The position numbers were made by a program, and so were the translations under genes. Below are positions 1 to 64,000 of a stretch of 64,000 nucleotides of DNA, one piece after another. Within the stretch, counting starts at the first letter, position 1, and each line of letters starts with the position of its first letter. The notes beneath the pieces were generated by a model. The model was not told the origin of the DNA, searched no databases, and was given only the letters and a program-made list of their open reading frames with translations. Location of the stretch: positions 11,831 through 75,830 of the forward strand of contig JAWAZI010000002.1 of NCBI GenBank assembly GCA_038817835.1, written 5' to 3'. This stretch comes from Candidatus Pacearchaeota archaeon. Lineage in GTDB: Archaea; Nanobdellota; Nanobdellia; Pacearchaeales; JAPDKA01.

Positions 1-2
1 TA

Positions 3-317
3 GAAGAATTAGCAAAAGCTTATGAAATGTTAGCATTAGCAGATTTATATTTAGCAAGAATAACAACATGGCAATATTGGAGATTTATCGTTTATGCAAA
101 TATATTTTTATGTGCAATAGGTCCATATGCTGGAAAAAAAGAATTTAAATGGATAGGATATAATTATCCTTCTTTTTTCATAGAAATGTATAGAAAAAAA
201 ATAAGCAAAGAAAAGGAAATTATATCTAAATTATCAAAAAAATTACATTGTTCAACTAGAAAGATAAAAAATGAAATGCCTATTATGAGAAAATTTTTAA
301 AATTAGATTTAGATTAA
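3..317 (+). CDS. C-terminal fragment of a replication factor C large-subunit-like protein (5' end outside window)
   Basis: The frame is open from the window edge (EELAKAYEMLALADLYLARITTWQYW...). The ADLYL.RI..WQ.W block and the tail HCSTRKIKNEMPIMRKFL resemble the C-terminal helical region of archaeal RFC-L. Recognised from memory only. Confidence 0.4.
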   Translation, partial: EELAKAYEMLALADLYLARITTWQYWRFIVYANIFLCAIGPYAGKKEFKWIGYNYPSFFIEMYRKKISKEKEIISKLSKKLHCSTRKIKNEMPIMRKFLKLDLD

Positions 318-772
318 CCAACTTTAAAAAAATCTAATAAATTATAAATTTTTTCTTCAATCAATGAAAAGTCTTTAGAATCAAAAACTATTTTAAGAAC
401 ATAAAAATCTTTGCATAAACAAGTAACATTTATTATTTGTTTTCCATCTAAATTTTGAAATATAAAAATATATTTATTAACAAAAAGATTTCTATCTCTT
501 AACATAGATGAAATTTTTTTATAAATTTTCTCTATATCAACATCCAAATTTATTTTTTTAAAATTTCTTTCTTCTTTATTTTTTATTTTTATCCAACAAT
601 TATCTCTAAAAGAAAAAGAAGTTGAAATATTGTTTTTTAGAAAGCTAAAATCTATTTGCTCTATATTTAAATTTGCATCTGTTATTAAAAAAACCAAAAA
701 TAAATATCCTTTATTTTTTTCTTTAATAAATATGTCTTGTTTCTTTAATTCTTCAAATTTTTCTTTTATCAT
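314..772 (-). CDS. hypothetical protein (152 aa)
   Basis: Its start overlaps the thrS stop by 4 nt (ATGA), which suggests co-transcription. No recognisable motif. Confidence 0.5.
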   Translation of the reverse strand: MIKEKFEELKKQDIFIKEKNKGYLFLVFLITDANLNIEQIDFSFLKNNISTSFSFRDNCWIKIKNKEERNFKKINLDVDIEKIYKKISSMLRDRNLFVNKYIFIFQNLDGKQIINVTCLCKDFYVLKIVFDSKDFSLIEEKIYNLLDFFKVG

Positions 773-2505
773 TCAAAACTTATCCTTTTATTTAATTCAT
801 AAGGTCTATTCAAAGGAATCCAAGGCATATCTCCTTGTTCTTTTTTGAATATTTCTCTTAATTTATGAGGAGTAATTTCTAGTATTTCTTTTGTCTTTTT
901 TATTCTTACAGTTAATATTTGATTCTTAAGTTCTTTTTCTCCCAATGTAATTATATATGGTATTCTTTGAATTTCAGCTTCCCTTATTTTTTTACTTACA
1001 CTAATATTTCTATCATCAACATCACATCTAACTTTTTCATTTATATTAAGATCTTCTGCTATTTCTAAAGCTTCTTTATTGTATTTTTCACTTACAGAAA
1101 TAATTCTACATTGGATCGGAGAAAGCCAAAATGGTAAATTTCCATTAGTATGTTCTAATAAAATTCCAACAAATCTTTCTATACTTCCAAATATAGCTCT
1201 GTGTATCATCACTGGTATTTTTTTGTTTCCATTTTCATCTAAATAAAATAAATCAAATCTTTCAGGCATTAAAAAATCTAATTGAATTGTTCCCAATTGC
1301 CATTCTCTATTTAATGAATCTTTAATTAAAGCATCAATCTTTGGTCCATAAAAAGCACCTTCACCTTCAGCTATCTCAAAATTCTTTACCTTCTTTATTA
1401 AAACTCTCTTTAGTATTTCTTCTCCTTTATCCCATAATTCTTCTTTTCCTATTCTTTTCTCTGGTCTTGTTGATAATATAAATCTATAAGAAAAATTAAA
1501 ATGATTGTAAAAATATTCTATAAGTGTAACTATTGAAGAAATTTCTTCCTCTATTTGATCTTCTCTGCAAAAAATATGAGCATCATCTTGAGTAAATTGA
1601 ATTACTCTAAACATTCCACTCAAAACACCACTTAACTCTTGCCTATGAACAACACCATATTCAGCAATTCTTAATGGTAAATCTTTATATGATCTCTGTT
1701 TCAATTTATATAGCAATATATGGCCAGGACAATTCATAGGTTTTATAGCAAAATCTCTATGACCATATTTTGTTAAGAACATATTTTCTTTATATTTTTC
1801 CCAATGACCAGAAACTAACCATAAATTTTTGTCTAATATTTGTGGAGTAATTACTTCATAATATCCAAAATCTTTTTGAATATCTTTTTGCCATTTCATT
1901 AATAATTCTCTAATTATTAATCCATTTGTATGCCAAAAAACCATAGAAGGAGCTACTTCATTAAAACTAAATAAATCCATTTTACTTGCTAATATTCTAT
2001 GATCTCTTTCACTTAAACTCCTTTTGTCTAATTTTACTTTTGCTAAATTTTTTAATAAGTTATGTATATTGTATTTTTCCTCCCCTTCAACAATTATTTC
2101 TCTACTCAATTCAGCTAAAGGATGTCCTTTTACATCTAATTTAAATTCTTTATACCAACCAAACGGAGCTCTAAAAGTTTGAAATTTTTCCTTAAAAGCA
2201 TTTTCAACTTTTAAAAGTAATTCAAACGCATTACTCGGAGAAGCTGGATTTGTTGTTAGATGAACATAAGGATAAATAACAACTTTATTAACTTTTATTT
2301 GTTTTATTATTTTTTCTGCTTCATTAAGCAATTTTTCTATAGCTTTTTCATTATCTTTTCTTTCTATTGCTAAAAATATAACAAAACAATCCTCAACTTT
2401 AACTCCTTTATCTTTTATTTTTTTATCAATTTTTTCTGCTTCATCAATAGCTTTTTTTACAGGTCTAAAATAAATACTATTACAATGCAAAAATAAAGTT
2501 TTCAT
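769..2505 (-). CDS. thrS: threonyl-tRNA synthetase, archaeal type
   Basis: 578 aa. Class II core blocks are present: FRVIQFTQDDAHIF, GPKIDALIKD, HRAIFGSIERFVGILLEH. The N-terminal ~140 aa (MKTLFLHCNSIYFRP...) looks like the archaea-specific ThrRS editing domain. An anticodon-binding C-terminus is present. Confidence 0.93.
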   Translation of the reverse strand: MKTLFLHCNSIYFRPVKKAIDEAEKIDKKIKDKGVKVEDCFVIFLAIERKDNEKAIEKLLNEAEKIIKQIKVNKVVIYPYVHLTTNPASPSNAFELLLKVENAFKEKFQTFRAPFGWYKEFKLDVKGHPLAELSREIIVEGEEKYNIHNLLKNLAKVKLDKRSLSERDHRILASKMDLFSFNEVAPSMVFWHTNGLIIRELLMKWQKDIQKDFGYYEVITPQILDKNLWLVSGHWEKYKENMFLTKYGHRDFAIKPMNCPGHILLYKLKQRSYKDLPLRIAEYGVVHRQELSGVLSGMFRVIQFTQDDAHIFCREDQIEEEISSIVTLIEYFYNHFNFSYRFILSTRPEKRIGKEELWDKGEEILKRVLIKKVKNFEIAEGEGAFYGPKIDALIKDSLNREWQLGTIQLDFLMPERFDLFYLDENGNKKIPVMIHRAIFGSIERFVGILLEHTNGNLPFWLSPIQCRIISVSEKYNKEALEIAEDLNINEKVRCDVDDRNISVSKKIREAEIQRIPYIITLGEKELKNQILTVRIKKTKEILEITPHKLREIFKKEQGDMPWIPLNRPYELNKRISFE

Positions 2506-2540
2506 ATATTTAAAAAAATTAAATCATTTAAAAATTTTAA

Positions 2541-4226
2541 TTACATTTTTTCTGGCACTGATATACCTAACAAATAAAGACCATTTTTTATTATTATAGA
2601 AAAAAATTTAACTAACATTAATCTTGTGTCTTTTTCTTTTTTTGATTTCAATACAGGAATATTCTCATAAAATTTATTAAATGCTTCACTTATCTCAAAA
2701 AGATAATTTGCAATTAAATATGGTTCCAAACTATTTGCTGAGTTTTTTATTATTTCGGGAAAATAAGAAATTAATTTTATTAGATTTTTCTCTTCATCAC
2801 TATTTAAAAATTCTGGATTTATTTTATTTTTATTTATTTTTTTAGCTTTTTTTAATATAGAATTTGCTCTTACATAAGTATATTGAATATATGGGGCGCT
2901 TCTTCCTCTTAAATTTAAAATTTTTTCCCAATCAAATTTTATATCTTTTATTCTCTCCTGACTTAATTCGTTAAATTTTATTCCACCAATTCCAACAATT
3001 TTTGCTATTTTTTTTCTTTCTTTTCTTGAAATTTTTTTATTTATAAGTTTCTCGGCTTTCTTTATTGCTTCATTTATTAAATCTTCAAGCAATATTATTT
3101 TTCCTTTTCTTGTACTCAATTTTCCTCCATCAAAAATAATTAAACCAAAATCAGCATGAATATAATTTCCTTTATAACCAAGTAAATTCAAAGCAGAAAA
3201 TAATTGCTTAAAATACAATTTTTGCTCACTTCCAACAACATAAATTATTTTTTCTGGTTTAAATTTTTCCAATCTATAAATTGCTGCTGCAATATCTCTA
3301 GTAGCATATAAGGTTGACTCATCAGATTTTTGAATTATTAAAGGAAGTAAATTATAATCACTTAAATCGATAAATACAATTTTTTCTTTTTCATCATATT
3401 TTGCTATTCCTTTATCTAAAGAATCTTTTATTATTTTTTTTGCAAATTTAACATAGAAACTTTCACCGAGATAATAATCAAAATCTATTCCTAATAAATT
3501 ATATATTTTCTTAAATTCTTTTAAACTTATATTAACAATTTTTTTCCATATTTTCATTAATTTTTTATCTCCTTTCTCAAGTAAACTAAATATCTCTTTA
3601 GCTTTTTCTTTTATTTCTTCATTTTTTTCTAATTCTCTATTAAATTTTATATAAAGCCTCAATAACTCAAGTATTGGATTTTTATTGAATGATTTTTTAT
3701 TTAACCAATTTTTATAAGCATAAATAATTTCTCCAAATTGTAACCCCCAATCTCCTATATGATTAAATCTTAAAACTTTATAACCAAGAAAATTATATAT
3801 TCTATAAAAACTATCTCCAATAATTGTTGATCTCAAATGTTGAATAGATAAAGGTTTAGCAATATTTGGGCTACTATAATCAATTATAATTGTTTTATTT
3901 TTTCCAACATCATCTTTTCCATATTTTTCCCACAGCTTATAAAAATCTAAAAAAACAAGTTGGGAAAATTTAGAAAAATTTAAATAAAAATTTAAATATC
4001 CATTTTTTTCCTCAATTTTATCAAAATAATCACTCTTGATCCCTTGTATTAATTTTTCCCCAAGTTCTTTAATTTCAATATTTTTTATTTTTGAAATTTT
4101 AAATAAAGGAACAGAAAAATCTATAGGATATGGCCCATATCTTATTTCAATATTTTTTTCATCAATTTCGATTATTTTAGATATATTTTTCTTTATTTCT
4201 TTTTTTATAAATTCAATTGCATACAT
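2541..4226 (-). CDS. argS: arginyl-tRNA synthetase
   Basis: 561 aa. Contains SSPNIAKPLSIQHLRSTIIGDS (HIGH region), GKLSTRKGKII (KMSKS-like) and a YIQYTYVR... DALR-type anticodon-binding end. Confidence 0.92.
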   Translation of the reverse strand: MYAIEFIKKEIKKNISKIIEIDEKNIEIRYGPYPIDFSVPLFKISKIKNIEIKELGEKLIQGIKSDYFDKIEEKNGYLNFYLNFSKFSQLVFLDFYKLWEKYGKDDVGKNKTIIIDYSSPNIAKPLSIQHLRSTIIGDSFYRIYNFLGYKVLRFNHIGDWGLQFGEIIYAYKNWLNKKSFNKNPILELLRLYIKFNRELEKNEEIKEKAKEIFSLLEKGDKKLMKIWKKIVNISLKEFKKIYNLLGIDFDYYLGESFYVKFAKKIIKDSLDKGIAKYDEKEKIVFIDLSDYNLLPLIIQKSDESTLYATRDIAAAIYRLEKFKPEKIIYVVGSEQKLYFKQLFSALNLLGYKGNYIHADFGLIIFDGGKLSTRKGKIILLEDLINEAIKKAEKLINKKISRKERKKIAKIVGIGGIKFNELSQERIKDIKFDWEKILNLRGRSAPYIQYTYVRANSILKKAKKINKNKINPEFLNSDEEKNLIKLISYFPEIIKNSANSLEPYLIANYLFEISEAFNKFYENIPVLKSKKEKDTRLMLVKFFSIIIKNGLYLLGISVPEKM

Positions 4227-4267
4227 ATTAAATAGAAATTTTTTATTTTAAAAAATATTTTGTTATA

Positions 4268-4777
4268 ATGGAAAAAATCTTTATAACAGGAATGCCTGGA
4301 AGTGGAAAAACAACTTTAATAAAAAGAATAATGGAAAAAACAGAAGATTATTTAGCAATAATCTCAGAAGAAATTAGAAAAAATGGAAAGAGAATAGGAT
4401 TTTTTATTGAATTAAGAGATGATAAAAAAATAATAGAAAAAGAGATTCTTGCATTAGATAAAGTTGAGGAAGGAAATAAATGTATAAAATTTGGAAGATA
4501 TTATGTATTTCCAAAAAATATAGATAAAATTGTTGATAAAGCAAAATTGCTTATAAAAGAAAAAGAAATAATATTTATTGATGAAATTGGAAAAATGGAA
4601 TTTTATAGTGAGAAATTCAAAAAATTTATTGAAGAAATTTTAAAATCAAATATAAAAATTTTTGCAACTTTGCATAGGGATTTTATTAATAAATTTAAAA
4701 ATTATGGAAATGTTTTATGGCTAAATAAAAATAATTTTAATGAAATTTTTGAGAAAATAATAAAAAATATTAAATAG
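4268..4777 (+). CDS. THEP1/MJ1559-type nucleoside-triphosphatase
   Basis: 169 aa. Walker A is GMPGSGKTT and Walker B is IIFIDEIGKME. Size and layout are typical of archaeal NTPase THEP1. Confidence 0.7.
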   Translation: MEKIFITGMPGSGKTTLIKRIMEKTEDYLAIISEEIRKNGKRIGFFIELRDDKKIIEKEILALDKVEEGNKCIKFGRYYVFPKNIDKIVDKAKLLIKEKEIIFIDEIGKMEFYSEKFKKFIEEILKSNIKIFATLHRDFINKFKNYGNVLWLNKNNFNEIFEKIIKNIK

Positions 4778-4847
4778 GGCCCGGAGGGATTCGAACCCTC
4801 ATCAGCAGGTCCGAAGCCTGCTGTGTTATCCATTACACCACGGGCCC
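4776..4847 (-). tRNA. tRNA-Arg (anticodon TCG)
   Basis: GC-rich island. The reverse complement GGGCCCGTGGTGTAATGGATAACACAGCAGGCTTCGGACCTGC...GAGGGTTCGAATCCCTCCGGGCCC folds as a cloverleaf. The anticodon loop is CTTCGGA. No intron and no encoded CCA. Confidence 0.9.
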
Positions 4848-4889
4848 ATAAAATAAAAACTTTATAAAATATAAAAAATTATTTCATTA

Positions 4890-6107
4890 ATGAATTTTAC
4901 AATTTTAATTTATTTCTTATTCATAATATTGGCTTATCTAATTGGAAGTTTTTTACCCGGATATTTTATAGCTAAACTTAAAGGTATTGATATTTTCAAA
5001 AAAGGATATAAATTACCAGGAACAAGTAATGTAAAAAAAGTTCTTGGTTTAAAATATGCTTTATTAGTTGGCTTATATGATTTTTTAAAACCAATTCTAG
5101 TTTTTTTTATTGCCTTTTTTCTAAATTATAAATTTAATTTAAAAATAAATGATTGGTTAATTTTAATATTACCATTTTTTACAATAATTGGGCATATATT
5201 TCCATTTTATTTAAAATTTAAAGGCGGACATGGACTAGCTAGTTGTATTGGTTTTATGTTTTTACTTTTCTCACTTCTAATTTACAAAAAAGAAATAAAC
5301 TTATTTATATTTTTGATATTTTTTATCTTGAGTTTTATTTTTTTATTTATATTTAAAAAAATTTTCTCAACACAATTTGGATTTATGACTGCTGTTTATA
5401 TTTATATAATTTTTACTTTAATATTTTTTAAACCTATACCAATATTCATAATTTTATTTATCCATCTCTTATTAACTTTTGGAAATATTATATTTTTTGA
5501 TTTTTTAGAAAAAGTAAAAAGAAAAAAAATAAAAAAACATCATCTTGAACATGCATGGAGGAAATTTTTAAGACCATTAGCAATAATTTTTCCATTGGGA
5601 TTTTTATTTTTTCAAAAGCAAACATTAATTCTTATTATAATTTTAACAATTTTCTTTTTTATTACAGAAATTTTAAAATATGCAAAAATAAAAAAAATCC
5701 AAAAAATATTATATAGAAAAAAAGAAAAATATAAAATTTCTTCTATAACTTATTTCTTCATTGGTTTAATATTAACTTTATTATTATTTGAAAAAAATAT
5801 AGCAACTTTTTCTTTATTTATAATAATTTTTTCAGATTTAATTGGATATAGTGTTGGAATAATGTATGGAAAAAAAGAAATAATAAAAGGAAAAAGTATA
5901 GTCGGTAGTTTATCTTTTCTTGCTTTCTCAATAATAATTGCACTAGCATATTATAAATTTTTGAATTTTAATTTGATTGCTGGAATTGTTGGATGTTTAA
6001 TTGCAACAATATTAGAGATAATTTCAAATAAAATAAAAATAAACGATAATTTATTAATACCATTAGGAACATCTATAGCTTGTTTAATAACTTTAAAAAT
6101 AATATAA
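4890..6107 (+). CDS. polytopic membrane protein: PlsY-like (COG0344) N-terminal half fused to a dolichol/polyprenol-kinase-like (CTP-transferase family, COG0170) C-terminal half
   Basis: The N-half contains LIGSFLPGYFIAKLKGIDI...GTSNV...GHIFPFYLKFKGGHGLA, which are PlsY signature blocks. The C-half contains FSDLIGYSVGIMYGKKEI.KGKSIVGSLSF...NDNLLIPL, which are dolichol kinase/CdsA-like blocks. Confidence 0.65.
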   Translation: MNFTILIYFLFIILAYLIGSFLPGYFIAKLKGIDIFKKGYKLPGTSNVKKVLGLKYALLVGLYDFLKPILVFFIAFFLNYKFNLKINDWLILILPFFTIIGHIFPFYLKFKGGHGLASCIGFMFLLFSLLIYKKEINLFIFLIFFILSFIFLFIFKKIFSTQFGFMTAVYIYIIFTLIFFKPIPIFIILFIHLLLTFGNIIFFDFLEKVKRKKIKKHHLEHAWRKFLRPLAIIFPLGFLFFQKQTLILIIILTIFFFITEILKYAKIKKIQKILYRKKEKYKISSITYFFIGLILTLLLFEKNIATFSLFIIIFSDLIGYSVGIMYGKKEIIKGKSIVGSLSFLAFSIIIALAYYKFLNFNLIAGIVGCLIATILEIISNKIKINDNLLIPLGTSIACLITLKII

Positions 6108-6109
6108 AA

Positions 6110-7246
6110 ATGAAAAAGAAAGGATTAATTGATGCAATAGCAACAGTAACTGGAACAACGATTGGTGCTGGTATATTTGGATTGCCATATGTTTTTGTAA
6201 AAGCTGGTTTTTTAGTAGGAATAATAAATATGATTATAATATTTTTTGCTATTCTTATTATAAACCTTTATACTGCTAGAATAACGTTAATAACAAAAAA
6301 ACCTTTTGAGTTAACAAGTTATATTGAAAAATTAATTGGGAAAAAAGGAAAACATTATATGGCATTATTAATGATGCTAAGCATAATTGGTGCTTTATTA
6401 GCATATATAATAGGTATTGGTGAAGCTATTTCTACAATTTTTAATTTAAATTTTTTTGTTGCAAGTTTAATTTCATTTTTAATTCTTTCAATTATAGTTT
6501 TTTTTGATTTAAAAGGTGTAAAAGAAAGTGAAACTATATTAACATTTTTCTTAATAATAGTTGCTATATTAATAATTATTTTTGGATTTACAAAATTTGA
6601 TATTAATAATATAAATTTCAAATCAGATTTTTCTTTATATAATCTATATTTTCCTTATGGAGTAATATTATTTTCTTTTCTTTGTCTTGCTGCTTTACCT
6701 GAAGTAAGACAAGAAATAAAAGGAAATGAAAAAGATTTAAAAAAAGCAATAATCATAGGAACAACAATCCCTTTAATTATTTATATTTTATTTGTTTTTG
6801 CTGTTGTTGGAGTTAGTGGGAAAAATACTACAGAAATAGCAACAATAGGATTTTCAAAATTAGGTTTTTTTGTAAAAATTTTCTCAAATATTTTTGTTAT
6901 TTTAGCTATGTCAACTAGTTTTATCACATTAGCATTAGCATTAAGATGGGTTTTACAATATGATTATAAAATAAATAAATTTATTGCATGGTTTATTTCA
7001 TGTTTTATTCCTTTATTTCTTTTTTTGATAGGCTTTAGAAATTTTATTAAAATATTATCTTTCACTGGATCAATAGCTGGAGGTTTACAATTAATATTAA
7101 TTACTATTGCTGCAAAAAAAACAGAAAAAATGAAAAATAAATATTTGAAAAATTTTAAAGTACCATTGAATAATATAATAATATTTTTACTTCTTTTAAT
7201 TTTTATCTTAGGAATTATTCATCAAATAATATTTTTATTTAAATAA
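6110..7246 (+). CDS. amino acid permease (aromatic/neutral amino acid transporter family)
   Basis: About 11 TM segments. The N-terminal TGTTIGAGIFGLPYVF motif is present. I place the start at MKKKGL (6110) rather than the track start 6080, which overlaps the upstream gene. Confidence 0.7.
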   Translation: MKKKGLIDAIATVTGTTIGAGIFGLPYVFVKAGFLVGIINMIIIFFAILIINLYTARITLITKKPFELTSYIEKLIGKKGKHYMALLMMLSIIGALLAYIIGIGEAISTIFNLNFFVASLISFLILSIIVFFDLKGVKESETILTFFLIIVAILIIIFGFTKFDINNINFKSDFSLYNLYFPYGVILFSFLCLAALPEVRQEIKGNEKDLKKAIIIGTTIPLIIYILFVFAVVGVSGKNTTEIATIGFSKLGFFVKIFSNIFVILAMSTSFITLALALRWVLQYDYKINKFIAWFISCFIPLFLFLIGFRNFIKILSFTGSIAGGLQLILITIAAKKTEKMKNKYLKNFKVPLNNIIIFLLLLIFILGIIHQIIFLFK

Positions 7247-7830
7247 AGTAAAGATTTAATTTTTTCCTTAAATTTTTTTATTTTTTCATAGTTTCTATCT
7301 ATTTTTTTATTTGTTTCATTAATAATAATTTCCAAATTTTTCTCATCAATTAAAATTTTATTTTTATAAATTGGAACAGCCAAAATATCATTTCCTCTTA
7401 TCTCTATTATAGCCCATCTTCTTTTTCCATAATAAAATCCACTTCTCTTAAAGCCTATATTTCTAGCTAAAGAAACAATTTTTGCCGCAAGATCATAATC
7501 AAAACTAATAATATGTAAAATAAATGGCTCAAACTTAAAATATATAATATCTTTCTCTCTAATTTTTTTCAAAAAATTAACTAAATCTCTAACCTCAATT
7601 TTATCATGCCAACTTTTTAAAATAACTTTTCTTTCTTTTTTTCCTTTTTCTTTCATTATTAAAATTCTACCACTACAACTTGATGTTGTATAAAGAAAAG
7701 GATTAGAATTTATCAAATTTATTAAATCTTTAATTTTTTTATCTATTTTTCCTTTACTAGATTTATCTTTCTTTCCTAGTGCTTGCTTTTTTTCATTTAA
7801 AAATGATTTATAAAGTTGTGCTGTCCCCAT
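7222..7830 (-). CDS. taw3: tRNA wybutosine/wyosine-synthesizing protein 3 (Taw3/TYW3 methyltransferase)
   Basis: 202 aa. Contains DKSSKGKIDKKIKDLINLIN and the hallmark TTSSCSGRI motif. Overlaps the 3' end of the RNase J gene by 23 nt. Confidence 0.75.
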   Translation of the reverse strand: MGTAQLYKSFLNEKKQALGKKDKSSKGKIDKKIKDLINLINSNPFLYTTSSCSGRILIMKEKGKKERKVILKSWHDKIEVRDLVNFLKKIREKDIIYFKFEPFILHIISFDYDLAAKIVSLARNIGFKRSGFYYGKRRWAIIEIRGNDILAVPIYKNKILIDEKNLEIIINETNKKIDRNYEKIKKFKEKIKSLLYLNKNII

Positions 7831-9163
7831 TTTCTAAAAGTAGAACATCTTTTCCAACTTTATATCCTTCTTCTCTTGCAAGTTCGGCATATGAAGAACG
7901 TCTCTTAAATTCTGCATGACTAGGCAATATATATTCTGGATTTAATAGCCTTATTAGATCTCTCATATCTTCTCTACCAGCATGTCCAGATACATGAACG
8001 TCAGTTAATATTCTAACTTTATTTTTTATTAATCTTCTTTCTAATAACTCTTTATTTGCTTGATTTATTGGATGTGGGATAGTTTTACTAGAAAAAATAA
8101 CTGCATCTTGATTAGATAATCTCAATTTAAATTCCCCTCTACTTAATCTATCTAAAACACTTCCAGGCTCTCCTTGATGACCTGTACAAACAACAAGATA
8201 TTTTTCTCTTTCTCTCTCAACTTTTTTAAAATATCTATCCATCATCCCTTTAAAATTTATTAGAGTAATATCATCTTTAAATGGACACAAATTTACATTT
8301 ATTGCAGCTTTAACATATCTATTTAAACTTCTACCAAAAAACAAAATTTCTCTATTTAATTTTTTACCAAAGTCCACTATACTTTTTAATCTTGCAATAT
8401 GACTAGAAAAAGTTGTAACGATTATTCCTTTAGAATCTAAATTTAACATAACTTCTCTAAGCATATCTCTAGCAATAAGCTCACTATATGTTTTTCTTTC
8501 TTCATCAGCATATAAAGCTTCTGTTATAAGTAATTTAATACCTTCATTAGATAATCTTCTCAATGCCTTATAATTGATTTTCCCTCCCAATACAGGAGAA
8601 TTATCTAACTTATAATCATTTGTATAAACAATATTTCCTTCTTTAGTATATAAAGCAATTATACATGAATGTGGAATTGAATGAGTAATAGATATAAGTT
8701 CTATTTTATATTCCTCTTTCCCTCTAATTATATAACTTGTGTTTGGATATAATTTTATAATCTTATTATGAAATTTCTTTTTTTCTTCTTCACTTAAATC
8801 ATTAATTAAATCTTTTAATACTTCTGCTGTATAAGCAGAGCATATTATGGGGGCATTAAAATAATTTGCAAGATAAGGAACAGCACCTACATGATCAAGA
8901 TGTGCATGACTAATTATTATTGCTCTAACTTTATTAGCTAAATTTTTAATATAATTTATTTCGGGTAATGCTCCTATATTATTTAATATTTCTCTATTTA
9001 TTCTTTCTCTTTTATCTTCTTCCAGCTCAACAATTGGAGGCATATATAAGCCAATATCAAATATAAAAGCATCACCTCCAATCTCAACTAATGTCATATT
9101 TTTACCAACCTCATTATAACCACCAACTGTATAAATCCTCATAAAAACCCATAAATTTTTCAT
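7808..9163 (-). CDS. rnj: ribonuclease J (beta-CASP metallo-beta-lactamase)
   Basis: 451 aa. Contains GGYNEVGKNMT, the HAHLDHVGAVPY (HxHxDH) motif, and the beta-CASP C-terminal histidines (VSGHAGRED). An alternative start is MRIYTVGG at 9142. Confidence 0.85.
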   Translation of the reverse strand: MKNLWVFMRIYTVGGYNEVGKNMTLVEIGGDAFIFDIGLYMPPIVELEEDKRERINREILNNIGALPEINYIKNLANKVRAIIISHAHLDHVGAVPYLANYFNAPIICSAYTAEVLKDLINDLSEEEKKKFHNKIIKLYPNTSYIIRGKEEYKIELISITHSIPHSCIIALYTKEGNIVYTNDYKLDNSPVLGGKINYKALRRLSNEGIKLLITEALYADEERKTYSELIARDMLREVMLNLDSKGIIVTTFSSHIARLKSIVDFGKKLNREILFFGRSLNRYVKAAINVNLCPFKDDITLINFKGMMDRYFKKVEREREKYLVVCTGHQGEPGSVLDRLSRGEFKLRLSNQDAVIFSSKTIPHPINQANKELLERRLIKNKVRILTDVHVSGHAGREDMRDLIRLLNPEYILPSHAEFKRRSSYAELAREEGYKVGKDVLLLENGDSTTL

Positions 9164-9231
9164 TTAAAAATATTTTATTTAATATTGATTTAACCAAAAT
9201 AAATAAAAATCATAAAGATATTATTTTATTT

Positions 9232-9432
9232 ATGGATTTTTTAATAGATGAAGAAGTTAGAAAAGCATGGGAAAAATTAAAGAAAAAGAAAGGAAAAGTA
9301 GATAAAGAAAGTGAGCAAGAAAAAGAAGAAAATAGCGAAGAAAATGGTGATAAAGAAAAATGGGAAAAAAATAAAGAAAAAAATGTGGAGAAAGGAGAAA
9401 ATGAAGAATGTGAAAATAAAAATGGAATATAA
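9232..9432 (+). CDS. small K/E-rich low-complexity protein (uncertain gene)
   Basis: A 66-aa ORF lying entirely in a purine-rich tract. Two antisense shadow ORFs cover the same DNA. Coding status is unproven. Confidence 0.3.
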   Translation: MDFLIDEEVRKAWEKLKKKKGKVDKESEQEKEENSEENGDKEKWEKNKEKNVEKGENEECENKNGI

Positions 9433-9438
9433 GTAAAA

Positions 9439-10170
9439 ATGGAATGCTATATTGGCACAAGTGGGTATGTTTATTGGCATTGGAGAGATAGATTTTATCC
9501 TAAAGAATTAAGCAGTTATAAATGGTTTGATTATTATGCAAAATATTTTAATACAGTAGAAATAAATATGTCCTTCTATAAATGGCCGAGTGAAAATATA
9601 ATAAAAGCGTGGAAAAATAAAGTAAAAAAACTTGAAAAAGAAGGAAAAATTTTTCTATATACTTTAAAAGCAAACAAACAAATTACTCATATAAGAAAAC
9701 TTATTGGTATTAAAAAAATTTTAAAAAATTTTTATAAATTAGCTGAAAATATTGAGCCCTATTTAGGATGTATATTATTTCAATTACCACCATCATTAAA
9801 ATTTGATGAAAAAAGAATAGAAAATTTTGTAAATTTATTAGATGAAAACTATATAAATGTAATAGAATTTAGACATAAATCTTGGTGGAACAATGGGGTT
9901 TATAAAATATTAAAAAATAAAGCTGTTTTTTGTATAGTTTCTGCTCCAAATCTTCCTGAAGATTTTATAAAAACTCATGAAAATATTTACATAAGATTTC
10001 ATGGAAAACAAGGATGGTATAGAAGTAATTATAGTGATAATGAACTAAAAGATTGGGCAAAAAAAATAAAAAATAGCAAAGCAAAAAAAGTTTTTGTATA
10101 TTTTAACAATGATTTTAATGCTTATGCTGTGTTTAATGCATTAAAATTAAAAGAATTTTTAAAATGTTAA
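9439..10170 (+). CDS. DUF72 (UPF0759) family protein
   Basis: 243 aa. Contains IGTSGYVYWHWRDRFYP and FQLPPSLKF, blocks typical of DUF72. Confidence 0.8.
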   Translation: MECYIGTSGYVYWHWRDRFYPKELSSYKWFDYYAKYFNTVEINMSFYKWPSENIIKAWKNKVKKLEKEGKIFLYTLKANKQITHIRKLIGIKKILKNFYKLAENIEPYLGCILFQLPPSLKFDEKRIENFVNLLDENYINVIEFRHKSWWNNGVYKILKNKAVFCIVSAPNLPEDFIKTHENIYIRFHGKQGWYRSNYSDNELKDWAKKIKNSKAKKVFVYFNNDFNAYAVFNALKLKEFLKC

Positions 10171-10691
10171 AACAGATAAAAAGAAGAAAAAATAGGACAA
10201 ATTTGATTATTTCTATATCTGCTGGAATTTTAATGATATTAAGTGTTATTGGCTTTGCATTAAATTTAACTCAACAAAAAGAGAAAAATGAAAAAGAATT
10301 TAAAGTTAATATTTATGGGAAGGAAATAGTTGTAAAATTAATTTATTTTGAGAATGAAACAAATGATGTTTTATTAAATTATAACCCAAATATTAATGAT
10401 TTCATAAATAAAAAAATTTATTTTTATTCTCATCCAAAAATTAGAGAAAATTCTCAAAGACTTTTATATTATATTAGCATATTTAGCTTAATAAAAGAAA
10501 CATGTGTAATTGGATATGAATGCTTTAATAATGAATTACCTATAAAAGATTGTAATAATGAAATAATAATTTTTGAATATTCAAATGAAACAAAAATAGA
10601 TAAAAATGATAAATGTATAATAATAAAAGGTAATGAAACAAATATAGATAAAACTATTGATGCTTTCCTTTACAAAATTTTCAAAAAATGA
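10164..10691 (+). CDS. N-terminally membrane-anchored hypothetical protein
   Basis: 175 aa. A basic head (KQIKRRKNRTN) is followed by one TM helix, then a Cys-containing extracytoplasmic domain. Overlaps its neighbours. Confidence 0.55.
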   Translation: MLKQIKRRKNRTNLIISISAGILMILSVIGFALNLTQQKEKNEKEFKVNIYGKEIVVKLIYFENETNDVLLNYNPNINDFINKKIYFYSHPKIRENSQRLLYYISIFSLIKETCVIGYECFNNELPIKDCNNEIIIFEYSNETKIDKNDKCIIIKGNETNIDKTIDAFLYKIFKK

Positions 10692-11290
10692 AAAAAGGAG
10701 TAGAATTTTTAGGAGTAATTTTAATAATTTTAATAGCTATAGCTCTAGCTGGAATTGTATATGGATTAATAAGCCCATACATTAATAAATTAAATAATAT
10801 TGGTTCTTACTGCAAAGTTAATGATTTTTTTATTATAGAAGAAGCATGTAGTTATAAAATAGATAATTATGATATATTATATATATTTCTCTATCGTCCT
10901 TTAGCAAGTGAATTAGATCAAACATATTTTTTAGTTAAGTTATTTGTTGATGGAAAGAAAATTAATATAGCTTTTGATAATAGAACATTCTTTGAATATT
11001 ATAATGGAGAAATAAAAAATGGTAGTGGTAAAATTGAAAAAGGAGAAGGAAAAAGTTTTATAATAATATTAAATCCATATAATATAAGCCATTTAAACAT
11101 TAAAGCTTTAGCAATAAGTATGGTAGGAAAAAAAGATAATATAGAATTTTCATGTGGATTCACAGATGAAATAAAAATCAATGAATGTAAAGGAATAAAA
11201 ATAAATAATATAGGAGAAATAAATATTGAAAATTTAGAAAATTTAAAAAATAATAACAAAGATCAGAAAATTTTAAATTTACCATGGTAA
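10688..11290 (+). CDS. pilin-like (class III signal peptide-like) secreted protein
   Basis: 200 aa. The N-terminus MKKGVEFLGVILIILIAIALAGIVYG resembles the archaeal prepilin signal (basic head, Gly, Glu, hydrophobic stretch). Confidence 0.5.
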   Translation: MKKGVEFLGVILIILIAIALAGIVYGLISPYINKLNNIGSYCKVNDFFIIEEACSYKIDNYDILYIFLYRPLASELDQTYFLVKLFVDGKKINIAFDNRTFFEYYNGEIKNGSGKIEKGEGKSFIIILNPYNISHLNIKALAISMVGKKDNIEFSCGFTDEIKINECKGIKINNIGEINIENLENLKNNNKDQKILNLPW

Positions 11291-11910
11291 ATAAAAAAAT
11301 ATTATTAATTTTAATTTTTTTGTTATTTTTTTCTTTCTCATGTATAAAAAAAGAAAAAGAATTCAATTTTAATGGTTTTAATTATAGTATTATTAATTAT
11401 GGAAAAACAAATGAAGGAAAAAATATAATTGTATATCTAACTAAAATATATTTTCCAGATAAAGATATAATTTATAACCTTTATTTAAGATATGATCCAA
11501 GAAAAAATAATGTTTCTATACAAATAAATAATTTAAAAGAAATTAAGGCTTTAACTTATATAGCTTTTGATAAAAAATTTGAAAATAAAAAATGTATCGA
11601 ATTAACTTTGGCAGGTTTTAGATTAGGAGAATTTTTATATGTTCTCGGTGTAAAAAAAGAAGTAGCAATATTTGATGAAACTAATAGTACTTTTAATGAA
11701 AAATATATTACAATAACTAATTATAATTTCTCTGAAGAAAACAATTTAACATTGATAATATTAAAATATGGTAATGAAGAAAAAGTTTACAATATAAATA
11801 ATACAATTATTATTCAGAGCAATGATTGTAATATCCTTCAAGCTGTAGAAAAATTTATTTTATTTGTTATTGAAAGATTAAAAAATTTAAACACAATAAA
11901 ACCTTTATAA
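11284..11910 (+). CDS. putative lipoprotein / secreted protein
   Basis: 208 aa. The signal peptide ends in a lipobox-like FSFSC. Confidence 0.5.
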   Translation: MVNKKILLILIFLLFFSFSCIKKEKEFNFNGFNYSIINYGKTNEGKNIIVYLTKIYFPDKDIIYNLYLRYDPRKNNVSIQINNLKEIKALTYIAFDKKFENKKCIELTLAGFRLGEFLYVLGVKKEVAIFDETNSTFNEKYITITNYNFSEENNLTLIILKYGNEEKVYNINNTIIIQSNDCNILQAVEKFILFVIERLKNLNTIKPL

Positions 11911-12041
11911 TTCAAAAAAATTCAAAAAATATAATCAAAAATATATGTTTTAAAATACAAAAATATTTTTAAATAAAAGAAAATTGTTTTAAAAAAGAAA
12001 AGAAAGGGGGAAATGAAACAAAAAACTTTTTCTTATAATCA

Positions 12042-12077
12042 GAGGAGTGCAAAATTTAAAAAGTTTTTGCACTCCTC
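12042..12077. promoter_or_regulatory. perfect 13-bp inverted repeat (GAGGAGTGCAAAA-N10-TTTTGCACTCCTC) upstream of ftsZ
   Basis: The arms at 12042-12054 and 12065-12077 are exact reverse complements. They are conspicuously GC-rich for this genome. The loop carries the TATA-like sequence TTTAAAAAG. The repeat ends 31 nt before the ftsZ ATG. Confidence 0.6.
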
Positions 12078-12107
12078 AAAAGAAGTAAATTTATATTCAT
12101 AATAAAA

Positions 12108-13181
12108 ATGTGGGAGATAGCACGAGAAGCAATAGAAAATGCTGAAAAATATGGAATAAATTTTGATGAACTTAAAGCAGGTAAAGCTAATATAAAAGTT
12201 TTTGGTATTGGTGGGGCCGGATGTAATGCAGTAACATGGTTATATAATAAAGGAATAGAAGGAGCAAAAGTATATGCATTAAATACTGATGCCTTACACT
12301 TAAGCATAACAAAGGCAGATGAAAAAATATTAATTGGAAAAGAATTAACAAGAGGATTAGGTTGTGGAGGCTATCCAGAAAAAGGAGCTCTTGCAGCAAA
12401 AGAAAGTATAGCAGAAATAAAGAAAGCTGTTCAAGGAGCTGATATGGTTTGGATTATTGCTGGAATGGGTGGAGGTACAGGAACTGGTGGTGCACCTGTT
12501 GTTGCACAAGTAGCAAAAGAAGCAGGAGCTATAACAATTGGTGTAGTAACTATGCCATTTGAAACTGAAAAAGCAAGAATGGATAAAGCAGAATTTGGTT
12601 TACAACAATTAAGAGAATATTGTGATACTGTAATTGTTATAGATAATAATAGACTTGTTGAAATTGCAGGAAATTTGCCTATTGAAAAAGCATTTGCAGT
12701 TGCAAATGAATTAATAAGTACAATGATAAAGGGTATTGTAGAAACAATAACAATTCCATCATTAATTAATTTAGATTTTGCTGATGTATCAGCAATAATG
12801 AAAAATGGTGATGTAGCAATTATTGGTGTAGGTCAAAGTGATACTGCAAATAGAGTAGAAGAAGCTGTAAGAGCGGCATTAGCTCATCCATTGCTTGATG
12901 TTGATTATAAAGGTGCAAATGGTGCTTTGATACATGTAACATGTGGAGAAGATCTAAAGCTTGAAGAATTGAACAATATTGGTGAGCTTGTAACTCAGCA
13001 CTTAAATCCAGATGCAAATGTAATTTTAGGAGCAAGGATAAATAAGGACTACAAAGGTAAAGTAAAAGTAATAACAATAATTACTGGAGTAAAAAGCCCA
13101 TATATACTTGGAAGGCCCCAAAAAGTAAGTGAAATAACACCTAAATTTTCAGAAGAACTAGGAATAACAGTATTCAAATAA
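12108..13181 (+). CDS. ftsZ: cell division protein FtsZ
   Basis: 357 aa. Contains GIGGAGCNAV and the tubulin signature GMGGGTGTGGAPV, followed by NTDALHL and a T7-loop region. Confidence 0.95.
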   Translation: MWEIAREAIENAEKYGINFDELKAGKANIKVFGIGGAGCNAVTWLYNKGIEGAKVYALNTDALHLSITKADEKILIGKELTRGLGCGGYPEKGALAAKESIAEIKKAVQGADMVWIIAGMGGGTGTGGAPVVAQVAKEAGAITIGVVTMPFETEKARMDKAEFGLQQLREYCDTVIVIDNNRLVEIAGNLPIEKAFAVANELISTMIKGIVETITIPSLINLDFADVSAIMKNGDVAIIGVGQSDTANRVEEAVRAALAHPLLDVDYKGANGALIHVTCGEDLKLEELNNIGELVTQHLNPDANVILGARINKDYKGKVKVITIITGVKSPYILGRPQKVSEITPKFSEELGITVFK

Positions 13182-13213
13182 TTTTTCTTTTTTTATTTTA
13201 TTTTTTTAAATTT

Positions 13214-13789
13214 TTAATGTCTTAAAATTTTTTCCTTTATTTCTTTTCTTTTCCATTCATCAAAATAAATTATTCTCTCATAGGCTATTAATTTTTTTTC
13301 TGGCAATTTTAAATTTTTAGGAATTTTTCCAATAGGTAATATTGCTTCTATAAATATATTATCAGGAATTTTTAATAATTCCTTAATTTTTTCATCGTAA
13401 AAATAACCAATCCAAACACTACCCAAATTTAATTCTCTTATCTTTAAAAGCATATTTTGAATAGCTGCTCCCGCCTGTTGTCTAAGATATCTTTCTCCTC
13501 TTTCTCCGTAAAATTTAATTGTTGTATCTCCATCTGTACAAACTATAATTAAACAATATGCATCAGCAACAAATGGTTGATCACAAAATTCTGCAATTTT
13601 TTTTATTTTTTCTCTATCTAAAACAACAATAAATTTTAAACTAAAAATTCCTCCAGCCATTGGTGAATATCTTGCAACATCAATAATTTCTAAAATTTTT
13701 TCTATATCAATTTTCTCAGGATTACCTTTAGCATCAAGAGAATATTTTCTTATACTCCTCCTAGTCTTTATTGCATCATCAAGTTGCAT
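13214..13789 (-). CDS. nitroreductase family protein
   Basis: 191 aa. Has the N-terminal AIKTRRSIRKY motif and an SPMAGG... layout typical of the NADH oxidase/nitroreductase fold. Confidence 0.7.
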   Translation of the reverse strand: MQLDDAIKTRRSIRKYSLDAKGNPEKIDIEKILEIIDVARYSPMAGGIFSLKFIVVLDREKIKKIAEFCDQPFVADAYCLIIVCTDGDTTIKFYGERGERYLRQQAGAAIQNMLLKIRELNLGSVWIGYFYDEKIKELLKIPDNIFIEAILPIGKIPKNLKLPEKKLIAYERIIYFDEWKRKEIKEKILRH

Positions 13790-13841
13790 TAAATATAAAA
13801 ATAAAAAATATTTAAATATTTTTATTCATCAAGTTAATTTT

Positions 13842-14117
13842 TTATTTAACACTTACAATTTTACAAGAATTATTTATACATTTCACCCCTAAATTTCCTC
13901 CAATACCTGTACAAAAATCAGGACATTGTTTTGAAGTATCAATGTATTCTTTATTTCCAAAAGCACATTCTCCAGTTTCTTTATCTATACCACAAGCACA
14001 ATCGCTATCATCTTTACAATAAAATTTATCTACTTCCATCTTTTCTTTACAACCATATAACAAAAAAACAGATAAGGATAAAAATAAAAACAATAATAAT
14101 ATAAATCTTTTTTCCAT
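13842..14117 (-). CDS. small Cys-rich secreted lipoprotein
   Basis: 91 aa. The signal peptide ends LLYGC (lipobox-like). The mature part has 10 Cys in about 65 residues. Confidence 0.5.
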   Translation of the reverse strand: MEKRFILLLFLFLSLSVFLLYGCKEKMEVDKFYCKDDSDCACGIDKETGECAFGNKEYIDTSKQCPDFCTGIGGNLGVKCINNSCKIVSVK

Positions 14118-14185
14118 TTTAGCATATTTATTTTTTATTTAAAAATTTTACTAAAAATTTAAAAATTAAAAAATTAAAAAATTAA

Positions 14186-14704
14186 ATGGTTAAAGGAGTT
14201 TATCATTATCTAAGCCAAACTTGGAGAGAAGGAAAATTTGAGATTGATTTAATTAAGTTAAGAAAAGAGCCATCATTAATTTTATTAAAAAGACCTACAA
14301 GAATTGATAAAGCTAGAAGATTAGGATATAAAGCTAAGCCGGGCATATATATTGCTAGAGTAAAATTAAAAAGAGGCGGCCATAAAAGACCTCGACCAAG
14401 GAGTGGTAGAAAACCTTCAAGATTACATACAAAAAAAAATTTAAGAATGAATTATAGATGGATTGCTGAACAAAGAGCCGCAAGAAAAACTGGATTAGAA
14501 GTTTTAAATAGCTATTTCTTAGCCAAAGATGGAAAATATTATTGGTATGAAATAATTTTAATTGATAGAGAAAATCCTGCAATAAAAGCTGATAAAAATT
14601 TAAAGTGGATAACATCAAATAAACACAAAGGTAGAGCTTTTAGAGGATTAACTTCTGCTGCAAAAAAAGCACGAGGATTAAGAGTAGGAAAAAGAGCTTG
14701 GTAA
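14186..14704 (+). CDS. rpl15e: 50S ribosomal protein L15e
   Basis: 172 aa. Contains YHYLSQTWRE, RPTRIDKARRLGYKAK.G and RGGHKRPRP, blocks characteristic of L15e. Confidence 0.92.
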   Translation: MVKGVYHYLSQTWREGKFEIDLIKLRKEPSLILLKRPTRIDKARRLGYKAKPGIYIARVKLKRGGHKRPRPRSGRKPSRLHTKKNLRMNYRWIAEQRAARKTGLEVLNSYFLAKDGKYYWYEIILIDRENPAIKADKNLKWITSNKHKGRAFRGLTSAAKKARGLRVGKRAW

Positions 14705-14713
14705 TTATAAAAA

Positions 14714-14721
14714 TTTAAATA
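14714..14721 (+). promoter_or_regulatory. TATA-box-like element for tRNA-His
   Basis: TTTAAATA is centred about 27 nt upstream of the tRNA 5' end, preceded by an A-rich BRE-like stretch. This is a weak call in such AT-rich DNA. Confidence 0.3.
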
Positions 14722-14744
14722 TTTTTTATATTTTCTTTAATTAT

Positions 14745-14816
14745 GGCGGCAGTAGTTTAATGGTAGAATGCCAGGCTGTGGCCCTGGAGGAGCGGGTTCG
14801 ATTCCCGCCTGCCGCC
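14745..14816 (+). tRNA. tRNA-His (anticodon GTG) with genomically encoded G-1
   Basis: Sequence G-GCGGCAG...CCAGGCTGTGGCCCTGG...GCGGGTTCGATTCCCGC-CTGCCGC-C. The extra 5' G pairs with discriminator C. No CCA is encoded. Confidence 0.9.
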
Positions 14817-14824
14817 CTAAAAAA

Positions 14825-16771
14825 ATGAACTTTGAAGAATTAACTGAATTGTATAAAGATTTAGAGAAAACAACAAAAAGATTAGAGAAAACTTTCATAT
14901 TAGCTAAATTTCTAAAAAAAATAAAAGAATTATATATAGAAAAAAAGATAGATGAAAAAGAAGTTAAATATACATTATATTTAGCTCAAGGGACAGTTTA
15001 TCCAGCATATAGTGAAGAGGAAATAGGAATTAGTGAAAATTTATTAATAAAAGCTATAGCTAAAGCAACTGGTATAAATGAAGAAATAATAAAAGAAAAA
15101 TGGAAAGAAATTGGAGATCTTGGAAAAGTTGCAGAAAATTTGATAAAAGAAAAAAAACAAACAACACTATTTAAAACTAAATTAACAATTACAAAAGTTG
15201 CAGAAAATTTGATAAAAGCATCAAAACTTGAAGGAGAAGGAAGCATAGATAAAAAAATTTCTCTTGTTACTGAATTATTAATAGCAGCTAATCCAATTGA
15301 AGGTAAATATGTTGCAAGAATTATACTAAATGAATTACGTATAGGGGTAGCTACTGGAATATTAAGAGATGCTATAGTATATGCAACTATGCCATTGCCG
15401 ATTCCTTTATTTATATTTTGTGAAAATTGTAAAGAATTTGTTCCATTATATGATTATTGTGTTTCATGCAAAAAAGAAATAAACAAAAAAGAATGGGAAA
15501 TAGCAACAGAAATTGAAAAAAAATTGAATAGAATAATAAAAGAAAATAAACTTAATATTGTTATAGGAAAAGACATAATTATTTTTTCATCTCTTGAAGA
15601 AGCTAGAAAAAAATTTAACGAATTTGTTGAATTAATACAACATAGCTATGATGTTACAAGTGATTTTGGGGAAGTTTTTTTAAAAGCAATAAAAGGAATT
15701 CAAGAGATAGAAAAAGTTGAAATTATTCCTGGAAAACCTATAAAAGTAATGTTAGCACTAAAAGCAAATAGTATATCTGAAGCTTTCGAAAAAGTTGGTA
15801 AACCTGCTCAAATAGAATTCAAATATGATGGATTTAGAGTTTTAATTCATAAAACAAATGAAGGAAAAATAAAAATTTTTACAAGAAGACTTGATGATGT
15901 AACAAAACAATTTCCAGAGATAGTCGATTATGTAAAAAAATTTGTAAAAGGTGATAGTTTTATAATTGATGGTGAAGCGGTTGGTTATGATCCAAAAACA
16001 AAAAAGTATAAACCATTTCAAGAAATAAGTCATAGAATAAAGAGAAAATATGATATAGAAAAATTAGCAAAAGAGCTTCCTGTTGAAGTTAATGTTTTTG
16101 ATATACTTTATTATAATGGAAAATCTTTAATTGATAAACCATTAAAGGAAAGAAGAAAATTATTAGAAAAAATAGTTACTCCAGTAAAATGGAAAATTGT
16201 ATTAGCAAAAAAATTAGTAACTGATAATGAAGATGAAGTTGAAAAATTTTATAATGAAGCATTAAATTTAGGAGAAGAAGGAATAATGCTAAAAAATCTG
16301 AATGCTCCTTATAAACCTGGAGCAAGAGTTGGATATATGATAAAATTAAAACCTAGTGAAACAACTTTAGATTTAGTAATTGTTGGTGCAGAATGGGGTA
16401 CAGGAAAGAGAGCTGGCTGGCTATCAAGTTTTATTCTCGCTTGTTATGATCCTGAAAAAAGAACTTTTTTAACTATAGGAAAAGTAGGAACAGGAATAAA
16501 AGAAAAATCTGAAGAAGGATTAAGTTTTGAAGAACTAACAAAATTGTTAAAACCATTAATAATAGAAGAAAAAGGAAGAGAAGTAAAAATAAAACCTGAA
16601 GTTGTTGTAGAAGTTATATATCAAGAAATTCAAAAAAGCCCAACATATGAAAGTGGTTATGCATTAAGATTTCCAAGAATATTAAGAATGAGACCTGATA
16701 AATCTATATATGAAGCTGATACTATAGAAACTATAAAAAAACTTTATAAAGAACAATTCGAAAAAAAATAA
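14825..16771 (+). CDS. lig: ATP-dependent DNA ligase (archaeal Lig) with internal 4-Cys insertion
   Basis: Start set at MNFEELTELYKDLEKT, because the track ORF start at 14768 runs through tRNA-His. Contains the adenylation motif EFKYDGFRV, plus EGIMLK, LKPS..TLDLVIVGAEWG.GKR and FPRILRMRPDK. Confidence 0.92.
   Translation: MNFEELTELYKDLEKTTKRLEKTFILAKFLKKIKELYIEKKIDEKEVKYTLYLAQGTVYPAYSEEEIGISENLLIKAIAKATGINEEIIKEKWKEIGDLGKVAENLIKEKKQTTLFKTKLTITKVAENLIKASKLEGEGSIDKKISLVTELLIAANPIEGKYVARIILNELRIGVATGILRDAIVYATMPLPIPLFIFCENCKEFVPLYDYCVSCKKEINKKEWEIATEIEKKLNRIIKENKLNIVIGKDIIIFSSLEEARKKFNEFVELIQHSYDVTSDFGEVFLKAIKGIQEIEKVEIIPGKPIKVMLALKANSISEAFEKVGKPAQIEFKYDGFRVLIHKTNEGKIKIFTRRLDDVTKQFPEIVDYVKKFVKGDSFIIDGEAVGYDPKTKKYKPFQEISHRIKRKYDIEKLAKELPVEVNVFDILYYNGKSLIDKPLKERRKLLEKIVTPVKWKIVLAKKLVTDNEDEVEKFYNEALNLGEEGIMLKNLNAPYKPGARVGYMIKLKPSETTLDLVIVGAEWGTGKRAGWLSSFILACYDPEKRTFLTIGKVGTGIKEKSEEGLSFEELTKLLKPLIIEEKGREVKIKPEVVVEVIYQEIQKSPTYESGYALRFPRILRMRPDKSIYEADTIETIKKLYKEQFEKK
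15124..15218 (+). repeat. exact 26-nt in-frame direct repeat inside lig (15124-15149 and 15193-15218)
   Basis: AAAAGTTGCAGAAAATTTGATAAAAG occurs twice, 69 nt (23 codons) apart. It encodes KVAENLIK twice. Confidence 0.9.
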
Positions 16772-17406
16772 TGACAAAAAAATTAAAAATTCTTGCAGCA
16801 GGAGATATCCACGGAGATAAAAAATTAGTTAAAAAACTAGTTGAGAAAGCAGAAAAATATAATGTTGATTTAGTTATTTTAACTGGAGATATAACTTTTA
16901 ATGAATTTGATACTGAAAATATTATAGGTCCATTCCTTGAAAAAAAGAAAAAAGTTTTATTAATTCCAGGAAATCATGAGACACTAGCAACAATAGATTT
17001 TCTTGTTGATCTTTATGGACCTGATGTAAAAAATATCCATGGATATTCATTAAAAATAGGAAATGTTGGTATATTTGGTGTTGGTGGAGCAGTAGAAGTT
17101 GGGCCAAAATTTACATTAACAGAAAAACAAATATTCGAAACTTTAAAAAAAGGATTTGAAAAAATAAAAGATACAAAGAAAAAAATAATGGTAACTCATG
17201 TTCATCCAGCTGAGAGTTTATTAGAAAAATTCAGCGAGATTGTTCCTGGAAGTAAAAGTGTGAAAAAGGCAATTGAATATTTTAAACCAGATATAGTACT
17301 ATGTAGCCATGTTCATGAAGCAAGTGGTTTAGAAGAAAAAATTGGAAAAACAAGAGTTATAAATGTTGGAAAGGAAGGAAAAATAATAGAAATAGAAAGT
17401 GAATAA
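16771..17406 (+). CDS. calcineurin-like metallophosphoesterase
   Basis: 211 aa. Contains the GDIHGD, LTGDIT, GNHE, THVHP and CSHVHE metal-ligand motifs. The start overlaps the lig stop (TAATG). Confidence 0.8.
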   Translation: MTKKLKILAAGDIHGDKKLVKKLVEKAEKYNVDLVILTGDITFNEFDTENIIGPFLEKKKKVLLIPGNHETLATIDFLVDLYGPDVKNIHGYSLKIGNVGIFGVGGAVEVGPKFTLTEKQIFETLKKGFEKIKDTKKKIMVTHVHPAESLLEKFSEIVPGSKSVKKAIEYFKPDIVLCSHVHEASGLEEKIGKTRVINVGKEGKIIEIESE

Positions 17407-17413
17407 AATATCA

Positions 17414-18202
17414 TTAATTTTTTATAGTTTTTCTAGCAAATGTTAAAAATCCCGTATGCAATAAACCTTGCCTCTTTGGTAAAGTATGTTCCCTAACATC
17501 CCAATAGCGTAAAATATTTTCCAAAGTAAAAACTTGTGTAAAACTATATTTTTTTATTTCTTCATTAATAGCTTTAACTTGCTCAATATATGGACTAAAA
17601 ACAATTAACCATCCACCAAACTTCAATGCTTTATACGCATGTTTAACAACTTTTTCTGCATTTTTCATATCAAGAATAACAGCATCTACATTTTTCTCGT
17701 CAATTCCTTTTGTTATATCTTTATTTTTTATTACTATATTTTTTAAACCGCTTTCCAAAATATTATTTTTTGCATTTTTTAAAAAATCTTTTCTTATTTC
17801 ATAACTATAAATTTTTCCTTTTTGACAATAACTAGCTAAAAACAATGTTAGCCAACCACTCCCAAGACCTCCCTCAACAATATGTGCATCATCTTTAAGT
17901 CCTGTAAAAGCAAGAATTAATGCTGAATCTTTTGGTCTTATGGCTTGTGGCATCATTCTTGCTTTCTTATTTAAAAAATCAATTATACTAGGCTTTACTA
18001 ATACAAAAGATATATTCTTATGTGTTTTTATAATATCTCCATATTTTTTTCCAATAATTTCATTAATATCAATCAAACCTTCATCTGTATTCAATCTTTT
18101 TCCTTTTTCAACACGAATTAAAAAACATTTTGTTTTACCCAATAATAAAACTAAATTTTTCTCCTTTATTATTTCTTTCTCATTTAATTTTTTTCTTGCC
18201 AT
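17414..18202 (-). CDS. trmI: tRNA (adenine-N1)-methyltransferase TrmI/Gcd14 family
   Basis: 262 aa. An N-terminal beta domain is followed by a Rossmann SAM motif VEGGLGSGWLTLFLA and DAVILDM. Confidence 0.75.
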   Translation of the reverse strand: MARKKLNEKEIIKEKNLVLLLGKTKCFLIRVEKGKRLNTDEGLIDINEIIGKKYGDIIKTHKNISFVLVKPSIIDFLNKKARMMPQAIRPKDSALILAFTGLKDDAHIVEGGLGSGWLTLFLASYCQKGKIYSYEIRKDFLKNAKNNILESGLKNIVIKNKDITKGIDEKNVDAVILDMKNAEKVVKHAYKALKFGGWLIVFSPYIEQVKAINEEIKKYSFTQVFTLENILRYWDVREHTLPKRQGLLHTGFLTFARKTIKN

Positions 18203-18203
18203 T

Positions 18204-18890
18204 TTATTTTCGTGAAACCCAAGGATTATTTTTTATATAAAAACGCCACAAAAAATCCTTACATTCCATAGCATAATCTATGCCTATTCTTTTTGCAGCA
18301 ACTATTTGGCTTTTTTTTATTTTTTCCCCATTTGTTATCCATACACGATCACTTTTACATAAATCTTCTCCATAAAAAGTTGAATCAAGTTTAAAATTTT
18401 TACAAAAAAGTCCAGGTCCTTTAGAGCCGGGAAAATTAAAAATAGGTTCTGCTGCTCTTATTAATACACATTCTCCATTTCCTTCTTTAGATGTTGTAAT
18501 ATTACATTGATAATAATTACCGTAAATTAAATAAATATATATATGACCTCCTTCTAGATATTCAGCAATATTTCTATAAGTTATCTTTCCTTTTCCTTCT
18601 AGCAATTTTTTAATAAAATTTTCTTTATTATTAACATATTTACTTATCCTTGGAAAGGCTATTTTAAGTATTTTTAATTTTTCTCTTAAGGATTGTGGCC
18701 TCTTAGCATAGCTATGAGATGCTTTATCATATGGTCCAATATAAGCTTCTGTCTCAACGATTTTTCCGACCATTAATTTGCCTTTATAGTTTCTAACAAA
18801 AAATTTTCCTAATAAAGCTTTAGCTACTTTTAATGTATCTTGCATATAAAAACTTTTACTTAACCTAACTTCAAAGTTATTAGTTAACAT
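18204..18890 (-). CDS. mpg: DNA-3-methyladenine glycosylase (MPG/AAG family)
   Basis: 228 aa. Contains IVETEAYIGPYDKASHSY, GGHIYIYLIYG and CVLIRAAEP. A roughly 35-aa insertion appears between the ASH block and the YRN block. Confidence 0.7.
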   Translation of the reverse strand: MLTNNFEVRLSKSFYMQDTLKVAKALLGKFFVRNYKGKLMVGKIVETEAYIGPYDKASHSYAKRPQSLREKLKILKIAFPRISKYVNNKENFIKKLLEGKGKITYRNIAEYLEGGHIYIYLIYGNYYQCNITTSKEGNGECVLIRAAEPIFNFPGSKGPGLFCKNFKLDSTFYGEDLCKSDRVWITNGEKIKKSQIVAAKRIGIDYAMECKDFLWRFYIKNNPWVSRK

Positions 18891-18992
18891 TTTAATTTTT
18901 ATTTTAAAATTTTTAATTTTTTAATATTTTTAACTTTTTTAATATAAACTCAAAAGTGATAAAATATTTAAATTAAAAAATGAAATTTTTTT

Positions 18993-19778
18993 ATGAAAAT
19001 AAAAAACATTAAATCTATTGAGAAATTTTTTTATGAAAATCCTGAAAGTTTAAAAATAATAAAAGGAATAGAAGAAAAAGATTTAATTAAAAAAATAATC
19101 GAAAAAATAGAAAAAAATAGAATTAAAAATCTAGATGATATTATAAATGAAATAGAAAATTATAACAATAAAAAAAATATTTTAAATTTCTTTTCTTTTT
19201 GTTTAAAATTTTTATTTTCATTTTATATTTTAACATCAGATCCAAAATCATTTTATGATCCTAAAATAGAAATAGAAAAAAAATTGAATAATATAGATAG
19301 TAAAAATAAAATAGTTAAAAAAATAGAATTTGAGAATTATTTTGATTATTTAATCATCACATCAAAATTTGGGGAAAAGAGAATTTATGGTGGAACTACA
19401 AAAGGTAAACATCTAGGAATAGACCTAATTCCAACAAAAATAGAAGATAGATATATAAAAGCTTTTATGGATGGAAAAGTTTTTTATAAAGGAAGGGGAA
19501 AAGAATATGGAAATTTTATAATTACAGAACATAATTTAGATACAGTATTTTTATATTCCCTTCATGCACATTGTGGAAAGATATATGTAAATAAAAATGA
19601 TACAATAGAAAAAGGTAAAAAAATTGCTTATATGTGGAAAAGTGGAAAAGCGAGAGGAATTCATATGCATTGGGAAATAAGAAAAAGTAAAAATAAAATA
19701 AACAATATAGAAGAATATAAAAAATTAAATCCCATTGATCCTTTAAAAGTAATAGAAAAATTAAAAAATAATTTTTAG
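18993..19778 (+). CDS. membrane-anchored M23 family metallopeptidase (lysostaphin/LytM-like)
   Basis: 261 aa. An internal signal-anchor (FFSFCLKFLFSFYILT) is followed by the M23 motifs HLGIDL (HxxxD) and HMHWEI (HxH), with SLHAH in between. Confidence 0.7.
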   Translation: MKIKNIKSIEKFFYENPESLKIIKGIEEKDLIKKIIEKIEKNRIKNLDDIINEIENYNNKKNILNFFSFCLKFLFSFYILTSDPKSFYDPKIEIEKKLNNIDSKNKIVKKIEFENYFDYLIITSKFGEKRIYGGTTKGKHLGIDLIPTKIEDRYIKAFMDGKVFYKGRGKEYGNFIITEHNLDTVFLYSLHAHCGKIYVNKNDTIEKGKKIAYMWKSGKARGIHMHWEIRKSKNKINNIEEYKKLNPIDPLKVIEKLKNNF

Positions 19779-19828
19779 AAAGTTTTAAAAAACTTTTTTC
19801 TTTATAAATTTAACTTTTTAAATTTAAA

Positions 19829-20377
19829 ATGGCAAAGAGAATTATAGGAAAATATAAAATACAAAACCTTGTTGCAACAACAAGCTTGGAAGTAAATGTA
19901 CCCCTATTAAAACTTGCAAAAACAAATTTAAATACAGAATATATCCCTGATAAATTTCCAGGCTTAATATTGAGAATACAACAACCAAAGTCTGCAGTAT
20001 TGATATTTAGATCTGGAAAACTTGTTTGTACAGGAGCAAAAAATTTAGAACAAGTTAGAAAAGTTATAGATCAAGTTATAAAAGAACTAAAAAAAATTGG
20101 AATAAAAGTAAAAATAAAACCAAAGTTAGAAATACAGAATATAGTTGCAAGTGGTAATCTAAATGTTAGGTTAAATTTGAATAAATTAGCATTAACTTTA
20201 GAAAATGTGGAATATGAACCAGAACAGTTTCCAGGATTGGTATATAAAATATATGAACCTTATGCAACTTTTTTACTTTTTACAAATGGCCAATTTGTAT
20301 GTACAGGAACAAAAAGTAAAGAAATACTAAAAAAAGCAATAGAGCAGTTAGGAAAAAATATAAAGGAATTTATTTAA
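19829..20377 (+). CDS. tbp: TATA-box binding protein
   Basis: 182 aa. Two direct repeats are visible: IQNLVATTSL...FPGLILRI..PKSAVLIFRSGKLVCTGAK and IQNIVASGNL...FPGLVYKI.EP.ATFLLFTNGQFVCTGTK. Confidence 0.95.
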   Translation: MAKRIIGKYKIQNLVATTSLEVNVPLLKLAKTNLNTEYIPDKFPGLILRIQQPKSAVLIFRSGKLVCTGAKNLEQVRKVIDQVIKELKKIGIKVKIKPKLEIQNIVASGNLNVRLNLNKLALTLENVEYEPEQFPGLVYKIYEPYATFLLFTNGQFVCTGTKSKEILKKAIEQLGKNIKEFI

Positions 20378-20441
20378 TTTTTTTTATTTTTATTAAAAGA
20401 TAGTTAAAAAAATTTTTTAATTTTAATTAATATAAATAAAG

Positions 20442-22442
20442 ATGGAAGAAAAAATTTTAATTGAAGCAAAAGCCTTTATAGAGAATTATAAAAAAGAAAT
20501 AATAAAACAAATAAAAAAAGGTAAAAAAAGTGTAATAATTCCTTTTAATGAAATTAGTGAATTTAGTCACGAATTAGCAGAATATATATTAGAAAATCCT
20601 GAAGAAGCATTAGCAACTTTAGGTTTTATTTTAGATGAGATGGATATTGGGAAAAATATAAAAATAAGATTAATAAATTTGCCAAAAAGTCAAGAAATAA
20701 ATATAAGAGAAATAAGAAGTAAACATATAAATAAATTAATTGTTTGTGAAGGAATTGTAAGGCAAAGTTCTGATGTAAGACCTGAAGTTATTAATGCTTT
20801 ATTTGAATGTCCAAGTTGTGGAAATAAAATAAATGTATTACAGCTAGAAAAAAAATTTAGAGAGCCATCAAGATGTAGTAATTGTGGAAGAAAAAAAGGT
20901 TTTAAAATTATCAGCAAAGAATTTGTAGATGCACAAAGAATAGTAATCGAAGAAAATCCTGAATCTCTGATAGGTGGTGAACAACCTAGACGTTTAAGTG
21001 TTTTTTTGAAAGAAGATCTCGTAGAACCAAAAATGGAAGAAAAAACAACACCTGGAAGTAGAGTAAAAGTTATAGGAATAATTAAAGAAGTACCAATTTC
21101 ATTGAGGACTGGTGCTACAAGTACAAAATATGATTTAATAATGGAAGCAAATAATATAATACCACTCGAGGAAAGATTTGAAGAAATAGAAATAAGTGAA
21201 GAAGAAGAAAAAGAAATTATTGAATTTGCTAAATCCCCAGATGTATATGAAAAAATAGTTAAAAATATTGCCCCAAGCATTTATGGCTATGAAGAAATAA
21301 AATTAGCTTTAGCTTTACAATTATTTGGTGGAGTAAGAAAAAGAAAAAGTGACGGAACATATACAAGAGGAGATATACATATATTACTTGTTGGTGATCC
21401 TGGAGTCGCAAAATCTGTTATATTAAAATTTATAGCCTCAATAGCTCCAAGAGGAAGATATGTTGTTGGAAAAGCTGCAACTGGAGCTGGAATAACTGCT
21501 ACAGTAGTAAAAGATGAATTCTTACATGGATGGAGTTTAGAAGCAGGAGCAATGGTATTAGCAAACAAAGGAATAGTATGTATAGATGAATTAGAAAAAA
21601 TGAATGATGCTGACAGAAGCGCTATGCATGAAGGAATGGAACAACAAACTATAACTATAAGTAAAGCTAATGTACAAGCAACTCTAAGAGCAGAAACATC
21701 AGTACTTGCAGCAGCTAATCCTAAATTTGGAAGATTTGATCCATATCAAAACATAACAGAACAAATAGATCTACCACCAACTTTACTTAATAGATTTGAT
21801 CTAATATTTGTTTTAAGAGATTTGCCAGATAAAGAAAAAGATGGTGCAATTGCTGAACATGTTTTAAGAGAGCATTCACTAAGAAAAAAAACATCTTTTA
21901 GTCCTGAATTTTTAAGAAAATATATTGCATATGCAAAACAAAAAATAAAACCAAAATTAACAAATGAAGCAATAGAAGAAATTAAGAGTTTTTATGTAAA
22001 TTTAAGAAATATGCCAACTACAGCCGATGAAATAATAAAACCAATACCAATATCGGCTAGACAATTAGAAGCTTTGATAAGATTAAGTGAAGCTAGTGCA
22101 AAAATAAGATTAAGTAATAAAGTAACAAAGGAAGATGCTCAAAGAGCAATAGGACTAATTAAATATATGCTGCACCAAATCGGTATAGATCAAGAAACAG
22201 GACAAATAGATATCGACAAAATAATAACAGGTATCCCTGCAAGTGAAAGAGCTAAAATTTTATTATTGAGAGAAACTATAAATAAGCTTGAATCTAGATT
22301 AGGAAAGACTATTCCTATAAAAGAGATAAAAAAAGAACTAGAAGGGAGGATTAATGAAGATGAAATTGATGAAATAATAGATAAATTAAAAAGAAGTGGT
22401 GATATCTATGAACCAAAAAAAGGATATATTGAAAAAATATGA
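20442..22442 (+). CDS. mcm: MCM replicative helicase
   Basis: 666 aa. Has the Zn motif CPSCGN...CSNCGR, Walker A GDPGVAKS, Walker B CIDELEKM, the arginine finger SRFDLIF-like NRFDLIF, and a C-terminal winged helix. Confidence 0.95.
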   Translation: MEEKILIEAKAFIENYKKEIIKQIKKGKKSVIIPFNEISEFSHELAEYILENPEEALATLGFILDEMDIGKNIKIRLINLPKSQEINIREIRSKHINKLIVCEGIVRQSSDVRPEVINALFECPSCGNKINVLQLEKKFREPSRCSNCGRKKGFKIISKEFVDAQRIVIEENPESLIGGEQPRRLSVFLKEDLVEPKMEEKTTPGSRVKVIGIIKEVPISLRTGATSTKYDLIMEANNIIPLEERFEEIEISEEEEKEIIEFAKSPDVYEKIVKNIAPSIYGYEEIKLALALQLFGGVRKRKSDGTYTRGDIHILLVGDPGVAKSVILKFIASIAPRGRYVVGKAATGAGITATVVKDEFLHGWSLEAGAMVLANKGIVCIDELEKMNDADRSAMHEGMEQQTITISKANVQATLRAETSVLAAANPKFGRFDPYQNITEQIDLPPTLLNRFDLIFVLRDLPDKEKDGAIAEHVLREHSLRKKTSFSPEFLRKYIAYAKQKIKPKLTNEAIEEIKSFYVNLRNMPTTADEIIKPIPISARQLEALIRLSEASAKIRLSNKVTKEDAQRAIGLIKYMLHQIGIDQETGQIDIDKIITGIPASERAKILLLRETINKLESRLGKTIPIKEIKKELEGRINEDEIDEIIDKLKRSGDIYEPKKGYIEKI

Positions 22443-23035
22443 AAAGAAAAACCGCATATAAATTATGGATTAAAGATATAAATAAATGTGAACAAATATT
22501 TGATGGTGGTAAATTTGTTGGTATAAATTTTAATGGAAAAATAGTAAAAAGAATAAATATAGTTGGAAATATCATAGATAAATTTGATGGATCAAATTTT
22601 ACAAGTATAATAATTGATGATTCAACAGGAATAATTGAAATAAGAGATTTTGAAGAAAAATTGAAAGATTTTGAGATTGGAGATTCTATCTTAGTAATTG
22701 GAAAATTAAAAAATTTTAATGAAAGAATATATCTAGGAAGTGAAGTTGTAAAAAAAGTTGATCCATTATTTTTAATAGCAAGAAAAATTGAACTTGAAAA
22801 AATTTTTAAGAATAAATTAGAGGAAAAAAAAATCGAAACTGAAATTAAAGAAAATAATAAAATTAAATATGAAATATTAAAAAAAATAAAAGAAAATGAA
22901 AATAACGAAACAAATATAGAAGATTTATATTTAAAATTGGATTATTCTATCGATGAAATAAAAAAAGCTATAGAAGATTTGTTAGAAGAAGGAAAAATAT
23001 ATGAACCAAGGCCTGGTATTTTAAAAATTATTTAA
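22439..23035 (+). CDS. RPA32/Stn1-like OB-fold protein with C-terminal winged helix
   Basis: 198 aa. Contains the OB-fold block INIVGNIIDKFDGSNFTSIIIDDSTGIIEIRDF...GDSILVIGKL. The C-terminus is LLEEGKIYEPRPGILKII. ATGA overlap with the mcm stop. Confidence 0.55.
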   Translation: MKRKTAYKLWIKDINKCEQIFDGGKFVGINFNGKIVKRINIVGNIIDKFDGSNFTSIIIDDSTGIIEIRDFEEKLKDFEIGDSILVIGKLKNFNERIYLGSEVVKKVDPLFLIARKIELEKIFKNKLEEKKIETEIKENNKIKYEILKKIKENENNETNIEDLYLKLDYSIDEIKKAIEDLLEEGKIYEPRPGILKII

Positions 23036-23067
23036 ACGAAAAATTTTTAAACTGTAATAACTTTAAA

Positions 23068-24963
23068 ATGATAATGAAAAACAAAAAATTTTTGTTTATA
23101 ATATTTTTAATTATTTTTTTATATGTAATCAATTTAGTTAGTTCTTTAAAAATTGAAAATTTTTCTCCAAGTCCAATTCAATTAATTTATGGAACAAAAA
23201 GTTTTAGTTTTTTGATTGTTGAAGATTTAAATCAAAATACAACAAATATAAATGCTAGTTGCAATGTAAATGTTGGAACTTGTAGTGTTTCTTGTCCTAG
23301 AAGTTTAAATGCAAATACAAATGCTACATGTATAGGAATTTTAACAATACCCCAATATACTCACGCAGGAATTTATAATGGGATTGTTGTAGTAGAAGGA
23401 TTAACAAATTTTGGATTAGTAAGTGATAATGAAACTTTTATAATAGACATCATTGAAACTCATGATTTAACATTAAATTTTTCTTTAGATGATATGGGTA
23501 AAAATGATATACAAAATTCCTCAGTTAGTATAAAAAATATCGGAAATATTGAATTATCAATAAATTTAACCTCTTGGATAGAAAATGAAGATGGAGAAAT
23601 AGTTAATATAGAAAATGAATTAAATGAAACTAGCTTTATTTTAAATCCAGGAGAAACAAAAATAATCAAATTAAAAATAAAAACTGAAGATACTTCTGCT
23701 GGAAATTATTATGCTTTTATCAAAGCGAATGCAAAAAATGATCAATATGGAATAGAATTTAATAAAACTGTTAGTGAAGAATTTAAAGTTAGATTTATGT
23801 ATTGTAGTAAAATTGGTGGAGATTACTTAAGTATTGAAATAAAAAATAGGAATGATTTTGAAGGAAAAAAATTCGGACCTTTAGAAAATTTCACCATAAA
23901 AATAAAAATTAATAACGAAAATGATGAAGAACATAATGTAAATATTAAAGCCGCTTTAGTCGAGAATGAAGAAATTATAGATGAGAGTGAAATTGAAAAA
24001 GAAATAACTATAGAAGAAGATAGCTATATTATAATAACATTAAATTTTATGATACCATTATTAGAAGAAGGTGATTATGATTTATATATTAAAGTATATG
24101 ATGAAGATAATGAAGATGAATGTGTTCAAGAAGATAGTTATATAAAAATAAAAAGGGAAAGTAATAAAGTAATATTAAAAAATATTCTTTTTGATAAACA
24201 GTACTATGAATGTGGCCAAGTTATGACAATTTCTGGAAGTATTGTAAACATTGGGAAAAATGATGAAGATTTAGTAAAAATATCTTATGAGGATGATTTA
24301 AACAATAGTATTGATACAACTTTTGATCTATATGTTGATGAAGAAAAAAATTTCTTATTCCAACCAAAAATACCATTAAATGCAAGTGAAGGAAACCATA
24401 AAGCTATAATAAAAATATATTATGATTACTCGGAAACTAGAAATACATTTGAGAAAACCAATATTTATGAATATTATTTCTATATTCAAGGAAATTGTAT
24501 AAAACCAATGAAAAATGTTAATGCTATAATAAATATTGATGATGTATTATACTTAAATAATTCATATGAAGGAAAAATTATTTTAATCAATATTGGTGAT
24601 ATACCTACAATTTATGAAATATCTATAGAAGCAAGTTGGGCCGAATATAATATTGATTCAAGAATTTTACAATTAAATCCAAAAGAAGAAAAAACTATAA
24701 GAATTAATATTATACCCAAAGAAATAGGAACAAAAATATTAACATTAAAAGTTAAATTTGATAATCAAGAGAAAATATTTACAAAAACTTTAACTGTAAA
24801 AGAATTTGAAGAAGAAAGTAAATATAAAAAAGCAAGTTGGATTGATGAATTAATATTTGAATTCAAAAGAAGACCTTGGTTATTTGCATTAGTATTAATA
24901 AGTATTATTATATCTGTAATTTGCTTAATCTTAATAATTATATTACTAACAAAAAAACATTAA
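23068..24963 (+). CDS. large surface protein (signal peptide, repeated beta-rich modules, C-terminal TM anchor)
   Basis: 631 aa. Has an N-terminal signal and many N-x-S/T sequons. CARDB-like segments are present (NPGETKIIKLKIK..., LNPKEEKTIRINI...). Ends with the C-terminal TM LFALVLISIIISVICLILIIILL. Confidence 0.6.
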   Translation: MIMKNKKFLFIIFLIIFLYVINLVSSLKIENFSPSPIQLIYGTKSFSFLIVEDLNQNTTNINASCNVNVGTCSVSCPRSLNANTNATCIGILTIPQYTHAGIYNGIVVVEGLTNFGLVSDNETFIIDIIETHDLTLNFSLDDMGKNDIQNSSVSIKNIGNIELSINLTSWIENEDGEIVNIENELNETSFILNPGETKIIKLKIKTEDTSAGNYYAFIKANAKNDQYGIEFNKTVSEEFKVRFMYCSKIGGDYLSIEIKNRNDFEGKKFGPLENFTIKIKINNENDEEHNVNIKAALVENEEIIDESEIEKEITIEEDSYIIITLNFMIPLLEEGDYDLYIKVYDEDNEDECVQEDSYIKIKRESNKVILKNILFDKQYYECGQVMTISGSIVNIGKNDEDLVKISYEDDLNNSIDTTFDLYVDEEKNFLFQPKIPLNASEGNHKAIIKIYYDYSETRNTFEKTNIYEYYFYIQGNCIKPMKNVNAIINIDDVLYLNNSYEGKIILINIGDIPTIYEISIEASWAEYNIDSRILQLNPKEEKTIRINIIPKEIGTKILTLKVKFDNQEKIFTKTLTVKEFEEESKYKKASWIDELIFEFKRRPWLFALVLISIIISVICLILIIILLTKKH

Positions 24964-25424
24964 ATTTTCTTGAATTTTTTTTCTTTTATTTGTTTTAATA
25001 CTATTTCAATAAAATTATCAATTTTTTCTTCGTTTATACCTTTATTTTTTAATATTTTTTTAATTTCAATCTCTGTTAAATAATAATTCTTGAATTTTTC
25101 ATTTAATTTTTTCCATGGTATTCCAGCTAATGAATTTGCAAGATCTATATCAAAATCAAGTTTTTTTTCTATCATAAGTAAAGCTATTGAAGGATATCCT
25201 AAATAGCCTTTAAATTTACTACCATTGTCATCAGAAGTTATTGAATTATCTTCAGGAATATAGGTAATATTATAAGTTTTATCTCTATTTGAACTTAAAC
25301 ATATCGCTTTTACAATTCTTTTCTCTTTTTTTTCATCACTAATAATTTTTATTCTTCCATCAGTAATTGCACCTAAAGCTTCAAGTATTTTTATTCTAGG
25401 AGGTAATTTCCAAAATTTATTCAT
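24960..25424 (-). CDS. hypothetical protein (154 aa)
   Basis: Its start overlaps the stop of the upstream glycosyltransferase-like gene by 4 nt. No motif recognised. Confidence 0.5.
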   Translation of the reverse strand: MNKFWKLPPRIKILEALGAITDGRIKIISDEKKEKRIVKAICLSSNRDKTYNITYIPEDNSITSDDNGSKFKGYLGYPSIALLMIEKKLDFDIDLANSLAGIPWKKLNEKFKNYYLTEIEIKKILKNKGINEEKIDNFIEIVLKQIKEKKFKKI

Positions 25425-26596
25425 TTTAACATATTTTTAATTATTCTTATAATTTTTTTTGTTCCAAAAAAATATGGTGCTAAATATAAATTTCCACTTT
25501 CTATTTCTTTTTTTATTTCTTCTATTGAATTAATTAAACCATTAAATTTTATTGCATATGGTATAACTTTAAAATTTCTTCTTTCAACAATATTTGTTGG
25601 AGAAAAAAATACAAATGGTATCCCACAAGAATAAAAAGCTAATTCTGATGGTTTAGTAAAAATAATATCTGCTTTATAAAAAAATTTGTTAAATATTTTT
25701 ATAGAATTTTCTCTTTTCTCATTTTCGTTTTCTCCTATTGCAACTAAAAAATCTATATTTAAATTTGAAAATTTAACAGTATAAGTATAACCTATAACAA
25801 AAACACCATCATTTATTTCTTTTTTATTTATTATTTTTCTTTTTCCTATTAATTCTCTGAATAACCAATCATGATGATTACAATTAATTATTAATTTACC
25901 TTTCTTCAATTTACAATATTCACTTATTATTTGCTTAATTTCTAATTTATTAGTTCCAGCTCCACCAGTAGTAACAAATAATAGATAATTACCATTTTTT
26001 ATATTTCTAATTCTCTTTTTAATTTTAGCTAATGATTTTTCAGTTTCTTCTATTGGAAGAACATGTCCAGTAACAAAAATTCTTTCTTTGGATACACCGC
26101 TCCTAACTAACACTTCTTTACTATAACGATCATTAACAAAATAAAAAACATTTTTTCCCGGCAATAAGTAAAACCATAAAGAAAAATAATCAATTGAATC
26201 TGGAATAAGATTTATCAATTTTATTTTTAGATTTTTTTTATAACTTAAATCAATTAAAGGTAAAGGATGTGTTGAGATAAGTATTTTTATTTTTTTCTTT
26301 TTTATAAATTCAATTAATTTTTTTGAAATAAGAAAAGAGTAAAGTTCCATAAGAAAATATAACAAAGGAAATTTTGTTATTTCTTTTAATACCATTTTTC
26401 TTTGAGAATACTCATAAACTTTTTTTACAAAATTCCATATATTGGAATAAAACTTCCCAACTATATCGCTATCGAAAACATTAATAAGATAAACTTTATA
26501 TTTATTTTTTCTTAAAGAGATAAAAAGATTATAAGCATCTCTTCTATGCCCTAATCCAGCATCAACAAAAATTATTGCAATATTTTTATTTTTCAT
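25421..26596 (-). CDS. glycosyltransferase-like protein (GT-B, MurG/MGDG-synthase-like)
   Basis: 391 aa. The N-terminal IAIIFVDAGLGHRRDAYNL resembles the G-loop of GT28-type enzymes. A TTGGAG motif lies mid-protein. Weak assignment. Confidence 0.35.
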   Translation of the reverse strand: MKNKNIAIIFVDAGLGHRRDAYNLFISLRKNKYKVYLINVFDSDIVGKFYSNIWNFVKKVYEYSQRKMVLKEITKFPLLYFLMELYSFLISKKLIEFIKKKKIKILISTHPLPLIDLSYKKNLKIKLINLIPDSIDYFSLWFYLLPGKNVFYFVNDRYSKEVLVRSGVSKERIFVTGHVLPIEETEKSLAKIKKRIRNIKNGNYLLFVTTGGAGTNKLEIKQIISEYCKLKKGKLIINCNHHDWLFRELIGKRKIINKKEINDGVFVIGYTYTVKFSNLNIDFLVAIGENENEKRENSIKIFNKFFYKADIIFTKPSELAFYSCGIPFVFFSPTNIVERRNFKVIPYAIKFNGLINSIEEIKKEIESGNLYLAPYFFGTKKIIRIIKNMLK

Positions 26597-26680
26597 AAAA
26601 ATATAAAAGATTATTTTTTTAATTACTTTGTAATTACTCTAAAGGAAAAAAATTTAAAAGTAGAATTTTTTATTTTAATT

Positions 26681-27535
26681 ATGGAAAACCATATAAAAAA
26701 TATAATTGAAATTATAAATTATATTGCTGATCAAGTTTATAGACTTGAAGATAAAAATATTATTAAAGAAACTTATAAAAAACTTTATGAAATAATAGAA
26801 GAAAAAGCAATATATTGTGAAATTTCAAATTTAATATATTTTTGGAAAATAAAAAAAGAAAAAAATATAGATGATTGCTTTAAAGAGTTATTCAAAAATA
26901 GAGATCCTATGTTGGAGCTTATAGTAAGAAGTGAACTCGAAAAATTAAAAGAAGAAGTTAAAGATGAAAATTTAGAAATTATTGTAGAAAAAAAGAAAAA
27001 GATGGAGATGGATAAATTAAAAGATTACTGTTTTATTAATATATTATTAAGTTGGTTAGGAGGACCATTAAAAAATAAAATATCAAACAAATTAAAAGAT
27101 TTTATTGGATATACGTCAACATTAATAAATTATTTAAATAATGAAATTTATCTTGATTATATTACTCAAATTGAGATTAATAATCTTTTCGAAGAAAAAG
27201 ATACAAAAGTAATAGAAAATCATAAAATTTATTTTTTAATAAATATATATGAAGCTTTAAATAAATTGAAAGATGATTTAAAAAATTATCCTAATGAAAT
27301 TGATCAAATTATGTTCATTGATAAATATTTAAAAAAACTTGAAACCGAAGTTAATAATCTTGATGATTTATTTAACTATTTTTCTGATAAAATAATTGTA
27401 TTAACTTCTCTAATTTATTTAACTTGGTATCCTATAGAAATAAGACTTAATGAGTTAGATAAATTTGAAAAAATTTTGAGTAATTTAATTACAAGATATT
27501 TAAGATATTTAGAAAAAGAAATAAATATAAAATAA
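26681..27535 (+). CDS. hypothetical protein (284 aa, helical)
   Basis: Long ORF with no recognisable motif. Confidence 0.5.
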   Translation: MENHIKNIIEIINYIADQVYRLEDKNIIKETYKKLYEIIEEKAIYCEISNLIYFWKIKKEKNIDDCFKELFKNRDPMLELIVRSELEKLKEEVKDENLEIIVEKKKKMEMDKLKDYCFINILLSWLGGPLKNKISNKLKDFIGYTSTLINYLNNEIYLDYITQIEINNLFEEKDTKVIENHKIYFLINIYEALNKLKDDLKNYPNEIDQIMFIDKYLKKLETEVNNLDDLFNYFSDKIIVLTSLIYLTWYPIEIRLNELDKFEKILSNLITRYLRYLEKEINIK

Positions 27536-27544
27536 TAGGCAAAA

Positions 27545-27615
27545 TGCGCCAACCGGGATTCGAACCCGGGCTACCAGCTTGGGAAGCTGGTGTCCTACCA
27601 CTAGACGATTGGCGC
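27545..27615 (-). tRNA. tRNA-Gly (anticodon CCC)
   Basis: The reverse complement is GCGCCAATCGTCTAGTGGTAGGACACCAGCTTCCCAAGCTGG...CCGGGTTCGAATCCCGGTTGGCGCA. The anticodon loop is TTCCCAA. Confidence 0.9.
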
Positions 27616-27652
27616 TTACAAAAATTTATAAACAATAATTATTAAAAATTTT

Positions 27653-28378
27653 ATGAAAATAAAAGGAAAGGACTTTGAAATAAATTTGATAAAAAAACCT
27701 AAAGAAAATTCAATAATAATTGAGGGTTTTCCTGGCCTTGGGTTTGTTTCATCAATTGTTACTAATTATTTAATTCATCACTTACCAGCAAAATTTGTTG
27801 GTTATATTTCTACAAAAAAATTAGCTCCATTGGTAACTATTCATCAAACAAAAATTATTTACCCAATAGAAATATTTTACAATGAAGATTATAATATAAT
27901 TATAATACAATCCTCAACTTTAATAGAAGGAGTAGAATATGATATAGCCGAAATAATACTAGAATTTGCAAAAGCAATTAAAGCAAAAGAAATAATAACA
28001 ATAGAAGCTGTTGTATCAACTAAACCAGAAGAAAAAATATTTTTCTTCACAAACAATAAAAAAAAGGAAAAAATATTAAAAGAAAAAGGATTTGAGGAAA
28101 TAAAAGAAGGTATAATAGTTGGAGTTACTGGGGCTTTATTAATAGAAAGTGAAAAATTTCCATTAATTGGATTATTTGTAGAAACTAATCCAGAAATAAT
28201 AGATAATAGAGCTAGTGCAAAAATAATAGAGGCTTTAGATAAATATATAGGTCTAAAAATTGATTATGCACCATTATTAAAAAAAGCTGAAGAAATTGAG
28301 GAAAAAATTAAAAATTTAATAGAAAAAATAATAGAAACAAAAAAAGAAAAAGAAAAAAGAATAAGTTATGCTGGATAA
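27653..28378 (+). CDS. PAC2-family proteasome assembly chaperone (PbaA/PbaB-like)
   Basis: 241 aa. Contains IIEGFPGLGFVSSIVTNYLI near the N-terminus. The C-terminal K/E-rich helix ends ISYAG. Confidence 0.7.
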   Translation: MKIKGKDFEINLIKKPKENSIIIEGFPGLGFVSSIVTNYLIHHLPAKFVGYISTKKLAPLVTIHQTKIIYPIEIFYNEDYNIIIIQSSTLIEGVEYDIAEIILEFAKAIKAKEIITIEAVVSTKPEEKIFFFTNNKKKEKILKEKGFEEIKEGIIVGVTGALLIESEKFPLIGLFVETNPEIIDNRASAKIIEALDKYIGLKIDYAPLLKKAEEIEEKIKNLIEKIIETKKEKEKRISYAG

Positions 28379-28428
28379 TTATTTTAAAACAACAAAAAAT
28401 TTTTAAATTATTTTAAAATTAATGTTGA

Positions 28429-28734
28429 ATGAAATTTTGTCCAAAATGTGGTGCTATACTTATAAAGAAAGATGATCTTTGGGTTTGTCCTAAGGGGGAT
28501 TATAAAAGTAAAGAAAAAATAAAAATAGAAGTAAAAGAAAGTCAAGAAAAAGAAGTTCTAGGAATAATTAAAGGGGAAGAAACTAGTGTATATCCAATAA
28601 CTACTGCTATTTGTCCAAAATGTGGAAATCGTAAGGCATATTTCTTTACAGCACAAACTAGAGCTGGAGATGAAGCAGAAACAAGATTTTTTATTTGTAC
28701 TAAATGTAAATATAAATGGAGAGAATACAGCTAA
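28429..28734 (+). CDS. tfs: transcription factor S (TFS / RpoM-like)
   Basis: 101 aa. Has an N-terminal Zn ribbon (MKFCPKCGAIL...WVCPKG) and a C-terminal TFIIS-type ribbon (CPKCGNRKAYFFTAQTRAGDEAETRFFICTKC) containing the acidic DE loop. Confidence 0.9.
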   Translation: MKFCPKCGAILIKKDDLWVCPKGDYKSKEKIKIEVKESQEKEVLGIIKGEETSVYPITTAICPKCGNRKAYFFTAQTRAGDEAETRFFICTKCKYKWREYS

Positions 28735-28782
28735 AAAAATAAAAAATAAAAAAATTAATTTTTTATCTAACTATTTTATTTT

Positions 28783-29121
28783 TTATTGTCTTCCCAAAGT
28801 CCAAAGACTTCTCAATGCTACTATAATTGTTGCTGGAACAAATAGATAAAGGAAGTTATCCAAAATTGTTGATAAAAATGTTAGTGACCCAAATGCTTTC
28901 CCTCCTAATGCTGCAACAATAACAAAGATAGTTCCTGCAAATAAAAATGGTTGAGTTTCCTCAACTGTAATATTTAACAACCCTATTATCAATCCTATTA
29001 TTACCAAAATCCATGCAACCCATGTTTGGAATGGTATAAAACCAAAGATCACTGCCAATATTACTCCTATCAAAAAAGCTATACTACCAACAATATTTGA
29101 TGATTTCTTTTTTGCTACCAT
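28783..29121 (-). CDS. membrane protein (3-4 TM), hypothetical
   Basis: 112 aa, hydrophobic throughout. Confidence 0.55.
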   Translation of the reverse strand: MVAKKKSSNIVGSIAFLIGVILAVIFGFIPFQTWVAWILVIIGLIIGLLNITVEETQPFLFAGTIFVIVAALGGKAFGSLTFLSTILDNFLYLFVPATIIVALRSLWTLGRQ

Positions 29122-29204
29122 TTTAATTTAAATTTTTATTTTATAATTTAAAAATAGATTAATATTTAAAAATTTTTCTAAGTAAATATTCTAAAATTTT
29201 TTAA

Positions 29205-29288
29205 CGCCCGGGGTGGGACTCGAACCCACAAGGGTATACCCCACTGGCTCTCAAGGCCAGCGCGTCTACCAAATTCCGCCACCCGGGC
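29205..29288 (-). tRNA. tRNA-Ser (anticodon TGA)
   Basis: The reverse complement is GCCCGGGTGGCGGAATTTGGTAGACGCGCTGGCCTTGAGAGCCAG-long variable arm-GTGGGTTCGAGTCCCACCCCGGGCG. This is a class II tRNA. Confidence 0.9.
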
Positions 29289-29322
29289 TTAAAATATGAT
29301 AAATTATTTTTTATAAAGTTTA

Positions 29323-29568
29323 TCAAAGAAATTTAAAAATTATCCAGATTAAAAAGAAAACAATAAATAAAATAATAAATAAAAATAAAGCTAATAAAAT
29401 AGCTTTTTTGCTTGTTCCAAAAGCAAAAGGAATAAATCCAATTATTCCAACAACTCCAACTTCTGCTTTTGAAGTTGAATTTAAATTTTTTATTACATAA
29501 ATTAAAATCATAAATATTGATAAAATAAAAAATAATATTGCTAAAATTAAAAAAATTTCAGATTTCAT
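29323..29568 (-). CDS. small membrane protein (3 TM), last gene of the long minus-strand block
   Basis: 81 aa. ATGA overlap with the upstream 461-aa gene. Confidence 0.5.
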   Translation of the reverse strand: MKSEIFLILAILFFILSIFMILIYVIKNLNSTSKAEVGVVGIIGFIPFAFGTSKKAILLALFLFIILFIVFFLIWIIFKFL

Positions 29569-30950
29569 ATTGATTTATATGGGCTTGGATGACCTGGCAT
29601 ATCTCTAGATTTTTTAAATGTATTATATATACTAAAGCACAAATCTTTAATCTCTTCCTCAACTAAACCTCTCAAATATTTCTCATAATAATTTTCTTTA
29701 TTTATTTCTTTTACATCTCTCAATATTTTTTCTTTCTTTTCTTTTACCTCTTTCTTTTCTTTTCCCTTAAATATATTAATCAAATCTGTAATTATTCCCT
29801 GCTTCAGAGTTGATTTTTTTTCTTTAATTTCTTCCTTTTTTTCTTCTAAAAATTTTTTTAGATCTTCTTCCATAATTTTAAGCGATTCTTCAGTTAAATC
29901 TGTAAAAAGTTTAATTACTTCCTCAAATTCTGATTTTTCCAATTCTTTTTTAAAAAAATTAAATTGATCTTCATTAAGAACATATGCTTTAAAATTTAAA
30001 TCTACTCTACCTGTAAAAATATAAAATTCTTGTTTTCTAATATCTGTATGGGGAATGGATCTAAAATTAAAATCTATAAAAATAAGACCATAAAAATTTC
30101 TAATTTTTTTCTTTTTAAAATATTCTTTTAATTCCTTTGGTAAAATATTTATATCATATTTTTTAAAACATTGTAAAAGTAAATTCAAAATTATAGTTGA
30201 AAATATAGAAACTAAAGAAGCTTCTTTAGTTTCTTTTTCTAATAATCCTTCTGCAGCTCTCAAATAAGGTTTTAACCATCTAGAATAAAGTTTTAAACTA
30301 GCTACTTGACTCTTTAAATAATTTTTCTCTAATTTATATCTATTTCTTAATTCAACTTCACTTAATTGTAGCCATTGATTAAATTCAGATAATCTACTAA
30401 GTAATAACCTTCTTACTCTATCATTTAAATCAAGTTTATAAACATCATCAATAGTTTTTGCTGCAAAAAATGCATCTCTCAAAGTTACAAATTCTAATGA
30501 TCTTGTTAATTCATTTATAGATCCCCTTCCCTTCTGAGCATCAACAAAAGTTATCCATATTTCTTTTAAAGCATTTAATGCTCCTTCTCTCTCTATAGGA
30601 TTTTTACTCTTTAATTTATCATATAAGCTTAATCTTATTTCAAATTGTTTTAAATCGTAAATTAAATTTATTATACTCTTTACAATTTGGTTAATATAAC
30701 CTAAATAACTTATAACTTTTTCTTGCATTATACCTGCTTTTCTACCAAGTTCTGAAGAATAACCACCTCCAGGAGAAGTTGCAAAATTATCAATAAGTTT
30801 CTCAACATTAAAACCCAAATTTCTAGTAAAATCTAAAATCCAATAATATATAGGTTCAAGCTGCTGAAATGGAGAATCATAAGTCAATTTAAATTCTGCA
30901 AGTGGTTCTTTAATTTCTAATTTCTCTAATATTTTTTTTATTTCTTCCAT
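29565..30950 (-). CDS. hypothetical 461-aa protein with K/E-rich coiled-coil C-terminal third
   Basis: No recognisable family. Separated by 1 nt from the Zn-ribbon gene upstream. Confidence 0.6.
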   Translation of the reverse strand: MEEIKKILEKLEIKEPLAEFKLTYDSPFQQLEPIYYWILDFTRNLGFNVEKLIDNFATSPGGGYSSELGRKAGIMQEKVISYLGYINQIVKSIINLIYDLKQFEIRLSLYDKLKSKNPIEREGALNALKEIWITFVDAQKGRGSINELTRSLEFVTLRDAFFAAKTIDDVYKLDLNDRVRRLLLSRLSEFNQWLQLSEVELRNRYKLEKNYLKSQVASLKLYSRWLKPYLRAAEGLLEKETKEASLVSIFSTIILNLLLQCFKKYDINILPKELKEYFKKKKIRNFYGLIFIDFNFRSIPHTDIRKQEFYIFTGRVDLNFKAYVLNEDQFNFFKKELEKSEFEEVIKLFTDLTEESLKIMEEDLKKFLEEKKEEIKEKKSTLKQGIITDLINIFKGKEKKEVKEKKEKILRDVKEINKENYYEKYLRGLVEEEIKDLCFSIYNTFKKSRDMPGHPSPYKSI

Positions 30951-30951
30951 T

Positions 30952-31305
30952 TTATTTTCTCATTAACTCAAATGTAGAAGCTAAATCAATGATATATTTT
31001 CCTTCTTCTATTTTAAAGATAATTGGATTTTTCTTAAATAATTTAACTAAATCTATCTCAAATTTTCCTGGTTTTATTGCTCTTATTGATTCTAAATCTA
31101 AAATTACAGGAGTTTCTTCTGGAATTTTTATTATTTCTTTTATTTCTTTCTCAATTTCCTTCACTTCTTCTTGAGTTAAATTTATTATTTCCTCTTTTGG
31201 CTTCTCCTTAAAAAAATAAAAAAATTTACTACCACATTTACATCCTTTTAATATTACATTTGATTCTTCATATATCCTTCCACATCTAACACATTCATAA
31301 GGCAT
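30952..31305 (-). CDS. Zn-ribbon protein (COG3364-like, OapC-like)
   Basis: 117 aa. The N-terminus is MPYECVRCGRIYEE....LKGCKCGSKFFYF. Confidence 0.65.
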   Translation of the reverse strand: MPYECVRCGRIYEESNVILKGCKCGSKFFYFFKEKPKEEIINLTQEEVKEIEKEIKEIIKIPEETPVILDLESIRAIKPGKFEIDLVKLFKKNPIIFKIEEGKYIIDLASTFELMRK

Positions 31306-31336
31306 AAAAAAGAAAATAAAAACATATTTAAATATT

Positions 31337-31720
31337 TTATATTTTCAGATATAATTCAAGTTTACTAATATCTTTTTTTATTTCCCTTACAATTGTCGCT
31401 GGACCAATTATAGTAATCATATCCCTATCTCCAACCAAAGCATCAGCAAGTTTTTTTCTTAATTTACCAAATATATTATCTTCTGGTTTTGGTACTAAAG
31501 TTGCAATCTCAATTCCTTTAAAATTTTTTCTTTTTCCTATATTAACCATAGTTTCCTCTATTAAATCTGCTTCTTCATCATGACTCAATTTTCCTTGTAA
31601 AATAATTATTTTATTTTCCTTTATATTATCGAGTAAAAATTTAACTCTCTTATAACTTGAAAGATTTTCTATTTTTGAAAATGGTATAAACTGAATTTTT
31701 ATACCTTTTATTTTTTTCAT
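31337..31720 (-). CDS. DUF2073-like protein (OapB-like)
   Basis: 127 aa. Contains LSSYKRVKFLLDNIKENKIIILQGKLSHDEEADLIEETM..I......FKGIEI, which matches my memory of the DUF2073 consensus. Confidence 0.6.
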   Translation of the reverse strand: MKKIKGIKIQFIPFSKIENLSSYKRVKFLLDNIKENKIIILQGKLSHDEEADLIEETMVNIGKRKNFKGIEIATLVPKPEDNIFGKLRKKLADALVGDRDMITIIGPATIVREIKKDISKLELYLKI

Positions 31721-32373
31721 TTTCTCTTTATTTTAGATTTTTTAATTAAATTAAATAAAGTCTCATAAAATTCTTCCATATTTTTGCCATATTTAGCTGA
31801 AATACCAACAACATCATATTCAGGAAATGCTGCTTCTATTGCTTTTAAATTTGCTCTCTTTAAATCAATTTTATTTGCTACAATCATTAAAGGAATTTTT
31901 CTAGCAGCTATATTACCTATAATTGTAATATTTACTTGACTATAAGGATTCTCGCATGCATCTAAAACTACAATTATAACATCCATATCATCTATCCATT
32001 TTATAGCCTCTATAACTCCTCTTGTTGCTTCTTTTGCTCTTTTTCTTGCTTCTGATTTACTTAAACCATAACGTAAAAAATTCTCATAATCAATTTTAGT
32101 TGTTATTCCTGGAGTATCAACAATTTTAAAATTTAAACTTTTTCCTTTATGTGTAATTTTTACACCTTCTTTTATTGTTATCTCTCTTGTCTCATGTGGT
32201 ATATTACTTACTTTTCCAATCTCTTCACCAATCCAATCTTTACATATTCTATTTGCTAAAGTAGTTTTTCCTGCATTTGGAGGACCATAAAAACCTAATT
32301 TTAATTCTCTCTTTACTGAAAATATATTATTAAAAATTCTTTGAAAAAAATTTGTAATAATTCTTATAACCAT
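31717..32373 (-). CDS. small GTP-binding protein (OapA-like archaeal GTPase)
   Basis: 218 aa. G1 is GPPNAGKTTL, G3 is DTPG and G4 is NKID, with SAK near the end. Confidence 0.8.
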   Translation of the reverse strand: MVIRIITNFFQRIFNNIFSVKRELKLGFYGPPNAGKTTLANRICKDWIGEEIGKVSNIPHETREITIKEGVKITHKGKSLNFKIVDTPGITTKIDYENFLRYGLSKSEARKRAKEATRGVIEAIKWIDDMDVIIVVLDACENPYSQVNITIIGNIAARKIPLMIVANKIDLKRANLKAIEAAFPEYDVVGISAKYGKNMEEFYETLFNLIKKSKIKRK

Positions 32374-32375
32374 TT

Positions 32376-34916
32376 TTATCTAATTTTTAAAGTCTTTTTA
32401 ACTTTTTTTATTATATAATCTACTTGCTGTTTTTTCCATCCAGCATTTAAAAGTTGTTGTCTTATCTCATTTTCTTTTTTTCCACTTTTTAAAGAGTTTG
32501 AAACAAAATTAAATAAATTATAATAATCCGCAGCATATGGGAAAAGTTTTTTCTCTTTTTCTTTTTGTTTTATTTTTAAATTTTTAATAATATGTGGGGC
32601 CCAAATTATAATTAAACCTATAATAACCAATATTATTAAGATTATTGAGATAAATAATAAAGGACTTTTTCTTTTTTCATATAATTCTGGTTCTCCATAT
32701 ATTTCTTCACATTCTATTTCATCTATATTATTTGGTGTAGCATAAATATTTACTTCATAAGGAATTATCTCATCATTGTATGCAATTTCTACTGAAGTAG
32801 TATTAAAGCTTATAGCATTTCCTAAATCATTAAAGTTTTTATATGAGTAAATGTCTGAAGATGGTAATTCAACAATTATATTTCCATTATTAATTAAAGA
32901 TAAATAAATAACAGTTATTTTCTTTGTTTCACCATTATAAAATATTATATTTACTATTTTTCCTGAAATTTTTAGTTTTTTATTATTCCATAAAGCTAAA
33001 CTTTTTTTACACGAATCACTATCACAATTGCAATTTCCTAAAATTCTCTCAACATTATCTAAATTTATTTTTTCCCAATTAACAATATAAGTAATCTGTG
33101 GATAATTTGAAATCATTATATTTTTTGGTATTTTATTTTTTAAATTATCAAATTCATTTTTTATTGAATCTAAATCTCCACCAGAAGATAAATTTACTAA
33201 TAACTCTCTAAGTTTATTTTTAGTTTCATTAAGCTCAATTAAATCTATTAGCCAAGATTTATAAAATTCTCCACTTAAATTATTTTCAAAATTTTTGATA
33301 TCATTAATAGCTTTATTCAATGAAGAATTTAATGTATCTTTATCAATACCAACTACTATCTCAAATCCTCTAACTCCAAAAAAATTTTTTTCATCAACTA
33401 CTTTAACAGTTACTAAATATTTTCCAGAATTAGAATATTTATGCTCAAAAATACCATTAGAATTACTTTCTATTGAAGATCCATCACCCCAGTTAACTTC
33501 ATAGTTAATTATATTCCCATTTGGAGAATATGCAATTATTCTAAATTCAGTTTCTTCATTAACAATTACCTTGTTTGGAATTATAGCTGCAATAATAGGA
33601 ACATCTTCTACATAAAATGTTTCAGTTGCTATCAAATAATTATCAAAATAAATTTTTAAAGTATAATTGCCTTTAATACGAGGTGCAGTTAAATTAAAAA
33701 CTTCTAAAGGAATAGATATAAAACCTTTACTATCTACTTTAGGATATTCTACACCAATTTCACTAAATTTATCTAAAAGTAAAGAAGTTCCTCCAGAAAC
33801 AAATCTCAAGTTTAGATCTTTCAAATTAAATCTTTGAGTTGAGTTTATAAATAACGGAATAATACAACCATTACTACAATTATTGTTATATTTTGAATTT
33901 ATATAGTTATTTATATCATTAATCAAATTTTTCTTTGTTTGCTCAAAATAAACTGAAGAATTAAAATTTACATCACCAATTAATCCTCTATTTTTATATT
34001 CTGCAATAAATAAACCATAATGTGATCCGCTATATTGAATTAAAAAAGTATCACTAACATCAGCTCTTACACAAACCTCATAATTTCCTTCTTCTACAAA
34101 AACATCTATATCACAACTAACATAGCTATAATCTCCGCTATAATCTGTAGTATTACATTCTTTAACTATGCCATGTGGTGTTTTTATCTTAAAAAATATA
34201 GTTCCTAGTTGTGAAAAATTTTTTAACTTTATAATACCTCCAACTTTTACTTTACCAGCTGTATATTTTAATGTTATATTATCACAATATTCTTGAGTAG
34301 TTAATATTGCATCATAATTATAACTGAAATTAGTTGGAAACTTAAGTGAACAATTAGAATCTGAAGGATTAATATATAAGTAATCTATACTACCATCAAT
34401 AAAAAGATCTATAATTAAAGGAATATTCCCACATGAATCTTGTTGATTATTTTCTCCACTAATAACAAAACTTAAATCTTGAACATTTACATTTTCTCCA
34501 TTAAGATTAAAACCAATAAATTTTTCTCCAGAGCCACTAATATTTTCATTTGTACTTTTAACATAAAAAACTTTATCACAAGTAACTTTTATATTATTAT
34601 ACCAGCAATCATAATTAATGTTAGTTTTATTCAAAATTTCTAAAATCTTTAATATAGAGTATTTCCCAGTTCCTAATATCTCTGCTTTTATTTTTGATTG
34701 AGAAGAATCATTTTTCAAACTTATATTAAGATATCCATTTATTAATTGATTAGCTCCAACAGGATTAACTATTAACTTTGGATTACCAATTTCATAGGCA
34801 GATACATTTACTAAAAAAATAAAAAAAATTAAAAAAACAAACTTCAACCCCTTTTTCATTAAAAATATTTTAAAAAACATAATTAAAAATTTTTCTTTTC
34901 TAAATTTTCTCTTCAA
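32376..34916 (-). CDS. large surface protein with PKD domain, C-terminal TM anchor and short cytoplasmic tail
   Basis: 846 aa by the track. The signal-peptide-like start MKKGLKFVFLIFFIFLVNVSA at 34859 is more likely. The PKD block is YEVNWGDGSS...HKYSNSGKYLVTVKVVDEKN. The TM is LLFISIILIILVIIGLIIIW, followed by a basic tail. Confidence 0.7.
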   Translation of the reverse strand: MKRKFRKEKFLIMFFKIFLMKKGLKFVFLIFFIFLVNVSAYEIGNPKLIVNPVGANQLINGYLNISLKNDSSQSKIKAEILGTGKYSILKILEILNKTNINYDCWYNNIKVTCDKVFYVKSTNENISGSGEKFIGFNLNGENVNVQDLSFVISGENNQQDSCGNIPLIIDLFIDGSIDYLYINPSDSNCSLKFPTNFSYNYDAILTTQEYCDNITLKYTAGKVKVGGIIKLKNFSQLGTIFFKIKTPHGIVKECNTTDYSGDYSYVSCDIDVFVEEGNYEVCVRADVSDTFLIQYSGSHYGLFIAEYKNRGLIGDVNFNSSVYFEQTKKNLINDINNYINSKYNNNCSNGCIIPLFINSTQRFNLKDLNLRFVSGGTSLLLDKFSEIGVEYPKVDSKGFISIPLEVFNLTAPRIKGNYTLKIYFDNYLIATETFYVEDVPIIAAIIPNKVIVNEETEFRIIAYSPNGNIINYEVNWGDGSSIESNSNGIFEHKYSNSGKYLVTVKVVDEKNFFGVRGFEIVVGIDKDTLNSSLNKAINDIKNFENNLSGEFYKSWLIDLIELNETKNKLRELLVNLSSGGDLDSIKNEFDNLKNKIPKNIMISNYPQITYIVNWEKINLDNVERILGNCNCDSDSCKKSLALWNNKKLKISGKIVNIIFYNGETKKITVIYLSLINNGNIIVELPSSDIYSYKNFNDLGNAISFNTTSVEIAYNDEIIPYEVNIYATPNNIDEIECEEIYGEPELYEKRKSPLLFISIILIILVIIGLIIIWAPHIIKNLKIKQKEKEKKLFPYAADYYNLFNFVSNSLKSGKKENEIRQQLLNAGWKKQQVDYIIKKVKKTLKIR

Positions 34917-35979
34917 TTAAATTTTTCTTTTCCTCCTTCCACAATCTCAACAAATTACTTTTAAATCTATCTAAATCCTCTATTTTCATAGATGCCCCTA
35001 AAGCACAATCATGACCACCAGCACTAGCATTTTCTATACCATTAATAGCTTTAATAACAATATCCCTAATTTTATATCTACTTCTTATTGATATTTTAGC
35101 TGTATCTCCTTTTAAATATGCAACAACAATTATTTTATTTGGATATTTATAAAGCAATGCATTAGAGATTTCAGCAGAAATACTTAAATTACCACCATAT
35201 TGAAAAAATAATATTTCGTGTTTAGCAAAATTTTCAGCTTTTTCTATTAATTTTGAAAATTTTTTATAAATATAATTAAATCTTTTGTGAATTCCTTTAT
35301 TTTTTTCATTTATTTCTAATATTTCATAGGGTGTTTCAACTTTAGATAAAAATTTTAGCATTTTTGTTATATTTGTTGTTGTATCTTTTAAACCAAAGTT
35401 TAATATTTGAATTATTTTTCCAAAAGAAGTTTCATATAATATTTTTGAAACATCTTCAGTTTTTCCAATTTCAAATAAATCTTTATATTCATTATAAATT
35501 TGATCAAAATATTCTGGAATAAACCAATCTGATATACATCCTAAACCTGCAATCCAAAGATATTTTTTGTTTTCTATTAACTCATAAACCCAATAAGTTG
35601 TTGGTTTACTTATCCCTTTAAGAATAGTAGGATTAAATAATATTCTAACATTCTGATCAAAATATTCTAACATATTTATATCTTTATGATGATCAATCCA
35701 AACAAAATGATAATTTTTATCTTTTATATAATCAAGAAAAAGTTTTGAAATTTTTGGTTTATCTAAAACAAAGATACTATCAGGATTTATTTCTTCTATT
35801 TTTCTTATATAATTAAAACTTAATTCAGGAAAAGTTTTTATTGCGACTCCTTTTCCTTTTTCATAAGTTTTTTTAAATAATAAAAAAGATGCTAAACCAT
35901 CAACATCATTATCAAAAAAATATAATGGATTAGAAGAGTTCATTAAAATTTCTTTTATTTTTTTAATTATATCACTCAT
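34900..35979 (-). CDS. stand-alone DHH/DHHA1 phosphoesterase (NrnA/DhhP-like; RecJ/GAN-like is the alternative)
   Basis: 359 aa. Contains motif I DNDVDGLAS, DHH motif WIDHHKD, and DHHA1 motif SAGGHDCALGA. Confidence 0.75.
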   Translation of the reverse strand: MSDIIKKIKEILMNSSNPLYFFDNDVDGLASFLLFKKTYEKGKGVAIKTFPELSFNYIRKIEEINPDSIFVLDKPKISKLFLDYIKDKNYHFVWIDHHKDINMLEYFDQNVRILFNPTILKGISKPTTYWVYELIENKKYLWIAGLGCISDWFIPEYFDQIYNEYKDLFEIGKTEDVSKILYETSFGKIIQILNFGLKDTTTNITKMLKFLSKVETPYEILEINEKNKGIHKRFNYIYKKFSKLIEKAENFAKHEILFFQYGGNLSISAEISNALLYKYPNKIIVVAYLKGDTAKISIRSRYKIRDIVIKAINGIENASAGGHDCALGASMKIEDLDRFKSNLLRLWKEEKKNLIEEKI

Positions 35980-36983
35980 AATGAAGAAAAAAATTCTTTT
36001 ATTTTTTTTGCCTTTTTTTCTTTTATTCCTTTCTCTATAAAATCATTAATATCAGCTTCTATTATATTTTTCAAATTTCCAAAATTTTTTATTATTAATT
36101 CTCTTTCATTTTCATTAATAATATAAATTTTTTTTAGTAACCTATATCCTAAAGGAGTTAAATGATCAACAAGTTTATTTGATTCAAACAATTTTATTAT
36201 AAATTTGGGAGATATAATTTCATGATAGTCTGCTTTATTTAATGCTTCTTCTATATTATCAAAATTTATTTGATTATGATAATCTCTTTTTATTGATTCT
36301 ATCTCTTCATTTATAAAATTTTTAATTTCTTCAAATTGAAATTTTATAGTTCTTCCTTCTACTCCAAGTTCAGCCAAATAAAGTAAAAGTATATCAGAGA
36401 TATAGTCAAATATTTTTTTTCTTTGAAATATATTTGCTATATCTTCTATATTAACTATATCCAAAATTTCAGCTGTATTTAAATGTTTTACTAATTTTTC
36501 AAAGTTTTCTCTATGTCTATCTAAAACAGAAAAAGTTTCTCTTGCTTTAATTAAAAGATCACTTATATAATTTAATCTTAATTTTTTATTTCCATAATAT
36601 ACTGTTGCTATTTTGGTTTTCTCTGAAATAGCTAAAACAATTGCATTAAATTGTTTAGCAGTTCTCTCAGCAGCTTGATGTCTTGTTCCAGTTTCCTCAC
36701 TAACTATTCTTGAATTTGGAGTAAGCAAAACATTAGCATAAACAATTTTATCATCTTTAACAATTATTGCTCCATCAAGTTTTGCTAATTCTACTAATAA
36801 TTCTTCTGTCAATTTTTTATTTACTTTAAAACCCCCTTTACATATCTTCGTTATTTTTTTAAAATTATTATTATCTGCAAAAACTATTAGTGCTCCTCTA
36901 TAAGCACGAGTAATTTTCTCTATAGCATTTCTTAATATACTCCCATAAGAAAACATTTCTAAAATTTTTAATTTTGTTTCCAT
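35976..36983 (-). CDS. disA: DisA-type diadenylate cyclase (DAC domain + helical linker + C-terminal HhH)
   Basis: 335 aa. Collinear with bacterial DisA: GALIVF, ELAKLDGAIIV (DGA), ETGTRHQAAERTAKQ (RHR motif present as RHQ), VLAISEKT, PLGYRLLKKI, and a C-terminal HhH-like ...IIEADINDFIEKGIKEKKAKKIKEF. Confidence 0.8.
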   Translation of the reverse strand: METKLKILEMFSYGSILRNAIEKITRAYRGALIVFADNNNFKKITKICKGGFKVNKKLTEELLVELAKLDGAIIVKDDKIVYANVLLTPNSRIVSEETGTRHQAAERTAKQFNAIVLAISEKTKIATVYYGNKKLRLNYISDLLIKARETFSVLDRHRENFEKLVKHLNTAEILDIVNIEDIANIFQRKKIFDYISDILLLYLAELGVEGRTIKFQFEEIKNFINEEIESIKRDYHNQINFDNIEEALNKADYHEIISPKFIIKLFESNKLVDHLTPLGYRLLKKIYIINENERELIIKNFGNLKNIIEADINDFIEKGIKEKKAKKIKEFFSSL

Positions 36984-38011
36984 CTTTCTTTTAATTTTTT
37001 TAATATTATTTTTTCTTCATCAGCCCCAATAACTAAAACATAAGGTTTTTCATTATTTAAATATTTTTCATTTCTAATATTCTTCATTTTATCAATTTTA
37101 ACTTTTAAAAATTTCATTATTTTTTCCCTAACTGGCCAAGAGTTTTCTCCTATACCACCACTAAAAACAAATGCATCAATATCTTCAAAATTAATCAAAT
37201 AGCTAGAAGCTATTTTTGCTATTGAATAACAAAAAATATTAAAAGCAAAATTATATTTTTTATTTTTATTTCTAAGCATTATTATTTTCTCAAATTTTTT
37301 TGTATTAGCTAAAGCTAGAATGCCGGAATTATTTAAAATTTTCTCAGTATTTTTTATTCCAATTTTTTTTATTAAAAATAAAACAATACCAGGATCGATT
37401 GAACCAGATCTATTTATCATTATACTTCCTTCAAAAGGGGTAAATCCCATACTTGTTTCAATTGGCTTAAAATTTTTTATGGCAGTAATGCTACATCCTG
37501 CTCCTAAATGAAAAATTATTGCATTTTTCAAGTTTTCTTTTTTTAACTCTTCTATAATATTTTCAACATTAAGTCCATGAAAACCATATCTATAAATTTT
37601 ATATTTTTTTATAATTTTAGTTGGCAATGCATAAATTTTACTAATTAATGGTAAATCAAGAAAAATATCACTATCAAAAGCAATAAATTGTTTCAATTTT
37701 GGAAATTCCTTTTTTATTATTTTTATAACTTTTAATTGAAAAGGATTATGTAAAGGTGCTAATGGAATTGCATTAGCAATATTGTTTAATATTTTTTTAT
37801 TTAAAAAATTACTTTTACTTCCATAACCATGAACTACTCTATGAGCAACAACATCTATTTTTTTAAATTCTTTTTCAGCTTTTTTAAATATATTTAAAAT
37901 TAAATTTTTATTTGGTTTTGCATAAATTATTTCTTTATTTATTATCTCAAAATCTTTAAAGAATGAATATTTTATTGTTTCACTTCCTACATTAAAAATA
38001 ATACCTTTCAT
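36968..38011 (-). CDS. ackA: acetate/propionate kinase family protein (compact AckA)
   Basis: 347 aa. Signature blocks appear in order: FNVGSETIKY, HRVVHGYG, PLAPLHNP, YRYGFHGLN, FHLGAGCSITA, ETSMGFTPFEG, SGSIDPG, FSGGIGENS. Confidence 0.75.
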   Translation of the reverse strand: MKGIIFNVGSETIKYSFFKDFEIINKEIIYAKPNKNLILNIFKKAEKEFKKIDVVAHRVVHGYGSKSNFLNKKILNNIANAIPLAPLHNPFQLKVIKIIKKEFPKLKQFIAFDSDIFLDLPLISKIYALPTKIIKKYKIYRYGFHGLNVENIIEELKKENLKNAIIFHLGAGCSITAIKNFKPIETSMGFTPFEGSIMINRSGSIDPGIVLFLIKKIGIKNTEKILNNSGILALANTKKFEKIIMLRNKNKKYNFAFNIFCYSIAKIASSYLINFEDIDAFVFSGGIGENSWPVREKIMKFLKVKIDKMKNIRNEKYLNNEKPYVLVIGADEEKIILKKLKERWKQN

Positions 38012-38013
38012 AA

Positions 38014-38406
38014 TTAAATCAAACCTAATTCTTCCATCTTTTTAAAAATATAAATTTTTTCACATATATTTAAATTATATTTTTTTAATTCTTCATAAAT
38101 ATCTTCTGAAATATATGAAGAACAAAATAAAATATTAGTGTATTTATTTTTTTCACTTTTTCTTATGATATCAACAAGTTTTAAACCTGAATTCTTATAA
38201 CCATCATTCAAATTATTATCTGTAATAATATAATAAAATTTTATATTATTTATTATTTCTTTTGCTTCTTCGAAATTATCAGATTCTATTATTTCATATT
38301 TATCTTTAAGCATATTTTTAAGCAAAAATCTAAAAGTTTTGTCGTCATCTATAATCAATATTTTCTCTAAAGGTTTTATACTATCATCAATAATTATTTT
38401 TTTCAT
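38014..38406 (-). CDS. stand-alone response-regulator receiver domain (CheY-like)
   Basis: 130 aa. Has the acidic pocket ILIIDDD and a putative phospho-acceptor Asp in YIITDNNL. No output domain. Confidence 0.7.
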   Translation of the reverse strand: MKKIIIDDSIKPLEKILIIDDDKTFRFLLKNMLKDKYEIIESDNFEEAKEIINNIKFYYIITDNNLNDGYKNSGLKLVDIIRKSEKNKYTNILFCSSYISEDIYEELKKYNLNICEKIYIFKKMEELGLI

Positions 38407-38464
38407 AAAAAATTAAAAAATTTATATATAAAAACTTTTTTAAACCTAAATTTTTTAATTTTTT

Positions 38465-38809
38465 ATGTCAAAAAGTAAGAAAGAAACTAAAACAGAGTTA
38501 AATATAGATGAAAATTTAGAAGCTTTACTATGCTATGTCCTTGGATGGATAACAGGAATTGTTTTTTTAGTATTAGAGAAAAAAAGTAAATTTGTTAAAT
38601 TTCATGCAATTCAAAGTATTATAGTATTCGGATTTTTAACTTTGATTTTTATAATTTTTTCTTCAATTCCATTCATTGGTTGGTTTATATTTGCACCATT
38701 AATTTCTGTATTTTCAATAATAATATGGATAATATCAATGATAAAAGCATATAATTATGAGTGGTTTAAATGGTCTATAGCCGGAGATATTGCTGAAAAA
38801 AATATTTAA
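38465..38809 (+). CDS. DUF4870-like small membrane protein
   Basis: 114 aa. Contains LCYVLGWITGIVFLVLEKKSKFVKFHAIQSI plus 3 TM segments. Confidence 0.6.
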   Translation: MSKSKKETKTELNIDENLEALLCYVLGWITGIVFLVLEKKSKFVKFHAIQSIIVFGFLTLIFIIFSSIPFIGWFIFAPLISVFSIIIWIISMIKAYNYEWFKWSIAGDIAEKNI

Positions 38810-39369
38810 TTTTTTAAAAAATTTTCTAAAATTTTTATACTTTCCTCTATTTTATTTTCATTGATTTTAAAATTAAGAAAAGTTTCTATCTCTTTAATTA
38901 CTTCGGTTTTTTTATTTTCAAAATTATAAAAAATATCTTTCTGAAATCCAAGCCCATACTTTAAAATTATAAAATCAAATTCAGAATTTATAATATTACT
39001 AATAACTGATGAAAAAAAATTATCAAGTTTATTTTTATAAAAATTATAAACTATTTCTATATCTTCTATTTTTATTTTATCTTCAACAACAAATAAAGTG
39101 GAAGGTTTTATCTCTTTTATTTTATATCTATCTTTTCTCAAAGCAAAAACAAATGGAAAAATTGTAAAATTTGTATTATATTTCAAATATTCTCTAATTT
39201 TTCTCTCTAAACTACTAGCCATAGGAATAGAATATAAATATGTGATAAATTTATCGTCTCTAATTAATTCATAATAAATAATTTCTTTGCCCTCGATAAA
39301 ATTTTCTATTATTTTTTTCTCAAAATCTGCTTGAACAGAAATTCCAAATAAATGTTTTTGTTCATACAT
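38806..39369 (-). CDS. hypothetical protein (187 aa)
   Basis: ORF only. Convergent 4-nt overlap with the previous gene. Confidence 0.45.
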   Translation of the reverse strand: MYEQKHLFGISVQADFEKKIIENFIEGKEIIYYELIRDDKFITYLYSIPMASSLERKIREYLKYNTNFTIFPFVFALRKDRYKIKEIKPSTLFVVEDKIKIEDIEIVYNFYKNKLDNFFSSVISNIINSEFDFIILKYGLGFQKDIFYNFENKKTEVIKEIETFLNFKINENKIEESIKILENFLKN

Positions 39370-39463
39370 AAATCAAATTGAAAATAAATTTTATATTTTT
39401 TTGTTATAACTTTTAATAGATTAATTTGAAAAAAATTTTAAAAAAATAAAAAAATAAAGATAA

Positions 39464-41707
39464 ATGGAAAAACTGATAGTTTGGCTATCTGAAATAAATA
39501 AAGATGATGTAGCAATTGCTGGAGGTAAAGGAGCTAATTTAGCTGAGATGTATAATGCAGGATTTCCTGTTCCCCCAGCATTTATTGTAACTGCTCAAGC
39601 TTATAAAAAATTTTTATCAATAAATAAAATTGATGAAGAAATTAAAAAAATACTTAGCGACTTTGATTATGAAAATACTAAAGAACTAGAAGAAAGAACA
39701 AAAAAAATAAGAGAACTAATAATCAATGCGGATATGCCTGAAGAAATAAGTTCTGCTATTATAGAAGCTTATGAAATAATTAGTGCTAGTGAAATTAATT
39801 TACTTATTTCTGAACCTTGTTTTGTTGCAGTTAGAAGTTCTGCAACTGCTGAGGATTTACTTACTGCAAGTTTTGCTGGCCAACAAGAAACTTATTTAAA
39901 TGTAAAAGGAAATACCGCTTTAATTGAATCTATAAAAAAATGTTGGGCATCATTATTCACTGCAAGAGCAACTTATTATAGATATAAAAAAGGTTTCTCA
40001 CATGAAAAAACATTAATAGCAGTAATAGTTCAAAAGATGGTAAATGCAGAAAAAAGTGGAGTTATGTTTACTATTGAGCCAGTAAATAATGATAAAGATA
40101 AAATTGTTATAGAAGCTGTATATGGATTAGGTGAAGGAATAGTTTCTGGAAGTATAGAACCAGATTATTATTTAATAGATAAAAAAACTTTGAAATTAAT
40201 AAATAAAAAAATTGGAATAAAAAAAATCGAATTTACAAGAGATTCTGCTGGAAAAAATATAAAAAAAGAATTAGAAAAAGAAAAACAATTAAGCCAAGTT
40301 CTTGATGATTGGGAAATTAAAAAATTAGCTGAATATGGAATAAAATTGGAAGAGCACTATAAATGGCCACAAGACATTGAATGGGCAATCGAAGGTGGAC
40401 AAATTTATATTGTCCAAACTCGTGCTGTAACAACAATAAAAGAAAAAATTTCTGAGGAAAAATTCGAAGAAAAACCAATAATTAAAGGGTTTGGTGCTAG
40501 TCCTGGAATTGGTGTTGGAAAAGTAAAAATAATAAAAAGTTTAGATGAGTTAAAAAAGATAGAAAAAGGTGATGTACTAGTTACAAAGATGACAAATCCT
40601 GATATGGTACCTGTAATGTTAAAATCTTCTGCAATAATTACTGATGAAGGTGGATTAACTTGTCATGCTGCAATTGTTAGCAGAGAACTTGGTATTCCTT
40701 GTGTTGTTGGAACAAGAAATGCAACTTCAGTTTTAATTGATAATATGATAGTTACTGTAGATGGAAGTAGTGGTAATGTTTATGAAGGAGATCTAAGAGA
40801 GAAAATAAAGGAAGAAACAAAAGAATATAAAAAAATAGAAACTAAAGTTAAAATAAAAGTTAATTGTGATCTTCCGATTGTAGCAGAGAAAGCAGCAAAA
40901 TTCCAGCCGGATGGAATTGGATTAGTTAGGATTGAATTTATGATAGTTAATAAAGGCAAACATCCTGCGGAATATATAAGAGAAGGAAAATCGAATGAAT
41001 ATACCAAACTATTAGTAGAAAATCTAGAAGAAATTGCAAAATATTTTAAAAATAAACCAATATGGGTAAGAACATCTGATTTAAGAACAGATGAATACAG
41101 AAATTTGATAGGTGGAGAAAAAGAACCAATAGAAGCAAATCCTATGCTAGGATGGCATGGAATAAGGAGAAGCTTAGACGAGCCAGATATACTAAAAGCA
41201 GAATTTAAAGCAATAAAAATTCTTCATGAAAAAGGATATAAAAATATTGGCATTATGCTACCGTTTGTAATTAGTGTTGATGAAATAAAAAAAGCAAAAG
41301 AAATTATGAGAGAAATTGGACTTGAACCAATTAAAGATATAGATTTTGGTGTTATGATAGAAACTCCTGCAGCTTGTTGGATTATAGAAGATATATGTAA
41401 AGAAGGAATAAACTTCATAAGCTTTGGTACAAATGATTTAACTCAATTAACTTTAGGTATTGACAGAAACAATGAAATAATTGCAAAAATTTTTGATGAA
41501 ACTAATCCCGCTATGTTAAAAGAAATAGAACATGTTATAGAGATATGTAAAAAATATAAAGTTGAAACTAGTATATGTGGACAAGCAGCAAGCAATGAGA
41601 AGATGGTTGAATTTTTAATTAAAAAGGGTATAGATAGTTTATCAGTAAATATAGACGCAATAGAAAGAATTAGAGAATTTGTAAGTAAGATAGAAAATCA
41701 AATATAA
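39464..41707 (+). CDS. ppsA: phosphoenolpyruvate synthase (pyruvate, water dikinase)
   Basis: 747 aa. Contains GGKGANLAEM, the phosphohistidine swivel GGLTCHAAIVSRELGIPCVVG, and a C-terminal PEP-utilising TIM domain (SFGTNDLTQ). Confidence 0.92.
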   Translation: MEKLIVWLSEINKDDVAIAGGKGANLAEMYNAGFPVPPAFIVTAQAYKKFLSINKIDEEIKKILSDFDYENTKELEERTKKIRELIINADMPEEISSAIIEAYEIISASEINLLISEPCFVAVRSSATAEDLLTASFAGQQETYLNVKGNTALIESIKKCWASLFTARATYYRYKKGFSHEKTLIAVIVQKMVNAEKSGVMFTIEPVNNDKDKIVIEAVYGLGEGIVSGSIEPDYYLIDKKTLKLINKKIGIKKIEFTRDSAGKNIKKELEKEKQLSQVLDDWEIKKLAEYGIKLEEHYKWPQDIEWAIEGGQIYIVQTRAVTTIKEKISEEKFEEKPIIKGFGASPGIGVGKVKIIKSLDELKKIEKGDVLVTKMTNPDMVPVMLKSSAIITDEGGLTCHAAIVSRELGIPCVVGTRNATSVLIDNMIVTVDGSSGNVYEGDLREKIKEETKEYKKIETKVKIKVNCDLPIVAEKAAKFQPDGIGLVRIEFMIVNKGKHPAEYIREGKSNEYTKLLVENLEEIAKYFKNKPIWVRTSDLRTDEYRNLIGGEKEPIEANPMLGWHGIRRSLDEPDILKAEFKAIKILHEKGYKNIGIMLPFVISVDEIKKAKEIMREIGLEPIKDIDFGVMIETPAACWIIEDICKEGINFISFGTNDLTQLTLGIDRNNEIIAKIFDETNPAMLKEIEHVIEICKKYKVETSICGQAASNEKMVEFLIKKGIDSLSVNIDAIERIREFVSKIENQI

Positions 41708-41743
41708 AAGAAAAATTTTAAAATTAATAATCGTTAATAAAAA

Positions 41744-42307
41744 ATGGGTGAAGAAGAAATATATCAAAAATTGGATAGAGCAAAAAAAATTTTCAAAATA
41801 AATAGAGAAATGAGTTTAGAAGAGGATTGGGAAAATCCATTATATAGACAATTCTTTGGTCAAGAATTTAAAGGAGATCCAACTGCATATTCAAGTTTAG
41901 CTAGTGATGTTTTTAGAGCAGAAATAGATAGAAATATAATAAGCATTGCTCATGAAGCAAATTCTTTACTTTATAATAATTTTTATAAAATATTAAAAGA
42001 AAAAAGTGAAGAAGAAATTGCAGATATTATGGAAAATATTCCTTTAACTATTGATATAGAAAAATTAGAAGATAAAAAATTAAAAGAAATAGCTATGCTG
42101 CATAGTTATGTAAATACTTTGAAATCATTAAGTATGGAAGATTATAAAAAAATAACTTTAGGAAAAGCTAAAAAAGAAGGAGATATAGGATTAGCTTATG
42201 TATTAGCAGGATCAACAGAACATCTTTTAGAAATTCAAAAAGAACAAGACTATATCTATCACAAAAATATATTAATAGGAAAACTTAAAGAACTAAAGAA
42301 AAAATAA
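41744..42307 (+). CDS. hypothetical protein (187 aa)
   Basis: ORF only. Confidence 0.45.
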   Translation: MGEEEIYQKLDRAKKIFKINREMSLEEDWENPLYRQFFGQEFKGDPTAYSSLASDVFRAEIDRNIISIAHEANSLLYNNFYKILKEKSEEEIADIMENIPLTIDIEKLEDKKLKEIAMLHSYVNTLKSLSMEDYKKITLGKAKKEGDIGLAYVLAGSTEHLLEIQKEQDYIYHKNILIGKLKELKKK

Positions 42308-42313
42308 TAGTTT

Positions 42314-43123
42314 TTATTTTAAAATTTTATTAATTACTTTAGCCATCTCCCCGACAAAACTTTCAGATCTTTTTCTCCATTCATCTATTTCTTTTCCACT
42401 TATATCTCTTATTTCTCCATGTAAAATTTTATGAACTAAAATATAAATATCTCTATACCATAAAGCAAATTTCATATCAAGCAAACCTTTATCAACAAAC
42501 AATTCTTTTAACATTTGAGGTATATATTCTGGAGATGGAGGAATATGATTAGTTGCAATTATAGCTGATTGAGCGGCATCTGTCATAGCCCAGTATAATG
42601 CATCTATACAACTAAATAAACTTACTTTACTTCTAGCTAAATGTCTAGGAGCCCTTATTAAAGATGTATAAATTGCTTCTGGTGTTGGTTTTATTTTTCC
42701 TTCTGCAAGTAAAAATTTTAATGGTAAAAAAAATCCACCAAAATCAACTAAAGGTTCACCATAACGAATAACATTTAATACAACAGGTTCTCCTCTTAAT
42801 AATTCTTCCCACCAAGTCGTTAATTTTACTGTATTAACATGAAGTGATCTTATATATGGATTAAGTTCTATAAGCTTACCTAGTTCTTCTCTATACCAAC
42901 TTATTAGCTCATCATCCCATTTAATACTTGCATCATCAACAATAATTATTATATCTATATCACTTCCTTCTGTTAATTTTCCTTTTGCAGCTGAACCAAA
43001 TAAAATTATGCTTTTAATTAATTTGTTAAATCTTTCATAAACTTTCATAGCAAAATCAAAAGCTATTTCTCTTTCATCTTTTAATTGTAATGTTGGAAAT
43101 TCTTTCTCTTTTTTTTCTTTCAT
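42314..43123 (-). CDS. Pol-beta-type nucleotidyltransferase domain protein with C-terminal helical (HEPN/KNTase-C-like) domain
   Basis: 269 aa. Has the minimal NTase motif LFGSAAKG....GSDIDIIIIVDD, followed by a helical C-half. Confidence 0.6.
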   Translation of the reverse strand: MKEKKEKEFPTLQLKDEREIAFDFAMKVYERFNKLIKSIILFGSAAKGKLTEGSDIDIIIIVDDASIKWDDELISWYREELGKLIELNPYIRSLHVNTVKLTTWWEELLRGEPVVLNVIRYGEPLVDFGGFFLPLKFLLAEGKIKPTPEAIYTSLIRAPRHLARSKVSLFSCIDALYWAMTDAAQSAIIATNHIPPSPEYIPQMLKELFVDKGLLDMKFALWYRDIYILVHKILHGEIRDISGKEIDEWRKRSESFVGEMAKVINKILK

Positions 43124-43151
43124 TTTAATTTAAATTTTTTAAATTTAAAAA

Positions 43152-44990
43152 TTATTCCATTGGTACTTGTGAAAATCCACCTTTTGTTTTTCCACCAAAT
43201 TCTACAGGCAAGCCAGCAAAACTTGCTCCATATATTTCAAAATGTTTTTCTGGGAATATTGGTCCATACCCAGCAAAATAACTTGGAAAATTCCAGAGCA
43301 ATTGATTCCAATATGGAGCCAATCCATAAGTATAAAGTGGTGTTCCCAAAGCAGCAAAAGCATAAGGATATGGACTAACTCCAAAAGATATAGCTAAAAC
43401 AGGAATTTCAAGAATTCCTTTTACTCCTTTCTTTGTTAATTCTTCGATTTCTTTAAAAATTTCAGGTTCTATGGTTCCCATACCAGGAGGTAAGTGGCTA
43501 TCTGAGAATCCAAAATTATCAGTAATATGAATATTCTTAATGTAAGGTTTTATTTTTTCAAATTCTAATTTAATTTCCTCTGGTTTTTTGCCATATTTCT
43601 TTAATAAATTTATATGCCCTATATCCCAAGTAGCTCCTATAATTTTTTCTGCCATCTCTCTTGCTTTTTTTTCATTAACTCCTTGATTTTTTAATTTTTC
43701 TATAAATTTTTCTCTAGATTTTTCTATTAAAAATCTCAAACTTTCTGCTCTAGAAAAAGCCATACCAGGAAAAACATTTTCCATACTTAATATAGGGGCC
43801 TTATCTCCAAATTTTTTATATGTTTCTAAAGCAAGATTACTAATTGTTTCTGCAGATTTTTCTATTGCAACATTTTCAATAAAATCATAAATTTTTGGTT
43901 GAATTTTTGATAAATTTTCATTTATTTTAACTAATAAAGAAGCTGCAGCAGTAATATCCTTTTTTTTAATTTCTTCAATTTTATTAAAATTATACATTGT
44001 ATCTTGCAATATTTTTCTTTCCTCTTCACTCAATTTAGCTTTATTAGCAACTTCTATTATATTTTTTGTATTTTCTTTAATATTATTAAAAAAAATTTCA
44101 ATCATTTTTTGTTTACTTTCCATTTTCTCTTTTTCAAATAATAGAAGTTTTATTCTATCATTTTTTTTAATAAGATCAGATTTAATTTCTTCTGGCAATT
44201 TTTCCCATTCTTTTATTTCCCCAGTTTCTCTATATGCCCAACTATCGAGTTCCAAATTTATTTTATTTAAATAATCTTTAGGAAAAGAGATAGTATCATG
44301 AAGTAAATCTCTTGTATGAAATATAATTTTTTCCATAGTTTCTTTCCAACTTTTCTCGTTTAATTTTTGTAGCGTATAAGTTGGAAGTTGTTCTTTTTGT
44401 ATTTGATTAATTTCTTCTTTAGTCAATAAATCTTTAACTCTAACTCCTGTAAAAGAATCTGTAGTCAAATTTGCTACATTAATAATCATATCTTCCCCTT
44501 CGTTCAAATAGTTAGATGGTAATATTGAAGTAGGATGAATTGTTATTGGTTGATTTGGACCTATAGCTTTATATATTTTCTCAATAGCTTCTTTTAGAGA
44601 GTTTTCCGTTATTTTTCTTTCTCTTTCACTAAATTTGTCTCCTTCAACTCCTGCAAGCTCAATACTTCCCCCACCACTTTCACTAACAAAAAGAGGAATG
44701 TGCCAACTAATTTCTGCTCCACAAAGTTTTGCAAGCCTATTAATTTCTTCAAAATGTTGTTTTGGTATTTTTTCAAAAGTTTCTAATGACAAAGTTCCAG
44801 CTTCTACAGCTTTCATACCAGTATTGAGTCTACTAAAAACTTCCATGATCTGATTTGCTGTTGTAACATTGGTTGTCGCACCAAGTTTGCTTAAAGGTAT
44901 ATGATACCCTATATAAACATCTGAAGGACTTATTTCAGGGATATATTCGCTAGGATTAATTAAACCTGGGTAAAAATTTTCAATATTCAT
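43152..44990 (-). CDS. xylose-isomerase/Endo IV-like TIM-barrel protein with large helical insertion
   Basis: 612 aa. Contains AEISWHIP, ITIHPT, WDIGHINL and NIHITDNFGFSDSHLPPGMGTIE, the last resembling the AP_endonuc_2 metal-binding block. About 230 K/E-rich residues lie between the halves. The tail is rich in aromatic residues and Gly. Confidence 0.5.
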   Translation of the reverse strand: MNIENFYPGLINPSEYIPEISPSDVYIGYHIPLSKLGATTNVTTANQIMEVFSRLNTGMKAVEAGTLSLETFEKIPKQHFEEINRLAKLCGAEISWHIPLFVSESGGGSIELAGVEGDKFSERERKITENSLKEAIEKIYKAIGPNQPITIHPTSILPSNYLNEGEDMIINVANLTTDSFTGVRVKDLLTKEEINQIQKEQLPTYTLQKLNEKSWKETMEKIIFHTRDLLHDTISFPKDYLNKINLELDSWAYRETGEIKEWEKLPEEIKSDLIKKNDRIKLLLFEKEKMESKQKMIEIFFNNIKENTKNIIEVANKAKLSEEERKILQDTMYNFNKIEEIKKKDITAAASLLVKINENLSKIQPKIYDFIENVAIEKSAETISNLALETYKKFGDKAPILSMENVFPGMAFSRAESLRFLIEKSREKFIEKLKNQGVNEKKAREMAEKIIGATWDIGHINLLKKYGKKPEEIKLEFEKIKPYIKNIHITDNFGFSDSHLPPGMGTIEPEIFKEIEELTKKGVKGILEIPVLAISFGVSPYPYAFAALGTPLYTYGLAPYWNQLLWNFPSYFAGYGPIFPEKHFEIYGASFAGLPVEFGGKTKGGFSQVPME

Positions 44991-45048
44991 AAAAAGAAAA
45001 ATTATAAAACTTTAAAAATATTTTTAAAATTTTTATTGTAATTATTTA

Positions 45049-46038
45049 ATGAAATCTGTAATTGAAAAAAGGTATGAACTTATAACAAGAAATTTAATAG
45101 AAATAATAGAACCAAATGAATTAATAAATTTACTTGAAAAAAATAAAAGGCTAGTAGTTTATCATGGCTATGAGCCATCGAGTAAGGCAATTCATATAGG
45201 ATATTTAATTGGTTTACAAAAACATCTTGATTTTATTGATGCAGGTTTAAAATCGATAATACTTCTTGCAGATTTACATGCTTGGCTCAATGAGAAAGGT
45301 TCTTTGGAAGAAATTAGAGAAATGGCTGAAGCTTATAAAAATAATTTTATTGCTTTTGGTTTACCTAAAAATAAAGTAAAATTTGTTTTAGGAAGTAGTT
45401 TTCAACTTAAAAAGGATTATTGGATAGATGTAATGAAACTTGCTCTTCGTATCAGGCTACAAAGGGCAAAAAGAAGTATGACTATAATTGGAAGATCAGA
45501 AGCAGATCCGCATGTTGCACAATTCATTTATCCTCTAATGCAAGTAACTGATATAAAACATTTAAAAGTTGATATTGCTTTTGGAGATCTTGCACAAAGA
45601 AAAGTGCACATGATAGCAAGAGAAGAACTTGAAGCTATAGGCTATAAAAAACCCATTTGTTTACATCATATTGATATGCAAAGTTTAAAAGCAAATACTA
45701 AAATGTCTAGTAGTAAGCCGGAAACTACAATATTTATTACAGACACTCCTGAAGTAATAGAGAAAAAAATAATTAATGCTTACTGCGAGCCATACAAAGT
45801 TGAAAATAATCCTATTTTACAAATAGTTGAATTTATAATATTTGGTAGAATAGGAGTCAAAGAATTTAAAGTTGAGAGAGAAGCAAAATTTGGTGGAGAT
45901 ATAGTTTATAAAAACTATCATGAAATAAAAAAAGATTATGAAAAAGGATTACTTCATCCTTTAGATTTAAAGAAAAATGTTGCAAGAGAAATTATAAAAA
46001 TTATAACTAAAATACAAAAAAGATTAAAGAAATTTTAA
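45049..46038 (+). CDS. tyrS: tyrosyl-tRNA synthetase (archaeal type)
   Basis: 329 aa. Contains YHGYEPSSKAIHIGY (HIGH) and KMSSSKP (KMSKS). Confidence 0.9.
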   Translation: MKSVIEKRYELITRNLIEIIEPNELINLLEKNKRLVVYHGYEPSSKAIHIGYLIGLQKHLDFIDAGLKSIILLADLHAWLNEKGSLEEIREMAEAYKNNFIAFGLPKNKVKFVLGSSFQLKKDYWIDVMKLALRIRLQRAKRSMTIIGRSEADPHVAQFIYPLMQVTDIKHLKVDIAFGDLAQRKVHMIAREELEAIGYKKPICLHHIDMQSLKANTKMSSSKPETTIFITDTPEVIEKKIINAYCEPYKVENNPILQIVEFIIFGRIGVKEFKVEREAKFGGDIVYKNYHEIKKDYEKGLLHPLDLKKNVAREIIKIITKIQKRLKKF

Positions 46039-46991
46039 TATTTTTTGAAATAAAATTCAACAACATCTCCATCTAAAAGTTGATGATTTAATGATACTAT
46101 TTGTCCATTAAATTTTACACTTTTCCCATAAACTTTTACTTTTATTAATTTTTCTTTACTTTTTTTTATTTTATCAATTATATCAGCAACAGTTGGAGAT
46201 TTTAAAAAAACAAGAGGCTTTCTCTCAGGTTCTTTAGATTCTGGTTTCTTTAAATAAATTCTAAAAATTGATAGTAATGAAAAAATGATTTCCTTAATTA
46301 TTTCTTTATTCTTTAAAATATCGCAACTTATTAAATCAATAACTTTTCTTATTCTTTTATCTTTAGTTTCAAATATAAATTTTTCTCTCTTAATTTCATT
46401 TGATCCAATTAAATTTATCAATATTAAAATTGGTTTATCTTTTATTTTTTCATTAAAATCAAAAAGTTCAGAAACTATTAAATTTGCATCATCGATTTTT
46501 CTAGCTAAAATTAGAATTAAATCTGTTGTAATTGCATAACTTAACCATTGTTTATCCTCAAACAAATTTAAATATAAAGAAGGAAATTCTATAAGTTGGA
46601 AATCTACATCTTTATAGTTTAGCATACCTATCTCTGGCATTATTGTTGTATATGGTATTTCACTAACTCTTGGTTTTGCATTTGTGAGTAAACTTAAAAG
46701 TAAACTTTTTCCCGAATTAGTAATGCCATAAATACAAACTTGTATACCTTGCTTCTCTATAGATATTCCTTTTCCTTTTTTTAGAGCTTTTTGTTTTATT
46801 CTTTTTTCTTCAAGTTTAGCTTTTAATTTTGCATATCTGGCTCTTAAATTAGCTCTAAGAGATTCTGCACCTTTATGTTTTGGCATAAATTTAAGCATTT
46901 CTTCTAAAGCTGCAAGTCTTTCTTCATCTGTTTTAGCTTCTAAATATTTTCTTTGAGCTTCTAAAAATTCTCTAGAAGCATTTACTACCAT
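46035..46991 (-). CDS. DRG/Obg-family GTPase-like protein with TGS domain; G3/G4 motifs degenerate
   Basis: 318 aa. The N-terminal PKHKGAESLRANLRARYAKLKAKLE is DRG-like. G1 is GITNSGKS. The C-terminal TGS-like end is LLDGDVVEF. No clear DxxG or NKxD. Confidence 0.55.
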   Translation of the reverse strand: MVVNASREFLEAQRKYLEAKTDEERLAALEEMLKFMPKHKGAESLRANLRARYAKLKAKLEEKRIKQKALKKGKGISIEKQGIQVCIYGITNSGKSLLLSLLTNAKPRVSEIPYTTIMPEIGMLNYKDVDFQLIEFPSLYLNLFEDKQWLSYAITTDLILILARKIDDANLIVSELFDFNEKIKDKPILILINLIGSNEIKREKFIFETKDKRIRKVIDLISCDILKNKEIIKEIIFSLLSIFRIYLKKPESKEPERKPLVFLKSPTVADIIDKIKKSKEKLIKVKVYGKSVKFNGQIVSLNHQLLDGDVVEFYFKKY

Positions 46992-47039
46992 AAATAAAAA
47001 TATAATAAATTTTTTAAAATTGTTTCTCTAATTGAGATT

Positions 47040-48230
47040 ATGGACTATCAAAGAAAAAATATTAATGGATTAACTTTAATTTATGAAAAACGTAATTTGC
47101 CTATAACAAGTATAATTATTGGATGTAAAGTTGGAAGTGGTTATGAAAATGAAAAAATTAAAGGGATTAGTCATTTTCTCGAACATGCTGTATTTAAAGG
47201 AACAAAAAATAGAAGCCAATATGAAATAACCAAAAGTATAGAAAAAATTGGAGGAACATTGAATGCTTTTACTAGCTATAATATGACAGCTTTCTATGCA
47301 AAAGTTCCATCAAAACATTTTGATAAAACATTCGATATACTCTCTGATATAGTTCAAAATCCTATTTTTCCTGAAGAAGAAATAAAAAAAGAAAGAAAAG
47401 TTATTCTAGAGGAAATAAAAATGAATCATGATGATCCTATTAGCTTTTTATATAGAAAAGTTTTTGAATGTTTATACAAAAAACCTTTTGGTTTACCAAT
47501 AATAGGAAACAAAAAAAGTTTATTAAATATAGATAGAAAAAAACTTATCAGATGGCAAAAAAATTATTCAAAGGATAATATGATTATAGTAGTTATAGGA
47601 AATAAAGATATTGATAAAGTTGAAGAAATATGCAAAGAAAAAATAATAACAAAAAATAAATACAAATTAAAAGAATTTAAAGTAGAAAAAATATGCAAAA
47701 ATTTTATAGAAAAAAGAAAAAATTTAAAGCAAGCACATTTAGCTTTTTCTATTCATCTTCCAACACCTAATAATAAAAATTTCTATGCAAATAAAATAAT
47801 AAATTCGATTCTTGGAGTTGGTATGAGCTCTTGGCTTTTTCAAGAAATTAGAGAAAAAAGAGGATTGGCATATGCTACACATAGCAATATAGAATATGAA
47901 AAAAATTTTTCACATTTATTAATATATATTGGAACATCAAAAGAAAATGTTAAAGAATGCAACAAAATTGTCGAGGAACTCATAAAAAAATTAAAATATT
48001 TAGAAAAAAAAGATATTGAAGAAGCAAAAGAACAAGTTATTGGAGATTTTGAATTGAGGAGAGAAGATAGCTTAAATAGTGGATTAAATATCCTTTTATA
48101 TGAAAGTTTTGGAAAATATGAAGAATATTATAAATTTAAAGAAAAAATAGAAGAGGTTAATAAAGATAATATAAAAAATGCACTAAAAGAATCGATTGGT
48201 ATAAGTAAAGTTTTTATTTTGCCAAAATGA
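47040..48230 (+). CDS. M16 (pitrilysin) family zinc peptidase
   Basis: 396 aa. Has the inverted zinc motif HFLEHAVFKGT (HxxEH) and a downstream E in VILEEIKM. Confidence 0.8.
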   Translation: MDYQRKNINGLTLIYEKRNLPITSIIIGCKVGSGYENEKIKGISHFLEHAVFKGTKNRSQYEITKSIEKIGGTLNAFTSYNMTAFYAKVPSKHFDKTFDILSDIVQNPIFPEEEIKKERKVILEEIKMNHDDPISFLYRKVFECLYKKPFGLPIIGNKKSLLNIDRKKLIRWQKNYSKDNMIIVVIGNKDIDKVEEICKEKIITKNKYKLKEFKVEKICKNFIEKRKNLKQAHLAFSIHLPTPNNKNFYANKIINSILGVGMSSWLFQEIREKRGLAYATHSNIEYEKNFSHLLIYIGTSKENVKECNKIVEELIKKLKYLEKKDIEEAKEQVIGDFELRREDSLNSGLNILLYESFGKYEEYYKFKEKIEEVNKDNIKNALKESIGISKVFILPK

Positions 48231-48949
48231 TTTATAAAGTTATTGGGATAAGTTTTTGTAGTAATTTAAAAAATAATAGAGAAGCAGAGAAAAATATTAA
48301 TATAATAAAAGTTGATGAAAAAATAGAAGTTGAAAAATTAGATAAAGATAAAGGTTTGAAAGAAATTGAGGAAAAAATAAAATTAAAAGAAAAAAAAGCA
48401 ATTTTTGTTGGAGGTGATCATAGTATTACTTATGCTTTAGTTAAAGCAACAAAACCTAATATGCTTGTTATATTTGATGCTCATGCTGATTTAATTAGAC
48501 CTTTAAAAACAATAACAAATGAAGATTGGTTAAGAGCTTTAATAAATGAAAAAATTTTGGATACAAAGAATATAGTAATGATTGGATTAAGAAATTATGA
48601 TAAAAAAGAAGAATATTTTATAAGAGATAATAATATACCATGCATATTTCTTGACAAAGAAGGAATAGAATTAACTTTAGATGATATTACTGATTTTATA
48701 ATGGAAAAAATGAAAGAGAAAGAAAAAATATATTTAAGCATAGATATAGATTTCATTAATGGATGTGAAATTGAGGCTAATTTTAAAGAACCATTTGGTT
48801 TTAGTAGTAGAGAATTTTTTTATATATTAAAAAGAATATCAAAATTAAAAGAAAAAATAGATTTTATCGATATTGTAGAAGGATTTGCTTCTGATGAAAA
48901 AACAAGAAAAATAATTGAGAAAATAATTGAAATTTTTAATCAAAAATGA
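48227..48949 (+). CDS. arginase/agmatinase family (ureohydrolase) protein
   Basis: 240 aa. Contains GGDHSITY, FDAHADL and SIDIDF, which are Mn-ligand blocks. Shorter than typical SpeB. Confidence 0.65.
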   Translation: MIYKVIGISFCSNLKNNREAEKNINIIKVDEKIEVEKLDKDKGLKEIEEKIKLKEKKAIFVGGDHSITYALVKATKPNMLVIFDAHADLIRPLKTITNEDWLRALINEKILDTKNIVMIGLRNYDKKEEYFIRDNNIPCIFLDKEGIELTLDDITDFIMEKMKEKEKIYLSIDIDFINGCEIEANFKEPFGFSSREFFYILKRISKLKEKIDFIDIVEGFASDEKTRKIIEKIIEIFNQK

Positions 48950-49482
48950 GATGTTTTATTGCTATAGATATTCCAAATACTATCAAAGAAGAATTAGAAA
49001 AAATTCAAAAATTTATAATTAATGATATTAAGGCAAAATTTGTTGAAAAAGAAAATATTCATTTAACATTAAAATTTTTAGGAGAGATTAATGATTATAA
49101 AGTTAATTTTGTTATAGAAGAATTAAAAAAATTAAAAATAAAAAAATTTGAAGCTTATTTAAATGGAGTTGGGTTTTTTCCTAATGAAAATTTCATAAGA
49201 GTTTTCTGGATTGGTTTGGAGCCAAAAGAAATTATTGAAAAAATTCATGAAGATATAGATAATGCTTTAAAAAAATATTTCAAAAAAGATAAAAATTTTG
49301 AAAGCCATATAACATTAGCAAGAATAAAGAGTATAAAAAATAAAGAAGATTTTATAAAAAAAATAAAAAATTTAGAAATAAAAAAAACGAAATTTTTAGT
49401 TGAAGAAATAAAATTGAAAAAAAGTATATTAACAAAAGATGGGCCAATTTATAATGATATTTATATTTTTAAATTAGTATAA
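48946..49482 (+). CDS. thpR: RNA 2',3'-cyclic phosphodiesterase (ThpR/LigT, 2H family)
   Basis: 178 aa. Has two HxT/S motifs: HLTLKFLGE and HITLARI. Confidence 0.8.
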   Translation: MRCFIAIDIPNTIKEELEKIQKFIINDIKAKFVEKENIHLTLKFLGEINDYKVNFVIEELKKLKIKKFEAYLNGVGFFPNENFIRVFWIGLEPKEIIEKIHEDIDNALKKYFKKDKNFESHITLARIKSIKNKEDFIKKIKNLEIKKTKFLVEEIKLKKSILTKDGPIYNDIYIFKLV

Positions 49483-50144
49483 GGTATACTTTTTAGTTCT
49501 TCTTTAGTTTTATATTCTGTTTCTAATATCTTTTTTATTTTTCTTGCTTTTTTTTCTCCAAGCTTTTTTACACTCATAAGTTCAGAAATATTGGCATTAA
49601 CAAATGATTTTATTGTTCTAAATTTTTTCAATATTTCTCTTGCTAAAGTTTTTCCAATTCCAGGAAAACTTTCAATAATAAATTCTTGCTGCTCATATAT
49701 TGTATAAAATTTTGGTTTAGATACTAAACTTATCTCTCTAGGTTTTTTCTTTAATCTTTTATATAAAACTTCTAAAAAATTTGCTGTATCAATATAATCT
49801 TTAGTAAAAATTATTGGTATCTTATGTTCTAAAATAATGCTAAGTATTATTCCCCTAATTGCATTATCATTTAGATTTCCTCTTCCATAAATATCTTCTT
49901 CATCAAAACCTTCAAGAATAATTAATTTATTTTCAAATTCGGTTTCTTTTAAATTTATAACTTGTTTTATTAATCTCTTATTTATCATGCTTGCTATAAA
50001 ATCTGATATAGTTTTTCTTTCTATTATAATATTTCCAATTATATAATCTCCAATACTCAAAATATCTTCTTTAACATTAATACCCTTAGCTTTTAATTCT
50101 GAAATTATTAAACTATTTTTTTCTCTTTTATCAGCTATAATCAT
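49461..50144 (-). CDS. short XPF/Hef-type ERCC4 nuclease with C-terminal (HhH)2
   Basis: 227 aa. Contains ADKREK...GDYII...IERKTISDF (the ERCC4 GDxn-ERKx3D signature) and an HhH-like GIGKTLAREILKKF. Confidence 0.8.
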   Translation of the reverse strand: MIIADKREKNSLIISELKAKGINVKEDILSIGDYIIGNIIIERKTISDFIASMINKRLIKQVINLKETEFENKLIILEGFDEEDIYGRGNLNDNAIRGIILSIILEHKIPIIFTKDYIDTANFLEVLYKRLKKKPREISLVSKPKFYTIYEQQEFIIESFPGIGKTLAREILKKFRTIKSFVNANISELMSVKKLGEKKARKIKKILETEYKTKEELKSIPYTNLKI

Positions 50145-50176
50145 AATTTTTAAATTTATTTTATATTTTAAAATTT

Positions 50177-50452
50177 ATGATAAAATTATTAGCAATAATA
50201 GATACAATAGCTGCCATATTATTAATATTAACTATTTTCAGCATAAAGATTCCATCATTAACAGCGATAATAGCTATATTATTATTAATAAAAAGTATTC
50301 CATTTTTATTTTCTAGTTTTTGCTTAGCTTGTATTATTGATATTATAACTGCTATAGTTTTAATAATATCTAATTTTTTTATGCTTCCTATAATAATTAT
50401 ATTTATAATTTTTTTATTAATATCTCAAAAAGCTTTCTTTAGCTTTTTTTAA
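50177..50452 (+). CDS. small membrane protein (3 TM)
   Basis: 91 aa, hydrophobic. Confidence 0.45.
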   Translation: MIKLLAIIDTIAAILLILTIFSIKIPSLTAIIAILLLIKSIPFLFSSFCLACIIDIITAIVLIISNFFMLPIIIIFIIFLLISQKAFFSFF

Positions 50453-51009
50453 TATTGTATCCCTCTAACTGCAGAAATTTTTTTTGGCATTTTTATAATT
50501 TTTATCTCATTAACATAATCTCCTAATGCTATAAGCTTTTTATCAGCATATCTACCAGTCAAAACTACATTTGTATTTTCACTATTTTTTTTAATAAAAT
50601 TTAATAATTCTTTAATTTCTTTATAGCTTATTAATTTAAGATGATAAGCTAAAATTATTTCATCTAAAACAATCAATCTTGGCTTTTCTTTTTTAACAAT
50701 TTCTTTTGTAAAATTTAAAGCTTCTAAGCATTTTTCTCTATCGAGTTTTGTTATATCTCTAAGTTTAATCTTACCCATTTTCTTTTTTCCACTTTTTATT
50801 TTTATCCAACCTGGAACTCCAAACTGATAAATTTTATAATATTTTTTTATTGATTTTATTTTAGAAAATTTTACTTCTCCTATATTTTTCCAATATTTCA
50901 TAAATTGTATTATAACAACTTTCTCTTTATGTCCTATACATCTTAATGCTAATCCTAATGCATTTGTTGTTTTTCCTCCACCTTCTCCAGTATAAATATA
51001 AATTTGCAT
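50449..51009 (-). CDS. cobO: cob(I)alamin/cob(I)yrinic acid a,c-diamide adenosyltransferase (CobA/CobO/BtuR type)
   Basis: 186 aa. Contains the P-loop GEGGGKTTNALGLALRCIGHKEKVVIIQFMK and VLDEI. Confidence 0.8.
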   Translation of the reverse strand: MQIYIYTGEGGGKTTNALGLALRCIGHKEKVVIIQFMKYWKNIGEVKFSKIKSIKKYYKIYQFGVPGWIKIKSGKKKMGKIKLRDITKLDREKCLEALNFTKEIVKKEKPRLIVLDEIILAYHLKLISYKEIKELLNFIKKNSENTNVVLTGRYADKKLIALGDYVNEIKIIKMPKKISAVRGIQY

Positions 51010-51213
51010 ACTAAAAAAATTTTTTTATATTTATTAATATATCGATTATTTTAATAAATTATTTCTCTCAAGTTCTTATAATTCTTTTTCTTGTTTCTTC
51101 AATGCTTAATCCTTCTAAAAATCCAGCATTTTTGTTCAACTTTAAATTTTCATCTATAATTTTAATTTCATTAATATAATCATTAAGTTTAGAAATTTAA
51201 TCACTATTTGGAT

Positions 51214-53295
51214 TTATAAATAACAAACACTCTTTAAACATTCATGACTAAAATGCAATAAAGCTGATGTTTTTTTCTTTAAATTTCCTAAATATAAAAC
51301 TTGTTGAGACTTACTTCCATAACGATAAATTGTTATACCTTTACATTTTAATTTATATGCAAGTATAAAAGCATTCTTTATATCATCTATACTAGCATTT
51401 TCTGGCATATTTATTGTTTTGCTTACGCTGTTATCAACATATTTTTGCCATATTGCTTGCATTTTTATATGCTGTTCATAAGGAATCTCTAATGCTGTAA
51501 TAAAAATTTCTTTGATATCATTTGGTAAATTAATTCCTTTAAGATTTCCTTGTAAAGCTATTTTTTCTATAATCTCATCACTATAAAGACCATTAACAAT
51601 AAGTTCTCTCAAAAAATATTTATTTATTTCTAAAAAACGTTTTCCATCTAGAATTTCACGTTCAAAAACCAAAGCAAATAATGGTTCTATACTACTAGAA
51701 CAATCTGCAATTATGCTTATTGTTCCAGTAGGTGCTATACTAAGTAATGTAGCATTTCTCATAAGCTTTTTATGTTTTGATTTTTTTAGATTAGGAAAAG
51801 GTCCTTTCTCTAAAGCTAATTTATGGCTCTCATCATAAGCAATTCTTCTCATAAATCTTGCAATTTTTTCACTAAATTTTAAAGCCATTTCACTATTATA
51901 TGGAATTTTTAAAATAAAAAATAAATCAGAAAGACCCATAACTCCTAAACCTATTTTCCTATTTGCTTTAACTTGTTTTTCTATTTCTTTTAATGGATAT
52001 TTATTTATATCTATAACATTATCAAGAAATCTTACAGCAAGTCTTATAGTTTCTTCAAACTTTTTCCAATCAAATTCGAAACTTCCATCATTTTTTTGTT
52101 TAATCATTTTTGTTAAATTTATGCTTCCTAAGTTACAAGCTTCATATGCAAGTAATGGCACTTCTCCACAAGGGTTAACACCTTCTATAGGGATATTCAA
52201 ATTATGTTTTCTATTTATTTCATCTATAAAAATTAAACCAGGATCTCCAGTTTTCCAAGCTGCAAGACAAATTTTATCAAAAAGTTCTTTTGCATTGATT
52301 TTTTTAACTTTTTTCTTATTTCTAGGATTAATTAGCCAATAGTATCTATTTTTTATTACAGCTTTCATAAATTTATCATCGACAGCAACACTAATATTAA
52401 AATTACTTAATGTTTTCTCATAAGCTTTAGAATTAATAAATTCCTCGATATCAGGATGACTAACATGCAATATTCCCATATTTGCTCCCCTACGTTTCCC
52501 ACCTTGCTTAATAACTTCTGTTGCCATATCATAAATTTTCATAAAACTTACTGGTCCTGATGCTATACCTCTAGTACTTTTTACAATATCTCCTTTTGGT
52601 CTTATTCTAGAAAAATTAAAACCTGTTCCACCTCCACTTTGTTGTATCTTTGCCATATTATTAAGAGTAGTAAAAATAGAATCTAAGCTATCTTCTATTG
52701 GCAATACAAAGCATGCAGCAAGCTGTCCAACTTTTGTTCCAGCATTCATTAATGTAGGGCTATTAGGTAAAAACTCTAAATTAATAAGCATATCAAAAAA
52801 TTTTTTTTCAATTTCTTTAACTTGTTTTTTATTTTTTCCATATTTATATTCTGCAGAAGCAACAGCTTTAGCAACTCTTGCAAACATTTCTCTTGGAGTT
52901 TCTATAATATTTCCTTCTTCATCTTTAAGTAAATATCTTTCTTCTAAAACTTTAATAGCAGTTGCACTAAATTTTAAGTCATCTTTAAGTTTTAAAAATT
53001 GTTTTATTTCTCTAGCTAAATGCCTAGAGCGTCTATATAAAGAATAAGCTTTAGCTATTCTTTGATCTTTCTCAAATAAAGTTTCTTCTATAATGTCTTG
53101 AATTTCTTCAACATTTATAATATCTTTAAATTTCTTATTAATTTTTTCAACAACAATTTTTGTTACATTACTAGAGAAATTTTTTTCAACATTTTTCTTT
53201 CCTACAAAATTTACAGCTTTTTCAATTGCATTCTTTATTTTTTCAATATTAAATTCAACAACTTCGCCTGTTCTTTTTTTTACTTTTTTAATCAT
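51214..53295 (-). CDS. nrdJ: class II (adenosylcobalamin-dependent) ribonucleotide reductase with N-terminal ATP-cone
   Basis: 693 aa. The ATP-cone is VKKRTGEVVEFNIEKIKNAIEKA. The catalytic block is VNPCGEVPLLAYEACNLGSINL. Also contains NSPTLMNAG and SISKTINMP-like SVSKTINMP. Confidence 0.9.
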   Translation of the reverse strand: MIKKVKKRTGEVVEFNIEKIKNAIEKAVNFVGKKNVEKNFSSNVTKIVVEKINKKFKDIINVEEIQDIIEETLFEKDQRIAKAYSLYRRSRHLAREIKQFLKLKDDLKFSATAIKVLEERYLLKDEEGNIIETPREMFARVAKAVASAEYKYGKNKKQVKEIEKKFFDMLINLEFLPNSPTLMNAGTKVGQLAACFVLPIEDSLDSIFTTLNNMAKIQQSGGGTGFNFSRIRPKGDIVKSTRGIASGPVSFMKIYDMATEVIKQGGKRRGANMGILHVSHPDIEEFINSKAYEKTLSNFNISVAVDDKFMKAVIKNRYYWLINPRNKKKVKKINAKELFDKICLAAWKTGDPGLIFIDEINRKHNLNIPIEGVNPCGEVPLLAYEACNLGSINLTKMIKQKNDGSFEFDWKKFEETIRLAVRFLDNVIDINKYPLKEIEKQVKANRKIGLGVMGLSDLFFILKIPYNSEMALKFSEKIARFMRRIAYDESHKLALEKGPFPNLKKSKHKKLMRNATLLSIAPTGTISIIADCSSSIEPLFALVFEREILDGKRFLEINKYFLRELIVNGLYSDEIIEKIALQGNLKGINLPNDIKEIFITALEIPYEQHIKMQAIWQKYVDNSVSKTINMPENASIDDIKNAFILAYKLKCKGITIYRYGSKSQQVLYLGNLKKKTSALLHFSHECLKSVCYL

Positions 53296-53330
53296 CTTAA
53301 AATAGTTTGTAAATTAATATGCTTTATTTT

Positions 53331-54863
53331 TTATTTCTTTAAATAATCAAATAATGTTTTTATTTTTTCTCTTACATTAAATTTTTTCATGTTTTTAATA
53401 TTATCATACATTTTCTTTTCTTTATGAAATGCTGACCAATAATAACCTTCATCTCTAGTTTTTTCTGTAATTAATATAATTACTTCTCCTTCTCTTGTTC
53501 TTCCTGTTCTACCAGCTCTTTGTATTTTTCTTATTGCAGAAGGAATTGGTTCATAAAATATTACAGCATCTACTTCAGGTAAATCGAGTCCCTCCTCTCC
53601 AACACTTGTAGAAATAAGAACATTAAAAAAGCCATATTTAAATTCTTCAAGTATTTGTTTTTGTTGTTTTTGGTTTAATCCTTTTATTCTTTTCTTAGCT
53701 TGACCAATAAAAATCTGGCATGGAATATTAAAAAGATTTAGATAATCTCTAATTTTAACAATATTATCTCTGTATTGTGTAAAAACTATAGCCTTAAATT
53801 CTGGGTTATTTTTTATTTTTTCTTGTAAAATTTCTCTAAGTTTTTCAAGTTTTGGATGTTCTTTTCCTTTATTATAAAACTCTAAAACAATTAAATAAAT
53901 TTTCTCAAAATCTTCATCTCTTATCAATTGCAAAGTTGCTCCGCTTCTTTTATTTTTTGCTTTTTGATAAAGATCATTAAGATAAAAATATAAAGCATTA
54001 ATACTTTGTGTTTCTAGAAGCTCAATAGCATGATGTAACTTTAATACTATTGCAGAAGTTTTTAAAAAATTGAAAACATTATAATTTTTTGATTTTATTT
54101 GATTTTGTAAAAATTTTTGCAACTCTAAAAGTTGTTTTTTTGTTGGTTTTTTTGTTTCTATTAATCCAGCACTAATTAATTCATTTATTTTTTTATTATA
54201 TAAAGATTCAATTCTCTCTTTCAAAATTAAAAATTCTTTATCCAATTTAACTTTTACTATTTTAAATATTAATTTTTTTAGATATGGTTTAACGTCTGGA
54301 CTTTCCCTTGTTCTTATTTCTATAGCTTCTATGCCTAAATTATTGCATATTTCTTTAATTTTAGTTTTTTCTTCACCAGGAGAAGCTGTTAAACCTAAAA
54401 TTCTTATATTTTTTCCCTCATTTTTATATCTTTGAGCAATATAAACATAATCATAATTTTTCAAACATCTATGAGCTTCATCAAAAATAATACAACTAAC
54501 TGAAGAAAAATCAATGTTCCCATTTCTTAAATCGTTGGCTATTGTTTGAGGAGTAGCAAATATAACTTTAGAATTTTCCCATATATTTTTTCTTTTCTCT
54601 TTTTTTATTTCTCCAGTTAAAATTGATGCCGGATAACTAAAAAGTTTTTTAAAATTTGAAAAATGTTGATCAACTAATGGTTTTGTTGGAGCTAAAAACA
54701 ATGCTTTACCTCCAAAATATTTAAGTCTAAAATCGATTAAGTAAAAGCCAATAAGTGTTTTTCCCAAACCAGTAGGTAATATAACAAGTGTATTCTTTTG
54801 TTTAGAAGTATTTAATATTGCTTCTTGATATTTTCTTAACATAATAAAAAATAATATAAACAT
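53331..54863 (-). CDS. hef: Hef/FANCM-type SF2 helicase (helicase-only)
   Basis: 510 aa. Contains LRKYQ, LPTGLGKT, FDEAHRC, LTASPG, an inserted helical domain, STSVGEEGLDLPEVD and QRAGRTGR. The likely true start is MLRKYQ at 54842. Confidence 0.85.
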   Translation of the reverse strand: MFILFFIMLRKYQEAILNTSKQKNTLVILPTGLGKTLIGFYLIDFRLKYFGGKALFLAPTKPLVDQHFSNFKKLFSYPASILTGEIKKEKRKNIWENSKVIFATPQTIANDLRNGNIDFSSVSCIIFDEAHRCLKNYDYVYIAQRYKNEGKNIRILGLTASPGEEKTKIKEICNNLGIEAIEIRTRESPDVKPYLKKLIFKIVKVKLDKEFLILKERIESLYNKKINELISAGLIETKKPTKKQLLELQKFLQNQIKSKNYNVFNFLKTSAIVLKLHHAIELLETQSINALYFYLNDLYQKAKNKRSGATLQLIRDEDFEKIYLIVLEFYNKGKEHPKLEKLREILQEKIKNNPEFKAIVFTQYRDNIVKIRDYLNLFNIPCQIFIGQAKKRIKGLNQKQQKQILEEFKYGFFNVLISTSVGEEGLDLPEVDAVIFYEPIPSAIRKIQRAGRTGRTREGEVIILITEKTRDEGYYWSAFHKEKKMYDNIKNMKKFNVREKIKTLFDYLKK

Positions 54864-54890
54864 TTTTAAAATTATTTTGATTATAGATAA

Positions 54891-55625
54891 ATGAAAGAAA
54901 AAGAACTGAAGGAAGGTGATGTAGTTTTATGTACAGTAAAAGAAATAGGAAAATCTCAAGTATTTTTAATTATTGATAAATATAACAAAATTGGTGTAAT
55001 GCAATTCAGTGAAGTAGCAGCAGGAAGAATAAGAAATATTAGGAAATATGTTAGTGTAAACAAAAAAGTTGTATGTAAAGTTTTAAGAATTTTGCCTGAT
55101 GGACATATAGACCTATCATTAAGAAGAGTATCAATGAAAGAAAGAGAGGAAGTTATGAAGGAATATAAATTAAATAAAGATGCTGAAAATTTATTAAAAG
55201 TAATTTTAAAAAATGATTTCGAAAAAATTAGAGATAATATATTAAATAAATATGAAAGTTTTCATGAATTTTTATTAAAATTTAAAGAAAATAAAAATAT
55301 AGCAAAAGAAGTTGGAATTAAACAAAAACAAATTGAAGAAATTGAAGAGGAAATTAAAAAAAGAATAAAAGAAAAAATTGTTAAAAAGAATTATGTTTTA
55401 CTTCTAACAACTTATGACGCTAATGGAATAAAAAAGATAAAAGATATATTTAAAAAAATAATAGATGAAGGAGTAACTATAAAATATATCTCTCCTCCAA
55501 GATATGAATTAATTTTAGAAGGAAAAAATTATGAAGAAATTGAAAAAAAATTTATTGAGATAAAAAATAAAATAGATAAAGAAAAAAATAATTTTGAAAT
55601 TTTAGAAATTAAAGAAAAAATATAA
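54891..55625 (+). CDS. translation initiation factor aIF2 alpha subunit
   Basis: 244 aa. An S1 domain (LKEGDVVLCTVKEI...GVMQFSEVAAGRIRNIRKYV...KVLRI...IDLSLRRVS) is followed by helical and alpha-beta domains. Confidence 0.88.
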   Translation: MKEKELKEGDVVLCTVKEIGKSQVFLIIDKYNKIGVMQFSEVAAGRIRNIRKYVSVNKKVVCKVLRILPDGHIDLSLRRVSMKEREEVMKEYKLNKDAENLLKVILKNDFEKIRDNILNKYESFHEFLLKFKENKNIAKEVGIKQKQIEEIEEEIKKRIKEKIVKKNYVLLLTTYDANGIKKIKDIFKKIIDEGVTIKYISPPRYELILEGKNYEEIEKKFIEIKNKIDKEKNNFEILEIKEKI

Positions 55626-55638
55626 GAAAAAAATATAA

Positions 55639-56307
55639 ATGTTTAAATTAAATTATAAAATGAATGCAACAAATAAAGAGTTTAAAAAAATAAAAAATTT
55701 TGATTTTATTTTTGTATCTTTCCCTACACAAACAAATTTAACAAATTTTATATTAGCAATGATAATACAAAGAATAAAACCAAAACTGTTAAAAAGATTT
55801 TTATTTAAAGATTTGCCATTTACAATGATTGTAAACAAAAATTTATTATCTCCTTCAATAGATATTTATTATAAAAAGATTAAAAATAAAAAATATCTTT
55901 TTGTTATAGGAAATTACAAACCTAGAGAAACAAATTTTTATAATAAAATTTACAACATTTTGAAAAAAGGCAAAGAAATAATATTTTTAGAAGAATCAAT
56001 TAGAAAAGAAGGATTATTTTATTTTAGGAAAGAATTCAGAAAAACAAATTTTGATATAAATAAAATAAGAGAAAGATTTATAGAAATTAATGATGGTATA
56101 ATAAAAGGTTTTCCTTATTTTTTATTTGAAAAAGCAAAAAAAGATAAATTAAATTTAACATTCTTATTTTTTAATGCAAATGAAGATTTTATTTTTGATT
56201 GTTTTGATGTTATAAATAATTTATTAGGTAATAAAAAATTAAATATTAAATTAGAAAAAAGTGATAAAAAAAATATAAATAAATTTAAAATAAGTTATGT
56301 TGGATAA
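55639..56307 (+). CDS. divergent PAC2-like protein (second proteasome-chaperone-like paralogue)
   Basis: 222 aa. Collinear in layout with the protein at 27653-28378 and ends with the same ISY[AV]G C-terminus (KISYVG). Sequence similarity is otherwise weak. Confidence 0.4.
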   Translation: MFKLNYKMNATNKEFKKIKNFDFIFVSFPTQTNLTNFILAMIIQRIKPKLLKRFLFKDLPFTMIVNKNLLSPSIDIYYKKIKNKKYLFVIGNYKPRETNFYNKIYNILKKGKEIIFLEESIRKEGLFYFRKEFRKTNFDINKIRERFIEINDGIIKGFPYFLFEKAKKDKLNLTFLFFNANEDFIFDCFDVINNLLGNKKLNIKLEKSDKKNINKFKISYVG

Positions 56308-56582
56308 TGGGAAAGGTAATAGTAACTATAAAAATATTACCAGAAAATCCTGATGTAGATTTAAGTATAATAGAAAAAAAAGGAGAAAAAGTTATAAATA
56401 AATTTGGAGAATTTGTTAAAACTGAAATTTTTTCTATAGGTTTTGGAATTAAACAATTAAATATAATTATGTTACTTGATGAAGATAAGGCAGAATTACT
56501 AGAAACTATAGAAAATGAGCTAAAAGCAATAGAAGGAGTAGGGAGTGTTGAAATAATAGATGTTAGAAGAGCTATAGGGTAA
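56307..56582 (+). CDS. elongation factor aEF-1 beta
   Basis: 91 aa. Sequence MGKVIVTIKILPENPDVDL...GVGSVEIIDVRRA. TAATG overlap with the previous gene. Confidence 0.88.
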   Translation: MGKVIVTIKILPENPDVDLSIIEKKGEKVINKFGEFVKTEIFSIGFGIKQLNIIMLLDEDKAELLETIENELKAIEGVGSVEIIDVRRAIG

Positions 56583-56583
56583 A

Positions 56584-56736
56584 ATGAAAAATAAAAAAGC
56601 AATAGAAATGAATGAAGTAATTTTATGGATAATTGCTATAATTAGCTTATTAGTTATAATAATAGGTATTTTCATTTTTAGAAAAGGTGGTGAAAATTTA
56701 ATTGAAAAAATAATAAATTTATTTAGATACAAATAA
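56584..56736 (+). CDS. small pilin/Flp-like membrane protein (50 aa; not in supplied ORF track)
   Basis: Sequence MKNKKAIEMNEVILWIIAIISLLVIIIGIFIFRKGGENLIEKIINLFRYK, from ATG 56584 to TAA 56734-56736. It fills the gap between ef1b and the next gene exactly. The antisense track ORF 56520-56732 is a shadow. Confidence 0.55.
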   Translation: MKNKKAIEMNEVILWIIAIISLLVIIIGIFIFRKGGENLIEKIINLFRYK

Positions 56737-56738
56737 TT

Positions 56739-57758
56739 ATGTTAGCTATTGAAAAGCTTGTTTCTTTAATTTTGAAAGTTTTAGCTTTTTTAGTAATTGT
56801 TATTATAATATTTTTATTAGCAAAAACTATTTATGATGGATTTAGTGGATATTTCAAAAAAGAAGAAATATTAAAAAAATATCAACCAAATTATGAATCA
56901 TTATTGAGAAATATTGAAGATTGCCATAAAATTGATGATTTTAATTGTATTTGTGAGATTTTCCCAAATTTCCCAGCAAGTTTTCCAGAAGAAATAAAAA
57001 TTAATATCACCACTATAAATAATAAATCTAATGTAACATTAATATATAAACAAAAAGATGTAATTGATTGGAGAGAAATAGAAAGTATATTTAGGGGGTA
57101 TGGTATTGTATTGATTGAGAATAAAAAAAACTTGGAAGAATTTGGAAAAGAAGAAATAACTGTTGAATTTAATAAAAAAGATATATATGGTTATCCTGGT
57201 TTTAAAACATCTTTACCTTCATTCTATACCATTTATAAAGAAGATATATATTTTATTTTAATTTCTCCATATATACTTAAAGTAACTAAAAATAGAAAAA
57301 ATATTTCTTATTTTTTAGGTATTTCTTCTAAGAAAATAGCCGGATATACAGGAACAGGCTTACCAATAATTAATTCAATAGAACTTAATGATTTAAATAA
57401 AGTTAAAGAAGATTTAGACAAGAAAATTGAAAATATTCCTAAATGTATTGATGGTAGATATCGCTCAGTTGAATTTTTTAAGAAATTAAATGAAACTATA
57501 ACAAATAAAAAAAATATAGAAAATTTAGAAGTAAATTTAGATGAAAAATTTTTAATTGAAATAGATGAGAAAAATATGAGATTATTATATTATAAAAATG
57601 GAGTAAAAGAAATTGTATCAATATTAAAAGAAGAAAATATAGAAGGAACATTGGCTTATGTTTCATTTGATCATGATATAAGCTGCAAAGGAAAAAAATT
57701 AGAATTAATGAATGGGGGTAAGATAAACATAATTAATGGTTGTATTGAAAAATTATAA
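56739..57758 (+). CDS. N-terminally anchored extracytoplasmic protein (339 aa)
   Basis: The N-terminus MLAIEKLVSLILKVLAFLVIVIIIFLL is followed by a Cys-containing soluble domain. No family recognised. Confidence 0.6.
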   Translation: MLAIEKLVSLILKVLAFLVIVIIIFLLAKTIYDGFSGYFKKEEILKKYQPNYESLLRNIEDCHKIDDFNCICEIFPNFPASFPEEIKINITTINNKSNVTLIYKQKDVIDWREIESIFRGYGIVLIENKKNLEEFGKEEITVEFNKKDIYGYPGFKTSLPSFYTIYKEDIYFILISPYILKVTKNRKNISYFLGISSKKIAGYTGTGLPIINSIELNDLNKVKEDLDKKIENIPKCIDGRYRSVEFFKKLNETITNKKNIENLEVNLDEKFLIEIDEKNMRLLYYKNGVKEIVSILKEENIEGTLAYVSFDHDISCKGKKLELMNGGKINIINGCIEKL

Positions 57759-57814
57759 AAAAACTTTTAAAATAATAAAACTTTAAAATTTTAAATAAAA
57801 TTAAAAAAATAAAA

Positions 57815-58159
57815 ATGAAAAAAAGAGGTCAAAACATAAATATAACAACAATAATAATACTTGTATTAGCAATTTTAGTACTTTTAATTGTTGCTATAAG
57901 TTTTACTGGTGGATGGACTAAATTATGGGAAAGAATAACAGGAACATATAAAACTGCTAAAGGTGCTGAGATTGGTCAGGCCTTACATCAATGTGAATTT
58001 TTGTATATTACTAATAATAAAAAAAGTTTTTGTTGTGATATTATTGAAGTAATTAATATAGGAAATACTACATGCAAAGATCTATTTGAGAGAGGATATA
58101 CTACAGAAAAAATTAATTCAACAATAGCAGTTGGATTTTGTGAAGAGATTAGTTGCTAA
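57815..58159 (+). CDS. type IV pilin-like protein (class III signal peptide-like)
   Basis: 114 aa. The N-terminus is MKKRGQNINITTIIILVLAILVLLIVAISF (basic head, G-Q, hydrophobic core). The small globular domain has 6 Cys. Confidence 0.55.
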   Translation: MKKRGQNINITTIIILVLAILVLLIVAISFTGGWTKLWERITGTYKTAKGAEIGQALHQCEFLYITNNKKSFCCDIIEVINIGNTTCKDLFERGYTTEKINSTIAVGFCEEISC

Positions 58160-58168
58160 ATATAAAAA

Positions 58169-58339
58169 ATGAATAAAAGATCACAAGAACTTAACATAAA
58201 GATAATAATTATACTTATAATTTGTTTAATTTTACTTGTTATTTCTATTATTTTTTTTAGTTCTGCTGCAAAACAAATATTTTCAAATCTAATAATAAAA
58301 ATAAAATCTGCTTTTAAACTATTAAATGCGACAACATAA
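58169..58339 (+). CDS. small single-TM protein (56 aa; not in supplied ORF track)
   Basis: Sequence MNKRSQELNIKIIIILIICLILLVISIIFFSSAAKQIFSNLIIKIKSAFKLLNATT. It overlaps the amidase gene start by 14 nt. It competes with, and is preferred over, the antisense ORF 58156-58383. Confidence 0.5.
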   Translation: MNKRSQELNIKIIIILIICLILLVISIIFFSSAAKQIFSNLIIKIKSAFKLLNATT

Positions 58340-59372
58340 ATCATTGATATTACCAACAACAATAATAAAGATAACAATATCAATAATTATACTAGTTGCT
58401 CTTATTTTTTTTGGAAAAAGATTAATAGATTCAATAATAACTTCCAGAGAGGAAACGCAAGCTCAATCACTTTTACAATCAATTAAAAATAGATTAGAAA
58501 ATACCATTTCAGAATATGATGAAAATTTAATTATTTATGCACCATTAAATTGGGATGTTGTATTTTTTCCTAAAGAATTGAATTTTATAAATGGAAAAAG
58601 AAAACCTGAAATTTATGAGTTATATGATGTTCTATGTTTATGTAAAGGGAATAAATGTAAATATTGTATTGTGGTTAATAAAAAAATTCTCGATGAAAAA
58701 AATAAGTATTTTAAATTAACTATAAAAAAACCAATACTTTTAGAAATTAAAAAAGAAGAAGATAGGTTTATTTTTCTTTTAGGAGAAATAGAAGAAAAAG
58801 AAATAAAAATTGAAACAAATCCAAATTTAGAATTTGATTCAACTTATTTTGGAAAATATCCACATAGAAAAGTTGAGAAAAGAGAAATAAAATATATAAT
58901 ATTTCATCATACTGGAGGAAATAGTATTCAAGGAGCATTACAAAATTTTAAAGATAAAGGTTTATCTTCACATTATATAATAGATAAAGATGGAAAAATT
59001 TATTATATCATAGATGAAAAATATATTGCTTATCATGCAAAAGACTATAATGATGTTTCTATAGGAATAGAAATAGTAAATAGTGGTTGTGAAGAATTTA
59101 CTCCTGAACAATATAATTCTTTAAAAAAATTGGTTAATGATATAAATGGAAGATATAAAAATTTACAAATTTTAGGACATTTTGAAATAAATCAACATAA
59201 ATGGGATCCGTCTCCAATTTTCAATTGGAGTGAATTAGGTTTAGAAGAAAAATATAAAAAATATTCACAAAATCAAATTAAATATGCATTTGAAGAATGT
59301 AAGAAAGATAAAATACTTGCACTTTCTCCTGCATCACAAGAAATAAAAGAATATTGGAAACAAATAATATAA
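58326..59372 (+). CDS. membrane-anchored N-acetylmuramoyl-L-alanine amidase (Amidase_2 / AmpD / T7-lysozyme / PGRP fold)
   Basis: 348 aa. Has an N-terminal TM (LILPTTIIKITISIIILVALIFF) and a spacer of about 150 aa. The C-terminal domain is IKYIIFHHTGG...SSHYIIDKDGKIYYI...AYHAKDYNDVSIGIEIVN...FTPEQYNSLKKLV...ILGHFEI...KWDPSP, with an AmpD-like H/H/D zinc triad. Confidence 0.75.
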   Translation: MRQHKSLILPTTIIKITISIIILVALIFFGKRLIDSIITSREETQAQSLLQSIKNRLENTISEYDENLIIYAPLNWDVVFFPKELNFINGKRKPEIYELYDVLCLCKGNKCKYCIVVNKKILDEKNKYFKLTIKKPILLEIKKEEDRFIFLLGEIEEKEIKIETNPNLEFDSTYFGKYPHRKVEKREIKYIIFHHTGGNSIQGALQNFKDKGLSSHYIIDKDGKIYYIIDEKYIAYHAKDYNDVSIGIEIVNSGCEEFTPEQYNSLKKLVNDINGRYKNLQILGHFEINQHKWDPSPIFNWSELGLEEKYKKYSQNQIKYAFEECKKDKILALSPASQEIKEYWKQII

Positions 59373-59374
59373 AA

Positions 59375-59488
59375 ATGAAAAAAGCTGATATAGCAATGGA
59401 AACTATTATTAAAATTTTAATATTTATATTAGTATTAGCAGGTTTAATTATAGGATTAAAAAAATTGTTAGATTTACTATTAAGATGA
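59375..59488 (+). CDS. very small pilin/Flp-like membrane peptide (37 aa; not in supplied ORF track)
   Basis: Sequence MKKADIAMETIIKILIFILVLAGLIIGLKKLLDLLLR. ATGA overlap with the next gene. Confidence 0.45.
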   Translation: MKKADIAMETIIKILIFILVLAGLIIGLKKLLDLLLR

Positions 59489-60291
59489 GAAAAGCTATAA
59501 TAAAGACGTGGGTGATTGGAATAATAATTTTAATTATTTCTGCAGCCATATTAATTTATTTTGCAACAAAGTTAGCACATTTAGGAATAGATAAAAGAGA
59601 AGCATGTAGGCAGAGTGTTGTATTAAGAAGTAAAAGTATCGCTGGTCTACATCCTGGAGAAGCTTTGCCATTAAATTGTCAAACAGAAATAATAAAAATT
59701 AAAACTAGTGATGAGGAAGAAATTAAAAAAATAATTAGTGAAGCTTTATATGATTGTTGGTATATGATGGGGGAAGGAGAATTAGATTTTATAGGGGAAA
59801 GTGGGGAAAAATCATGTGTAATATGTAGTATAATAAAATTTGATGAAAAAATTAAGGGAAAAAATATAAGTGGGCTATATAAATATATGAGGGAAACAAT
59901 AATACCAGGAAAAAATATAACTTTTGCAGATTACATAATGAAAAGAGAAGAAAGTGAAATTCATATGGAGAATGATACTTTAAAAATAGATAAAGATTAT
60001 GCTATTGTATTTTTAATAGTAAGTTCACCAACTCTTGGAGAAACCATAATAAAGAGTTTAATTGGAGTAGGATATGGGGGTATAATTGGAAAGATATTCT
60101 CTCAAGTGATAGCTAAATTAAGTGTTGCAGGATTAATTGTTGGGGCTATACCATCTATAGCTGATTATATACAAACATGGATTAAATGTAAAGGCCATAA
60201 TATGTGTACAGCTTTAATGTTTATCCCATATAATGCTACAGCATTAAGTCAAAGTTGCCAAATTATATTGAGTATCCCTCCAGAAGAATAG
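59485..60291 (+). CDS. membrane protein with N-terminal anchor, Cys-rich ectodomain and C-terminal Gly-rich TM pair
   Basis: 268 aa. Starts MRKAIIKTWVIGIIILIISAAILIYF and contains LIGVGYGGIIGKIF...VAGLIVGAIPSI. No family recognised. Confidence 0.6.
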   Translation: MRKAIIKTWVIGIIILIISAAILIYFATKLAHLGIDKREACRQSVVLRSKSIAGLHPGEALPLNCQTEIIKIKTSDEEEIKKIISEALYDCWYMMGEGELDFIGESGEKSCVICSIIKFDEKIKGKNISGLYKYMRETIIPGKNITFADYIMKREESEIHMENDTLKIDKDYAIVFLIVSSPTLGETIIKSLIGVGYGGIIGKIFSQVIAKLSVAGLIVGAIPSIADYIQTWIKCKGHNMCTALMFIPYNATALSQSCQIILSIPPEE

Positions 60292-60310
60292 TTATTATTT
60301 TAAAATTTGA

Positions 60311-60383
60311 TGGGCCCGCCAGGATTCGAACCTGGGATCTCTGCCACGTCAAGGCAGCGTCGTAACCACTAGACCACGGGCCC
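60311..60383 (-). tRNA. tRNA-Val (anticodon GAC)
   Basis: The reverse complement is GGGCCCGTGGTCTAGTGGTTACGACGCTGCCTTGACGTGGCAG...CCAGGTTCGAATCCTGGCGGGCCCA. Confidence 0.9.
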
Positions 60384-60418
60384 TGCTATATTTTAATAAT
60401 CTTTAAATTTTAAAAATT

Positions 60419-61069
60419 TTATAAAAATGATTTTAATATCTCAAAATTTTTTTCTATATCTTCTTTGGATTTCTCTGAAACATCAAAACATGATTTAATG
60501 TAATCTAAATCTAAGATATTTTCAAAATTTTTAATGTATATTAATAAATTTTTAACATCATCTAAATCTTTTTCTTCTCTGTTTTTCTCTTCTTTAAATT
60601 TTATAAACATTTTTGTAAGAATAAAATCTTCCAAAGTTAAAATTTTTGTAGAAATATCATTAAAATTAAATTTTATTGCCCTTTTTATGCAGCAGTCATA
60701 ATATTTTCTCTTTTTTTCATTTTTTATTAAGCTTATATTAATTAATTCCAAAACATAATAATTATTATTAAATTTAATCATTAACTCATTTTCCCATGGA
60801 TCATATATAAAATTAATTTTATTTTTTGTTAAATTATCAATTATTTTATCTTTGTTTTCAGAAAAAAGTAAATCTAAATCAGAAAATCCCCTAATTATCA
60901 TTTGTGTTAATTTTCTATCAGAGATATTTTCTTTATATTTATTAAAATAATAAATGCTTAAACAAACACGGGAAACACCACCTATCATTACATAGTTTTC
61001 ATTAAATGAATCATTTATTATATCGAAAATTTTTTTGATGTTTTCATCAAATATTCCATATCTTTTCAT
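60419..61069 (-). CDS. putative nucleotidyltransferase-fold protein (DUF6036/MNT-like)
   Basis: 216 aa. Contains VMIGGVSRV...GFSDLDLLF and a later LTLEDFILTKM....REEKDLDDVKNLL, resembling small standalone NTases. Weak assignment. Confidence 0.35.
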   Translation of the reverse strand: MKRYGIFDENIKKIFDIINDSFNENYVMIGGVSRVCLSIYYFNKYKENISDRKLTQMIIRGFSDLDLLFSENKDKIIDNLTKNKINFIYDPWENELMIKFNNNYYVLELINISLIKNEKKRKYYDCCIKRAIKFNFNDISTKILTLEDFILTKMFIKFKEEKNREEKDLDDVKNLLIYIKNFENILDLDYIKSCFDVSEKSKEDIEKNFEILKSFL

Positions 61070-61151
61070 TTCAAAAAATTTAAAAACAAATTTATCTTAA
61101 ATATATAAGGATTTTAAATTTATAAATTTAACTATCAAAAAGTGATAAAAA

Positions 61152-61490
61152 ATGAAAGAAATTGAAGAGAAAGATTTTGAAGATGTATTAAAAAAATCAA
61201 AACAAAAAACTATACTTATTGATTTCTATGCAGATTGGTGCATGCCATGCAGAATATTAAAACCTATAATTGAAAGTATAGAAAAAGAATTCGAAGATAA
61301 AAACATAGAATTCTTAAAAATAAATATCGATAAAAATAGAAATTTAGCTTTAGCATTTAATATTTTGAGTATACCAACAATTATTTTATTAAGAAATGGG
61401 AAAGAAATAAGTAGAATTGTTGGTGCTTTACCAAAAGAAGAAATTATATATTGGATAAATAAAAATTTAAAAGCCTCGGGAGGGATTTGA
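61152..61490 (+). CDS. trxA: thioredoxin
   Basis: 112 aa. Has the active site WCMPCR (WCxPC) and a cis-Pro SIPT. The last 19 nt overlap tRNA-Thr on the opposite strand. Confidence 0.88.
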   Translation: MKEIEEKDFEDVLKKSKQKTILIDFYADWCMPCRILKPIIESIEKEFEDKNIEFLKINIDKNRNLALAFNILSIPTIILLRNGKEISRIVGALPKEEIIYWINKNLKASGGI

Positions 61491-61543
61491 ACCCTCGACC
61501 TGCCGGTTACAAACCGGCTGCTCTACCGCTGAGCTACCGAGGC
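61472..61543 (-). tRNA. tRNA-Thr (anticodon TGT)
   Basis: The reverse complement is GCCTCGGTAGCTCAGCGGTAGAGCAGCCGGTTTGTAACCGGCAGGTCGAGGGTTCAAATCCCTCCCGAGGCT. Confidence 0.9.
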
Positions 61544-61567
61544 ATAAAAAAATAATAAAAGAAAATT

Positions 61568-62095
61568 TTAAATTTTTTCTTTTTCAATGTATACTCTTCT
61601 TATATCACAAACTATTAGAGGATATATCTTCTTTAATTCTTTGAATATATCTTTTTGAATTTTATAATTAATTATTGATTCAAAAATATCAACTCTATTA
61701 TTCTCATTAATAAACTTCATTAACAATTCTCTTGCTTTATTTCTTAATTTTTTCCTTACATTTCTAACAACTTTTTTTCTAGTAACTAATAAAGGTTTTA
61801 TCCTTATATTAAAACCATCTTTACTTTTTGCAACAAAAGAATCTTCAACAGGACTTGTACCTTTTCTTACTAAACGTCTAGCATAATTTTGAATTAAACC
61901 ATAATAGATTATTTTTCCTATAGGCTTATTATCCTTTATCTCTACTTTAAATTTTGCTTCAGCGAGTTTTCCTTTCAATTCTCTAGTTAAATCTAACAAA
62001 ATAACTCTATTGTTTAAATCTTCAATATTTTTACCAATAATTGGAACCTCTTTATTCAAAATTTCTAAACTAACATCAAAAAATTTCTTACTCAT
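61568..62095 (-). CDS. rps3ae: 30S ribosomal protein S3Ae (S1e)
   Basis: 175 aa. Contains KKFFDVSLEI......IGKNIEDLNNRVILLDLTREL, FKVEIKDNK and ARRLVRKGTS, with a collinear S3Ae pattern. Confidence 0.75.
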   Translation of the reverse strand: MSKKFFDVSLEILNKEVPIIGKNIEDLNNRVILLDLTRELKGKLAEAKFKVEIKDNKPIGKIIYYGLIQNYARRLVRKGTSPVEDSFVAKSKDGFNIRIKPLLVTRKKVVRNVRKKLRNKARELLMKFINENNRVDIFESIINYKIQKDIFKELKKIYPLIVCDIRRVYIEKEKI

Positions 62096-62403
62096 TTTAT
62101 TTCAATTTTTGATATCCTAATACCTTTTGCTTGTGGGGTTTTTTTACCACATTCTGTACATACATATAATATATTAGTTTTCTTTGTTATTTTTGTTTTT
62201 CTTTTAAATTTACTTACTGGAGGTTTACTTCCCCATTTCCCTAAATTTCCAAATCCTCTTCCCAATCCTCTTTTTTTTGCTCTGATTATGCTACCCCTCT
62301 TCAAAGCTCCTCTTGGCTTTGCTGAACTTATTAATTCTAATTTTTGATTTGTATGCTTTCTACAATATTTGCAGTATCTCCTTACTGTTTTTGGTTTTTT
62401 CAT
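62092..62403 (-). CDS. rpl44e: 50S ribosomal protein L44e
   Basis: 103 aa. Sequence MKKPKTVRRYCKYCRKHTNQKL...KRGLGRGFGNLGKWGSKP...KTKITKK..ILYVCTECGKK, a Zn-ribbon split pattern. Confidence 0.85.
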   Translation of the reverse strand: MKKPKTVRRYCKYCRKHTNQKLELISSAKPRGALKRGSIIRAKKRGLGRGFGNLGKWGSKPPVSKFKRKTKITKKTNILYVCTECGKKTPQAKGIRISKIEIK

Positions 62404-62426
62404 GAAAGTTGAAGAATTATATTTTT

Positions 62427-62990
62427 TTAAATTTTATCTTCCTCAATTAAAAAAACTTTATTATCATCAAATAATATTTTTGCTATTTCCTTAGGCAAAT
62501 TAACAATATCACCTTTTTTAAATGGACCAAGTTTATTTCCTTCCCCGTCTAAAAATTCAGAAACATCTTCTTTAAATCTAACTAAAATATTATTTTTTAT
62601 TTCTTCTTTCTCTCCACTCAATTTATTTTTTATTTTTTTATCAGTTTCTTTTATTTTAGCTAAGATTTCTTCAAAAAGTTCTTTCTCCTCAGGAAGCATA
62701 TTTTCTGTATCAGATTTAGTAACTCCAGAAACTTTAGCTAATAAAGCTAAATTAATAATCTTTTTTTGTCTTATAGAAAATAATTCATTAATTAAAATTT
62801 GAGCATTTTCAAATTGTTTTTTCAATTTATTTAAAGCTTCATCAAATTCATCAGTTTGTTTTTCTAAAATTTTTTTCTTTTCTTTTATATAATCTCTCAA
62901 ATCATTAATAAAATTTTTTGGTAATTTTTGCAAAACTTCATTATATTTTTCTTGTCTTAATATATTGAAAATATCATTATAAGATATCAT
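62427..62990 (-). CDS. GINS subunit-like protein (Gins51-like)
   Basis: 187 aa. The N-terminal ILRQEKYNEVLQKLPKNFINDLRDYI (A-domain-like) is followed by a helical middle. The small C-terminal domain is GPFKKGDIVNLPKEIAKILFDDNKV. Confidence 0.5.
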   Translation of the reverse strand: MISYNDIFNILRQEKYNEVLQKLPKNFINDLRDYIKEKKKILEKQTDEFDEALNKLKKQFENAQILINELFSIRQKKIINLALLAKVSGVTKSDTENMLPEEKELFEEILAKIKETDKKIKNKLSGEKEEIKNNILVRFKEDVSEFLDGEGNKLGPFKKGDIVNLPKEIAKILFDDNKVFLIEEDKI

Positions 62991-64000
62991 ATTTTTAATA
63001 ATTCTTTTGGCTTAATAATTTTTTTGCATATCTTCTCAGAAAATTTTATTTTTGTATTATAAATTTCTTTTATATTTTTCATATTTATTTTTATAAACGT
63101 TGTTGGCCCTTTGCAATGAGCTCTATATTTAGTACTAGTTATATGATCACAGGTTATTATTAATAATACATCTTTTCCTTTTATTTTATTTACTAATTCA
63201 TACAAAAAAAATTTATCTATTTTTTCTATTTCTCTTATTTTTCCTAAAAAATCTCCTCTATGGCTACAGCTATCGGGTCCTTTTATTTGTAAATAAACAT
63301 TTTTTTTATCTAATATTTTGCTAACTTTTTTTGCAAGTTTTTTTAAATTATAATCATATTTTTCAATTTTCATATTCAATATTTTACCTATACCAATTTC
63401 AACTATATTATCACTAATTAAAACCCAATCCTTATAATTATATTTTTCTCTTATTTTATTATACCAGCTGCCAACTTTACTAGCACCCCTAACCAAAATA
63501 GCTAAATTATCTTTTTTTAATATATCTATTATTTTTTCACTTAACTCATTCAATTTTTTTGCAGTAAATTTTGCTTTTTTTGTTATAGCTTTTGATTTTT
63601 TTAAAAAATATTTTTTATTTATAGGTCTTTTCAAAGCTTTACTAAATTTTCCACTATAAATTAAATAAGCAGGATTTGTATTTGTAACTTTATCACTTAG
63701 ATTTTTTCCTTTAAATATTAAAACTGCCCTATAATCTTTAATAAATTTAAAAATAAAGTTTAAACCTATATCAATTTTATTTATTTTATTTTCTATTATT
63801 TTTAATTTTTTTCTATCAACTTTTGCCTCAAAATCTATAATTTGATTTTTTTTGATTTTAGCAAGATTGCATCTGAAGTATATTGCATTTTTTATTAATG
63901 GTAAATCTGCTCCAATTGCCTCAAGAATGCCCCTTCCAGGATAATATTTTAAATTTATACCAAGCAAAGAAAATATTGCTTCATCACTTTCCGGAGCAAA
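62987..64000 (-). CDS. apgM: cofactor-independent phosphoglycerate mutase, archaeal ApgM type (5' end outside window)
   Basis: The frame stays open to the window edge (FAPESDEAIFSLLGINLKYYPGRGILEAIG...). Contains IKGPDSCSHRGDFLGKIREIEKID and ITCDHITS...HCKGP, which are metal-site blocks. Confidence 0.75.
   Translation of the reverse strand, partial: FAPESDEAIFSLLGINLKYYPGRGILEAIGADLPLIKNAIYFRCNLAKIKKNQIIDFEAKVDRKKLKIIENKINKIDIGLNFIFKFIKDYRAVLIFKGKNLSDKVTNTNPAYLIYSGKFSKALKRPINKKYFLKKSKAITKKAKFTAKKLNELSEKIIDILKKDNLAILVRGASKVGSWYNKIREKYNYKDWVLISDNIVEIGIGKILNMKIEKYDYNLKKLAKKVSKILDKKNVYLQIKGPDSCSHRGDFLGKIREIEKIDKFFLYELVNKIKGKDVLLIITCDHITSTKYRAHCKGPTTFIKINMKNIKEIYNTKIKFSEKICKKIIKPKELLKI

Follow-up and report, generated by a model that had tools for sequence, protein, structure and literature searches.

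Conserved unit and gene array

The unit that is conserved across Pacearchaeota and their relatives consists of a gene for a DisA-type diadenylate cyclase followed by a gene for a DHH/DHHA1 protein, two genes rather than four. We analyzed it in a 64-kb stretch of a 22%-GC Pacearchaeota (DPANN) contig (the window), which carries, as described, all four of the overlapping or abutting minus-strand genes that the original prediction had joined into one signalling cassette. The first gene of this packed array encodes a stand-alone receiver domain protein of 130 aa (REC; 38014–38406, minus strand as are all that follow), and behind it lie genes for a compact acetate/propionate-family kinase of 347 aa (AckA; 36968–38011), the diadenylate cyclase of 335 aa (DisA; 35976–36983) and a compact RecJ-like DHH/DHHA1 phosphoesterase of 359 aa (DHH protein; 34900–35979), the last two being the core members of the pair. 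The junctions were read directly: only 2 nt separate the REC stop from the AckA ATG, the AckA and DisA frames overlap by 16 nt, and DisA and DHH share a 4-nt ATGA overlap. Because of this packing the four genes are probably co-transcribed. A spacer of 58 nt 5′ of REC (38407–38464, minus strand) is common to a divergent DUF4870 gene and contains a TATA-like TTTATATA ∼20–27 nt ahead of the REC ATG, which in a genome of 22% GC might possibly be a promoter of the array.

Profile searches bore out the proposed domain identities, with matches to Response_reg (43.6 bits), Acetate_kinase (235.7 bits), DAC (98.9 bits), DisA-linker (75.9 bits), HhH (weak, at 17.3 bits) and DHHA1 (35 bits), while the DHH domain itself scored 22.3 bits, under its cutoff of 28.1. 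The host is archaeal, as had been assumed: the window encodes MCM with an archaeal WH domain, an archaea-specific ThrRS editing domain, an ATP-dependent ligase, OapB and OapC, and its proteins match, at 100% identity, those listed for a ‘Candidatus Pacearchaeota archaeon’ MAG. The predicted lack of a histidine kinase also held, with no HisKA/HATPase_c domain in any window ORF scanned; a few of the ORFs had no Pfam match at all.

DisA and DHH stay together in changing surroundings

Of 53 archaeal species-level loci, 45 have the DHH gene no more than 5 kb downstream of disA, and in 33 it is the next gene on the same strand; none of 10 actinobacterial loci has it within that distance. The pair was found in at least four distinct gene contexts (TFE-rhomboid-SpoIIM-DS-DisA-DHH-ProRS; Nre or HTH-propeller-DisA-DHH-DS; PpsA-(AckA)-DisA-DHH-PKD-Oap; DisA-DHH-..-PpsA), and because it recurs in such different settings it moves as a unit. 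It holds down to 37% DisA identity, and the two proteins may interact physically or functionally.

The DHH gene also stands without its partner. At least 10 loci have identical flanks around DHH with DisA absent, about half of the DHH-anchored loci have no DisA nearby, and the DHH proteins of DisA-less loci keep 13 of 13 motif residues, with no column that discriminates them; DHH is thus a core gene, retained even where DisA is missing. These loci could be taken to mean that disA was inserted into an ancestral genome beside a core DHH gene, and that the adjacency is inherited synteny in compact genomes with no functional coupling. Such a history would fit the DHH neighbors DS, ProRS, SpoIIM, rhomboid and TFE, which are kept with or without DisA, the likeness of DHH sequences in both kinds of locus, and the compactness of DPANN genomes, where many neighboring genes overlap. 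We nevertheless consider it improbable, since the pair persists while its surroundings change, and other neighbors such as DS change sides or vanish.

Archaeal DisA carries a clade-wide motif variant

The window DisA passes the NCBIfam DisA equivalog model (275.6 against a cutoff of 201), and its residues 7–335 are collinear with residues 34–370 of T. maritima DisA (3c1y), in agreement with the predicted collinearity with bacterial DisA. The DGA motif is kept (D70–A72), whereas R101-H102-Q103 replaces RHR, the window reading GTRHQAAER against GTRHRTAER in T. maritima. This replacement had been reported correctly, but it does not reflect local degeneration: RH[Q/K] is a clade-wide signature of archaeal DisA. 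At 59 of 63 archaeal DisA loci the motif reads RHK or RHQ, and all 13 actinobacterial DisA neighbors retain RHR. Archaeal DisA is invariant at DGA, RH, S120 and K68 and, toward its C terminus, at G279/R281/L283, a sign that the protein is under selection as a whole. The RH[Q/K] variant is predicted to be an active diadenylate cyclase; mutagenesis of RHR in the literature covers only RHR-to-AAA triple mutants.

The literature searched describes only DacZ/CdaZ-type archaeal diadenylate cyclases, as had been noted, and no archaeal DisA-type cyclase has apparently been characterized, but to call the enzyme new for archaea was an overstatement, as many MAGs of Pacearchaeota and Nanoarchaeota already carry such proteins under the NCBI name DisA. 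Neither the DisA–DHH pairing nor the RH[Q/K] variant was described in the literature searched.

The DHH protein resembles RecJ-type nucleases

All catalytic motifs of the DHH protein are intact (DNDVDG 23–28, LDK 72–74, WIDHH 94–98, D151 and GGH 321–323), and motif I follows the DxDxDG pattern, as in bacterial RecJ. The protein had been placed in the size class of the NrnA/DhhP/Pde2 enzymes and taken as the likely c-di-AMP hydrolase, a reading that clustering with GAN or RecJ-Cdc45 nucleases was to speak against, and by profile and fold it is largely with these nucleases that it groups. A profile of the DHH family matched only RecJ-Cdc45 (7bhi, 2e-8), MjaRecJ2 (1e-7), PfRecJ (1e-6) and S. aureus RecJ in the PDB, and NrnA, GdpP and Rv2837c gave no match to it even at E ≤ 10. 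In the AF2 model (pLDDT 94.4) a long helix joins the two domains, and Foldseek searches with this model returned RecJ2, RecJ-Cdc45, GAN and RecJ at 1e-16 to 1e-12, with RecJ2 best (1.8e-16), and NrnA, Pde2 and PggH at 1e-9 to 1e-8. By sequence and modeled fold, the DHH protein therefore appears closest to RecJ2, RecJ-Cdc45, GAN and bacterial RecJ and not to NrnA, Pde2 or GdpP, although it scores far under the NCBIfam RecJ cutoffs (49 versus 397 and 26 versus 360). Neither the window nor ∼2 Mb of related loci yielded a second RecJ-like ORF, and RecJ/Cdc45-family proteins are reported to be universal in archaea (PMC3307487).

The most likely reading of the pair, to which we give somewhat less than even odds, is that DisA and a RecJ-family nuclease form a DNA-integrity module. 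Archaeal DisA, with its DAC-linker-HhH architecture, would bind and scan DNA and make c-di-AMP while the DNA is intact. We infer both a nuclease activity and its substrate for the DHH protein, which, placed immediately downstream and presumably translationally coupled, would be a RecJ-derived housekeeping exonuclease acting on single-stranded nucleic acids that processes the ssDNA or branched intermediates sensed by DisA. In that case the pair would be the archaeal counterpart of bacterial radA-disA, with a DNA-repair partner rather than a phosphodiesterase.

Several features count against a nuclease. The protein lacks an OB-fold or CID domain, and its size falls in the range of small-substrate DHH/DHHA1 enzymes; an archaeal PAP phosphatase (8a8k) fits the model about as well as RecJ cores (7e-14, TMt 0.74), and substrate specificity in the DHH superfamily is not readable from fold. 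PyapApase, for example, cleaves neither c-di-AMP nor DNA. These genomes of ∼0.7 Mb would need a hydrolase if DisA makes c-di-AMP, which makes the adjacent DHH protein the obvious candidate. The main rival accordingly casts the two genes as a turnover module in which DisA makes c-di-AMP and the DHH protein converts it to pApA and then AMP, perhaps in addition to a housekeeping function of the nanoRNase type. This coincides with the view of DisA and DHH in the original prediction, minus the receiver and acetyl-phosphate wiring. If true, the DHH protein would represent a new class of c-di-AMP phosphodiesterases, one derived from RecJ. Cyclase and DHH genes are strongly linked whatever the context, the catalytic motifs are intact, and the stand-alone bacterial pApA/c-di-AMP hydrolases of this size are all DHH/DHHA1 proteins. 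The only characterized archaeal c-di-AMP phosphodiesterase, PyaPDE of P. yayanosii, is likewise a TrkA_N-DHH-DHHA1 protein, and a 2023 review, which gives archaeal c-di-AMP-degrading enzymes as unknown, proposes DHH-DHHA1 proteins as candidates.

The DisA-less half of the DHH loci fits a core nuclease and equally a nanoRNase-like enzyme that removes pApA as well, a dual role like that of Mtb CnpB; alternatively, another cyclase could supply c-di-AMP at such loci, and at least one Pacearchaeote has a 214-aa membrane DAC. Even so, we rate the turnover module as rather unlikely: the nearest relatives of the DHH protein are RecJ/GAN-type nucleases, with the NrnA, Pde2, PggH and GdpP types weaker by 6–7 orders of magnitude or undetected; it has no TrkA_N domain; and it is unchanged where DisA is missing. 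Moreover, the usual operon partner of bacterial disA is radA rather than the gene for its phosphodiesterase.

AckA and the receiver lie outside the conserved pair

Of the proposed four-gene cassette, the DisA–DHH part is truly conserved, while AckA accompanies it in few lineages and REC in none of the related loci. The AckA match spans only positions 66–391 of the Acetate_kinase profile, which marks the protein as compact, and it falls below the TIGR00016 cutoff (228 versus 293 bits). Its catalytic residues are retained except for Asn211, which is Ala, and it belongs to a DPANN-wide compact family with relatives 43–47% identical. It lies upstream of DisA at no locus but the window and four related ones (L007, L171, L018 and L054), and the count over species-level loci gives 2 of 63; AckA is thus a lineage-restricted neighbor of DisA. 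Elsewhere it occurs as POR-Pta-HCP-AckA, as Pta-AckA, or as Pta-AckA-DHH without DisA. The predicted absence of phosphotransacetylase accordingly stands for the 64-kb window, where no ORF scanned has a PTA_PTB domain, but not for relatives, and given these operons we take AckA to be primarily the ATP-forming end of fermentation and no dedicated acetyl-phosphate generator.

In the receiver, both the DD pair and the IITDNN acceptor Asp are retained and align with RR468 and CheY, and the T/S position reads Cys-Ser. It is a near-orphan, its best match among 1.84 billion representatives being 38% identical, and the closest DPANN stand-alone receiver sits in an unrelated context. No REC gene occurs in 2.0 Mb of related loci, not even at L007 and L171, where DisA is 63% identical and AckA-DisA-DHH is kept. 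REC is thus a lineage-specific add-on without conserved linkage.

These distributions bear on the wiring first proposed, in which acetyl phosphate from AckA phosphorylates the orphan receiver, and receiver, DisA and a DHH hydrolase act as one integrated unit. The packing of the array, the intact receiver pocket, the retained AckA residues and the AckA-DisA-DHH order at loci with DisA identities from 63% down to 37% are consistent with it. There is also a precedent, as S. erythraea DisA is inhibited by K66 acetylation (Fu et al. 2024, PMC11323494), and K66 would map to archaeal K68, the only conserved Lys of the ELAK-x-DGA segment. This mapping is tentative, however, REC occurs at no other locus, AckA is rarely upstream of DisA, and the AckA of fermenters consumes acetyl phosphate in vivo; we regard the four-gene unit as very improbable. 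Under the DNA-integrity reading, the receiver would be an add-on to the pair, and AckA would have come to sit upstream of DisA in this subclade from POR-Pta-AckA fermentation. Given the conserved Lys of ELAK-x-DGA, AckA may there have a secondary role in linking DisA to acetyl-phosphate or ATP status.

Comparison with known systems

The window AckA is of the same compact family as that of the DPANN POR-Pta-AckA acetate fermentation operons, but is parted from POR and Pta and placed between the receiver gene and DisA. In the actinobacterial system (PMC11323494) an acetyl-phosphate node is likewise tied to DisA, and the ELAK-x-DGA Lys is shared; there, however, control is exerted by non-enzymatic acetylation and the DasR repressor, with no AckA gene adjacency and no receiver domain, whereas the AckA adjacency seen here is confined to a few lineages.

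With NrnA, Pde2, DhhP, CnpB (Rv2837c), GdpP and PyaPDE, the DHH protein shares an architecture of two domains, DHH and DHHA1, and a genomic link to a diadenylate cyclase, and it is similar in size to NrnA and Pde2, but it has no TrkA_N, PAS or GGDEF module. Its best profile and fold matches include MjaRecJ2 (7YKV/6TVV), M. thermautotrophicus RecJ-Cdc45 (7BHI), GAN (5GHT/7E15), PfRecJ (5X4H) and the bacterial RecJ core (1IR6, 8Y30). With this family it has in common DHH motifs I–IV, the DHHA1 GGH and the long interdomain helix, yet sequence identity is only 12–17%, and it is ∼100 residues shorter than archaeal RecJs.

Archaeal DisA has the same full-length DAC-helical linker-HhH organization as bacterial DisA (T. 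maritima 3C1Y; B. subtilis; M. tuberculosis Rv3586), and keeps DGA, the first two residues of RHR (Arg-His) and the conserved Lys that precedes DGA, while differing in the third RHR residue (Gln or Lys), in its DPANN host and in overall sequence, at only ∼31–33% identity. The bacterial radA-disA operon and the archaeal pair both co-encode DisA with a protein of DNA-repair ancestry, which in the archaea is a RecJ-like DHH enzyme and not RadA/Sms.

Organization of the gene array

The four minus-strand open reading frames lie at exactly the positions first proposed, and HMM searches bore out their domain assignments: a receiver (REC, 38014-38406), an acetate kinase (AckA, 36968-38011), a DisA homologue (35976-36983) and a DHH/DHHA1 protein (DHH, 34900-35979). 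Read directly, the junctions comprise a 2-nt spacer between the REC stop codon and the AckA ATG, a 16-nt overlap of AckA with DisA, and an ATGA overlap of DisA with DHH, and the four genes are probably co-transcribed. The next gene encodes an 846-aa PKD-domain membrane protein whose proposed TTG start overlaps DHH, an ATG 36 nt further on being equally plausible. Past DHH the co-directional array continues on the minus strand with this protein and a 461-aa protein that has no Pfam match (both within 29565-34916), a small GTPase (31717-32373), OapB (31337-31720) and OapC (30952-31305).

The window has a GC content of ∼22% throughout and carries archaeal host markers, namely an MCM with an archaeal winged helix and a ThrRS with an archaea-specific editing domain, alongside genes for an ATP-dependent DNA ligase, FtsZ, OapB and OapC; Pacearchaeota are placed in the kingdom Nanobdellati (DPANN) by the NCBI taxonomy. 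Many of its genes serve DNA replication and repair, none of them adjoining DisA: an XPF/ERCC4-HhH nuclease (49461-50144, minus strand), a methylpurine-DNA glycosylase (18204-18890, minus), the ATP-dependent ligase (14768-16771, plus) and MCM (20442-22442, plus). The ‘origin-associated protein’ block also stands next to DisA-DHH in three loci fetched from relatives (L011, L012 and L018) and is inverted, on the other side of the neighbour gene PpsA, in two more (L007 and L171); no Orc1/Cdc6 gene was seen near the block. Also present are bacterial-type cell-envelope genes for an N-acetylmuramoyl-L-alanine amidase (Amidase_2, 58326-59372, plus), a Peptidase_M23 (18993-19778, plus) and a PlsY-type glycerol-3-phosphate acyltransferase domain (4890-6107, plus), which possibly reflect an episymbiotic lifestyle or horizontal transfer.

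Rfam models at gathering thresholds matched only six tRNAs in the window, so that a c-di-AMP riboswitch or other RNA was rejected. A reading of the genes as a defence system was likewise set aside since PADLOC gave no match for the four proteins or two neighbours, and a match of DisA to the NCBIfam model DS2_3_antiphage was dismissed as weak (E 4e-4, 18.8 bits versus a cutoff of 630).

Conservation of gene neighbourhoods

The original prediction treated all four genes as one c-di-AMP and acetyl-phosphate cassette. For a species-level survey we scanned one genome per GTDB species, which yielded more than 508 DisA relatives, and kept the best 80 loci, whose six-frame ORFs were scored against the window proteins. 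Among these best 80 of more than 508, 53 archaeal and 10 actinobacterial loci had at least 1.5 kb downstream of DisA. DHH lay directly downstream of DisA on the same strand, with a gap of at most 300 bp, in 33 of the 53 archaeal loci and within 5 kb of DisA in 45 of them, compared with none of the 10 actinobacterial loci by either measure. In the same best 80, AckA was immediately upstream of DisA in 2 of 63 archaeal loci (L018 and L054) and in no actinobacterial one, and REC was found nowhere in the archaeal or actinobacterial loci. A tblastn search with REC returned nothing from all 175 fetched loci (2.0 Mb in total). Linkage of the four genes therefore does not extend to relatives: AckA accompanies DisA in those two surveyed loci plus L007 and L171, REC in none of the 175, and only DisA-DHH is kept. 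With these counts against it, a conserved acetyl-phosphate and receiver system is highly improbable, although the probable co-transcription leaves room for a local elaboration; the four genes together do not make up a system.

The neighbourhoods of close relatives illustrate the same pattern. Pacearchaeota whose DisA is 52-54% identical have the order PpsA ... DisA-DHH-PKD-GTPase-OapB-OapC, with neither REC nor AckA, and relatives whose DisA is 63% identical have PpsA<DUF4870<AckA>DisA>DHH>, which likewise lacks REC and has a spacer free of ORFs. We also rejected a degraded receiver gene upstream of AckA in L007 and L171, as those spacers gave neither an ORF nor a tblastn signal.

In the reverse direction, we anchored 80 metagenomic loci on DHH, 34 of which had at least 5 kb upstream; DisA was in the locus in 17 of the 34 and directly adjacent in 12. 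Neighbour clustering recovered a canonical order, TFE-alpha > rhomboid > SpoIIM > deoxyhypusine synthase > [OrnDC] > [DisA] > DHH > ProRS < trypsin-like, and at least 10 loci have exactly this order minus DisA (L116, L119, L121, L126, L131, L139, L143, L147, L149 and L163). The DisA-DHH pair recurs in three other contexts: behind Nre or an HTH-propeller gene and before deoxyhypusine synthase (DS), as PpsA-(AckA)-DisA-DHH-PKD-Oap, and as DisA-DHH-..-PpsA. Because the gene order is kept with and without DisA, and the pair occurs in other contexts as well, DHH is the core gene and DisA a variable gene directly upstream of it. Where both are present, they move as a unit. Pure inherited synteny would also place the two genes side by side, as in the canonical order, but the pair survives several rearrangements, which makes this explanation improbable.

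DHH itself appears indifferent to the presence of DisA. All 13 motif residues are kept in the DHH proteins of 21 secure DisA-less loci, and comparison of these 21 with 82 DisA-linked sequences revealed no discriminating alignment column, the two sets falling into the same sequence clusters. Most DisA-less DHH proteins (17 of 21) have another DisA-less one as their nearest neighbour, a pattern that points to a few lineages and not to random scatter.

Several individual loci depart from these arrangements. Four loci filed as bacteria (L023, Dojkabacteria; L056, ‘bacterium’; L068, Gemmatimonadales; L075, Bacillota) have low GC, a DisA with RHK or RHQ, DHH, and archaeal neighbours such as TFE-alpha, Nre and deoxyhypusine synthase; all four are probably DPANN contigs binned in error. 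In two ‘archaeon’ MAGs (L008:7080-7844 and L017:10990-11772) a DisA with RHK is followed, in place of DHH, by a 254-aa membrane-anchored protein with a Lon_C domain, which recalls the C-terminal domain of RadA/Sms, the classical partner of DisA in bacteria (RadA is reported to bind DisA). Being confined to two related MAGs and having an N-terminal membrane segment, this protein was rejected as a general RadA-like partner. In a Nanoarchaeia locus (L005:7011-9067), genes for a LAGLIDADG endonuclease and a reverse transcriptase resembling those of group II introns come after DisA, with Topo VI nearby and no DHH, and insertion of a mobile element may have broken up the pair here. A Pacearchaeote (L173:8365-9009, minus strand) encodes a second, 214-aa DAC-domain protein with DGA, RHA in place of RHR, SEEE and a C-terminal membrane segment; its genome also has DisA-DHH (L175), suggesting two cyclase types in one DPANN genome. 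To cast the 214-aa protein as the cyclase of DisA-less genomes would be speculation, as the sole genome showing it also has DisA-DHH.

The DisA homologue

The window protein has the full domain composition of DisA, with Pfam matches to DAC (98.9 bits), DisA-linker (75.9 bits) and, weakly, the C-terminal HhH (HHH_2, 17.3 bits). It scores 275.6 against a cutoff of 201 for the DisA equivalog model NF010009 and is collinear with T. maritima DisA (3c1y) over its full length (residues 7-335 versus 34-370). DGA is kept, and the change of RHR to RHQ noticed at the outset is real, the full-length alignment reading GTRHQAAER against GTRHRTAER in T. maritima.

This substitution is widespread. At the third motif residue, the best 120 database homologues have RHQ in 93 cases, RHK in 21 and RHR in 2, and archaeal loci among the best 80 of more than 508 relatives in the species-level survey have RHK in 39, RHQ in 20, RHR in 1 and RHI in 1. 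RHQ or RHK is thus found in 59 of 63 archaeal loci of that set, versus RHR in 13 of 13 actinobacterial ones. In a 28-sequence DisA alignment spanning 35-72% identity, DGA, the Arg-His pair, S120 and K68 are invariant, as are residues G279, R281 and L283 of the C-terminal HhH. These invariances argue that the whole protein is under purifying selection, and RH[K/Q] is a signature of the clade, not a sign of decay. In the literature examined, activity data on the motif come from RHR-to-AAA triple mutants only; we think it quite probable that RH[K/Q] DisA retains cyclase activity.

The DHH/DHHA1 protein

The protein was originally placed in the size class of the NrnA/DhhP/Pde2 enzymes as a likely hydrolase, with the proviso that grouping with GAN or RecJ-Cdc45 nucleases would speak against it, and that grouping is largely what we found. 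In Pfam it matches DHHA1 at 35 bits and DHH at 22.3 bits, just under the cutoff. Its catalytic motifs are intact: DNDxDG, LDK, WIDHH, D151 and GGH are invariant across a 30-sequence alignment, where the catalytic residues D23/D25/D27, D73, D96-H97-H98, D151 and G321-G322-H323 are likewise unchanged, and the same residues are 100% kept in 103 further sequences (D23 in 81 of 82). Motifs I-IV and the DHHA1 GGGH motif of NrnA/DhhP/Pde2/GdpP-type enzymes are therefore all in place.

A single-sequence phmmer search of the PDB gave only noise, and a family profile was used for the PDB search. Its matches were M. thermautotrophicus RecJ-Cdc45 (7bhi, 2e-8) and M. jannaschii RecJ2 (7ykv/6tvv, 1e-7), then P. 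furiosus RecJ (5x4h, 1e-6) and S. aureus RecJ (8y30, 6e-4), and thereafter a ‘DHH family’ entry and an archaeal PAP phosphatase; NrnA, GdpP and Rv2837c were absent from the profile matches even at E ≤ 10. Foldseek with an AlphaFold2 model (pLDDT 94.4, pTM 0.91) ranked PDB structures in a similar way: RecJ2 (1.8e-16), RecJ-Cdc45 (1.8e-15) and S. aureus RecJ (5e-15, TMq 0.71) led, followed by GAN and PfRecJ (∼1e-14), PAP phosphatase (7e-14, TMt 0.74) and T. thermophilus RecJ (∼1e-12), with NrnA/Pde2 (1e-9), B. subtilis NrnA (1e-8), PggH (1e-8) and Cdc45 (1e-8 to 1e-9) further down. By profile and predicted fold, the closest relatives are thus the RecJ/GAN/RecJ-Cdc45 family, and the protein does not group with NrnA, DhhP, Pde2 or GdpP.

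It is nevertheless a distant relative, with only 12-17% identity to any solved structure. RecJ models are its best, weak NCBIfam matches and all lie far under their cutoffs, as for TIGR00644 (49.2 versus 396.9) and NF053576 RecJ_archaeal (26.1 versus 360). The 359-residue model consists of DHH, a helical linker and DHHA1 only, in contrast to bacterial RecJ with its OB-fold and archaeal GAN with its CID. The family profile detected no second RecJ-like ORF, either in the window or across the ∼2 Mb of loci that were fetched, a sample biased to the same locus.

The main rival to a nuclease is that the DHH enzyme hydrolyses c-di-AMP or pApA, perhaps with a nanoRNase-like role in addition. The intact motifs and the position beside a cyclase gene are consistent with it and the profile and fold comparisons point to RecJ; the two activities are not mutually exclusive, and we regard hydrolysis as possible, though less likely than a nuclease role. 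Architecture does not predict specificity in the DHH superfamily: the P. yayanosii pApase, an archaeal DHH-DHHA1 protein, cleaves none of c-di-AMP, pApA, ssDNA and ssRNA.

The receiver and the acetate kinase

REC scores 43.6 bits against the Pfam Response_reg cutoff of 30.2. Its DD pair and the Asp of IITDNN align to RR468 and CheY, its T/S position aligns to a Cys with an adjacent Ser, and its Lys was assigned by eye only. Against 1.84 billion representative proteins the best match is 38% identical (E 6e-16), with only two at E ≤ 1e-10; a 39%-identical stand-alone receiver in a Nanoarchaeota MAG adjoins genes for an amino-acid kinase, TrmB and ribosomal proteins. REC is an addition specific to its lineage. 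As the original prediction had stated, no scanned ORF of the 64-kb window has a HisKA/HATPase_c or Pta domain, and the window offers REC neither a cognate histidine kinase nor a defined phosphodonor.

AckA matches Pfam Acetate_kinase at 235.7 bits over profile positions 66-391, so that it lacks ∼30 N-proximal residues. The catalytic residues of the acetokinase fold (N7, S10, K14, R91, H123, D148, H180, R241 and E384 in M. thermophila numbering) are kept, as read from alignments to 3khy and 2iir, and Asn211 is replaced by Ala. Its score for TIGR00016 is below the cutoff (228 versus 293), consistent with the NCBI label of the window gene (36968-38011, minus strand), ‘hypothetical protein QXQ30_00530’. 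The compact form (320-350 aa) makes up a family that spans DPANN, with members in Pacearchaeota, Woesearchaeota, Nanoarchaeia and Diapherotrites, and the family as a whole may be under-annotated.

The lack of a nearby phosphotransacetylase, once listed as a feature of the cassette, reflects the limited window, since relatives carry Pta near AckA. L173 and L174 have POR-POR-Pta-HCP-AckA, and a complete 648-kb genome (CP070794.1; L172:5171-8078) has Pta-AckA-DHH-x-DS without DisA. These contexts make AckA the ATP-forming end of acetate fermentation. AckA adjoins DHH itself in that genome, and its neighbourhood may be tied to DHH rather than DisA. In five lineages (the window, L007, L171, L018 and L054) AckA is directly upstream of a DisA whose identity falls as low as 37%, a recurrence that amounts to more than nothing. 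In S. erythraea, acetylation of K66 inactivates DisA, which provides a link to acetyl phosphate (Fu et al. 2024, PMC11323494). The only conserved Lys up to 45 residues upstream of DGA in 12 actinobacterial DisA proteins is that of ELAK-x-DGA, which is invariant in archaeal DisA as K68; from the alignment, equivalence of K68 to K66 is plausible.

Discussion

The papers on archaeal c-di-AMP examined here treat DisA as bacterial and describe the archaeal cyclases as DacV-DacZ or CdaZ, with studies limited to the DacZ/CdaZ-type cyclases of Euryarchaeota. A 2025 paper reports that DPANN lack dacZ and calls c-di-AMP restricted to Euryarchaeota. The claim that a DisA-type cyclase would be new for archaea is nonetheless too strong: DisA is not new to DPANN as an annotation, because NCBI already gives that name to these proteins in many Pacearchaeota and Nanoarchaeota MAGs. 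What is new relative to the literature searched is the RH[K/Q] variant shared across the clade, the conserved pairing of DisA with a mini-RecJ, and the presence or absence of DisA beside a core DHH gene. No new four-component signalling cassette is revealed. Rather, a large DPANN DisA clade with its own active-site signature and a RecJ-like enzyme suggests a different c-di-AMP route in ultra-small symbiotic archaea, one possibly linked to replication or repair and not to osmoregulation. This raises the questions of whether a DAC domain functions with Gln or Lys at the third RHR residue, and whether the RecJ-derived two-domain enzyme is a nuclease, a c-di-AMP/pApA hydrolase, or both.

A broader combination of these elements can be drawn, which we regard as doubtful. 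Pacearchaeota/Woesearchaeota-type DPANN would possess a DisA-based c-di-AMP DNA-integrity checkpoint with a non-canonical RH[K/Q] active site, in which the mini-RecJ represents a hitherto unrecognised class of c-di-AMP/pApA phosphodiesterase derived from RecJ, or else combines nuclease and phosphodiesterase activities, and which in the window lineage is tuned by acetyl phosphate through AckA and Lys68. If true, c-di-AMP signalling would extend beyond Euryarchaeota and the missing archaeal hydrolase would be identified.

The best-supported reading is simpler, and we hold it tentatively, as somewhat short of probable: DisA and DHH would constitute a two-gene DNA-integrity module in which a DisA-type cyclase reports on DNA structure via c-di-AMP and is expressed together with a RecJ-family exonuclease, the product of a core gene in its own right. 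In its layout the proposed DisA-DHH module would parallel radA-disA, which in bacteria are arranged as an operon.

Follow-up and report, generated by a model that had tools for sequence, protein, structure and literature searches.

Bacterial pilus and secretion loci commonly encode murein hydrolases, a familiar pattern of which VirB1 and FlgJ, space-making enzymes of trans-envelope machines, are examples. In archaea, murein hydrolases have already been reported from Pacearchaeota and Woesearchaeota (PMC8204110, PMC9723730, PMC12352652), a scavenger lifestyle has been attributed to DPANN genomes (PMC8204110), and class III signals are known on surface proteins that are not pilins (PMC4858521). 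Here we describe a block of seven genes in a Candidatus Pacearchaeota genome that, by comparison with its relatives, probably encodes the pilins of a type IV filament specific to Pacearchaeota/Woesearchaeota (DPANN), in which modular pilins would display hydrolases of the bacterial wall. We give this reading a probability of about 0.65.

The seven genes are tightly packed on the + strand at 56584-60291 of the window (the whole 64-kb stretch of DNA analyzed). Our ORF check reproduced all the coordinates, strands and lengths (50, 339, 114, 56, 348, 37 and 268 aa) of the preliminary description, together with its intergenic spacing (+2, +56, +9, -14, +2 and -4 nt) and the quoted N-termini, with A-I/M-E triplets in genes 1, 2 and 6, and RGQ and RSQ in genes 3 and 4, respectively. 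The genes called independently in public assemblies that contain this DNA are the identical seven, which represent, in order, families A to G (a slash marks the end of the leader):

56584..56736, + strand: family A mini-protein, 50 aa, MKNKKA/IEMNE..., from the ORF call; first place in the block in nearly all loci
56739..57758, + strand: family B protein, 339 aa, with an N-terminal hydrophobic anchor and no basic leader
57815..58159, + strand: family C pilin-like protein, 114 aa, MKKRG/QNINITTIIILVLAILVLL, with a Cys-rich head containing 6 Cys
58169..58339, + strand: family D mini-pilin-like protein, 56 aa, MNKRS/QELNI..., with a conserved C-terminal N-A-T glycosylation sequon
58326..58790, + strand: gene 5 (family E), predicted pilin module, residues 1-155 (AF2 pLDDT 83; family alignment)
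58791..58877, + strand: gene 5, linker, residues about 156-184, a low-confidence segment of the model
58878..59372, + strand: gene 5, predicted enzyme module, Amidase_2 at residues about 185-310, then a C-terminal helical tail to 348 (Pfam, PDB, Foldseek)
59375..59488, + strand: family F mini-protein, 37 aa, MKKA/DIAMETIIKIL..., a single hydrophobic helix
59485..60291, + strand: family G, 268 aa, MRKA/IIKTW..., signature protein of the system (alignment A1)
60311-60383, - strand: tRNA-Val (GAC), adjoining the block

All seven proteins have the N-terminal hydrophobic stretch previously ascribed to them, but the basic head said to accompany it is missing from gene 2, whose anchor has no basic leader. 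Such a stretch was found in only 16 of the 70 called genes of the window when the cluster was left out, and the run of seven is thus beyond chance (expected frequency about 0.23^7 = 3e-5 per position, or about 0.002 per window). No match better than E ~0.003 in Pfam, NCBIfam or PHROG was obtained for genes 1-4, 6 and 7, and the curated pilin models of Pfam and NCBIfam (class III signal, archaeal pilin N-term and Flp) matched none of the seven at E<=1.

The block is found well beyond this genome, contrary to one of the refuting outcomes named in the preliminary description. The order A-B-C-D-E-F-G, or more generally A-(B-C-D)-E-F-G, recurs in about 80 species-level genomes, and the hosts are all Pacearchaeota, Woesearchaeota or Nanoarchaeota. 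Family G has relatives in 133 GTDB species genomes; at E<=1e-3 it also matches 4,246 representative clusters (50% identity). In these relatives an assembly system and a prepilin peptidase share the locus with the block: among 80 GTDB loci, at least one of three machinery genes was present in 69 and all three in 37, mostly on the same strand as the block and within 3-6 kb. The three are a FlaI/PilB-family ATPase of roughly 762 aa (54/80 loci; Pfam T2SSE 1.9e-10, above the cut-off, and NCBIfam FlaI 7.7e-38), a Peptidase_A24 protein (43/80 loci; 7.7e-12, above the cut-off, and FlaK 2.3e-8) and a polytopic putative platform protein of roughly 720 aa (64/80 loci), which matched Pfam T2SSF only below the threshold (best 3.6e-4, in 3 of 29 members) and had no sequence match in the PDB. 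Related loci also hold four or five further pilin-like genes. The preliminary description had stated that the window has no ATPase, platform protein or peptidase, and rightly so: phmmer searches that used the ATPase, the platform and the A24 peptidase of DPANN type matched nothing there, and the three were also absent from the same-species contigs searched. In the clade of the window (the window, L006 and L008/L013) the pilin block is separate from the machinery, which we assume to be encoded elsewhere in this genome.

The N-termini had been likened to class III signals, and the likeness extends to most orthologues of families A, C, D, E and G, but not to family B or to most of family F. A [KR][GAS] dipeptide shortly ahead of the hydrophobic stretch was found in 68 of 74 members of family E (92%), 34 of 38 of family C (89%), 59 of 87 of family G (68%) and 17 of 27 of family D (63%); in family A it lies 4-5 residues ahead of the hydrophobic stretch in 104 of 120 members (87%), mostly as KG or RG. 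Orthologues with such leaders occur in every family except B. Families A, C, D, E, F and G are thus pilin-like, some 20 hydrophobic residues coming after a brief Lys/Arg leader closed by Gly, Ala or Ser, but F is mostly leaderless (motif in only 12/70 members). Judged by the leaders, not all seven genes are prepilins, because the motif is missing from 26 of 28 members of family B and family F is leaderless in most relatives. The dipeptide alone, in this genome alone, is weak evidence, since it also stands ahead of the hydrophobic stretch in 5 of 16 background proteins of the window, where the proteome is Lys-rich.

That frequency would also suit a different reading, in which uncleaved signal-anchor (type II) membrane proteins form a surface complex with no filament, and a tethered amidase acts on bacteria pressed against the cell. 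The degenerate leader of gene 5 (HKS/LILP, which lacks Gly as well as an acidic residue near +5), the leaderless families B and F, the machinery missing from the window and the lack of a match to curated pilin models all agree with such a complex. We nevertheless regard it as unlikely, because [KR]G leaders are kept in orthologues from about 80 species, because the A24 peptidase, the FlaI-like ATPase and the platform-like gene are co-located with the block in most relatives, because the family E consensus G/FLLxEE resembles a prepilin cleavage motif, and because the modeled 49-residue helix of gene 5 far exceeds a membrane span.

The smaller families differ in how closely they approach a pilin. 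Family A is prepilin-like: its basic leader ends in K-A, and the protein has a single hydrophobic helix and a short tail that is conserved (GENLIEKIINLFRY). Family C, in which the leader and helix are strongly conserved (L006, L008, L010, L019 and L003), is a candidate for a structural (major) subunit. In Woesearchaeota-type loci a C-like pilin gene adjoins the A24 peptidase, and family C is related to it (phmmer 5.3e-6). Family F sits between E and G in most loci, and is usually a leaderless protein of 33 aa that starts ME..IIKIL. Family B, which is restricted to the Pacearchaeota-type layout and ranges from 54 to 391 aa, is an accessory component specific to its lineage, and probably no prepilin; the ectodomain of gene 2 has 6 Cys (with a CxC motif at 'FNCICEIF') and 5 N-x-S/T sequons. 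Of the 29 short ORFs listed as assigned to C/D, 20 have a C-terminal N-x-S/T sequon (consensus ..ALGLWN[AS][ST]); by our reading of that listing, so do about 18 of roughly 21 true members of family D, which argues for a C-terminus outside the cell. Family G combines a long helix at the N-terminus with an alpha/beta domain rich in Cys, a hydrophobic Gly/Ala-rich segment whose length varies, and a C-terminus that is conserved (...C..I.SIP). In alignment A1 its C41, C65, C91, C111 and C114 are invariant and C258 nearly so. The AF2 model of family G (pLDDT 75; helices 3-34 and 37-52) gave no meaningful PDB match by fold, nor did the family by sequence. The conserved cysteines of E and G, together with the sequon of family D, argue for exposure outside the cell.

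Gene 5 is the sole gene of the block that matches a curated family, Amidase_2 (PF01510; 2.8e-29; 102 bits, the cut-off being 26; residues 185-297), and it is predicted to be a modular pilin, in which a flexible linker joins a pilin module (an alpha-1 helix and a beta-sheet with disulfides) to a zinc MurNAc-L-Ala amidase. In the AF2 model of gene 5, the topology of which fits a pilin, the leader MRQHKS/ is followed by an N-terminal alpha-helix of 49 residues (11-59), a beta-sheet (68-154) and an AmpD-like amidase. The beta-sheet bears the motif C104-x-C106 ... C111-x-x-C114, and these four cysteines are nearly invariant in family E (alignment A3), as are P73, W76 and P94. The pLDDT is low around residues 150-180, and below 50 at 156-159; it is near this linker that the short E orthologues stop, at 150-195 aa. 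The enzyme module is, by sequence and model, an N-acetylmuramoyl-L-alanine amidase of the AmpD / AmiD / T7-lysozyme fold. It matched PHROG endolysin/amidase families down to 4e-20, AmiD (2bh7, 6.5e-8), AmpDh2 and T7 lysozyme among PDB sequences, and AmpD (2y2b, 5e-9), AmiD, endolysins and PGRPs by Foldseek. H194, Y217, E249, H285, K292 and D294 line up with conserved positions of AmiD and AmpDh2; the predicted catalytic and zinc residues are conserved, and the domain looks intact.

A typical member of family E is a pilin-like protein of 160 aa with no enzyme. Whether an amidase is a constant member of the block, as the preliminary description had asked, is answered by the 57 of 74 distinct E proteins that have no enzyme domain, and by others that bear SLT, Glucosaminidase or 3D instead. 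Wall cutting is therefore an add-on to the system rather than its core function. In about one fifth of the genomes a C-terminal murein hydrolase (Amidase_2, SLT, Glucosaminidase, 3D, or a weak Lysozyme_like or M23) is found on E or on either of two further pilin-like carriers that the locus encodes. Among 17 aligned long E proteins we counted SLT in 6, Amidase_2 in 2, Glucosaminidase in 2, 3D in 1-2 and a weak Lysozyme_like in 1, and Pfam confirmed E-like proteins with SLT (L030) and Glucosaminidase (L027). Amidase_2 is carried by p185 in 4 loci and by p266 in P0003, P0005 and P0006, and a single amidase lineage was found on two different carriers. Across 90 loci, every match to a hydrolase domain was on a pilin-like carrier.

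Gene order, machinery, leaders and the gene 5 model together support the suggestion, made in the preliminary description, that pilin-like subunits present a murein-cutting enzyme to bacteria. From this comparative evidence we infer processing, filament assembly, enzyme activity and target. The A24 peptidase, presumably encoded elsewhere in the genome, would take off the leaders, and the ATPase and platform would then polymerize the subunits via their N-terminal helices into a pilus or a short pseudopilus. A bulky modular pilin at the tip or surface of the filament would hold the amidase outside the archaeal cell. On contact with a bacterium, the amidase could strip peptide stems off the glycan strands and open the sacculus locally, so that the small archaeon may attach itself to its bacterial host or prey, gain access to the membrane of that cell, or feed on it. 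The enzyme slot is interchangeable: where gene 5 has its amidase, relatives have a lytic transglycosylase, a glucosaminidase, a 3D-domain protein or no enzyme, and two more pilins of the locus can bear an amidase as well. To our knowledge all these enzymes, the amidase included, act specifically on bacterial murein, a polymer not made by archaea, and the target would therefore be bacterial murein.

The same machinery could instead serve as a short piston or display scaffold, on the model of the type II secretion pseudopilus or the Sulfolobus bindosome, with the hydrolases being released or exposed so as to digest free murein debris as a food source (amino sugars and peptides), and the wall of a living partner not breached. 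The 10-12 different small pilin-like genes per locus would fit a major pseudopilin with minor pseudopilins, and the ATPase matches the bindosome ATPase BasE, below the threshold (6.6e-18). The class III signals of archaeal non-pilin surface proteins (PMC4858521) and the description of DPANN genomes as scavengers (PMC8204110) also lend themselves to this reading. It seems doubtful to us, because the enzymes are covalently fused to a pilin module and are not free cargo, and because no transporter or catabolic genes for murein fragments were seen adjoining the cluster.

It is very improbable that the archaeon's own envelope is the substrate, with the hydrolases serving as autolysins or making room for filament assembly in the manner of VirB1 and FlgJ in their bacterial loci. 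Pseudomurein, with no MurNAc and no beta-1,4 links, should resist Amidase_2, SLT and GH73 enzymes, and the enzyme is optional in family E, unlike an assembly requirement. Archaea are also normally without murein, and lytic transglycosylases have been described as normally absent from them (PMC8204110).

We reject as scarcely credible a domesticated phage-type lysis cassette beside tRNA-Val (holin-like mini-proteins plus a signal-anchored endolysin), the alternative raised in the preliminary description: although the amidase matches PHROG endolysin families, small single-helix proteins lie on either side of it and a tRNA gene is adjacent, the six other proteins have no holin or other phage-family match, the neighbors are translation and replication genes (eIF2-alpha, EF-1-beta, S3Ae, L44e and GINS) in a position that is syntenic across species, most orthologues of gene 5 are enzyme-free, the block in relatives belongs to a pilus-machinery locus, family G was not found in 2.9 million viral contigs, and an archaeon without murein offers no wall to lyse.

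A wall-cutting enzyme on one subunit of the proposed filament suggests that these tiny uncultured archaea, a large group, physically attack or attach to bacteria. The novelty in archaea that had been supposed holds only in part: murein hydrolases of DPANN are already known, but we found no description in the literature of one fused to a pilin-like subunit. For the pilin module, the A3 profile gave weak matches in the PDB, interspersed with designed helical proteins; most were to pilins (0.018-0.9), among them geopilin (9egp, 0.018, with KKG/F aligned), 8fk7 (deposited as 'Flagellin') and PilA. The leader consensus of family E, NKKG/FLLxEE, aligns with KKG/FTLIE of Geobacter PilA.

Seven genes stand in a row on the plus strand of the window between positions 56584 and 60291, and their coordinates, strand and lengths all agree with those of the preliminary description. 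Independent gene calling in public assemblies gave the same seven genes, which are assigned here, in order, to families A to G.

56584-56736, plus strand: gene 1, family A, 50 aa
56739-57758, plus strand: gene 2, family B, 339 aa
57815-58159, plus strand: gene 3, family C, 114 aa
58169-58339, plus strand: gene 4, family D, 56 aa
58326-59372, plus strand: gene 5, family E, 348 aa, with a C-terminal Amidase_2 domain
59375-59488, plus strand: gene 6, family F, 37 aa
59485-60291, plus strand: gene 7, family G, 268 aa

Intergenic distances within the block range from -14 to +56 nt. Immediately upstream, on the same strand, are the genes for eIF2-alpha, a 222-aa protein and EF-1-beta; tRNA-Val lies directly downstream on the opposite strand. 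The window is very AT-rich (G+C 19-29%), and its DNA is also present in the Logan assemblies SRR21619490 and SRR21619494. Gene 5 alone of the seven has a recognisable domain, which matches Amidase_2 as well as PHROG endolysin/amidase families; the six other proteins had no match in Pfam, NCBIfam or PHROGs. Because a hydrophobic N-terminal stretch is found in only 16 of the 70 window genes outside the block, seven consecutive hydrophobic starts are improbable by chance (about 0.002 per window). Between tRNA-Val and the thioredoxin gene, a 216-aa protein without a Pfam match is encoded on the minus strand (60419-61069), and it occupies the same place in the related loci L091 and L092. The upstream edge of the block differs in L091 (16255-17820), which comes from a near-identical strain of the same species (GCA_038895215.1). 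There, EF-1-beta is called as 57 aa only and is followed by a 378-aa Beta_propel gene, in the place that eIF2-alpha and the 222-aa gene take in the window. The difference has the appearance of a rearrangement or an assembly break, exactly at the edge of the block.

Family G, the signature protein of the block, has clear homologues on long Pacearchaeota contigs, three of which carry the identical gene order in the same neighbourhood, with EF-1-beta before the block and S3Ae, L44e and GINS after it. G relatives turned up in 133 genomes when GTDB, with one genome for each species, was scanned by pattern, and an exhaustive HMMER search of 1.84 billion representative proteins yielded 4,246 members of the family at E<=1e-3 and 916 at the stricter E<=1e-30. 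Nearly all of the 80 loci listed from the GTDB scan are labelled Pacearchaeota, Woesearchaeota or Nanoarchaeota, the exceptions being a few labelled only 'archaeon', a single Diapherotrites and a single Methanosarcinales. Neighbouring ORFs were assigned to families A to G with local HMMs built from proteins of the window and of the loci L006, L008 and L010. On iteration, the HMMs of the smallest families (A, D and F) began to pick up hydrophobic helices of every kind; we therefore used a single iteration, confined to the neighbourhood of G, and the sorting of A, D, F and the additional small genes from one another is approximate. The related loci share the order A-(B-C-D)-E-F-G throughout; its core consists of A, E, F and G, and the Pacearchaeota-type layout has B, C and D inserted after A and ahead of E. 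The recurrence of the gene order, which the preliminary description had proposed to examine, is thus borne out.

In these relatives, genes for a filament machinery accompany the block. In 54 of the 80 loci, a highly conserved ATPase of about 762 aa is encoded close to G, at most a few kb away and in the same orientation. It scores 40.4 bits with Pfam T2SSE (cut-off 24.9) and also matches the NCBIfam FlaI, TadA and VirB11 models (FlaI at 7.7e-38, below the equivalog cut-off). Adjoining it, and present in 64 of the 80 loci, is a polytopic protein of about 720 aa, a putative platform, whose matches to Pfam T2SSF fall short of the threshold (3.6e-4 at best, 3 of 29 members); a profile search gave no PDB sequence match for it. 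At the opposite end of the pilin genes, 43 of the 80 loci encode a 281-aa Peptidase_A24 protein (7.7e-12, above threshold; FlaK model 2.3e-8). Of the 80 loci, 69 carry one or more of these three genes and 37 carry all of them; the 11 loci without any of them include six contigs shorter than 5 kb, the others reaching up to 21 kb (L013). The layout of a typical locus is given below, where p132, p185 and p96 denote further pilin-like families found beside the block in relatives.

Gene order in L064, a typical Woesearchaeota locus
1: ATPase
2: platform
3: A
4: 55-aa mini-protein
5: E (157 aa)
6: F (33 aa)
7: G (313 aa)
8: four more pilin-like genes (p132, p185, A'-like, p96)
9: C-like pilin
10: A24 peptidase
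11: EF-1-beta

In L019, from the complete genome Pace33H, the order is platform, A-B-C-D-E-F-G and four pilin-like genes, with the ATPase 7 kb beyond. A sub-lineage made up of the window, L006 and L008/L013 has the A-G block beside EF-1-beta and no machinery within 10 kb. Neither an assembly ATPase nor an A24 peptidase nor a platform was found in the window, and the same-species contigs at the window edges carry no filament machinery, only other housekeeping genes. The machinery of this genome is assumed from the loci of its relatives. Two conserved genes are divergent from the filament ATPase and lie just upstream of it in 46 loci; their positions in three of these are as follows.

L064 3181-4418, minus strand: divergent gene pair
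L082 3249-4340, minus strand: divergent gene pair
L019 15974-17272, minus strand: divergent gene pair

One member is a coiled-coil protein of about 108 aa, and the other, of 240-300 aa, has the conserved N-terminal motif 'GTL..I..MK.QG....I...L...G.SPK.I..A'. The sole match of the pair was a weak GldL/PorL-like one (3e-4). They are probably cytoplasmic parts of this filament system, of no recognised kind. Passages of a 2016 survey of archaeal pili (PMC4858521) describe a halobacterial system that has a coiled-coil protein and whose ATPase clade also occurs in nanoarchaea.

At the level of motifs, five of the seven proteins of the block have [KR][GAS] directly ahead of their hydrophobic stretch (KKA, KRG, KRS, KKA and RKA); the gene 5 leader is degenerate (MRQHKS/LILP), and gene 2 has no such motif. 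The frequency of the motif differs among the families.

Members with [KR][GAS] right before the hydrophobic stretch
Family A: 87%
Family B: 7%
Family C: 89%
Family D: 63%
Family E: 92%
Family F: 17%
Family G: 68%

Families B and F may be unprocessed partners. The motif is unfit as a stand-alone test because its background rate in this Lys-rich proteome is too high: it occurs in 5 of the 16 background genes of the window, and in 242 of 643 loosely filtered ORFs, other pilin-like genes among them. The E consensus, NKKG/FLLxEETLKIIIAVI, with Phe at +1 and acidic residues at +5 and +6, is in its sequence a classical prepilin signature. When the E profile was compared with the PDB, KKG/F aligned to KKG/FTLIE of Geobacter PilA (E 0.018); about half of the other weak matches were pilins or the 'Flagellin' entry 8fk7, and the remainder were designed helical proteins. 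A missing acidic residue near +5 was considered as a mark of enzyme-bearing E proteins (4/14 for long against 44/55 for short forms), a trend that was not used because it tracks clade. Family D has a conserved N-x-S/T sequon at its C-terminus, and E and G have invariant or nearly invariant cysteines, both of which are compatible with an N-in, C-out topology.

In the AlphaFold model of gene 5 (pLDDT 83), an N-terminal helix of 49 residues (11-59) is followed by a beta-sheet with strands at 68-154, by a linker of poor order and by the amidase; pLDDT is mostly 83-98 in the helix and the strands. For gene 7 (pLDDT 75), the model places helices at 3-34 and 37-52, ahead of an alpha/beta domain. The elements of a pilin fold, a long N-terminal helix plus an antiparallel beta-sheet, are predicted by the modelling. 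In a Foldseek search with the whole gene 5 model, the amidase part, and not the pilin module, accounts for the matches listed. The gene 7 fold had no meaningful PDB match (best E 7e-3, TM 0.13), and the family G profile matched no PDB sequence. Family G also contains a Gly/Ala-rich hydrophobic segment (residues ~184-226 in the window protein) between two conserved Cys-containing blocks. Its length is very variable, being far greater in the related proteins P0020, P0021 and P0023, its pLDDT is below 50, and it could be a membrane-active or flexible loop.

The Pfam Class_IIIsignal, archaeal pilin N-terminal domain and Flp/Fap models, and the NCBIfam prepilin N-terminal cleavage/methylation domain, gave no match in the seven proteins, even at E<=1, and the curated pilin and class III models gave none in the proteins of the L003 cluster either. 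We conclude, from motifs and predicted folds, that the block proteins would function like type IV pilins but belong to families without a name. Elsewhere in the window, upstream of ftsZ (12108-13181), three co-directional genes on the plus strand (10164-11910) encode proteins of 175, 200 and 208 aa, all with N-terminal hydrophobic segments; the 200-aa protein has the class III-like start MKKG/VEFLGVILIILIAIALAG. The 175- and 200-aa proteins had no Pfam match on direct scan, and the precomputed gene table assigns no Pfam family to any of the three. They may represent a second small pilin-like set of this genome. An 846-aa ORF on the minus strand (32376-34916) has a signal-peptide-like start, MKKGLKFVFLIFFIFLVNVSAYE, and its product is probably a large extracellular protein.

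The C-terminal domain of gene 5 matches Amidase_2 (PF01510) over residues 185-297, at 2.8e-29 and 102.5 bits (cut-off 26), and aligns with E. coli AmiD, Pseudomonas AmpDh2, T7 lysozyme and AmpD. H194, H285, D294, Y217, E249 and K292 match conserved positions of AmiD and AmpDh2; from the T7 lysozyme and AmpD structures, we take H194, H285 and D294 to be zinc ligands and Y217, K292 and E249 to be catalytic. Foldseek gave 61 matches of the gene 5 model at E<=1e-3, including AmpD (2y2b, 5e-9), AmpDh2, AmiD, phage endolysins, T7 lysozyme and PGRPs. By sequence and model, the domain falls within the Amidase_2/PGRP superfamily and is a predicted MurNAc-L-Ala amidase.

The preliminary description had raised the question of whether an amidase always accompanies the gene order. 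The order recurs, but the enzyme does not: among 74 distinct E sequences, 57 (115-220 aa) have no module, and 16 (334-389 aa) have one. In the long forms the N-terminal module is unchanged and the C-terminal domains differ. Gene 5 therewith has the predicted make-up of a modular pilin, in which a pilin module is joined by a short linker to a C-terminal module, on a carrier that also occurs without one.

C-terminal domains among 17 aligned long E proteins
SLT: 6 proteins
Amidase_2: 2 proteins (the window protein and the related protein P0002)
Glucosaminidase: 2 proteins
3D: L023, with L036 similar
Lysozyme_like (weak): L035
No family match: L006, L034 and L068

The domains in the last line are each of about 170 aa, and had no Pfam, PHROG or PDB sequence match.

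L006 8893-9897: E protein, C-terminal domain without match
L034 7228-8262: E protein, C-terminal domain without match
L068 9676-10692: E protein, C-terminal domain without match

They are candidate wall-degrading or wall-binding domains because of the domains that fill the same slot elsewhere. The reading of the L006 protein as ending in a LAS/M15-type peptidase was unsupported in these searches. When all ORFs of 90 loci were searched with local HMMs, hydrolase domains were confined to the pilin-like proteins of the locus, the HMMs being built from the fused domains themselves, so that divergent enzymes elsewhere in the loci could escape. Pfam confirms the E-like SLT protein of L030 and the E-like Glucosaminidase protein of L027.

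E is one of several carriers. The p185 family, two genes after G, has Amidase_2 fused to it in L053, L076, L084 and L088, and the p266 family, the fourth gene after G, bears the amidases of P0003, P0005 and P0006, which are the amidase homologues first found with gene 5. A p266-like protein of L068 has a weak Peptidase_M23 match. The amidase modules of carriers E and p266 form a single lineage (40-50% identity), within which the E-borne amidase of P0002 is nearer to the p266-borne one of P0005 than to the window protein; the amidases on p185 form a second lineage. Murein hydrolases have therefore been gained more than once and have moved between carriers.

What the comparison of loci demonstrates, at the level of sequences and models, is a conserved block of pilin-like genes, linked in relatives to an ATPase, a peptidase and a platform-like gene, and a modular gene 5 product in which modules predicted to be murein-specific are recurrent and interchangeable. 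In the mechanism that we consider most likely, the A24 peptidase would cut the leaders, the N-terminal helices would drive polymerisation of the subunits, and the modular pilin would be displayed at the tip or surface of the filament, which might be a long pilus or else a short pseudopilus or display scaffold. The gene 5 amidase could then cleave the MurNAc-L-Ala bond in the wall of a contacted bacterium. Archaea are not known to make murein, which is confined to bacteria, and by established chemistry enzymes of these classes do not act on pseudomurein; we therefore expect a bacterial target. A bolder reading, with a probability of about 0.45 and thus tentative, is that Pacearchaeota and Woesearchaeota, a major uncultured branch of the DPANN archaea, have their own type IV filament, whose pilins are carriers of interchangeable murein hydrolases and which serves as a cross-domain organelle of attack on, or attachment to, bacteria.

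Other readings were weighed. It seems possible that the proteins form a plain membrane-tethered complex and no filament, a poor fit to the conserved leaders and to the linkage with the machinery. That the same machinery serves secretion or scavenging is conceivable, though less probable than the mechanism above. Since archaea lack murein, we consider it unlikely that the enzymes are autolysins acting on the wall of the archaeon itself. The domesticated phage lysis cassette, offered as an alternative in the preliminary description, is contradicted by the syntenic context among housekeeping genes, the conservation of the block across related genomes, the lack of any PHROG holin or other phage-family match in the six other proteins, the optional enzyme, missing from most gene 5 orthologues, and the absence of any G-family relative from 2.9 million viral contigs (IMG/VR).

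If the filament is indeed a carrier of murein hydrolases directed at bacteria, many of these archaea would be episymbionts or predators of bacteria and not of archaea; every cultivated DPANN archaeon that we know of lives on other archaea. Among uncultured archaea, Pacearchaeota and Woesearchaeota rank with the most abundant. Subunits of a single filament system have repeatedly acquired enzymes of four or five unrelated murein-hydrolase families, which would be genomic evidence of an unusually direct kind for contact of these archaea with bacterial walls and for cutting of those walls. The 'signal-less' archaeal murein hydrolases of surveys would gain an export route, the class III or prepilin pathway, and the concept of the modular pilin would be extended from bacteria to archaea, with enzymes degrading the wall of a foreign cell as a new type of module. 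Family G, with more than 4,000 representative clusters and no Pfam model, offers a marker for tracing the system in metagenomes. The block also gives defined proteins for antibodies, cryo-ET labelling and sacculus assays, and hints at bacterial partners for co-culture attempts.

Among known systems, DPANN murein hydrolases and bacterial modular pilins had already been described. In open-access full texts we found no description of murein hydrolase-pilin fusions in archaea or of this DPANN filament locus; it is the fusion of the hydrolases to archaeal pilin-like subunits that is without a found description. Modular type IV pilins of bacteria, such as Streptococcus sanguinis PilB (vWA) and PilC (lectin), are treated by Raynaud et al. 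(2021; PMC8179133), who report 264 architectures. Like gene 5, they combine a small N-terminal pilin module, a short linker and a bulky functional module, with presumed display at the tip and one carrier accepting many modules. Unlike them, the carriers here are archaeal, belong to unnamed DPANN families without a match to bacterial prepilin HMMs, and bear murein hydrolases; text searches of that article gave no occurrence of 'peptidoglycan', 'hydrolase' or 'lysozyme', and mention of a peptidase module only.

Archaeal pili and the bindosome (2016; PMC4858521) share with the present loci class III-type leaders, an A24 peptidase, a FlaI/TadA-like ATPase and a polytopic partner, and the bindosome is a precedent for functional, non-structural proteins that bear class III signals. 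In contrast to known archaeal pili, no arCOG- or Pfam-based archaeal pilin model matches the block proteins, and the ATPase, at ~762 aa, is of unusual length and falls well short of the cut-offs for FlaI and BasE. The survey identified no pilins for one ATPase clade that occurs in nanoarchaea, and the block may supply the pilins missing there.

Large extracellular lytic transglycosylases have been reported in these lineages (Castelle et al., 2021, PMC8204110; Vigneron et al., 2022, PMC9723730), and murein hydrolases occur in about 5% of archaeal genomes, prominently in Nanoarchaeota (2025; PMC12352652). The hydrolases reported from Pacearchaeota, Woesearchaeota and Nanoarchaeota come from the same lineages and belong to the same classes (GH23 SLT, amidases) as those found here, and they led to the same inference, that some of these archaea bind or attack bacterial walls. 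However, the reported enzymes are very large (up to 3,000 aa) or freely secreted, whereas those described here have 330-470 aa and sit on pilin-like carriers. Just 32% of archaeal murein hydrolases were found to have a Sec or Tat signal peptide with SignalP 6, in a survey that scored Sec and Tat signals only (PMC12352652). The location of hydrolases on pilin-like carriers inside a filament locus suggests a route to the cell surface.

Contact-dependent killing of prey by Myxococcus xanthus involves Kil, a Tad-like apparatus (PMC8460266, abstract), and type IV pili serve host binding in Saccharibacteria (PMC11623550). No hydrolase-bearing pilin appears in the abstract of the former; text searches of the latter gave none either, the terms 'amidase', 'lytic transglycosylase' and 'peptidoglycan' occurring in unrelated mentions only. 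Both are type IV filament machines that a predator or an episymbiont uses at cell contact, a likeness to the present system that is functional only, and unlike it both are bacterial. Finally, specialised murein hydrolases such as VirB1 and FlgJ, which belong to trans-envelope machines of bacteria, open the sacculus of the cell that makes them, and, as here, genes for SLT, glucosaminidase or amidase domains lie within a secretion or pilus locus. Unlike in those machines, the producer here presumably has no murein, and the target should therefore be foreign.

What the first reader, a model, noticed from the sequence alone, without database searches (positions are those of the whole stretch)
58326..59372. 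Signal-anchored Amidase_2 (AmpD/T7 lysozyme/PGRP-type) N-acetylmuramoyl-L-alanine amidase in an archaeon
The C-terminal ~150 residues match the family blocks: IIFHHTGG, SSHYIIDKDGKIYYI, AYHAKDYNDVSIGIEIVN, FTPEQYNSLKKLV and ILGHFEI...KWDPSP. These include an AmpD-like His/His/Asp zinc triad. The N-terminus is a single TM or pilin-like segment, followed by a ~150-aa spacer of unknown fold. The substrate bond (MurNAc-L-Ala) exists only in bacterial murein. The gene therefore implies interaction with bacterial cell walls through predation, parasitism of a bacterial host, competition or peptidoglycan scavenging. It could also be a horizontally acquired endolysin repurposed for something else.
Basis: partly seen in the sequence, partly recalled or inferred. 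Interest (0 to 1): 0.65.

Follow-up and report, generated by a model that had tools for sequence, protein, structure and literature searches.

The report
Pilin-borne murein amidase in a Pacearchaeote
A tiny symbiotic archaeon (Pacearchaeota) encodes an intact bacterial-cell-wall-cutting amidase fused to a pilin-like carrier inside a pilus-type operon, and relatives carry other wall-cutting enzymes in the same slot, which suggests a surface device for breaching bacterial cell walls.

Summary
ORF 58326-59372 (+, 348 aa) has a Pfam Amidase_2 domain (E 2.8e-29) with an intact AmiD/AmpD-type active site (H194, E249, H285, K292, D294). The genome is archaeal, and its MCM is 79% identical to Candidatus Pacearchaeota MAGs.

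Peptidoglycan hydrolases in Pace-/Woesearchaeota are already published, so "murein amidase in an archaeon" is not new by itself. The context is more interesting:

- **Carrier module.** The "spacer of unknown fold" is a large family (over 1,000 relatives). It has a prepilin-like leader ((K/R)(G/A), then a hydrophobic helix, Glu at +5/+6). A confident model (pLDDT 91) shows a 50-residue helix followed by a β-domain.
- **Cargo.** Of 149 members scanned, Pfam recognises C-terminal domains in about 35, and all of them are murein hydrolases (SLT 15, Glucosaminidase 9, Amidase_2 6, 3D, M23, M15/VanY).
- **Operon.** The gene sits in a conserved operon of 7-11 pilin-like genes. In relatives this operon adjoins a T2SSE ATPase and a polytopic membrane protein.
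- **Same slot.** In syntenic operons the slot holds a bare carrier, carrier+SLT, carrier+Glucosaminidase+M23, or carrier+amidase.

Best reading: a modular pilin-like subunit that presents a murein hydrolase to bacterial walls. Filament incorporation is inferred. Foldseek found no solved pilin match, and no prepilin peptidase was found.

The parts
56584..56736 (+). First gene of the operon: 50-aa pilin-like protein, MKNKKA|IEMNE... followed by a hydrophobic helix
   Evidence: Starts 2 nt after the aEF-1-beta stop. The same small gene was called on the independent assembly L001.
56739..57758 (+). 339-aa protein with an N-terminal hydrophobic helix (MLAIEKLVSLILKVLAFLVIVIIIFLL) and no basic leader. 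No family assignment.
   Evidence: Pfam gives nothing significant. No BLASTP hit among the operon proteins of related loci.
57815..58159 (+). 114-aa Cys-rich pilin-like protein, MKKRG|QNINITT... followed by a hydrophobic helix
   Evidence: Weak BLASTP matches at the same operon position in L007 (91 aa, E 1e-3) and L013 (120 aa, E 6e-3). By eye it resembles the 97-aa protein of L003, which also has a CC motif; this was not tested.
58169..58339 (+). 56-aa pilin-like mini-protein, MNKRS|QELNIK... followed by a hydrophobic helix. It overlaps the amidase gene start by 14 nt.
   Evidence: ORFs of 50-59 aa sit in the same position in L086, L088 and L090.
58326..58502 (+). Amidase gene, residues 1-59: leader-like MRQHKS|LILPT followed by a long alpha-1 helix (residues 10-59), hydrophobic in its first half
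   Evidence: AF2 model m295b4a8c358e, pLDDT 91. The carrier-family leader consensus is (K/R)(G/A)|(I/L)LLPE. The carrier profile aligns to type IV pilin leader plus alpha-1 (Geobacter PilA-N, E 0.0016).
58521..58787 (+). Amidase gene, residues 66-154: beta-sheet head of the carrier module, with conserved P73, W76, C104-x-C106, C111 and C114
   Evidence: Foldseek finds no match among PDB structures.
58788..58877 (+). Linker, residues 155-184, containing the conserved T164-x-P166 (KIETNPN) motif
   Evidence: T164 and P166 are invariant in alignment A1. Model confidence is lower here (block-mean pLDDT 71-86 over residues 151-185).
58878..59243 (+). Amidase_2 catalytic domain, residues 185-306. 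Codons: H194 at 58905-58907, E249 at 59070-59072, H285 at 59178-59180, K292 at 59199-59201, D294 at 59205-59207.
   Evidence: Pfam E 2.8e-29. HMMER alignments to AmiD 2bh7 and AmpDh2. These residues are conserved in 24-27 of 27 archaeal domains.
59244..59372 (+). C-terminal tail, residues 307-348, plus the stop codon. Lys/Glu-rich with predicted helices. Specific to this lineage.
   Evidence: Low confidence in the full-length model. Relatives end differently, for example in ...GYA.
59375..59488 (+). 37-aa pilin-like mini-protein, MKKA|DIAME..., with Glu exactly at +5
   Evidence: ORFs of 39 and 44 aa follow the carrier gene in L086 and L088.
59485..60291 (+). Last gene of the operon: 268-aa protein, MRKA|IIKTW... 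followed by a hydrophobic helix, with a conserved Cys-containing domain. tRNA-Val (60311-60383, minus strand) follows.
   Evidence: BLASTP homologs in the operons of L007 (E 2e-28), L013 (5e-22), L006 (8e-21) and L011 (3e-8). tRNA.

Best explanation
The gene encodes a two-module surface protein of a Pacearchaeota (DPANN) archaeon.

- **Module 1 (residues 1-154)** is a type-IV-pilin-like carrier. It has a short basic leader, one roughly 50-residue N-terminal helix whose first half is hydrophobic, and a small Cys-stabilised beta-sheet head.
- **Module 2 (residues 185-306)** is a zinc-dependent N-acetylmuramoyl-L-alanine amidase of the AmiD/AmpD type. Zinc would be bound by H194, H285 and D294. 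E249 would act as general base and K292 would stabilise the transition state.

The gene is the fifth of seven co-directional, tightly packed genes (56584-60291). At least six of them encode proteins with the same kind of N-terminus. In related DPANN genomes the same operon lies next to a T2SSE/PilB-family ATPase and a conserved polytopic membrane protein, which together look like a type IV filament system.

Proposed mechanism:
1. The protein is inserted into the membrane through its N-terminal helix.
2. It may be trimmed by a prepilin peptidase.
3. It is incorporated as a low-abundance, probably tip-located, subunit of a filament or pseudopilus built from the operon's pilin-like proteins.
4. 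The amidase head is thereby presented to the cell wall of a bacterial host or prey, where it strips stem peptides from glycan strands. This locally removes cross-links and opens the sacculus for attachment, penetration or nutrient and DNA uptake.

**Shown here:** domain identities, active-site integrity and conservation, archaeal origin, operon conservation, and interchangeable murein-hydrolase cargo on the same carrier in the same operon slot.

**Inferred:** leader cleavage, filament incorporation, tip location, the bacterial target, and the biological purpose.
For: **Enzyme**
- Pfam Amidase_2, 102.5 bits.
- Residue-level HMMER alignments to AmiD and AmpDh2 place H194, E249, H285, K292 and D294 on the corresponding motifs of those enzymes. 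That these are the zinc ligands and catalytic residues is my recollection of the AmiD/AmpD literature; I found no citable source.
- These residues are invariant in close relatives. In 27 archaeal domains they are kept in 27, 24, 26, 24 and 25 (+2 Cys) sequences respectively.

**Carrier is a real, widespread module**
- Exhaustive HMMER with residues 1-184 gives 1,055 hits at E<=1e-3 and 88 at E<=1e-10. Most are stand-alone proteins of 145-230 aa.

**Pilin-like features**
- 130 of 148 members have (K/R)(G/A) immediately before the hydrophobic helix. The median leader is 6 aa, and Glu is the commonest residue at +5 and +6.
- The AF2 model has pLDDT 91.2 and pTM 0.74, with helix 10-59 followed by a beta-sheet at 66-154.
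- With the carrier profile, 6 of the 10 weak PDB sequence hits are type IV pilins. The best is Geobacter PilA-N at E 0.0016, aligned across the KKG motif and alpha-1.
- About a quarter of members give weak NCBIfam hits to GspG, GspH, ComGD, ComGE, PilV or 'prepilin peptidase-dependent protein'.

**Cargo is always a murein hydrolase**
- Pfam census of 149 members: SLT 15, Glucosaminidase 9, Amidase_2 6, 3D 2, M23 1, M15/VanY 1-2, lysozyme-like 1. Nothing else is recognised except single sub-threshold hits.
- P0053 carries Glucosaminidase plus M23.

**Operon and slot**
- The window operon is enriched for the leader motif compared with the rest of the window (Fisher p = 4.5e-4 strict; 1e-6 if Ser at -1 is allowed).
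- The 268-aa neighbour has clear homologs in related operons, and the 114-aa neighbour has weak ones.
- In syntenic archaeal loci the slot after a 50-59-aa ORF holds a bare carrier (L088/L089), carrier+SLT (L086), carrier+Glucosaminidase+M23 (L090) or carrier+amidase (window, L007, L013).

**Machinery**
- A T2SSE ATPase is adjacent in L086, L007, L012, L013 and L090.
- A conserved 633-724-aa protein with 8-9 predicted TM segments lies beside it.

**Not a recent transfer**
- The 20 best GTDB matches are all DPANN archaea, and the DPANN domains cluster together in the NJ tree.
- The best phage hit is 35% identity over 54% of the domain.

**Published context**
- Pace- and Woesearchaeota carry murein hydrolases, and bacterial hosts have been proposed (PMC8204110, PMC9723730, PMC12352652).
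- Modular pilins that present grafted effector modules are established in bacteria (PMC8179133).
Against: - Foldseek of the confident carrier model finds no solved pilin, and nothing else either (best E 0.27, TM <= 0.26). Pilin kinship therefore rests on the leader, alpha-1, topology and gene context.
- The window protein itself has Ser, not Gly or Ala, at the putative -1 position and Thr, not Glu, at +5 (MRQHKS|LILPT). L007 and L013 lack a clear (K/R)(G/A) motif. This subfamily may have become a plain signal-anchored protein.
- BLAST searches with the relatives' ATPase and platform proteins found no match in the 64-kb window. No prepilin peptidase was identified anywhere: the 7-TM candidate in L086 has no GxGD motif and no Pfam hit.
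- Pfam does not recognise the putative platform protein as T2SSF.
- No cell-wall-binding domain is present.
- No host, no expression data and no biochemistry are available.
- The tree is a crude NJ tree on a pattern-ascertained sample, without support values.
Confidence: 0.6

Rival explanations
1. It is a plain membrane-anchored ecto-amidase. The N-terminal helix is only a signal anchor and the beta-domain is a stalk. The enzyme stays on the archaeal cell surface. It cleaves bacterial murein at a cell-cell contact, or it digests free peptidoglycan fragments for scavenging of amino acids and amino sugars. No filament is involved.
For: - The window protein has non-canonical residues at -1 (Ser) and +5 (Thr), and L007/L013 lack the (K/R)(G/A) motif.
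- There is no structural match to solved pilins.
- No prepilin peptidase was found.
- DPANN archaea are metabolically poor scavengers (PMC8204110, PMC9723730).
Against: - It does not explain why the gene always lies within an operon of 7-11 proteins with the same leader plus helix, beside a T2SSE ATPase.
- It does not explain why most carrier-family members are bare 150-230-aa proteins with no enzyme.
- It does not explain why the leader with Glu at +5/+6 is so strongly conserved in the family.
Confidence: 0.25
2. It remodels the organism's own wall. The hydrolase would locally open a murein-like wall of the archaeon itself so that the filament can be assembled through it, as FlgJ, SltF or VirB1 do in bacteria.
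For: - In bacteria, envelope-spanning machines commonly have a dedicated lytic transglycosylase or glucosaminidase. Those are the same domain families seen on this carrier.
- The fusion of a structural module to a muramidase recalls FlgJ (own knowledge).
Against: - Archaea are not known to make murein.
- About 40 of roughly 70 window genes were scanned against Pfam and none matched a Mur ligase or MraY.
- Many syntenic operons have a bare carrier with no hydrolase (L088/L089), so the enzyme is dispensable for assembly.
- The published view is that these lineages lack peptidoglycan and that such enzymes target bacteria (PMC8204110, PMC12352652).
- M15/VanY and M23 cargo point to D-Ala-containing bacterial stem peptides and cross-bridges.
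Confidence: 0.05
3. The domain binds or senses peptidoglycan without cutting it, like a non-catalytic PGRP. It would serve only as an adhesin or sensor for bacterial surfaces.
For: - The Amidase_2 fold is used for pure recognition in many animal PGRPs (weak PGRP hits).
- Modular pilins are typically adhesins (PMC8179133).
Against: - All catalytic residues that non-catalytic PGRPs typically lose are retained and conserved across the archaeal clade.
- Sister proteins carry other catalytic murein hydrolases (SLT, Glucosaminidase, M23), not binding domains.
Confidence: 0.06
4. It is a recently acquired phage endolysin, a bacterial contaminant or a chimeric assembly, with no role in the archaeon.
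For: Amidase_2 is a classic endolysin domain. The weak best phage hit is annotated as lysozyme/amidase.
Against: - The identical gene and its neighbours are assembled in two independent runs.
- GC content matches the flanks at about 23%.
- The gene is embedded between aEF-1-beta and a tRNA within conserved synteny.
- The DPANN domains cluster together in the tree.
- The best phage match is only 35% identity over 54% of the domain.
Confidence: 0.02

Closest known systems
AmiD / AmpD / AmpDh2-3 (bacterial Amidase_2 zinc amidases; PDB 2bh7, 4bj4, 1j3g)
   Same: Same catalytic domain. The motifs IHYT/FHHT, SSHY, AWHA/AYHA, SIGIE, GH..I and K.DP all align. The His/His/Asp zinc triad with a Glu general base and a Lys is predicted to work the same way.
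   Different: - Only about 30-35% identity.
- The loop insertions of AmiD and AmpDh2 are missing, so the domain is compact (about 120 aa).
- There is no lipobox and no PG-binding domain. It is fused instead to a pilin-like N-terminal module.
- It is encoded by an archaeon that is not expected to have murein of its own.
Modular type IV pilins (Streptococcus sanguinis PilB with vWA and PilC with lectin; Raynaud et al. 2021, PMC8179133)
   Same: The design principle is the same. An N-terminal pilin carrier (class III leader, long alpha-1, small beta-sheet) is joined by a short linker to a grafted effector module. It is encoded among minor pilin genes of a type IV filament locus, and the effector modules are swappable.
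   Different: - The described cases are bacterial, and most of the effector modules discussed bind ligands.
- The words 'archaea', 'peptidoglycan' and 'hydrolase' do not occur in that paper's main text.
- Here the cargo is always a murein hydrolase and the host is a DPANN archaeon.
- The carrier head matches no solved pilin, and processing is unproven.
Large extracellular SLT-domain proteins of Pace-/Woesearchaeota (Castelle et al. 2021 fam00969, PMC8204110; AR20; Vigneron et al. 2022, PMC9723730) and archaeal modular PGHs (Strock et al. 2025, PMC12352652)
   Same: The lineages are the same, and so is the inference: archaeal murein hydrolases aimed at bacterial walls, suggesting bacterial hosts or prey.
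   Different: - Those are giant multi-domain proteins (up to 3,000 aa), or enzymes selected for having a recognised cell-wall-binding domain and a Sec or Tat signal.
- This protein is small and has no wall-binding domain, so the Strock survey's filter would have excluded it.
- It uses a pilin-like carrier and belongs to a pilus-type operon. Those papers do not describe that link.
FlgJ, VirB1 and phage virion-associated peptidoglycan hydrolases (T4 gp5, T7 gp16, phi29 gp13)
   Same: A structural module of a penetrating or assembling nanomachine is fused to a murein hydrolase from the same repertoire (Glucosaminidase, SLT, M23, amidase), including two-enzyme combinations such as P0053. The comparison itself rests on my own knowledge of these systems.
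   Different: There is no sequence relationship outside the catalytic domains. Those machines drill the producer's own wall (FlgJ, VirB1) or serve a virus. Here the wall would belong to another organism in another domain of life.

Membership tests
Amidase_2 (PF01510) N-acetylmuramoyl-L-alanine amidase, AmiD/AmpD type | Profile match above the curated threshold over the whole domain | tested here: met
   102.5 bits against a cutoff of 26, model positions 2-131 of 131, residues 185-297.
Amidase_2 (PF01510) N-acetylmuramoyl-L-alanine amidase, AmiD/AmpD type | Zinc triad His / His / Asp (or Cys) | tested here: met
   H194, H285 and D294 align with the AmiD and AmpDh2 motifs IHYT, (A/G)H..I and K.DP. 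They are kept in 27, 26 and 25 (+2 Cys) of 27 archaeal domains. The ligand assignment in the reference enzymes comes from my own knowledge; no citable source was found in the library.
Amidase_2 (PF01510) N-acetylmuramoyl-L-alanine amidase, AmiD/AmpD type | Catalytic Glu in SIGIE, and Lys two residues before the Asp ligand | tested here: met
   E249 (SIGIEIVN) and K292 (HKWDP) are aligned. Each is conserved in 24 of 27 archaeal domains. T7 Tyr46 aligns with S215, as it does in AmiD and AmpDh2.
Amidase_2 (PF01510) N-acetylmuramoyl-L-alanine amidase, AmiD/AmpD type | Hydrolysis of the MurNAc-L-Ala amide bond in murein | not testable with these tools
   Needs a recombinant enzyme, sacculi and muropeptide analysis.
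Type IV pilin / modular pilin | Class III (prepilin) signal: short basic leader ending in Gly or Ala, then about 20 hydrophobic residues, often with Glu at +5 | tested here: inconclusive
   For the family the feature is met: 130 of 148 members, -1 is G (95) or A (35), median leader 6 aa, Glu commonest at +5/+6. The window protein itself has MRQHKS|LILPT, with Ser at -1 and Thr at +5, which is non-canonical. Its operon neighbours have KKRG|, KKA|, RKA| and KRS|.
Type IV pilin / modular pilin | Long N-terminal alpha-1 helix followed by a beta-sheet head | tested here: met
   AF2 model with pLDDT 91.2: helix 10-59 and strands between residues 66 and 154. Whether alpha-1C packs on the sheet could not be checked, because the model coordinates cannot be read with these tools.
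Type IV pilin / modular pilin | Detectable similarity to solved pilins | tested here: inconclusive
   By structure there is none (Foldseek best E 0.27). By sequence profile, 6 of 10 weak PDB hits are type IV pilins, the best at E 0.0016, but they cover only the leader and alpha-1. NCBIfam hits to pseudopilin models are weak.
Type IV pilin / modular pilin | Encoded with type IV filament machinery (PilB/FlaI-type ATPase, PilC/FlaJ-type platform, A24 prepilin peptidase) | tested here: inconclusive
   - The ATPase (PF00437) is adjacent to the operon in L086, L007, L012, L013 and L090.
- A conserved 8-9 TM protein lies beside it, but Pfam does not recognise it as T2SSF.
- No prepilin peptidase was found.
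- BLAST with the relatives' ATPase and platform proteins found no match in the 64-kb window.
Type IV pilin / modular pilin | Leader cleavage and polymerisation into a filament | not testable with these tools
   Needs N-terminal proteomics, a peptidase assay, and immuno-EM or cryo-ET.
Phage endolysin acquired by recent horizontal transfer | Close phage or bacterial homolog, and a mobile or prophage context | tested here: not met
   The best phage match is 35% identity over 54% of the domain. The nearest relatives are all DPANN. The flanks are housekeeping genes in conserved synteny, and GC content equals that of the flanks.
Modular peptidoglycan hydrolase in the sense of Strock et al. 2025 (catalytic domain plus cell-wall-binding domain) | A recognised cell-wall-binding domain (LysM, SH3b, PG_binding_1 and similar) | tested here: not met
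   Pfam finds only Amidase_2. The selection criterion is quoted.

The most novel reading that the evidence does not exclude
Pace- and Woesearchaeota build a type IV filament whose tip subunit is a cassette-like 'warhead' pilin. One carrier family is fused interchangeably to a murein amidase, lytic transglycosylase, glucosaminidase or endopeptidase. They would use it as a drill or harpoon to breach the peptidoglycan of bacterial hosts. That would make it a dedicated cross-domain (archaeon-on-bacterium) attachment and penetration organelle, and a genomic marker for predicting which DPANN lineages live on bacteria instead of on archaea.
Probability: 0.35. Interest if true: 0.85.

Novelty: new variant of a known kind. 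Interest (0 to 1): 0.62.

Why it matters
The hosts of most Pace- and Woesearchaeota are unknown, and none of the cultured DPANN-host pairs I am aware of involves a bacterium. Murein hydrolases are the main genomic hint that some of these archaea live on bacteria.

This locus turns that hint into a defined, testable apparatus:
- a conserved pilus-type operon,
- a specific carrier family with over 1,000 members,
- a single slot in which at least six murein-hydrolase families are exchanged.

That offers three things. It is a marker for sorting DPANN genomes into likely bacterium-associated and other lineages. It gives small soluble domains that can be expressed and assayed on sacculi of co-occurring bacteria. 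It also extends the 'modular pilin' principle to archaea and to enzymatic, wall-degrading cargo.

It also shows that surveys requiring a canonical wall-binding domain or a Sec/Tat signal (PMC12352652) will undercount archaeal peptidoglycan hydrolases.

Tried and rejected
- **First structure model.** The full-length AF2 run with a 6-sequence alignment gave pLDDT 57. It was used only as a hint and replaced by the module-only model with 63 sequences.
- **Foldseek.** The carrier model against PDB gave no significant hit. I therefore do not claim structural homology to pilins.
- **My MAFFT alignment to T7 lysozyme.** The alignment was shifted by one residue at the first His and at the Lys and Cys. 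It was discarded in favour of the HMMER alignments.
- **Word-indexed homolog searches.** They found only a handful of relatives. The exhaustive HMMER search was needed.
- **Prepilin peptidase.** The 243-aa, 7-TM gene after the L086 ATPase has no GxGD motif and no Pfam hit, so it was rejected as a candidate.
- **Platform protein.** Pfam gives no T2SSF match for the 633-724-aa polytopic protein. It is kept only as 'consistent with'.
- **Machinery in the window.** About 40 window ORFs were scanned against Pfam. BLAST with the relatives' ATPase and platform proteins found no match in the window.
- **Sigma-70 promoter and terminator scan.** Uninformative for an archaeon: fewer hits than in shuffles and no terminators.
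- **Phage donor hypothesis.** Rejected.
- **Literature.** No paper links DPANN pilins to PG hydrolases. No citable open source was found for the AmpD residue numbering.
- **Alignment A3.** It was rebuilt as A4.
Full report
**1.
Pfam Amidase_2 (PF01510) matches residues 185-297 across the whole model at E 2.8e-29, 102.5 bits against a gathering score of 26. Sequence search of the PDB returns AmiD, AmpDh2, T7 lysozyme, AmpD and phage or clostridial amidases. The window is archaeal. It encodes aIF2-alpha, aEF-1-beta, MCM with the archaeal winged helix, a ThrRS with the archaea-specific editing domain and an ATP-dependent DNA ligase. Its MCM is 79% identical to MCMs that NCBI names Candidatus Pacearchaeota. 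GC content is about 23% throughout, including the gene. The identical protein and its neighbours were assembled in two separate runs.

**2. The active site is intact and under constraint.**
HMMER alignments to AmiD (2bh7) and AmpDh2 put five residues on matching motifs:
- H194 on the His of IHYT
- E249 on the Glu of SIGIE
- H285 on the second His
- K292 and D294 on the K-x-D-P motif

From my own knowledge of AmiD and AmpD, these are the three zinc ligands, the general base and the transition-state Lys. I found no open paper in the library to cite for the numbering. T7 Tyr46 aligns with Ser215, exactly as in AmiD and AmpDh2 (SSHY/SAHY), so the enzyme is AmiD/AmpD-like, not T7-like. Across 27 archaeal domains recovered from GTDB genomes, H194 is kept in 27, E249 in 24, H285 in 26, K292 in 24, and D294 in 25 with 2 Cys.

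**3. It is a resident DPANN gene, not a recent endolysin pickup.**
A scan of one genome per GTDB species found 120 relatives. The 20 best are all Woesearchaeota, Pacearchaeota or Nanoarchaeia MAGs. Several are labelled 'uncultured Methanosarcinales', but some of these share the Woesearchaeota synteny and are probably mislabelled. In a rough NJ tree of the catalytic domain, 25 of the 27 archaeal sequences, including the window's, form one cluster. The other two (L032, L042) group next to it with an Omnitrophota and an Anaerolineae sequence. The sample was pattern-ascertained and the tree has no support values. The best phage match is 35% identity over 54% of the domain.

**4. The 'spacer' is a conserved pilin-like carrier module.**
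An exhaustive HMMER search with residues 1-184 (profile of three sequences) found 1,055 proteins at E<=1e-3 and 88 at E<=1e-10. Most are 145-230 aa, so they are the module alone.
- Consensus: M..(K/R)(K/R)(G/A)-(I/L)LLPE-hydrophobic helix-...QAK..L..I...L..GE...P.GW.LV.F...P..C....C.C.C....C.
- In 130 of 148 members a (K/R)(G/A) pair sits immediately before the hydrophobic helix. The median leader is 6 residues. The -1 residue is G in 95 and A in 35. Glu is the commonest residue at +5 (48) and +6 (43).
- With a 63-sequence alignment AlphaFold2 gives a confident model (pLDDT 91.2, pTM 0.74). It has a single helix at 10-59 followed by a beta-sheet between 66 and 154, which is the topology of type IV pilins.

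Independent tests of pilin kinship are mixed. Foldseek finds nothing in the PDB (best E 0.27). A permissive profile search of PDB sequences returns ten weak hits. Six are type IV pilins (Geobacter PilA-N at E 0.0016, PilA, PAK pilin), aligned over the KKG motif and alpha-1. About a quarter of members give weak NCBIfam hits to GspG, GspH, ComGD/E, PilV or 'prepilin peptidase-dependent protein'. The window protein is atypical, with MRQHKS|LILPT: Ser at -1 and Thr at +5.

**5. The carrier's cargo is always a murein hydrolase.**
Pfam on the 149 best members recognises the following, and nothing else except single sub-threshold hits:

| Domain | Members |
|---|---|
| SLT | 15 |
| Glucosaminidase | 9 |
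| Amidase_2 | 6 |
| 3D | 2 |
| Peptidase_M23 | 1 |
| M15/VanY | 1-2 |
| Lysozyme-like | 1 |

P0053 carries Glucosaminidase plus M23. Enzymes for the glycan bonds, the MurNAc-L-Ala bond and the peptide bonds all converge on one carrier. That makes bacterial murein, not some exapted substrate, the likely target. It also argues against pseudomurein, which lacks MurNAc and D-amino acids (own knowledge).

**6. Operon and slot.**
In the window the gene is the fifth of seven co-directional genes (56584-60291), separated by at most 57 nt or overlapping. The operon starts 2 nt after aEF-1-beta and ends at a tRNA-Val.

| Product | N-terminus |
|---|---|
| 50 aa | MKNKKA\| |
| 339 aa | hydrophobic helix, no basic leader |
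| 114 aa | MKKRG\| |
| 56 aa | MNKRS\| |
| 348 aa (amidase) | MRQHKS\| |
| 37 aa | MKKA\|DIAME |
| 268 aa | MRKA\| |

The motif is enriched compared with the other 66 window genes (Fisher p = 4.5e-4 strict, 1e-6 with Ser allowed). The 268-aa product has clear homologs, and the 114-aa product weak ones, in the operons of L007, L013, L006 and L011.

Related loci show 8-11 such genes. They are often followed by RPA and RadA. They are flanked by a T2SSE/PilB-family ATPase (PF00437; L086, L007, L012, L013, L090) and by a conserved 633-724-aa protein with 8-9 predicted TM segments.

The slot after a 50-59-aa ORF holds one of four things:
- a bare carrier (L088/L089, 157 aa)
- carrier+SLT (L086)
- carrier+Glucosaminidase+M23 (L090)
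- carrier+Amidase_2 (window, L007, L013)

In a second operon type (L006, L011, L018, L022, L025, and probably L003) the carrier is bare. There the amidase is fused to a different pilin-like subunit, the penultimate gene, with a 'GEKALFYID' N-terminal module.

**7. Mechanism.**
The best-supported reading is a modular pilin-like subunit that presents a murein amidase outside the archaeal cell. It is probably part of, or sits at the tip of, a type IV filament or pseudopilus assembled by the ATPase and platform. It would open the peptidoglycan of a bacterial host or prey locally. Processing, polymerisation, location and target are inferred. No prepilin peptidase was found, and BLAST with the relatives' ATPase and platform proteins found no match in the window. 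The main rival is a simple signal-anchored ecto-amidase. Self-wall remodelling, non-catalytic binding and contamination or recent transfer are unlikely for the reasons given under the rival explanations.

**8. Relation to the literature.**
- Castelle et al. 2021 reported large extracellular SLT-domain proteins in small-genome Pace- and Woesearchaeota and proposed bacterial hosts (PMC8204110).
- Vigneron et al. 2022 made a similar 'vampiristic' argument (PMC9723730).
- Strock et al. 2025 showed that about 5% of archaeal genomes, Nanoarchaeota prominently, encode modular PGHs, and that two haloarchaeal ones kill a bacterium. They required a wall-binding domain, which this protein lacks (PMC12352652).
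- Raynaud et al. 2021 defined modular pilins in bacteria. The words archaea, peptidoglycan and hydrolase do not occur in that paper's main text (PMC8179133).
- Full-text searches found nothing linking DPANN pilin-like proteins or pilus operons to murein hydrolases.

**9. Verdict.**
New here, as far as the searched library shows, are the pilin-like carrier family, its exclusive and interchangeable murein-hydrolase cargo, and its fixed slot in a conserved type-IV-filament-like operon of DPANN archaea. I rate this a new variant of a known kind, with interest 0.62.

Noticed in passing
window 34900-38011 (- strand): A bacterial-type c-di-AMP pair lies in this archaeon. DisA (DAC plus DisA-linker, 35976-36983) is next to a DHH/DHHA1 phosphoesterase (34900-35979) and is followed by an acetate kinase (36968-38011).
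   Followed up: no
window 4890-6107 and 25421-26596: Bacterial-type lipid genes: a PlsY-like glycerol-3-phosphate acyltransferase and an MGDG-synthase-like glycosyltransferase. This is in line with reports of bacterial-type lipid pathway genes in DPANN archaea (abstract of PMC8204110).
   Followed up: no
window 9439-11910 (+ strand): A second small cluster of four genes (243, 175, 200 and 208 aa). At least three have an N-terminal hydrophobic segment. One has a canonical prepilin-like start (10688-11290, MKKG|VEFLGVIL...), and one looks lipoprotein-like (11284-11910...FFSFSC). Pfam finds nothing for the 200-aa protein.
   Followed up: partly
window 29565-34916 (- strand) and 23068-24963 (+): Likely surface proteins: an 846-aa PKD-domain protein with an N-terminal signal-like segment, preceded by unannotated 461-, 117-, 127- and 218-aa genes, and a 631-aa secreted-looking protein with only a weak Cep192_D3 domain hit.
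   Followed up: partly
L013 2-3430: The T2SSE ATPase next to the L013 operon matches the L086 ATPase in two pieces (query residues 131-503 and 497-764). They are separated by about 1.5 kb of unmatched DNA, which may be an intein or another insertion at the junction.
   Followed up: no
L006, L010, L014, L018, L024, L032, L052 (record titles): Several 'binchicken' TPA MAGs are titled 'uncultured Methanosarcinales archaeon'. All have low GC (27-40%). L006 and L018 carry the same pilin-like operon followed by an RPA-like gene as the Woesearchaeota loci, and L006 also the RadA-like gene. The taxonomic labels look wrong.
   Followed up: partly
C-termini of P0002-P0005 and of the L013 ORF: Amidase-bearing relatives end in a short conserved aromatic motif (...GYA...GYTIA...YGYDCTLIA) that the window protein lacks. 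The window protein has a 42-aa Lys/Glu-rich helical tail instead. This might be a sorting or interaction motif.
   Followed up: no
window 61152-61543: The 3' end of the 112-aa ORF at 61152-61490 (+), which contains a CxxC motif and looks thioredoxin-like by eye (not scanned against any family library), overlaps tRNA-Thr (61472-61543, - strand) by 19 nt.
   Followed up: no
P0038/P0055/P0148, P0144/P0151, P0081/P0121 and about 28 singletons: Many long carrier-family proteins (260-400 aa) have C-terminal domains that Pfam does not recognise. They form several small clusters. These could be undescribed wall-degrading or wall-binding modules.
   Followed up: partly
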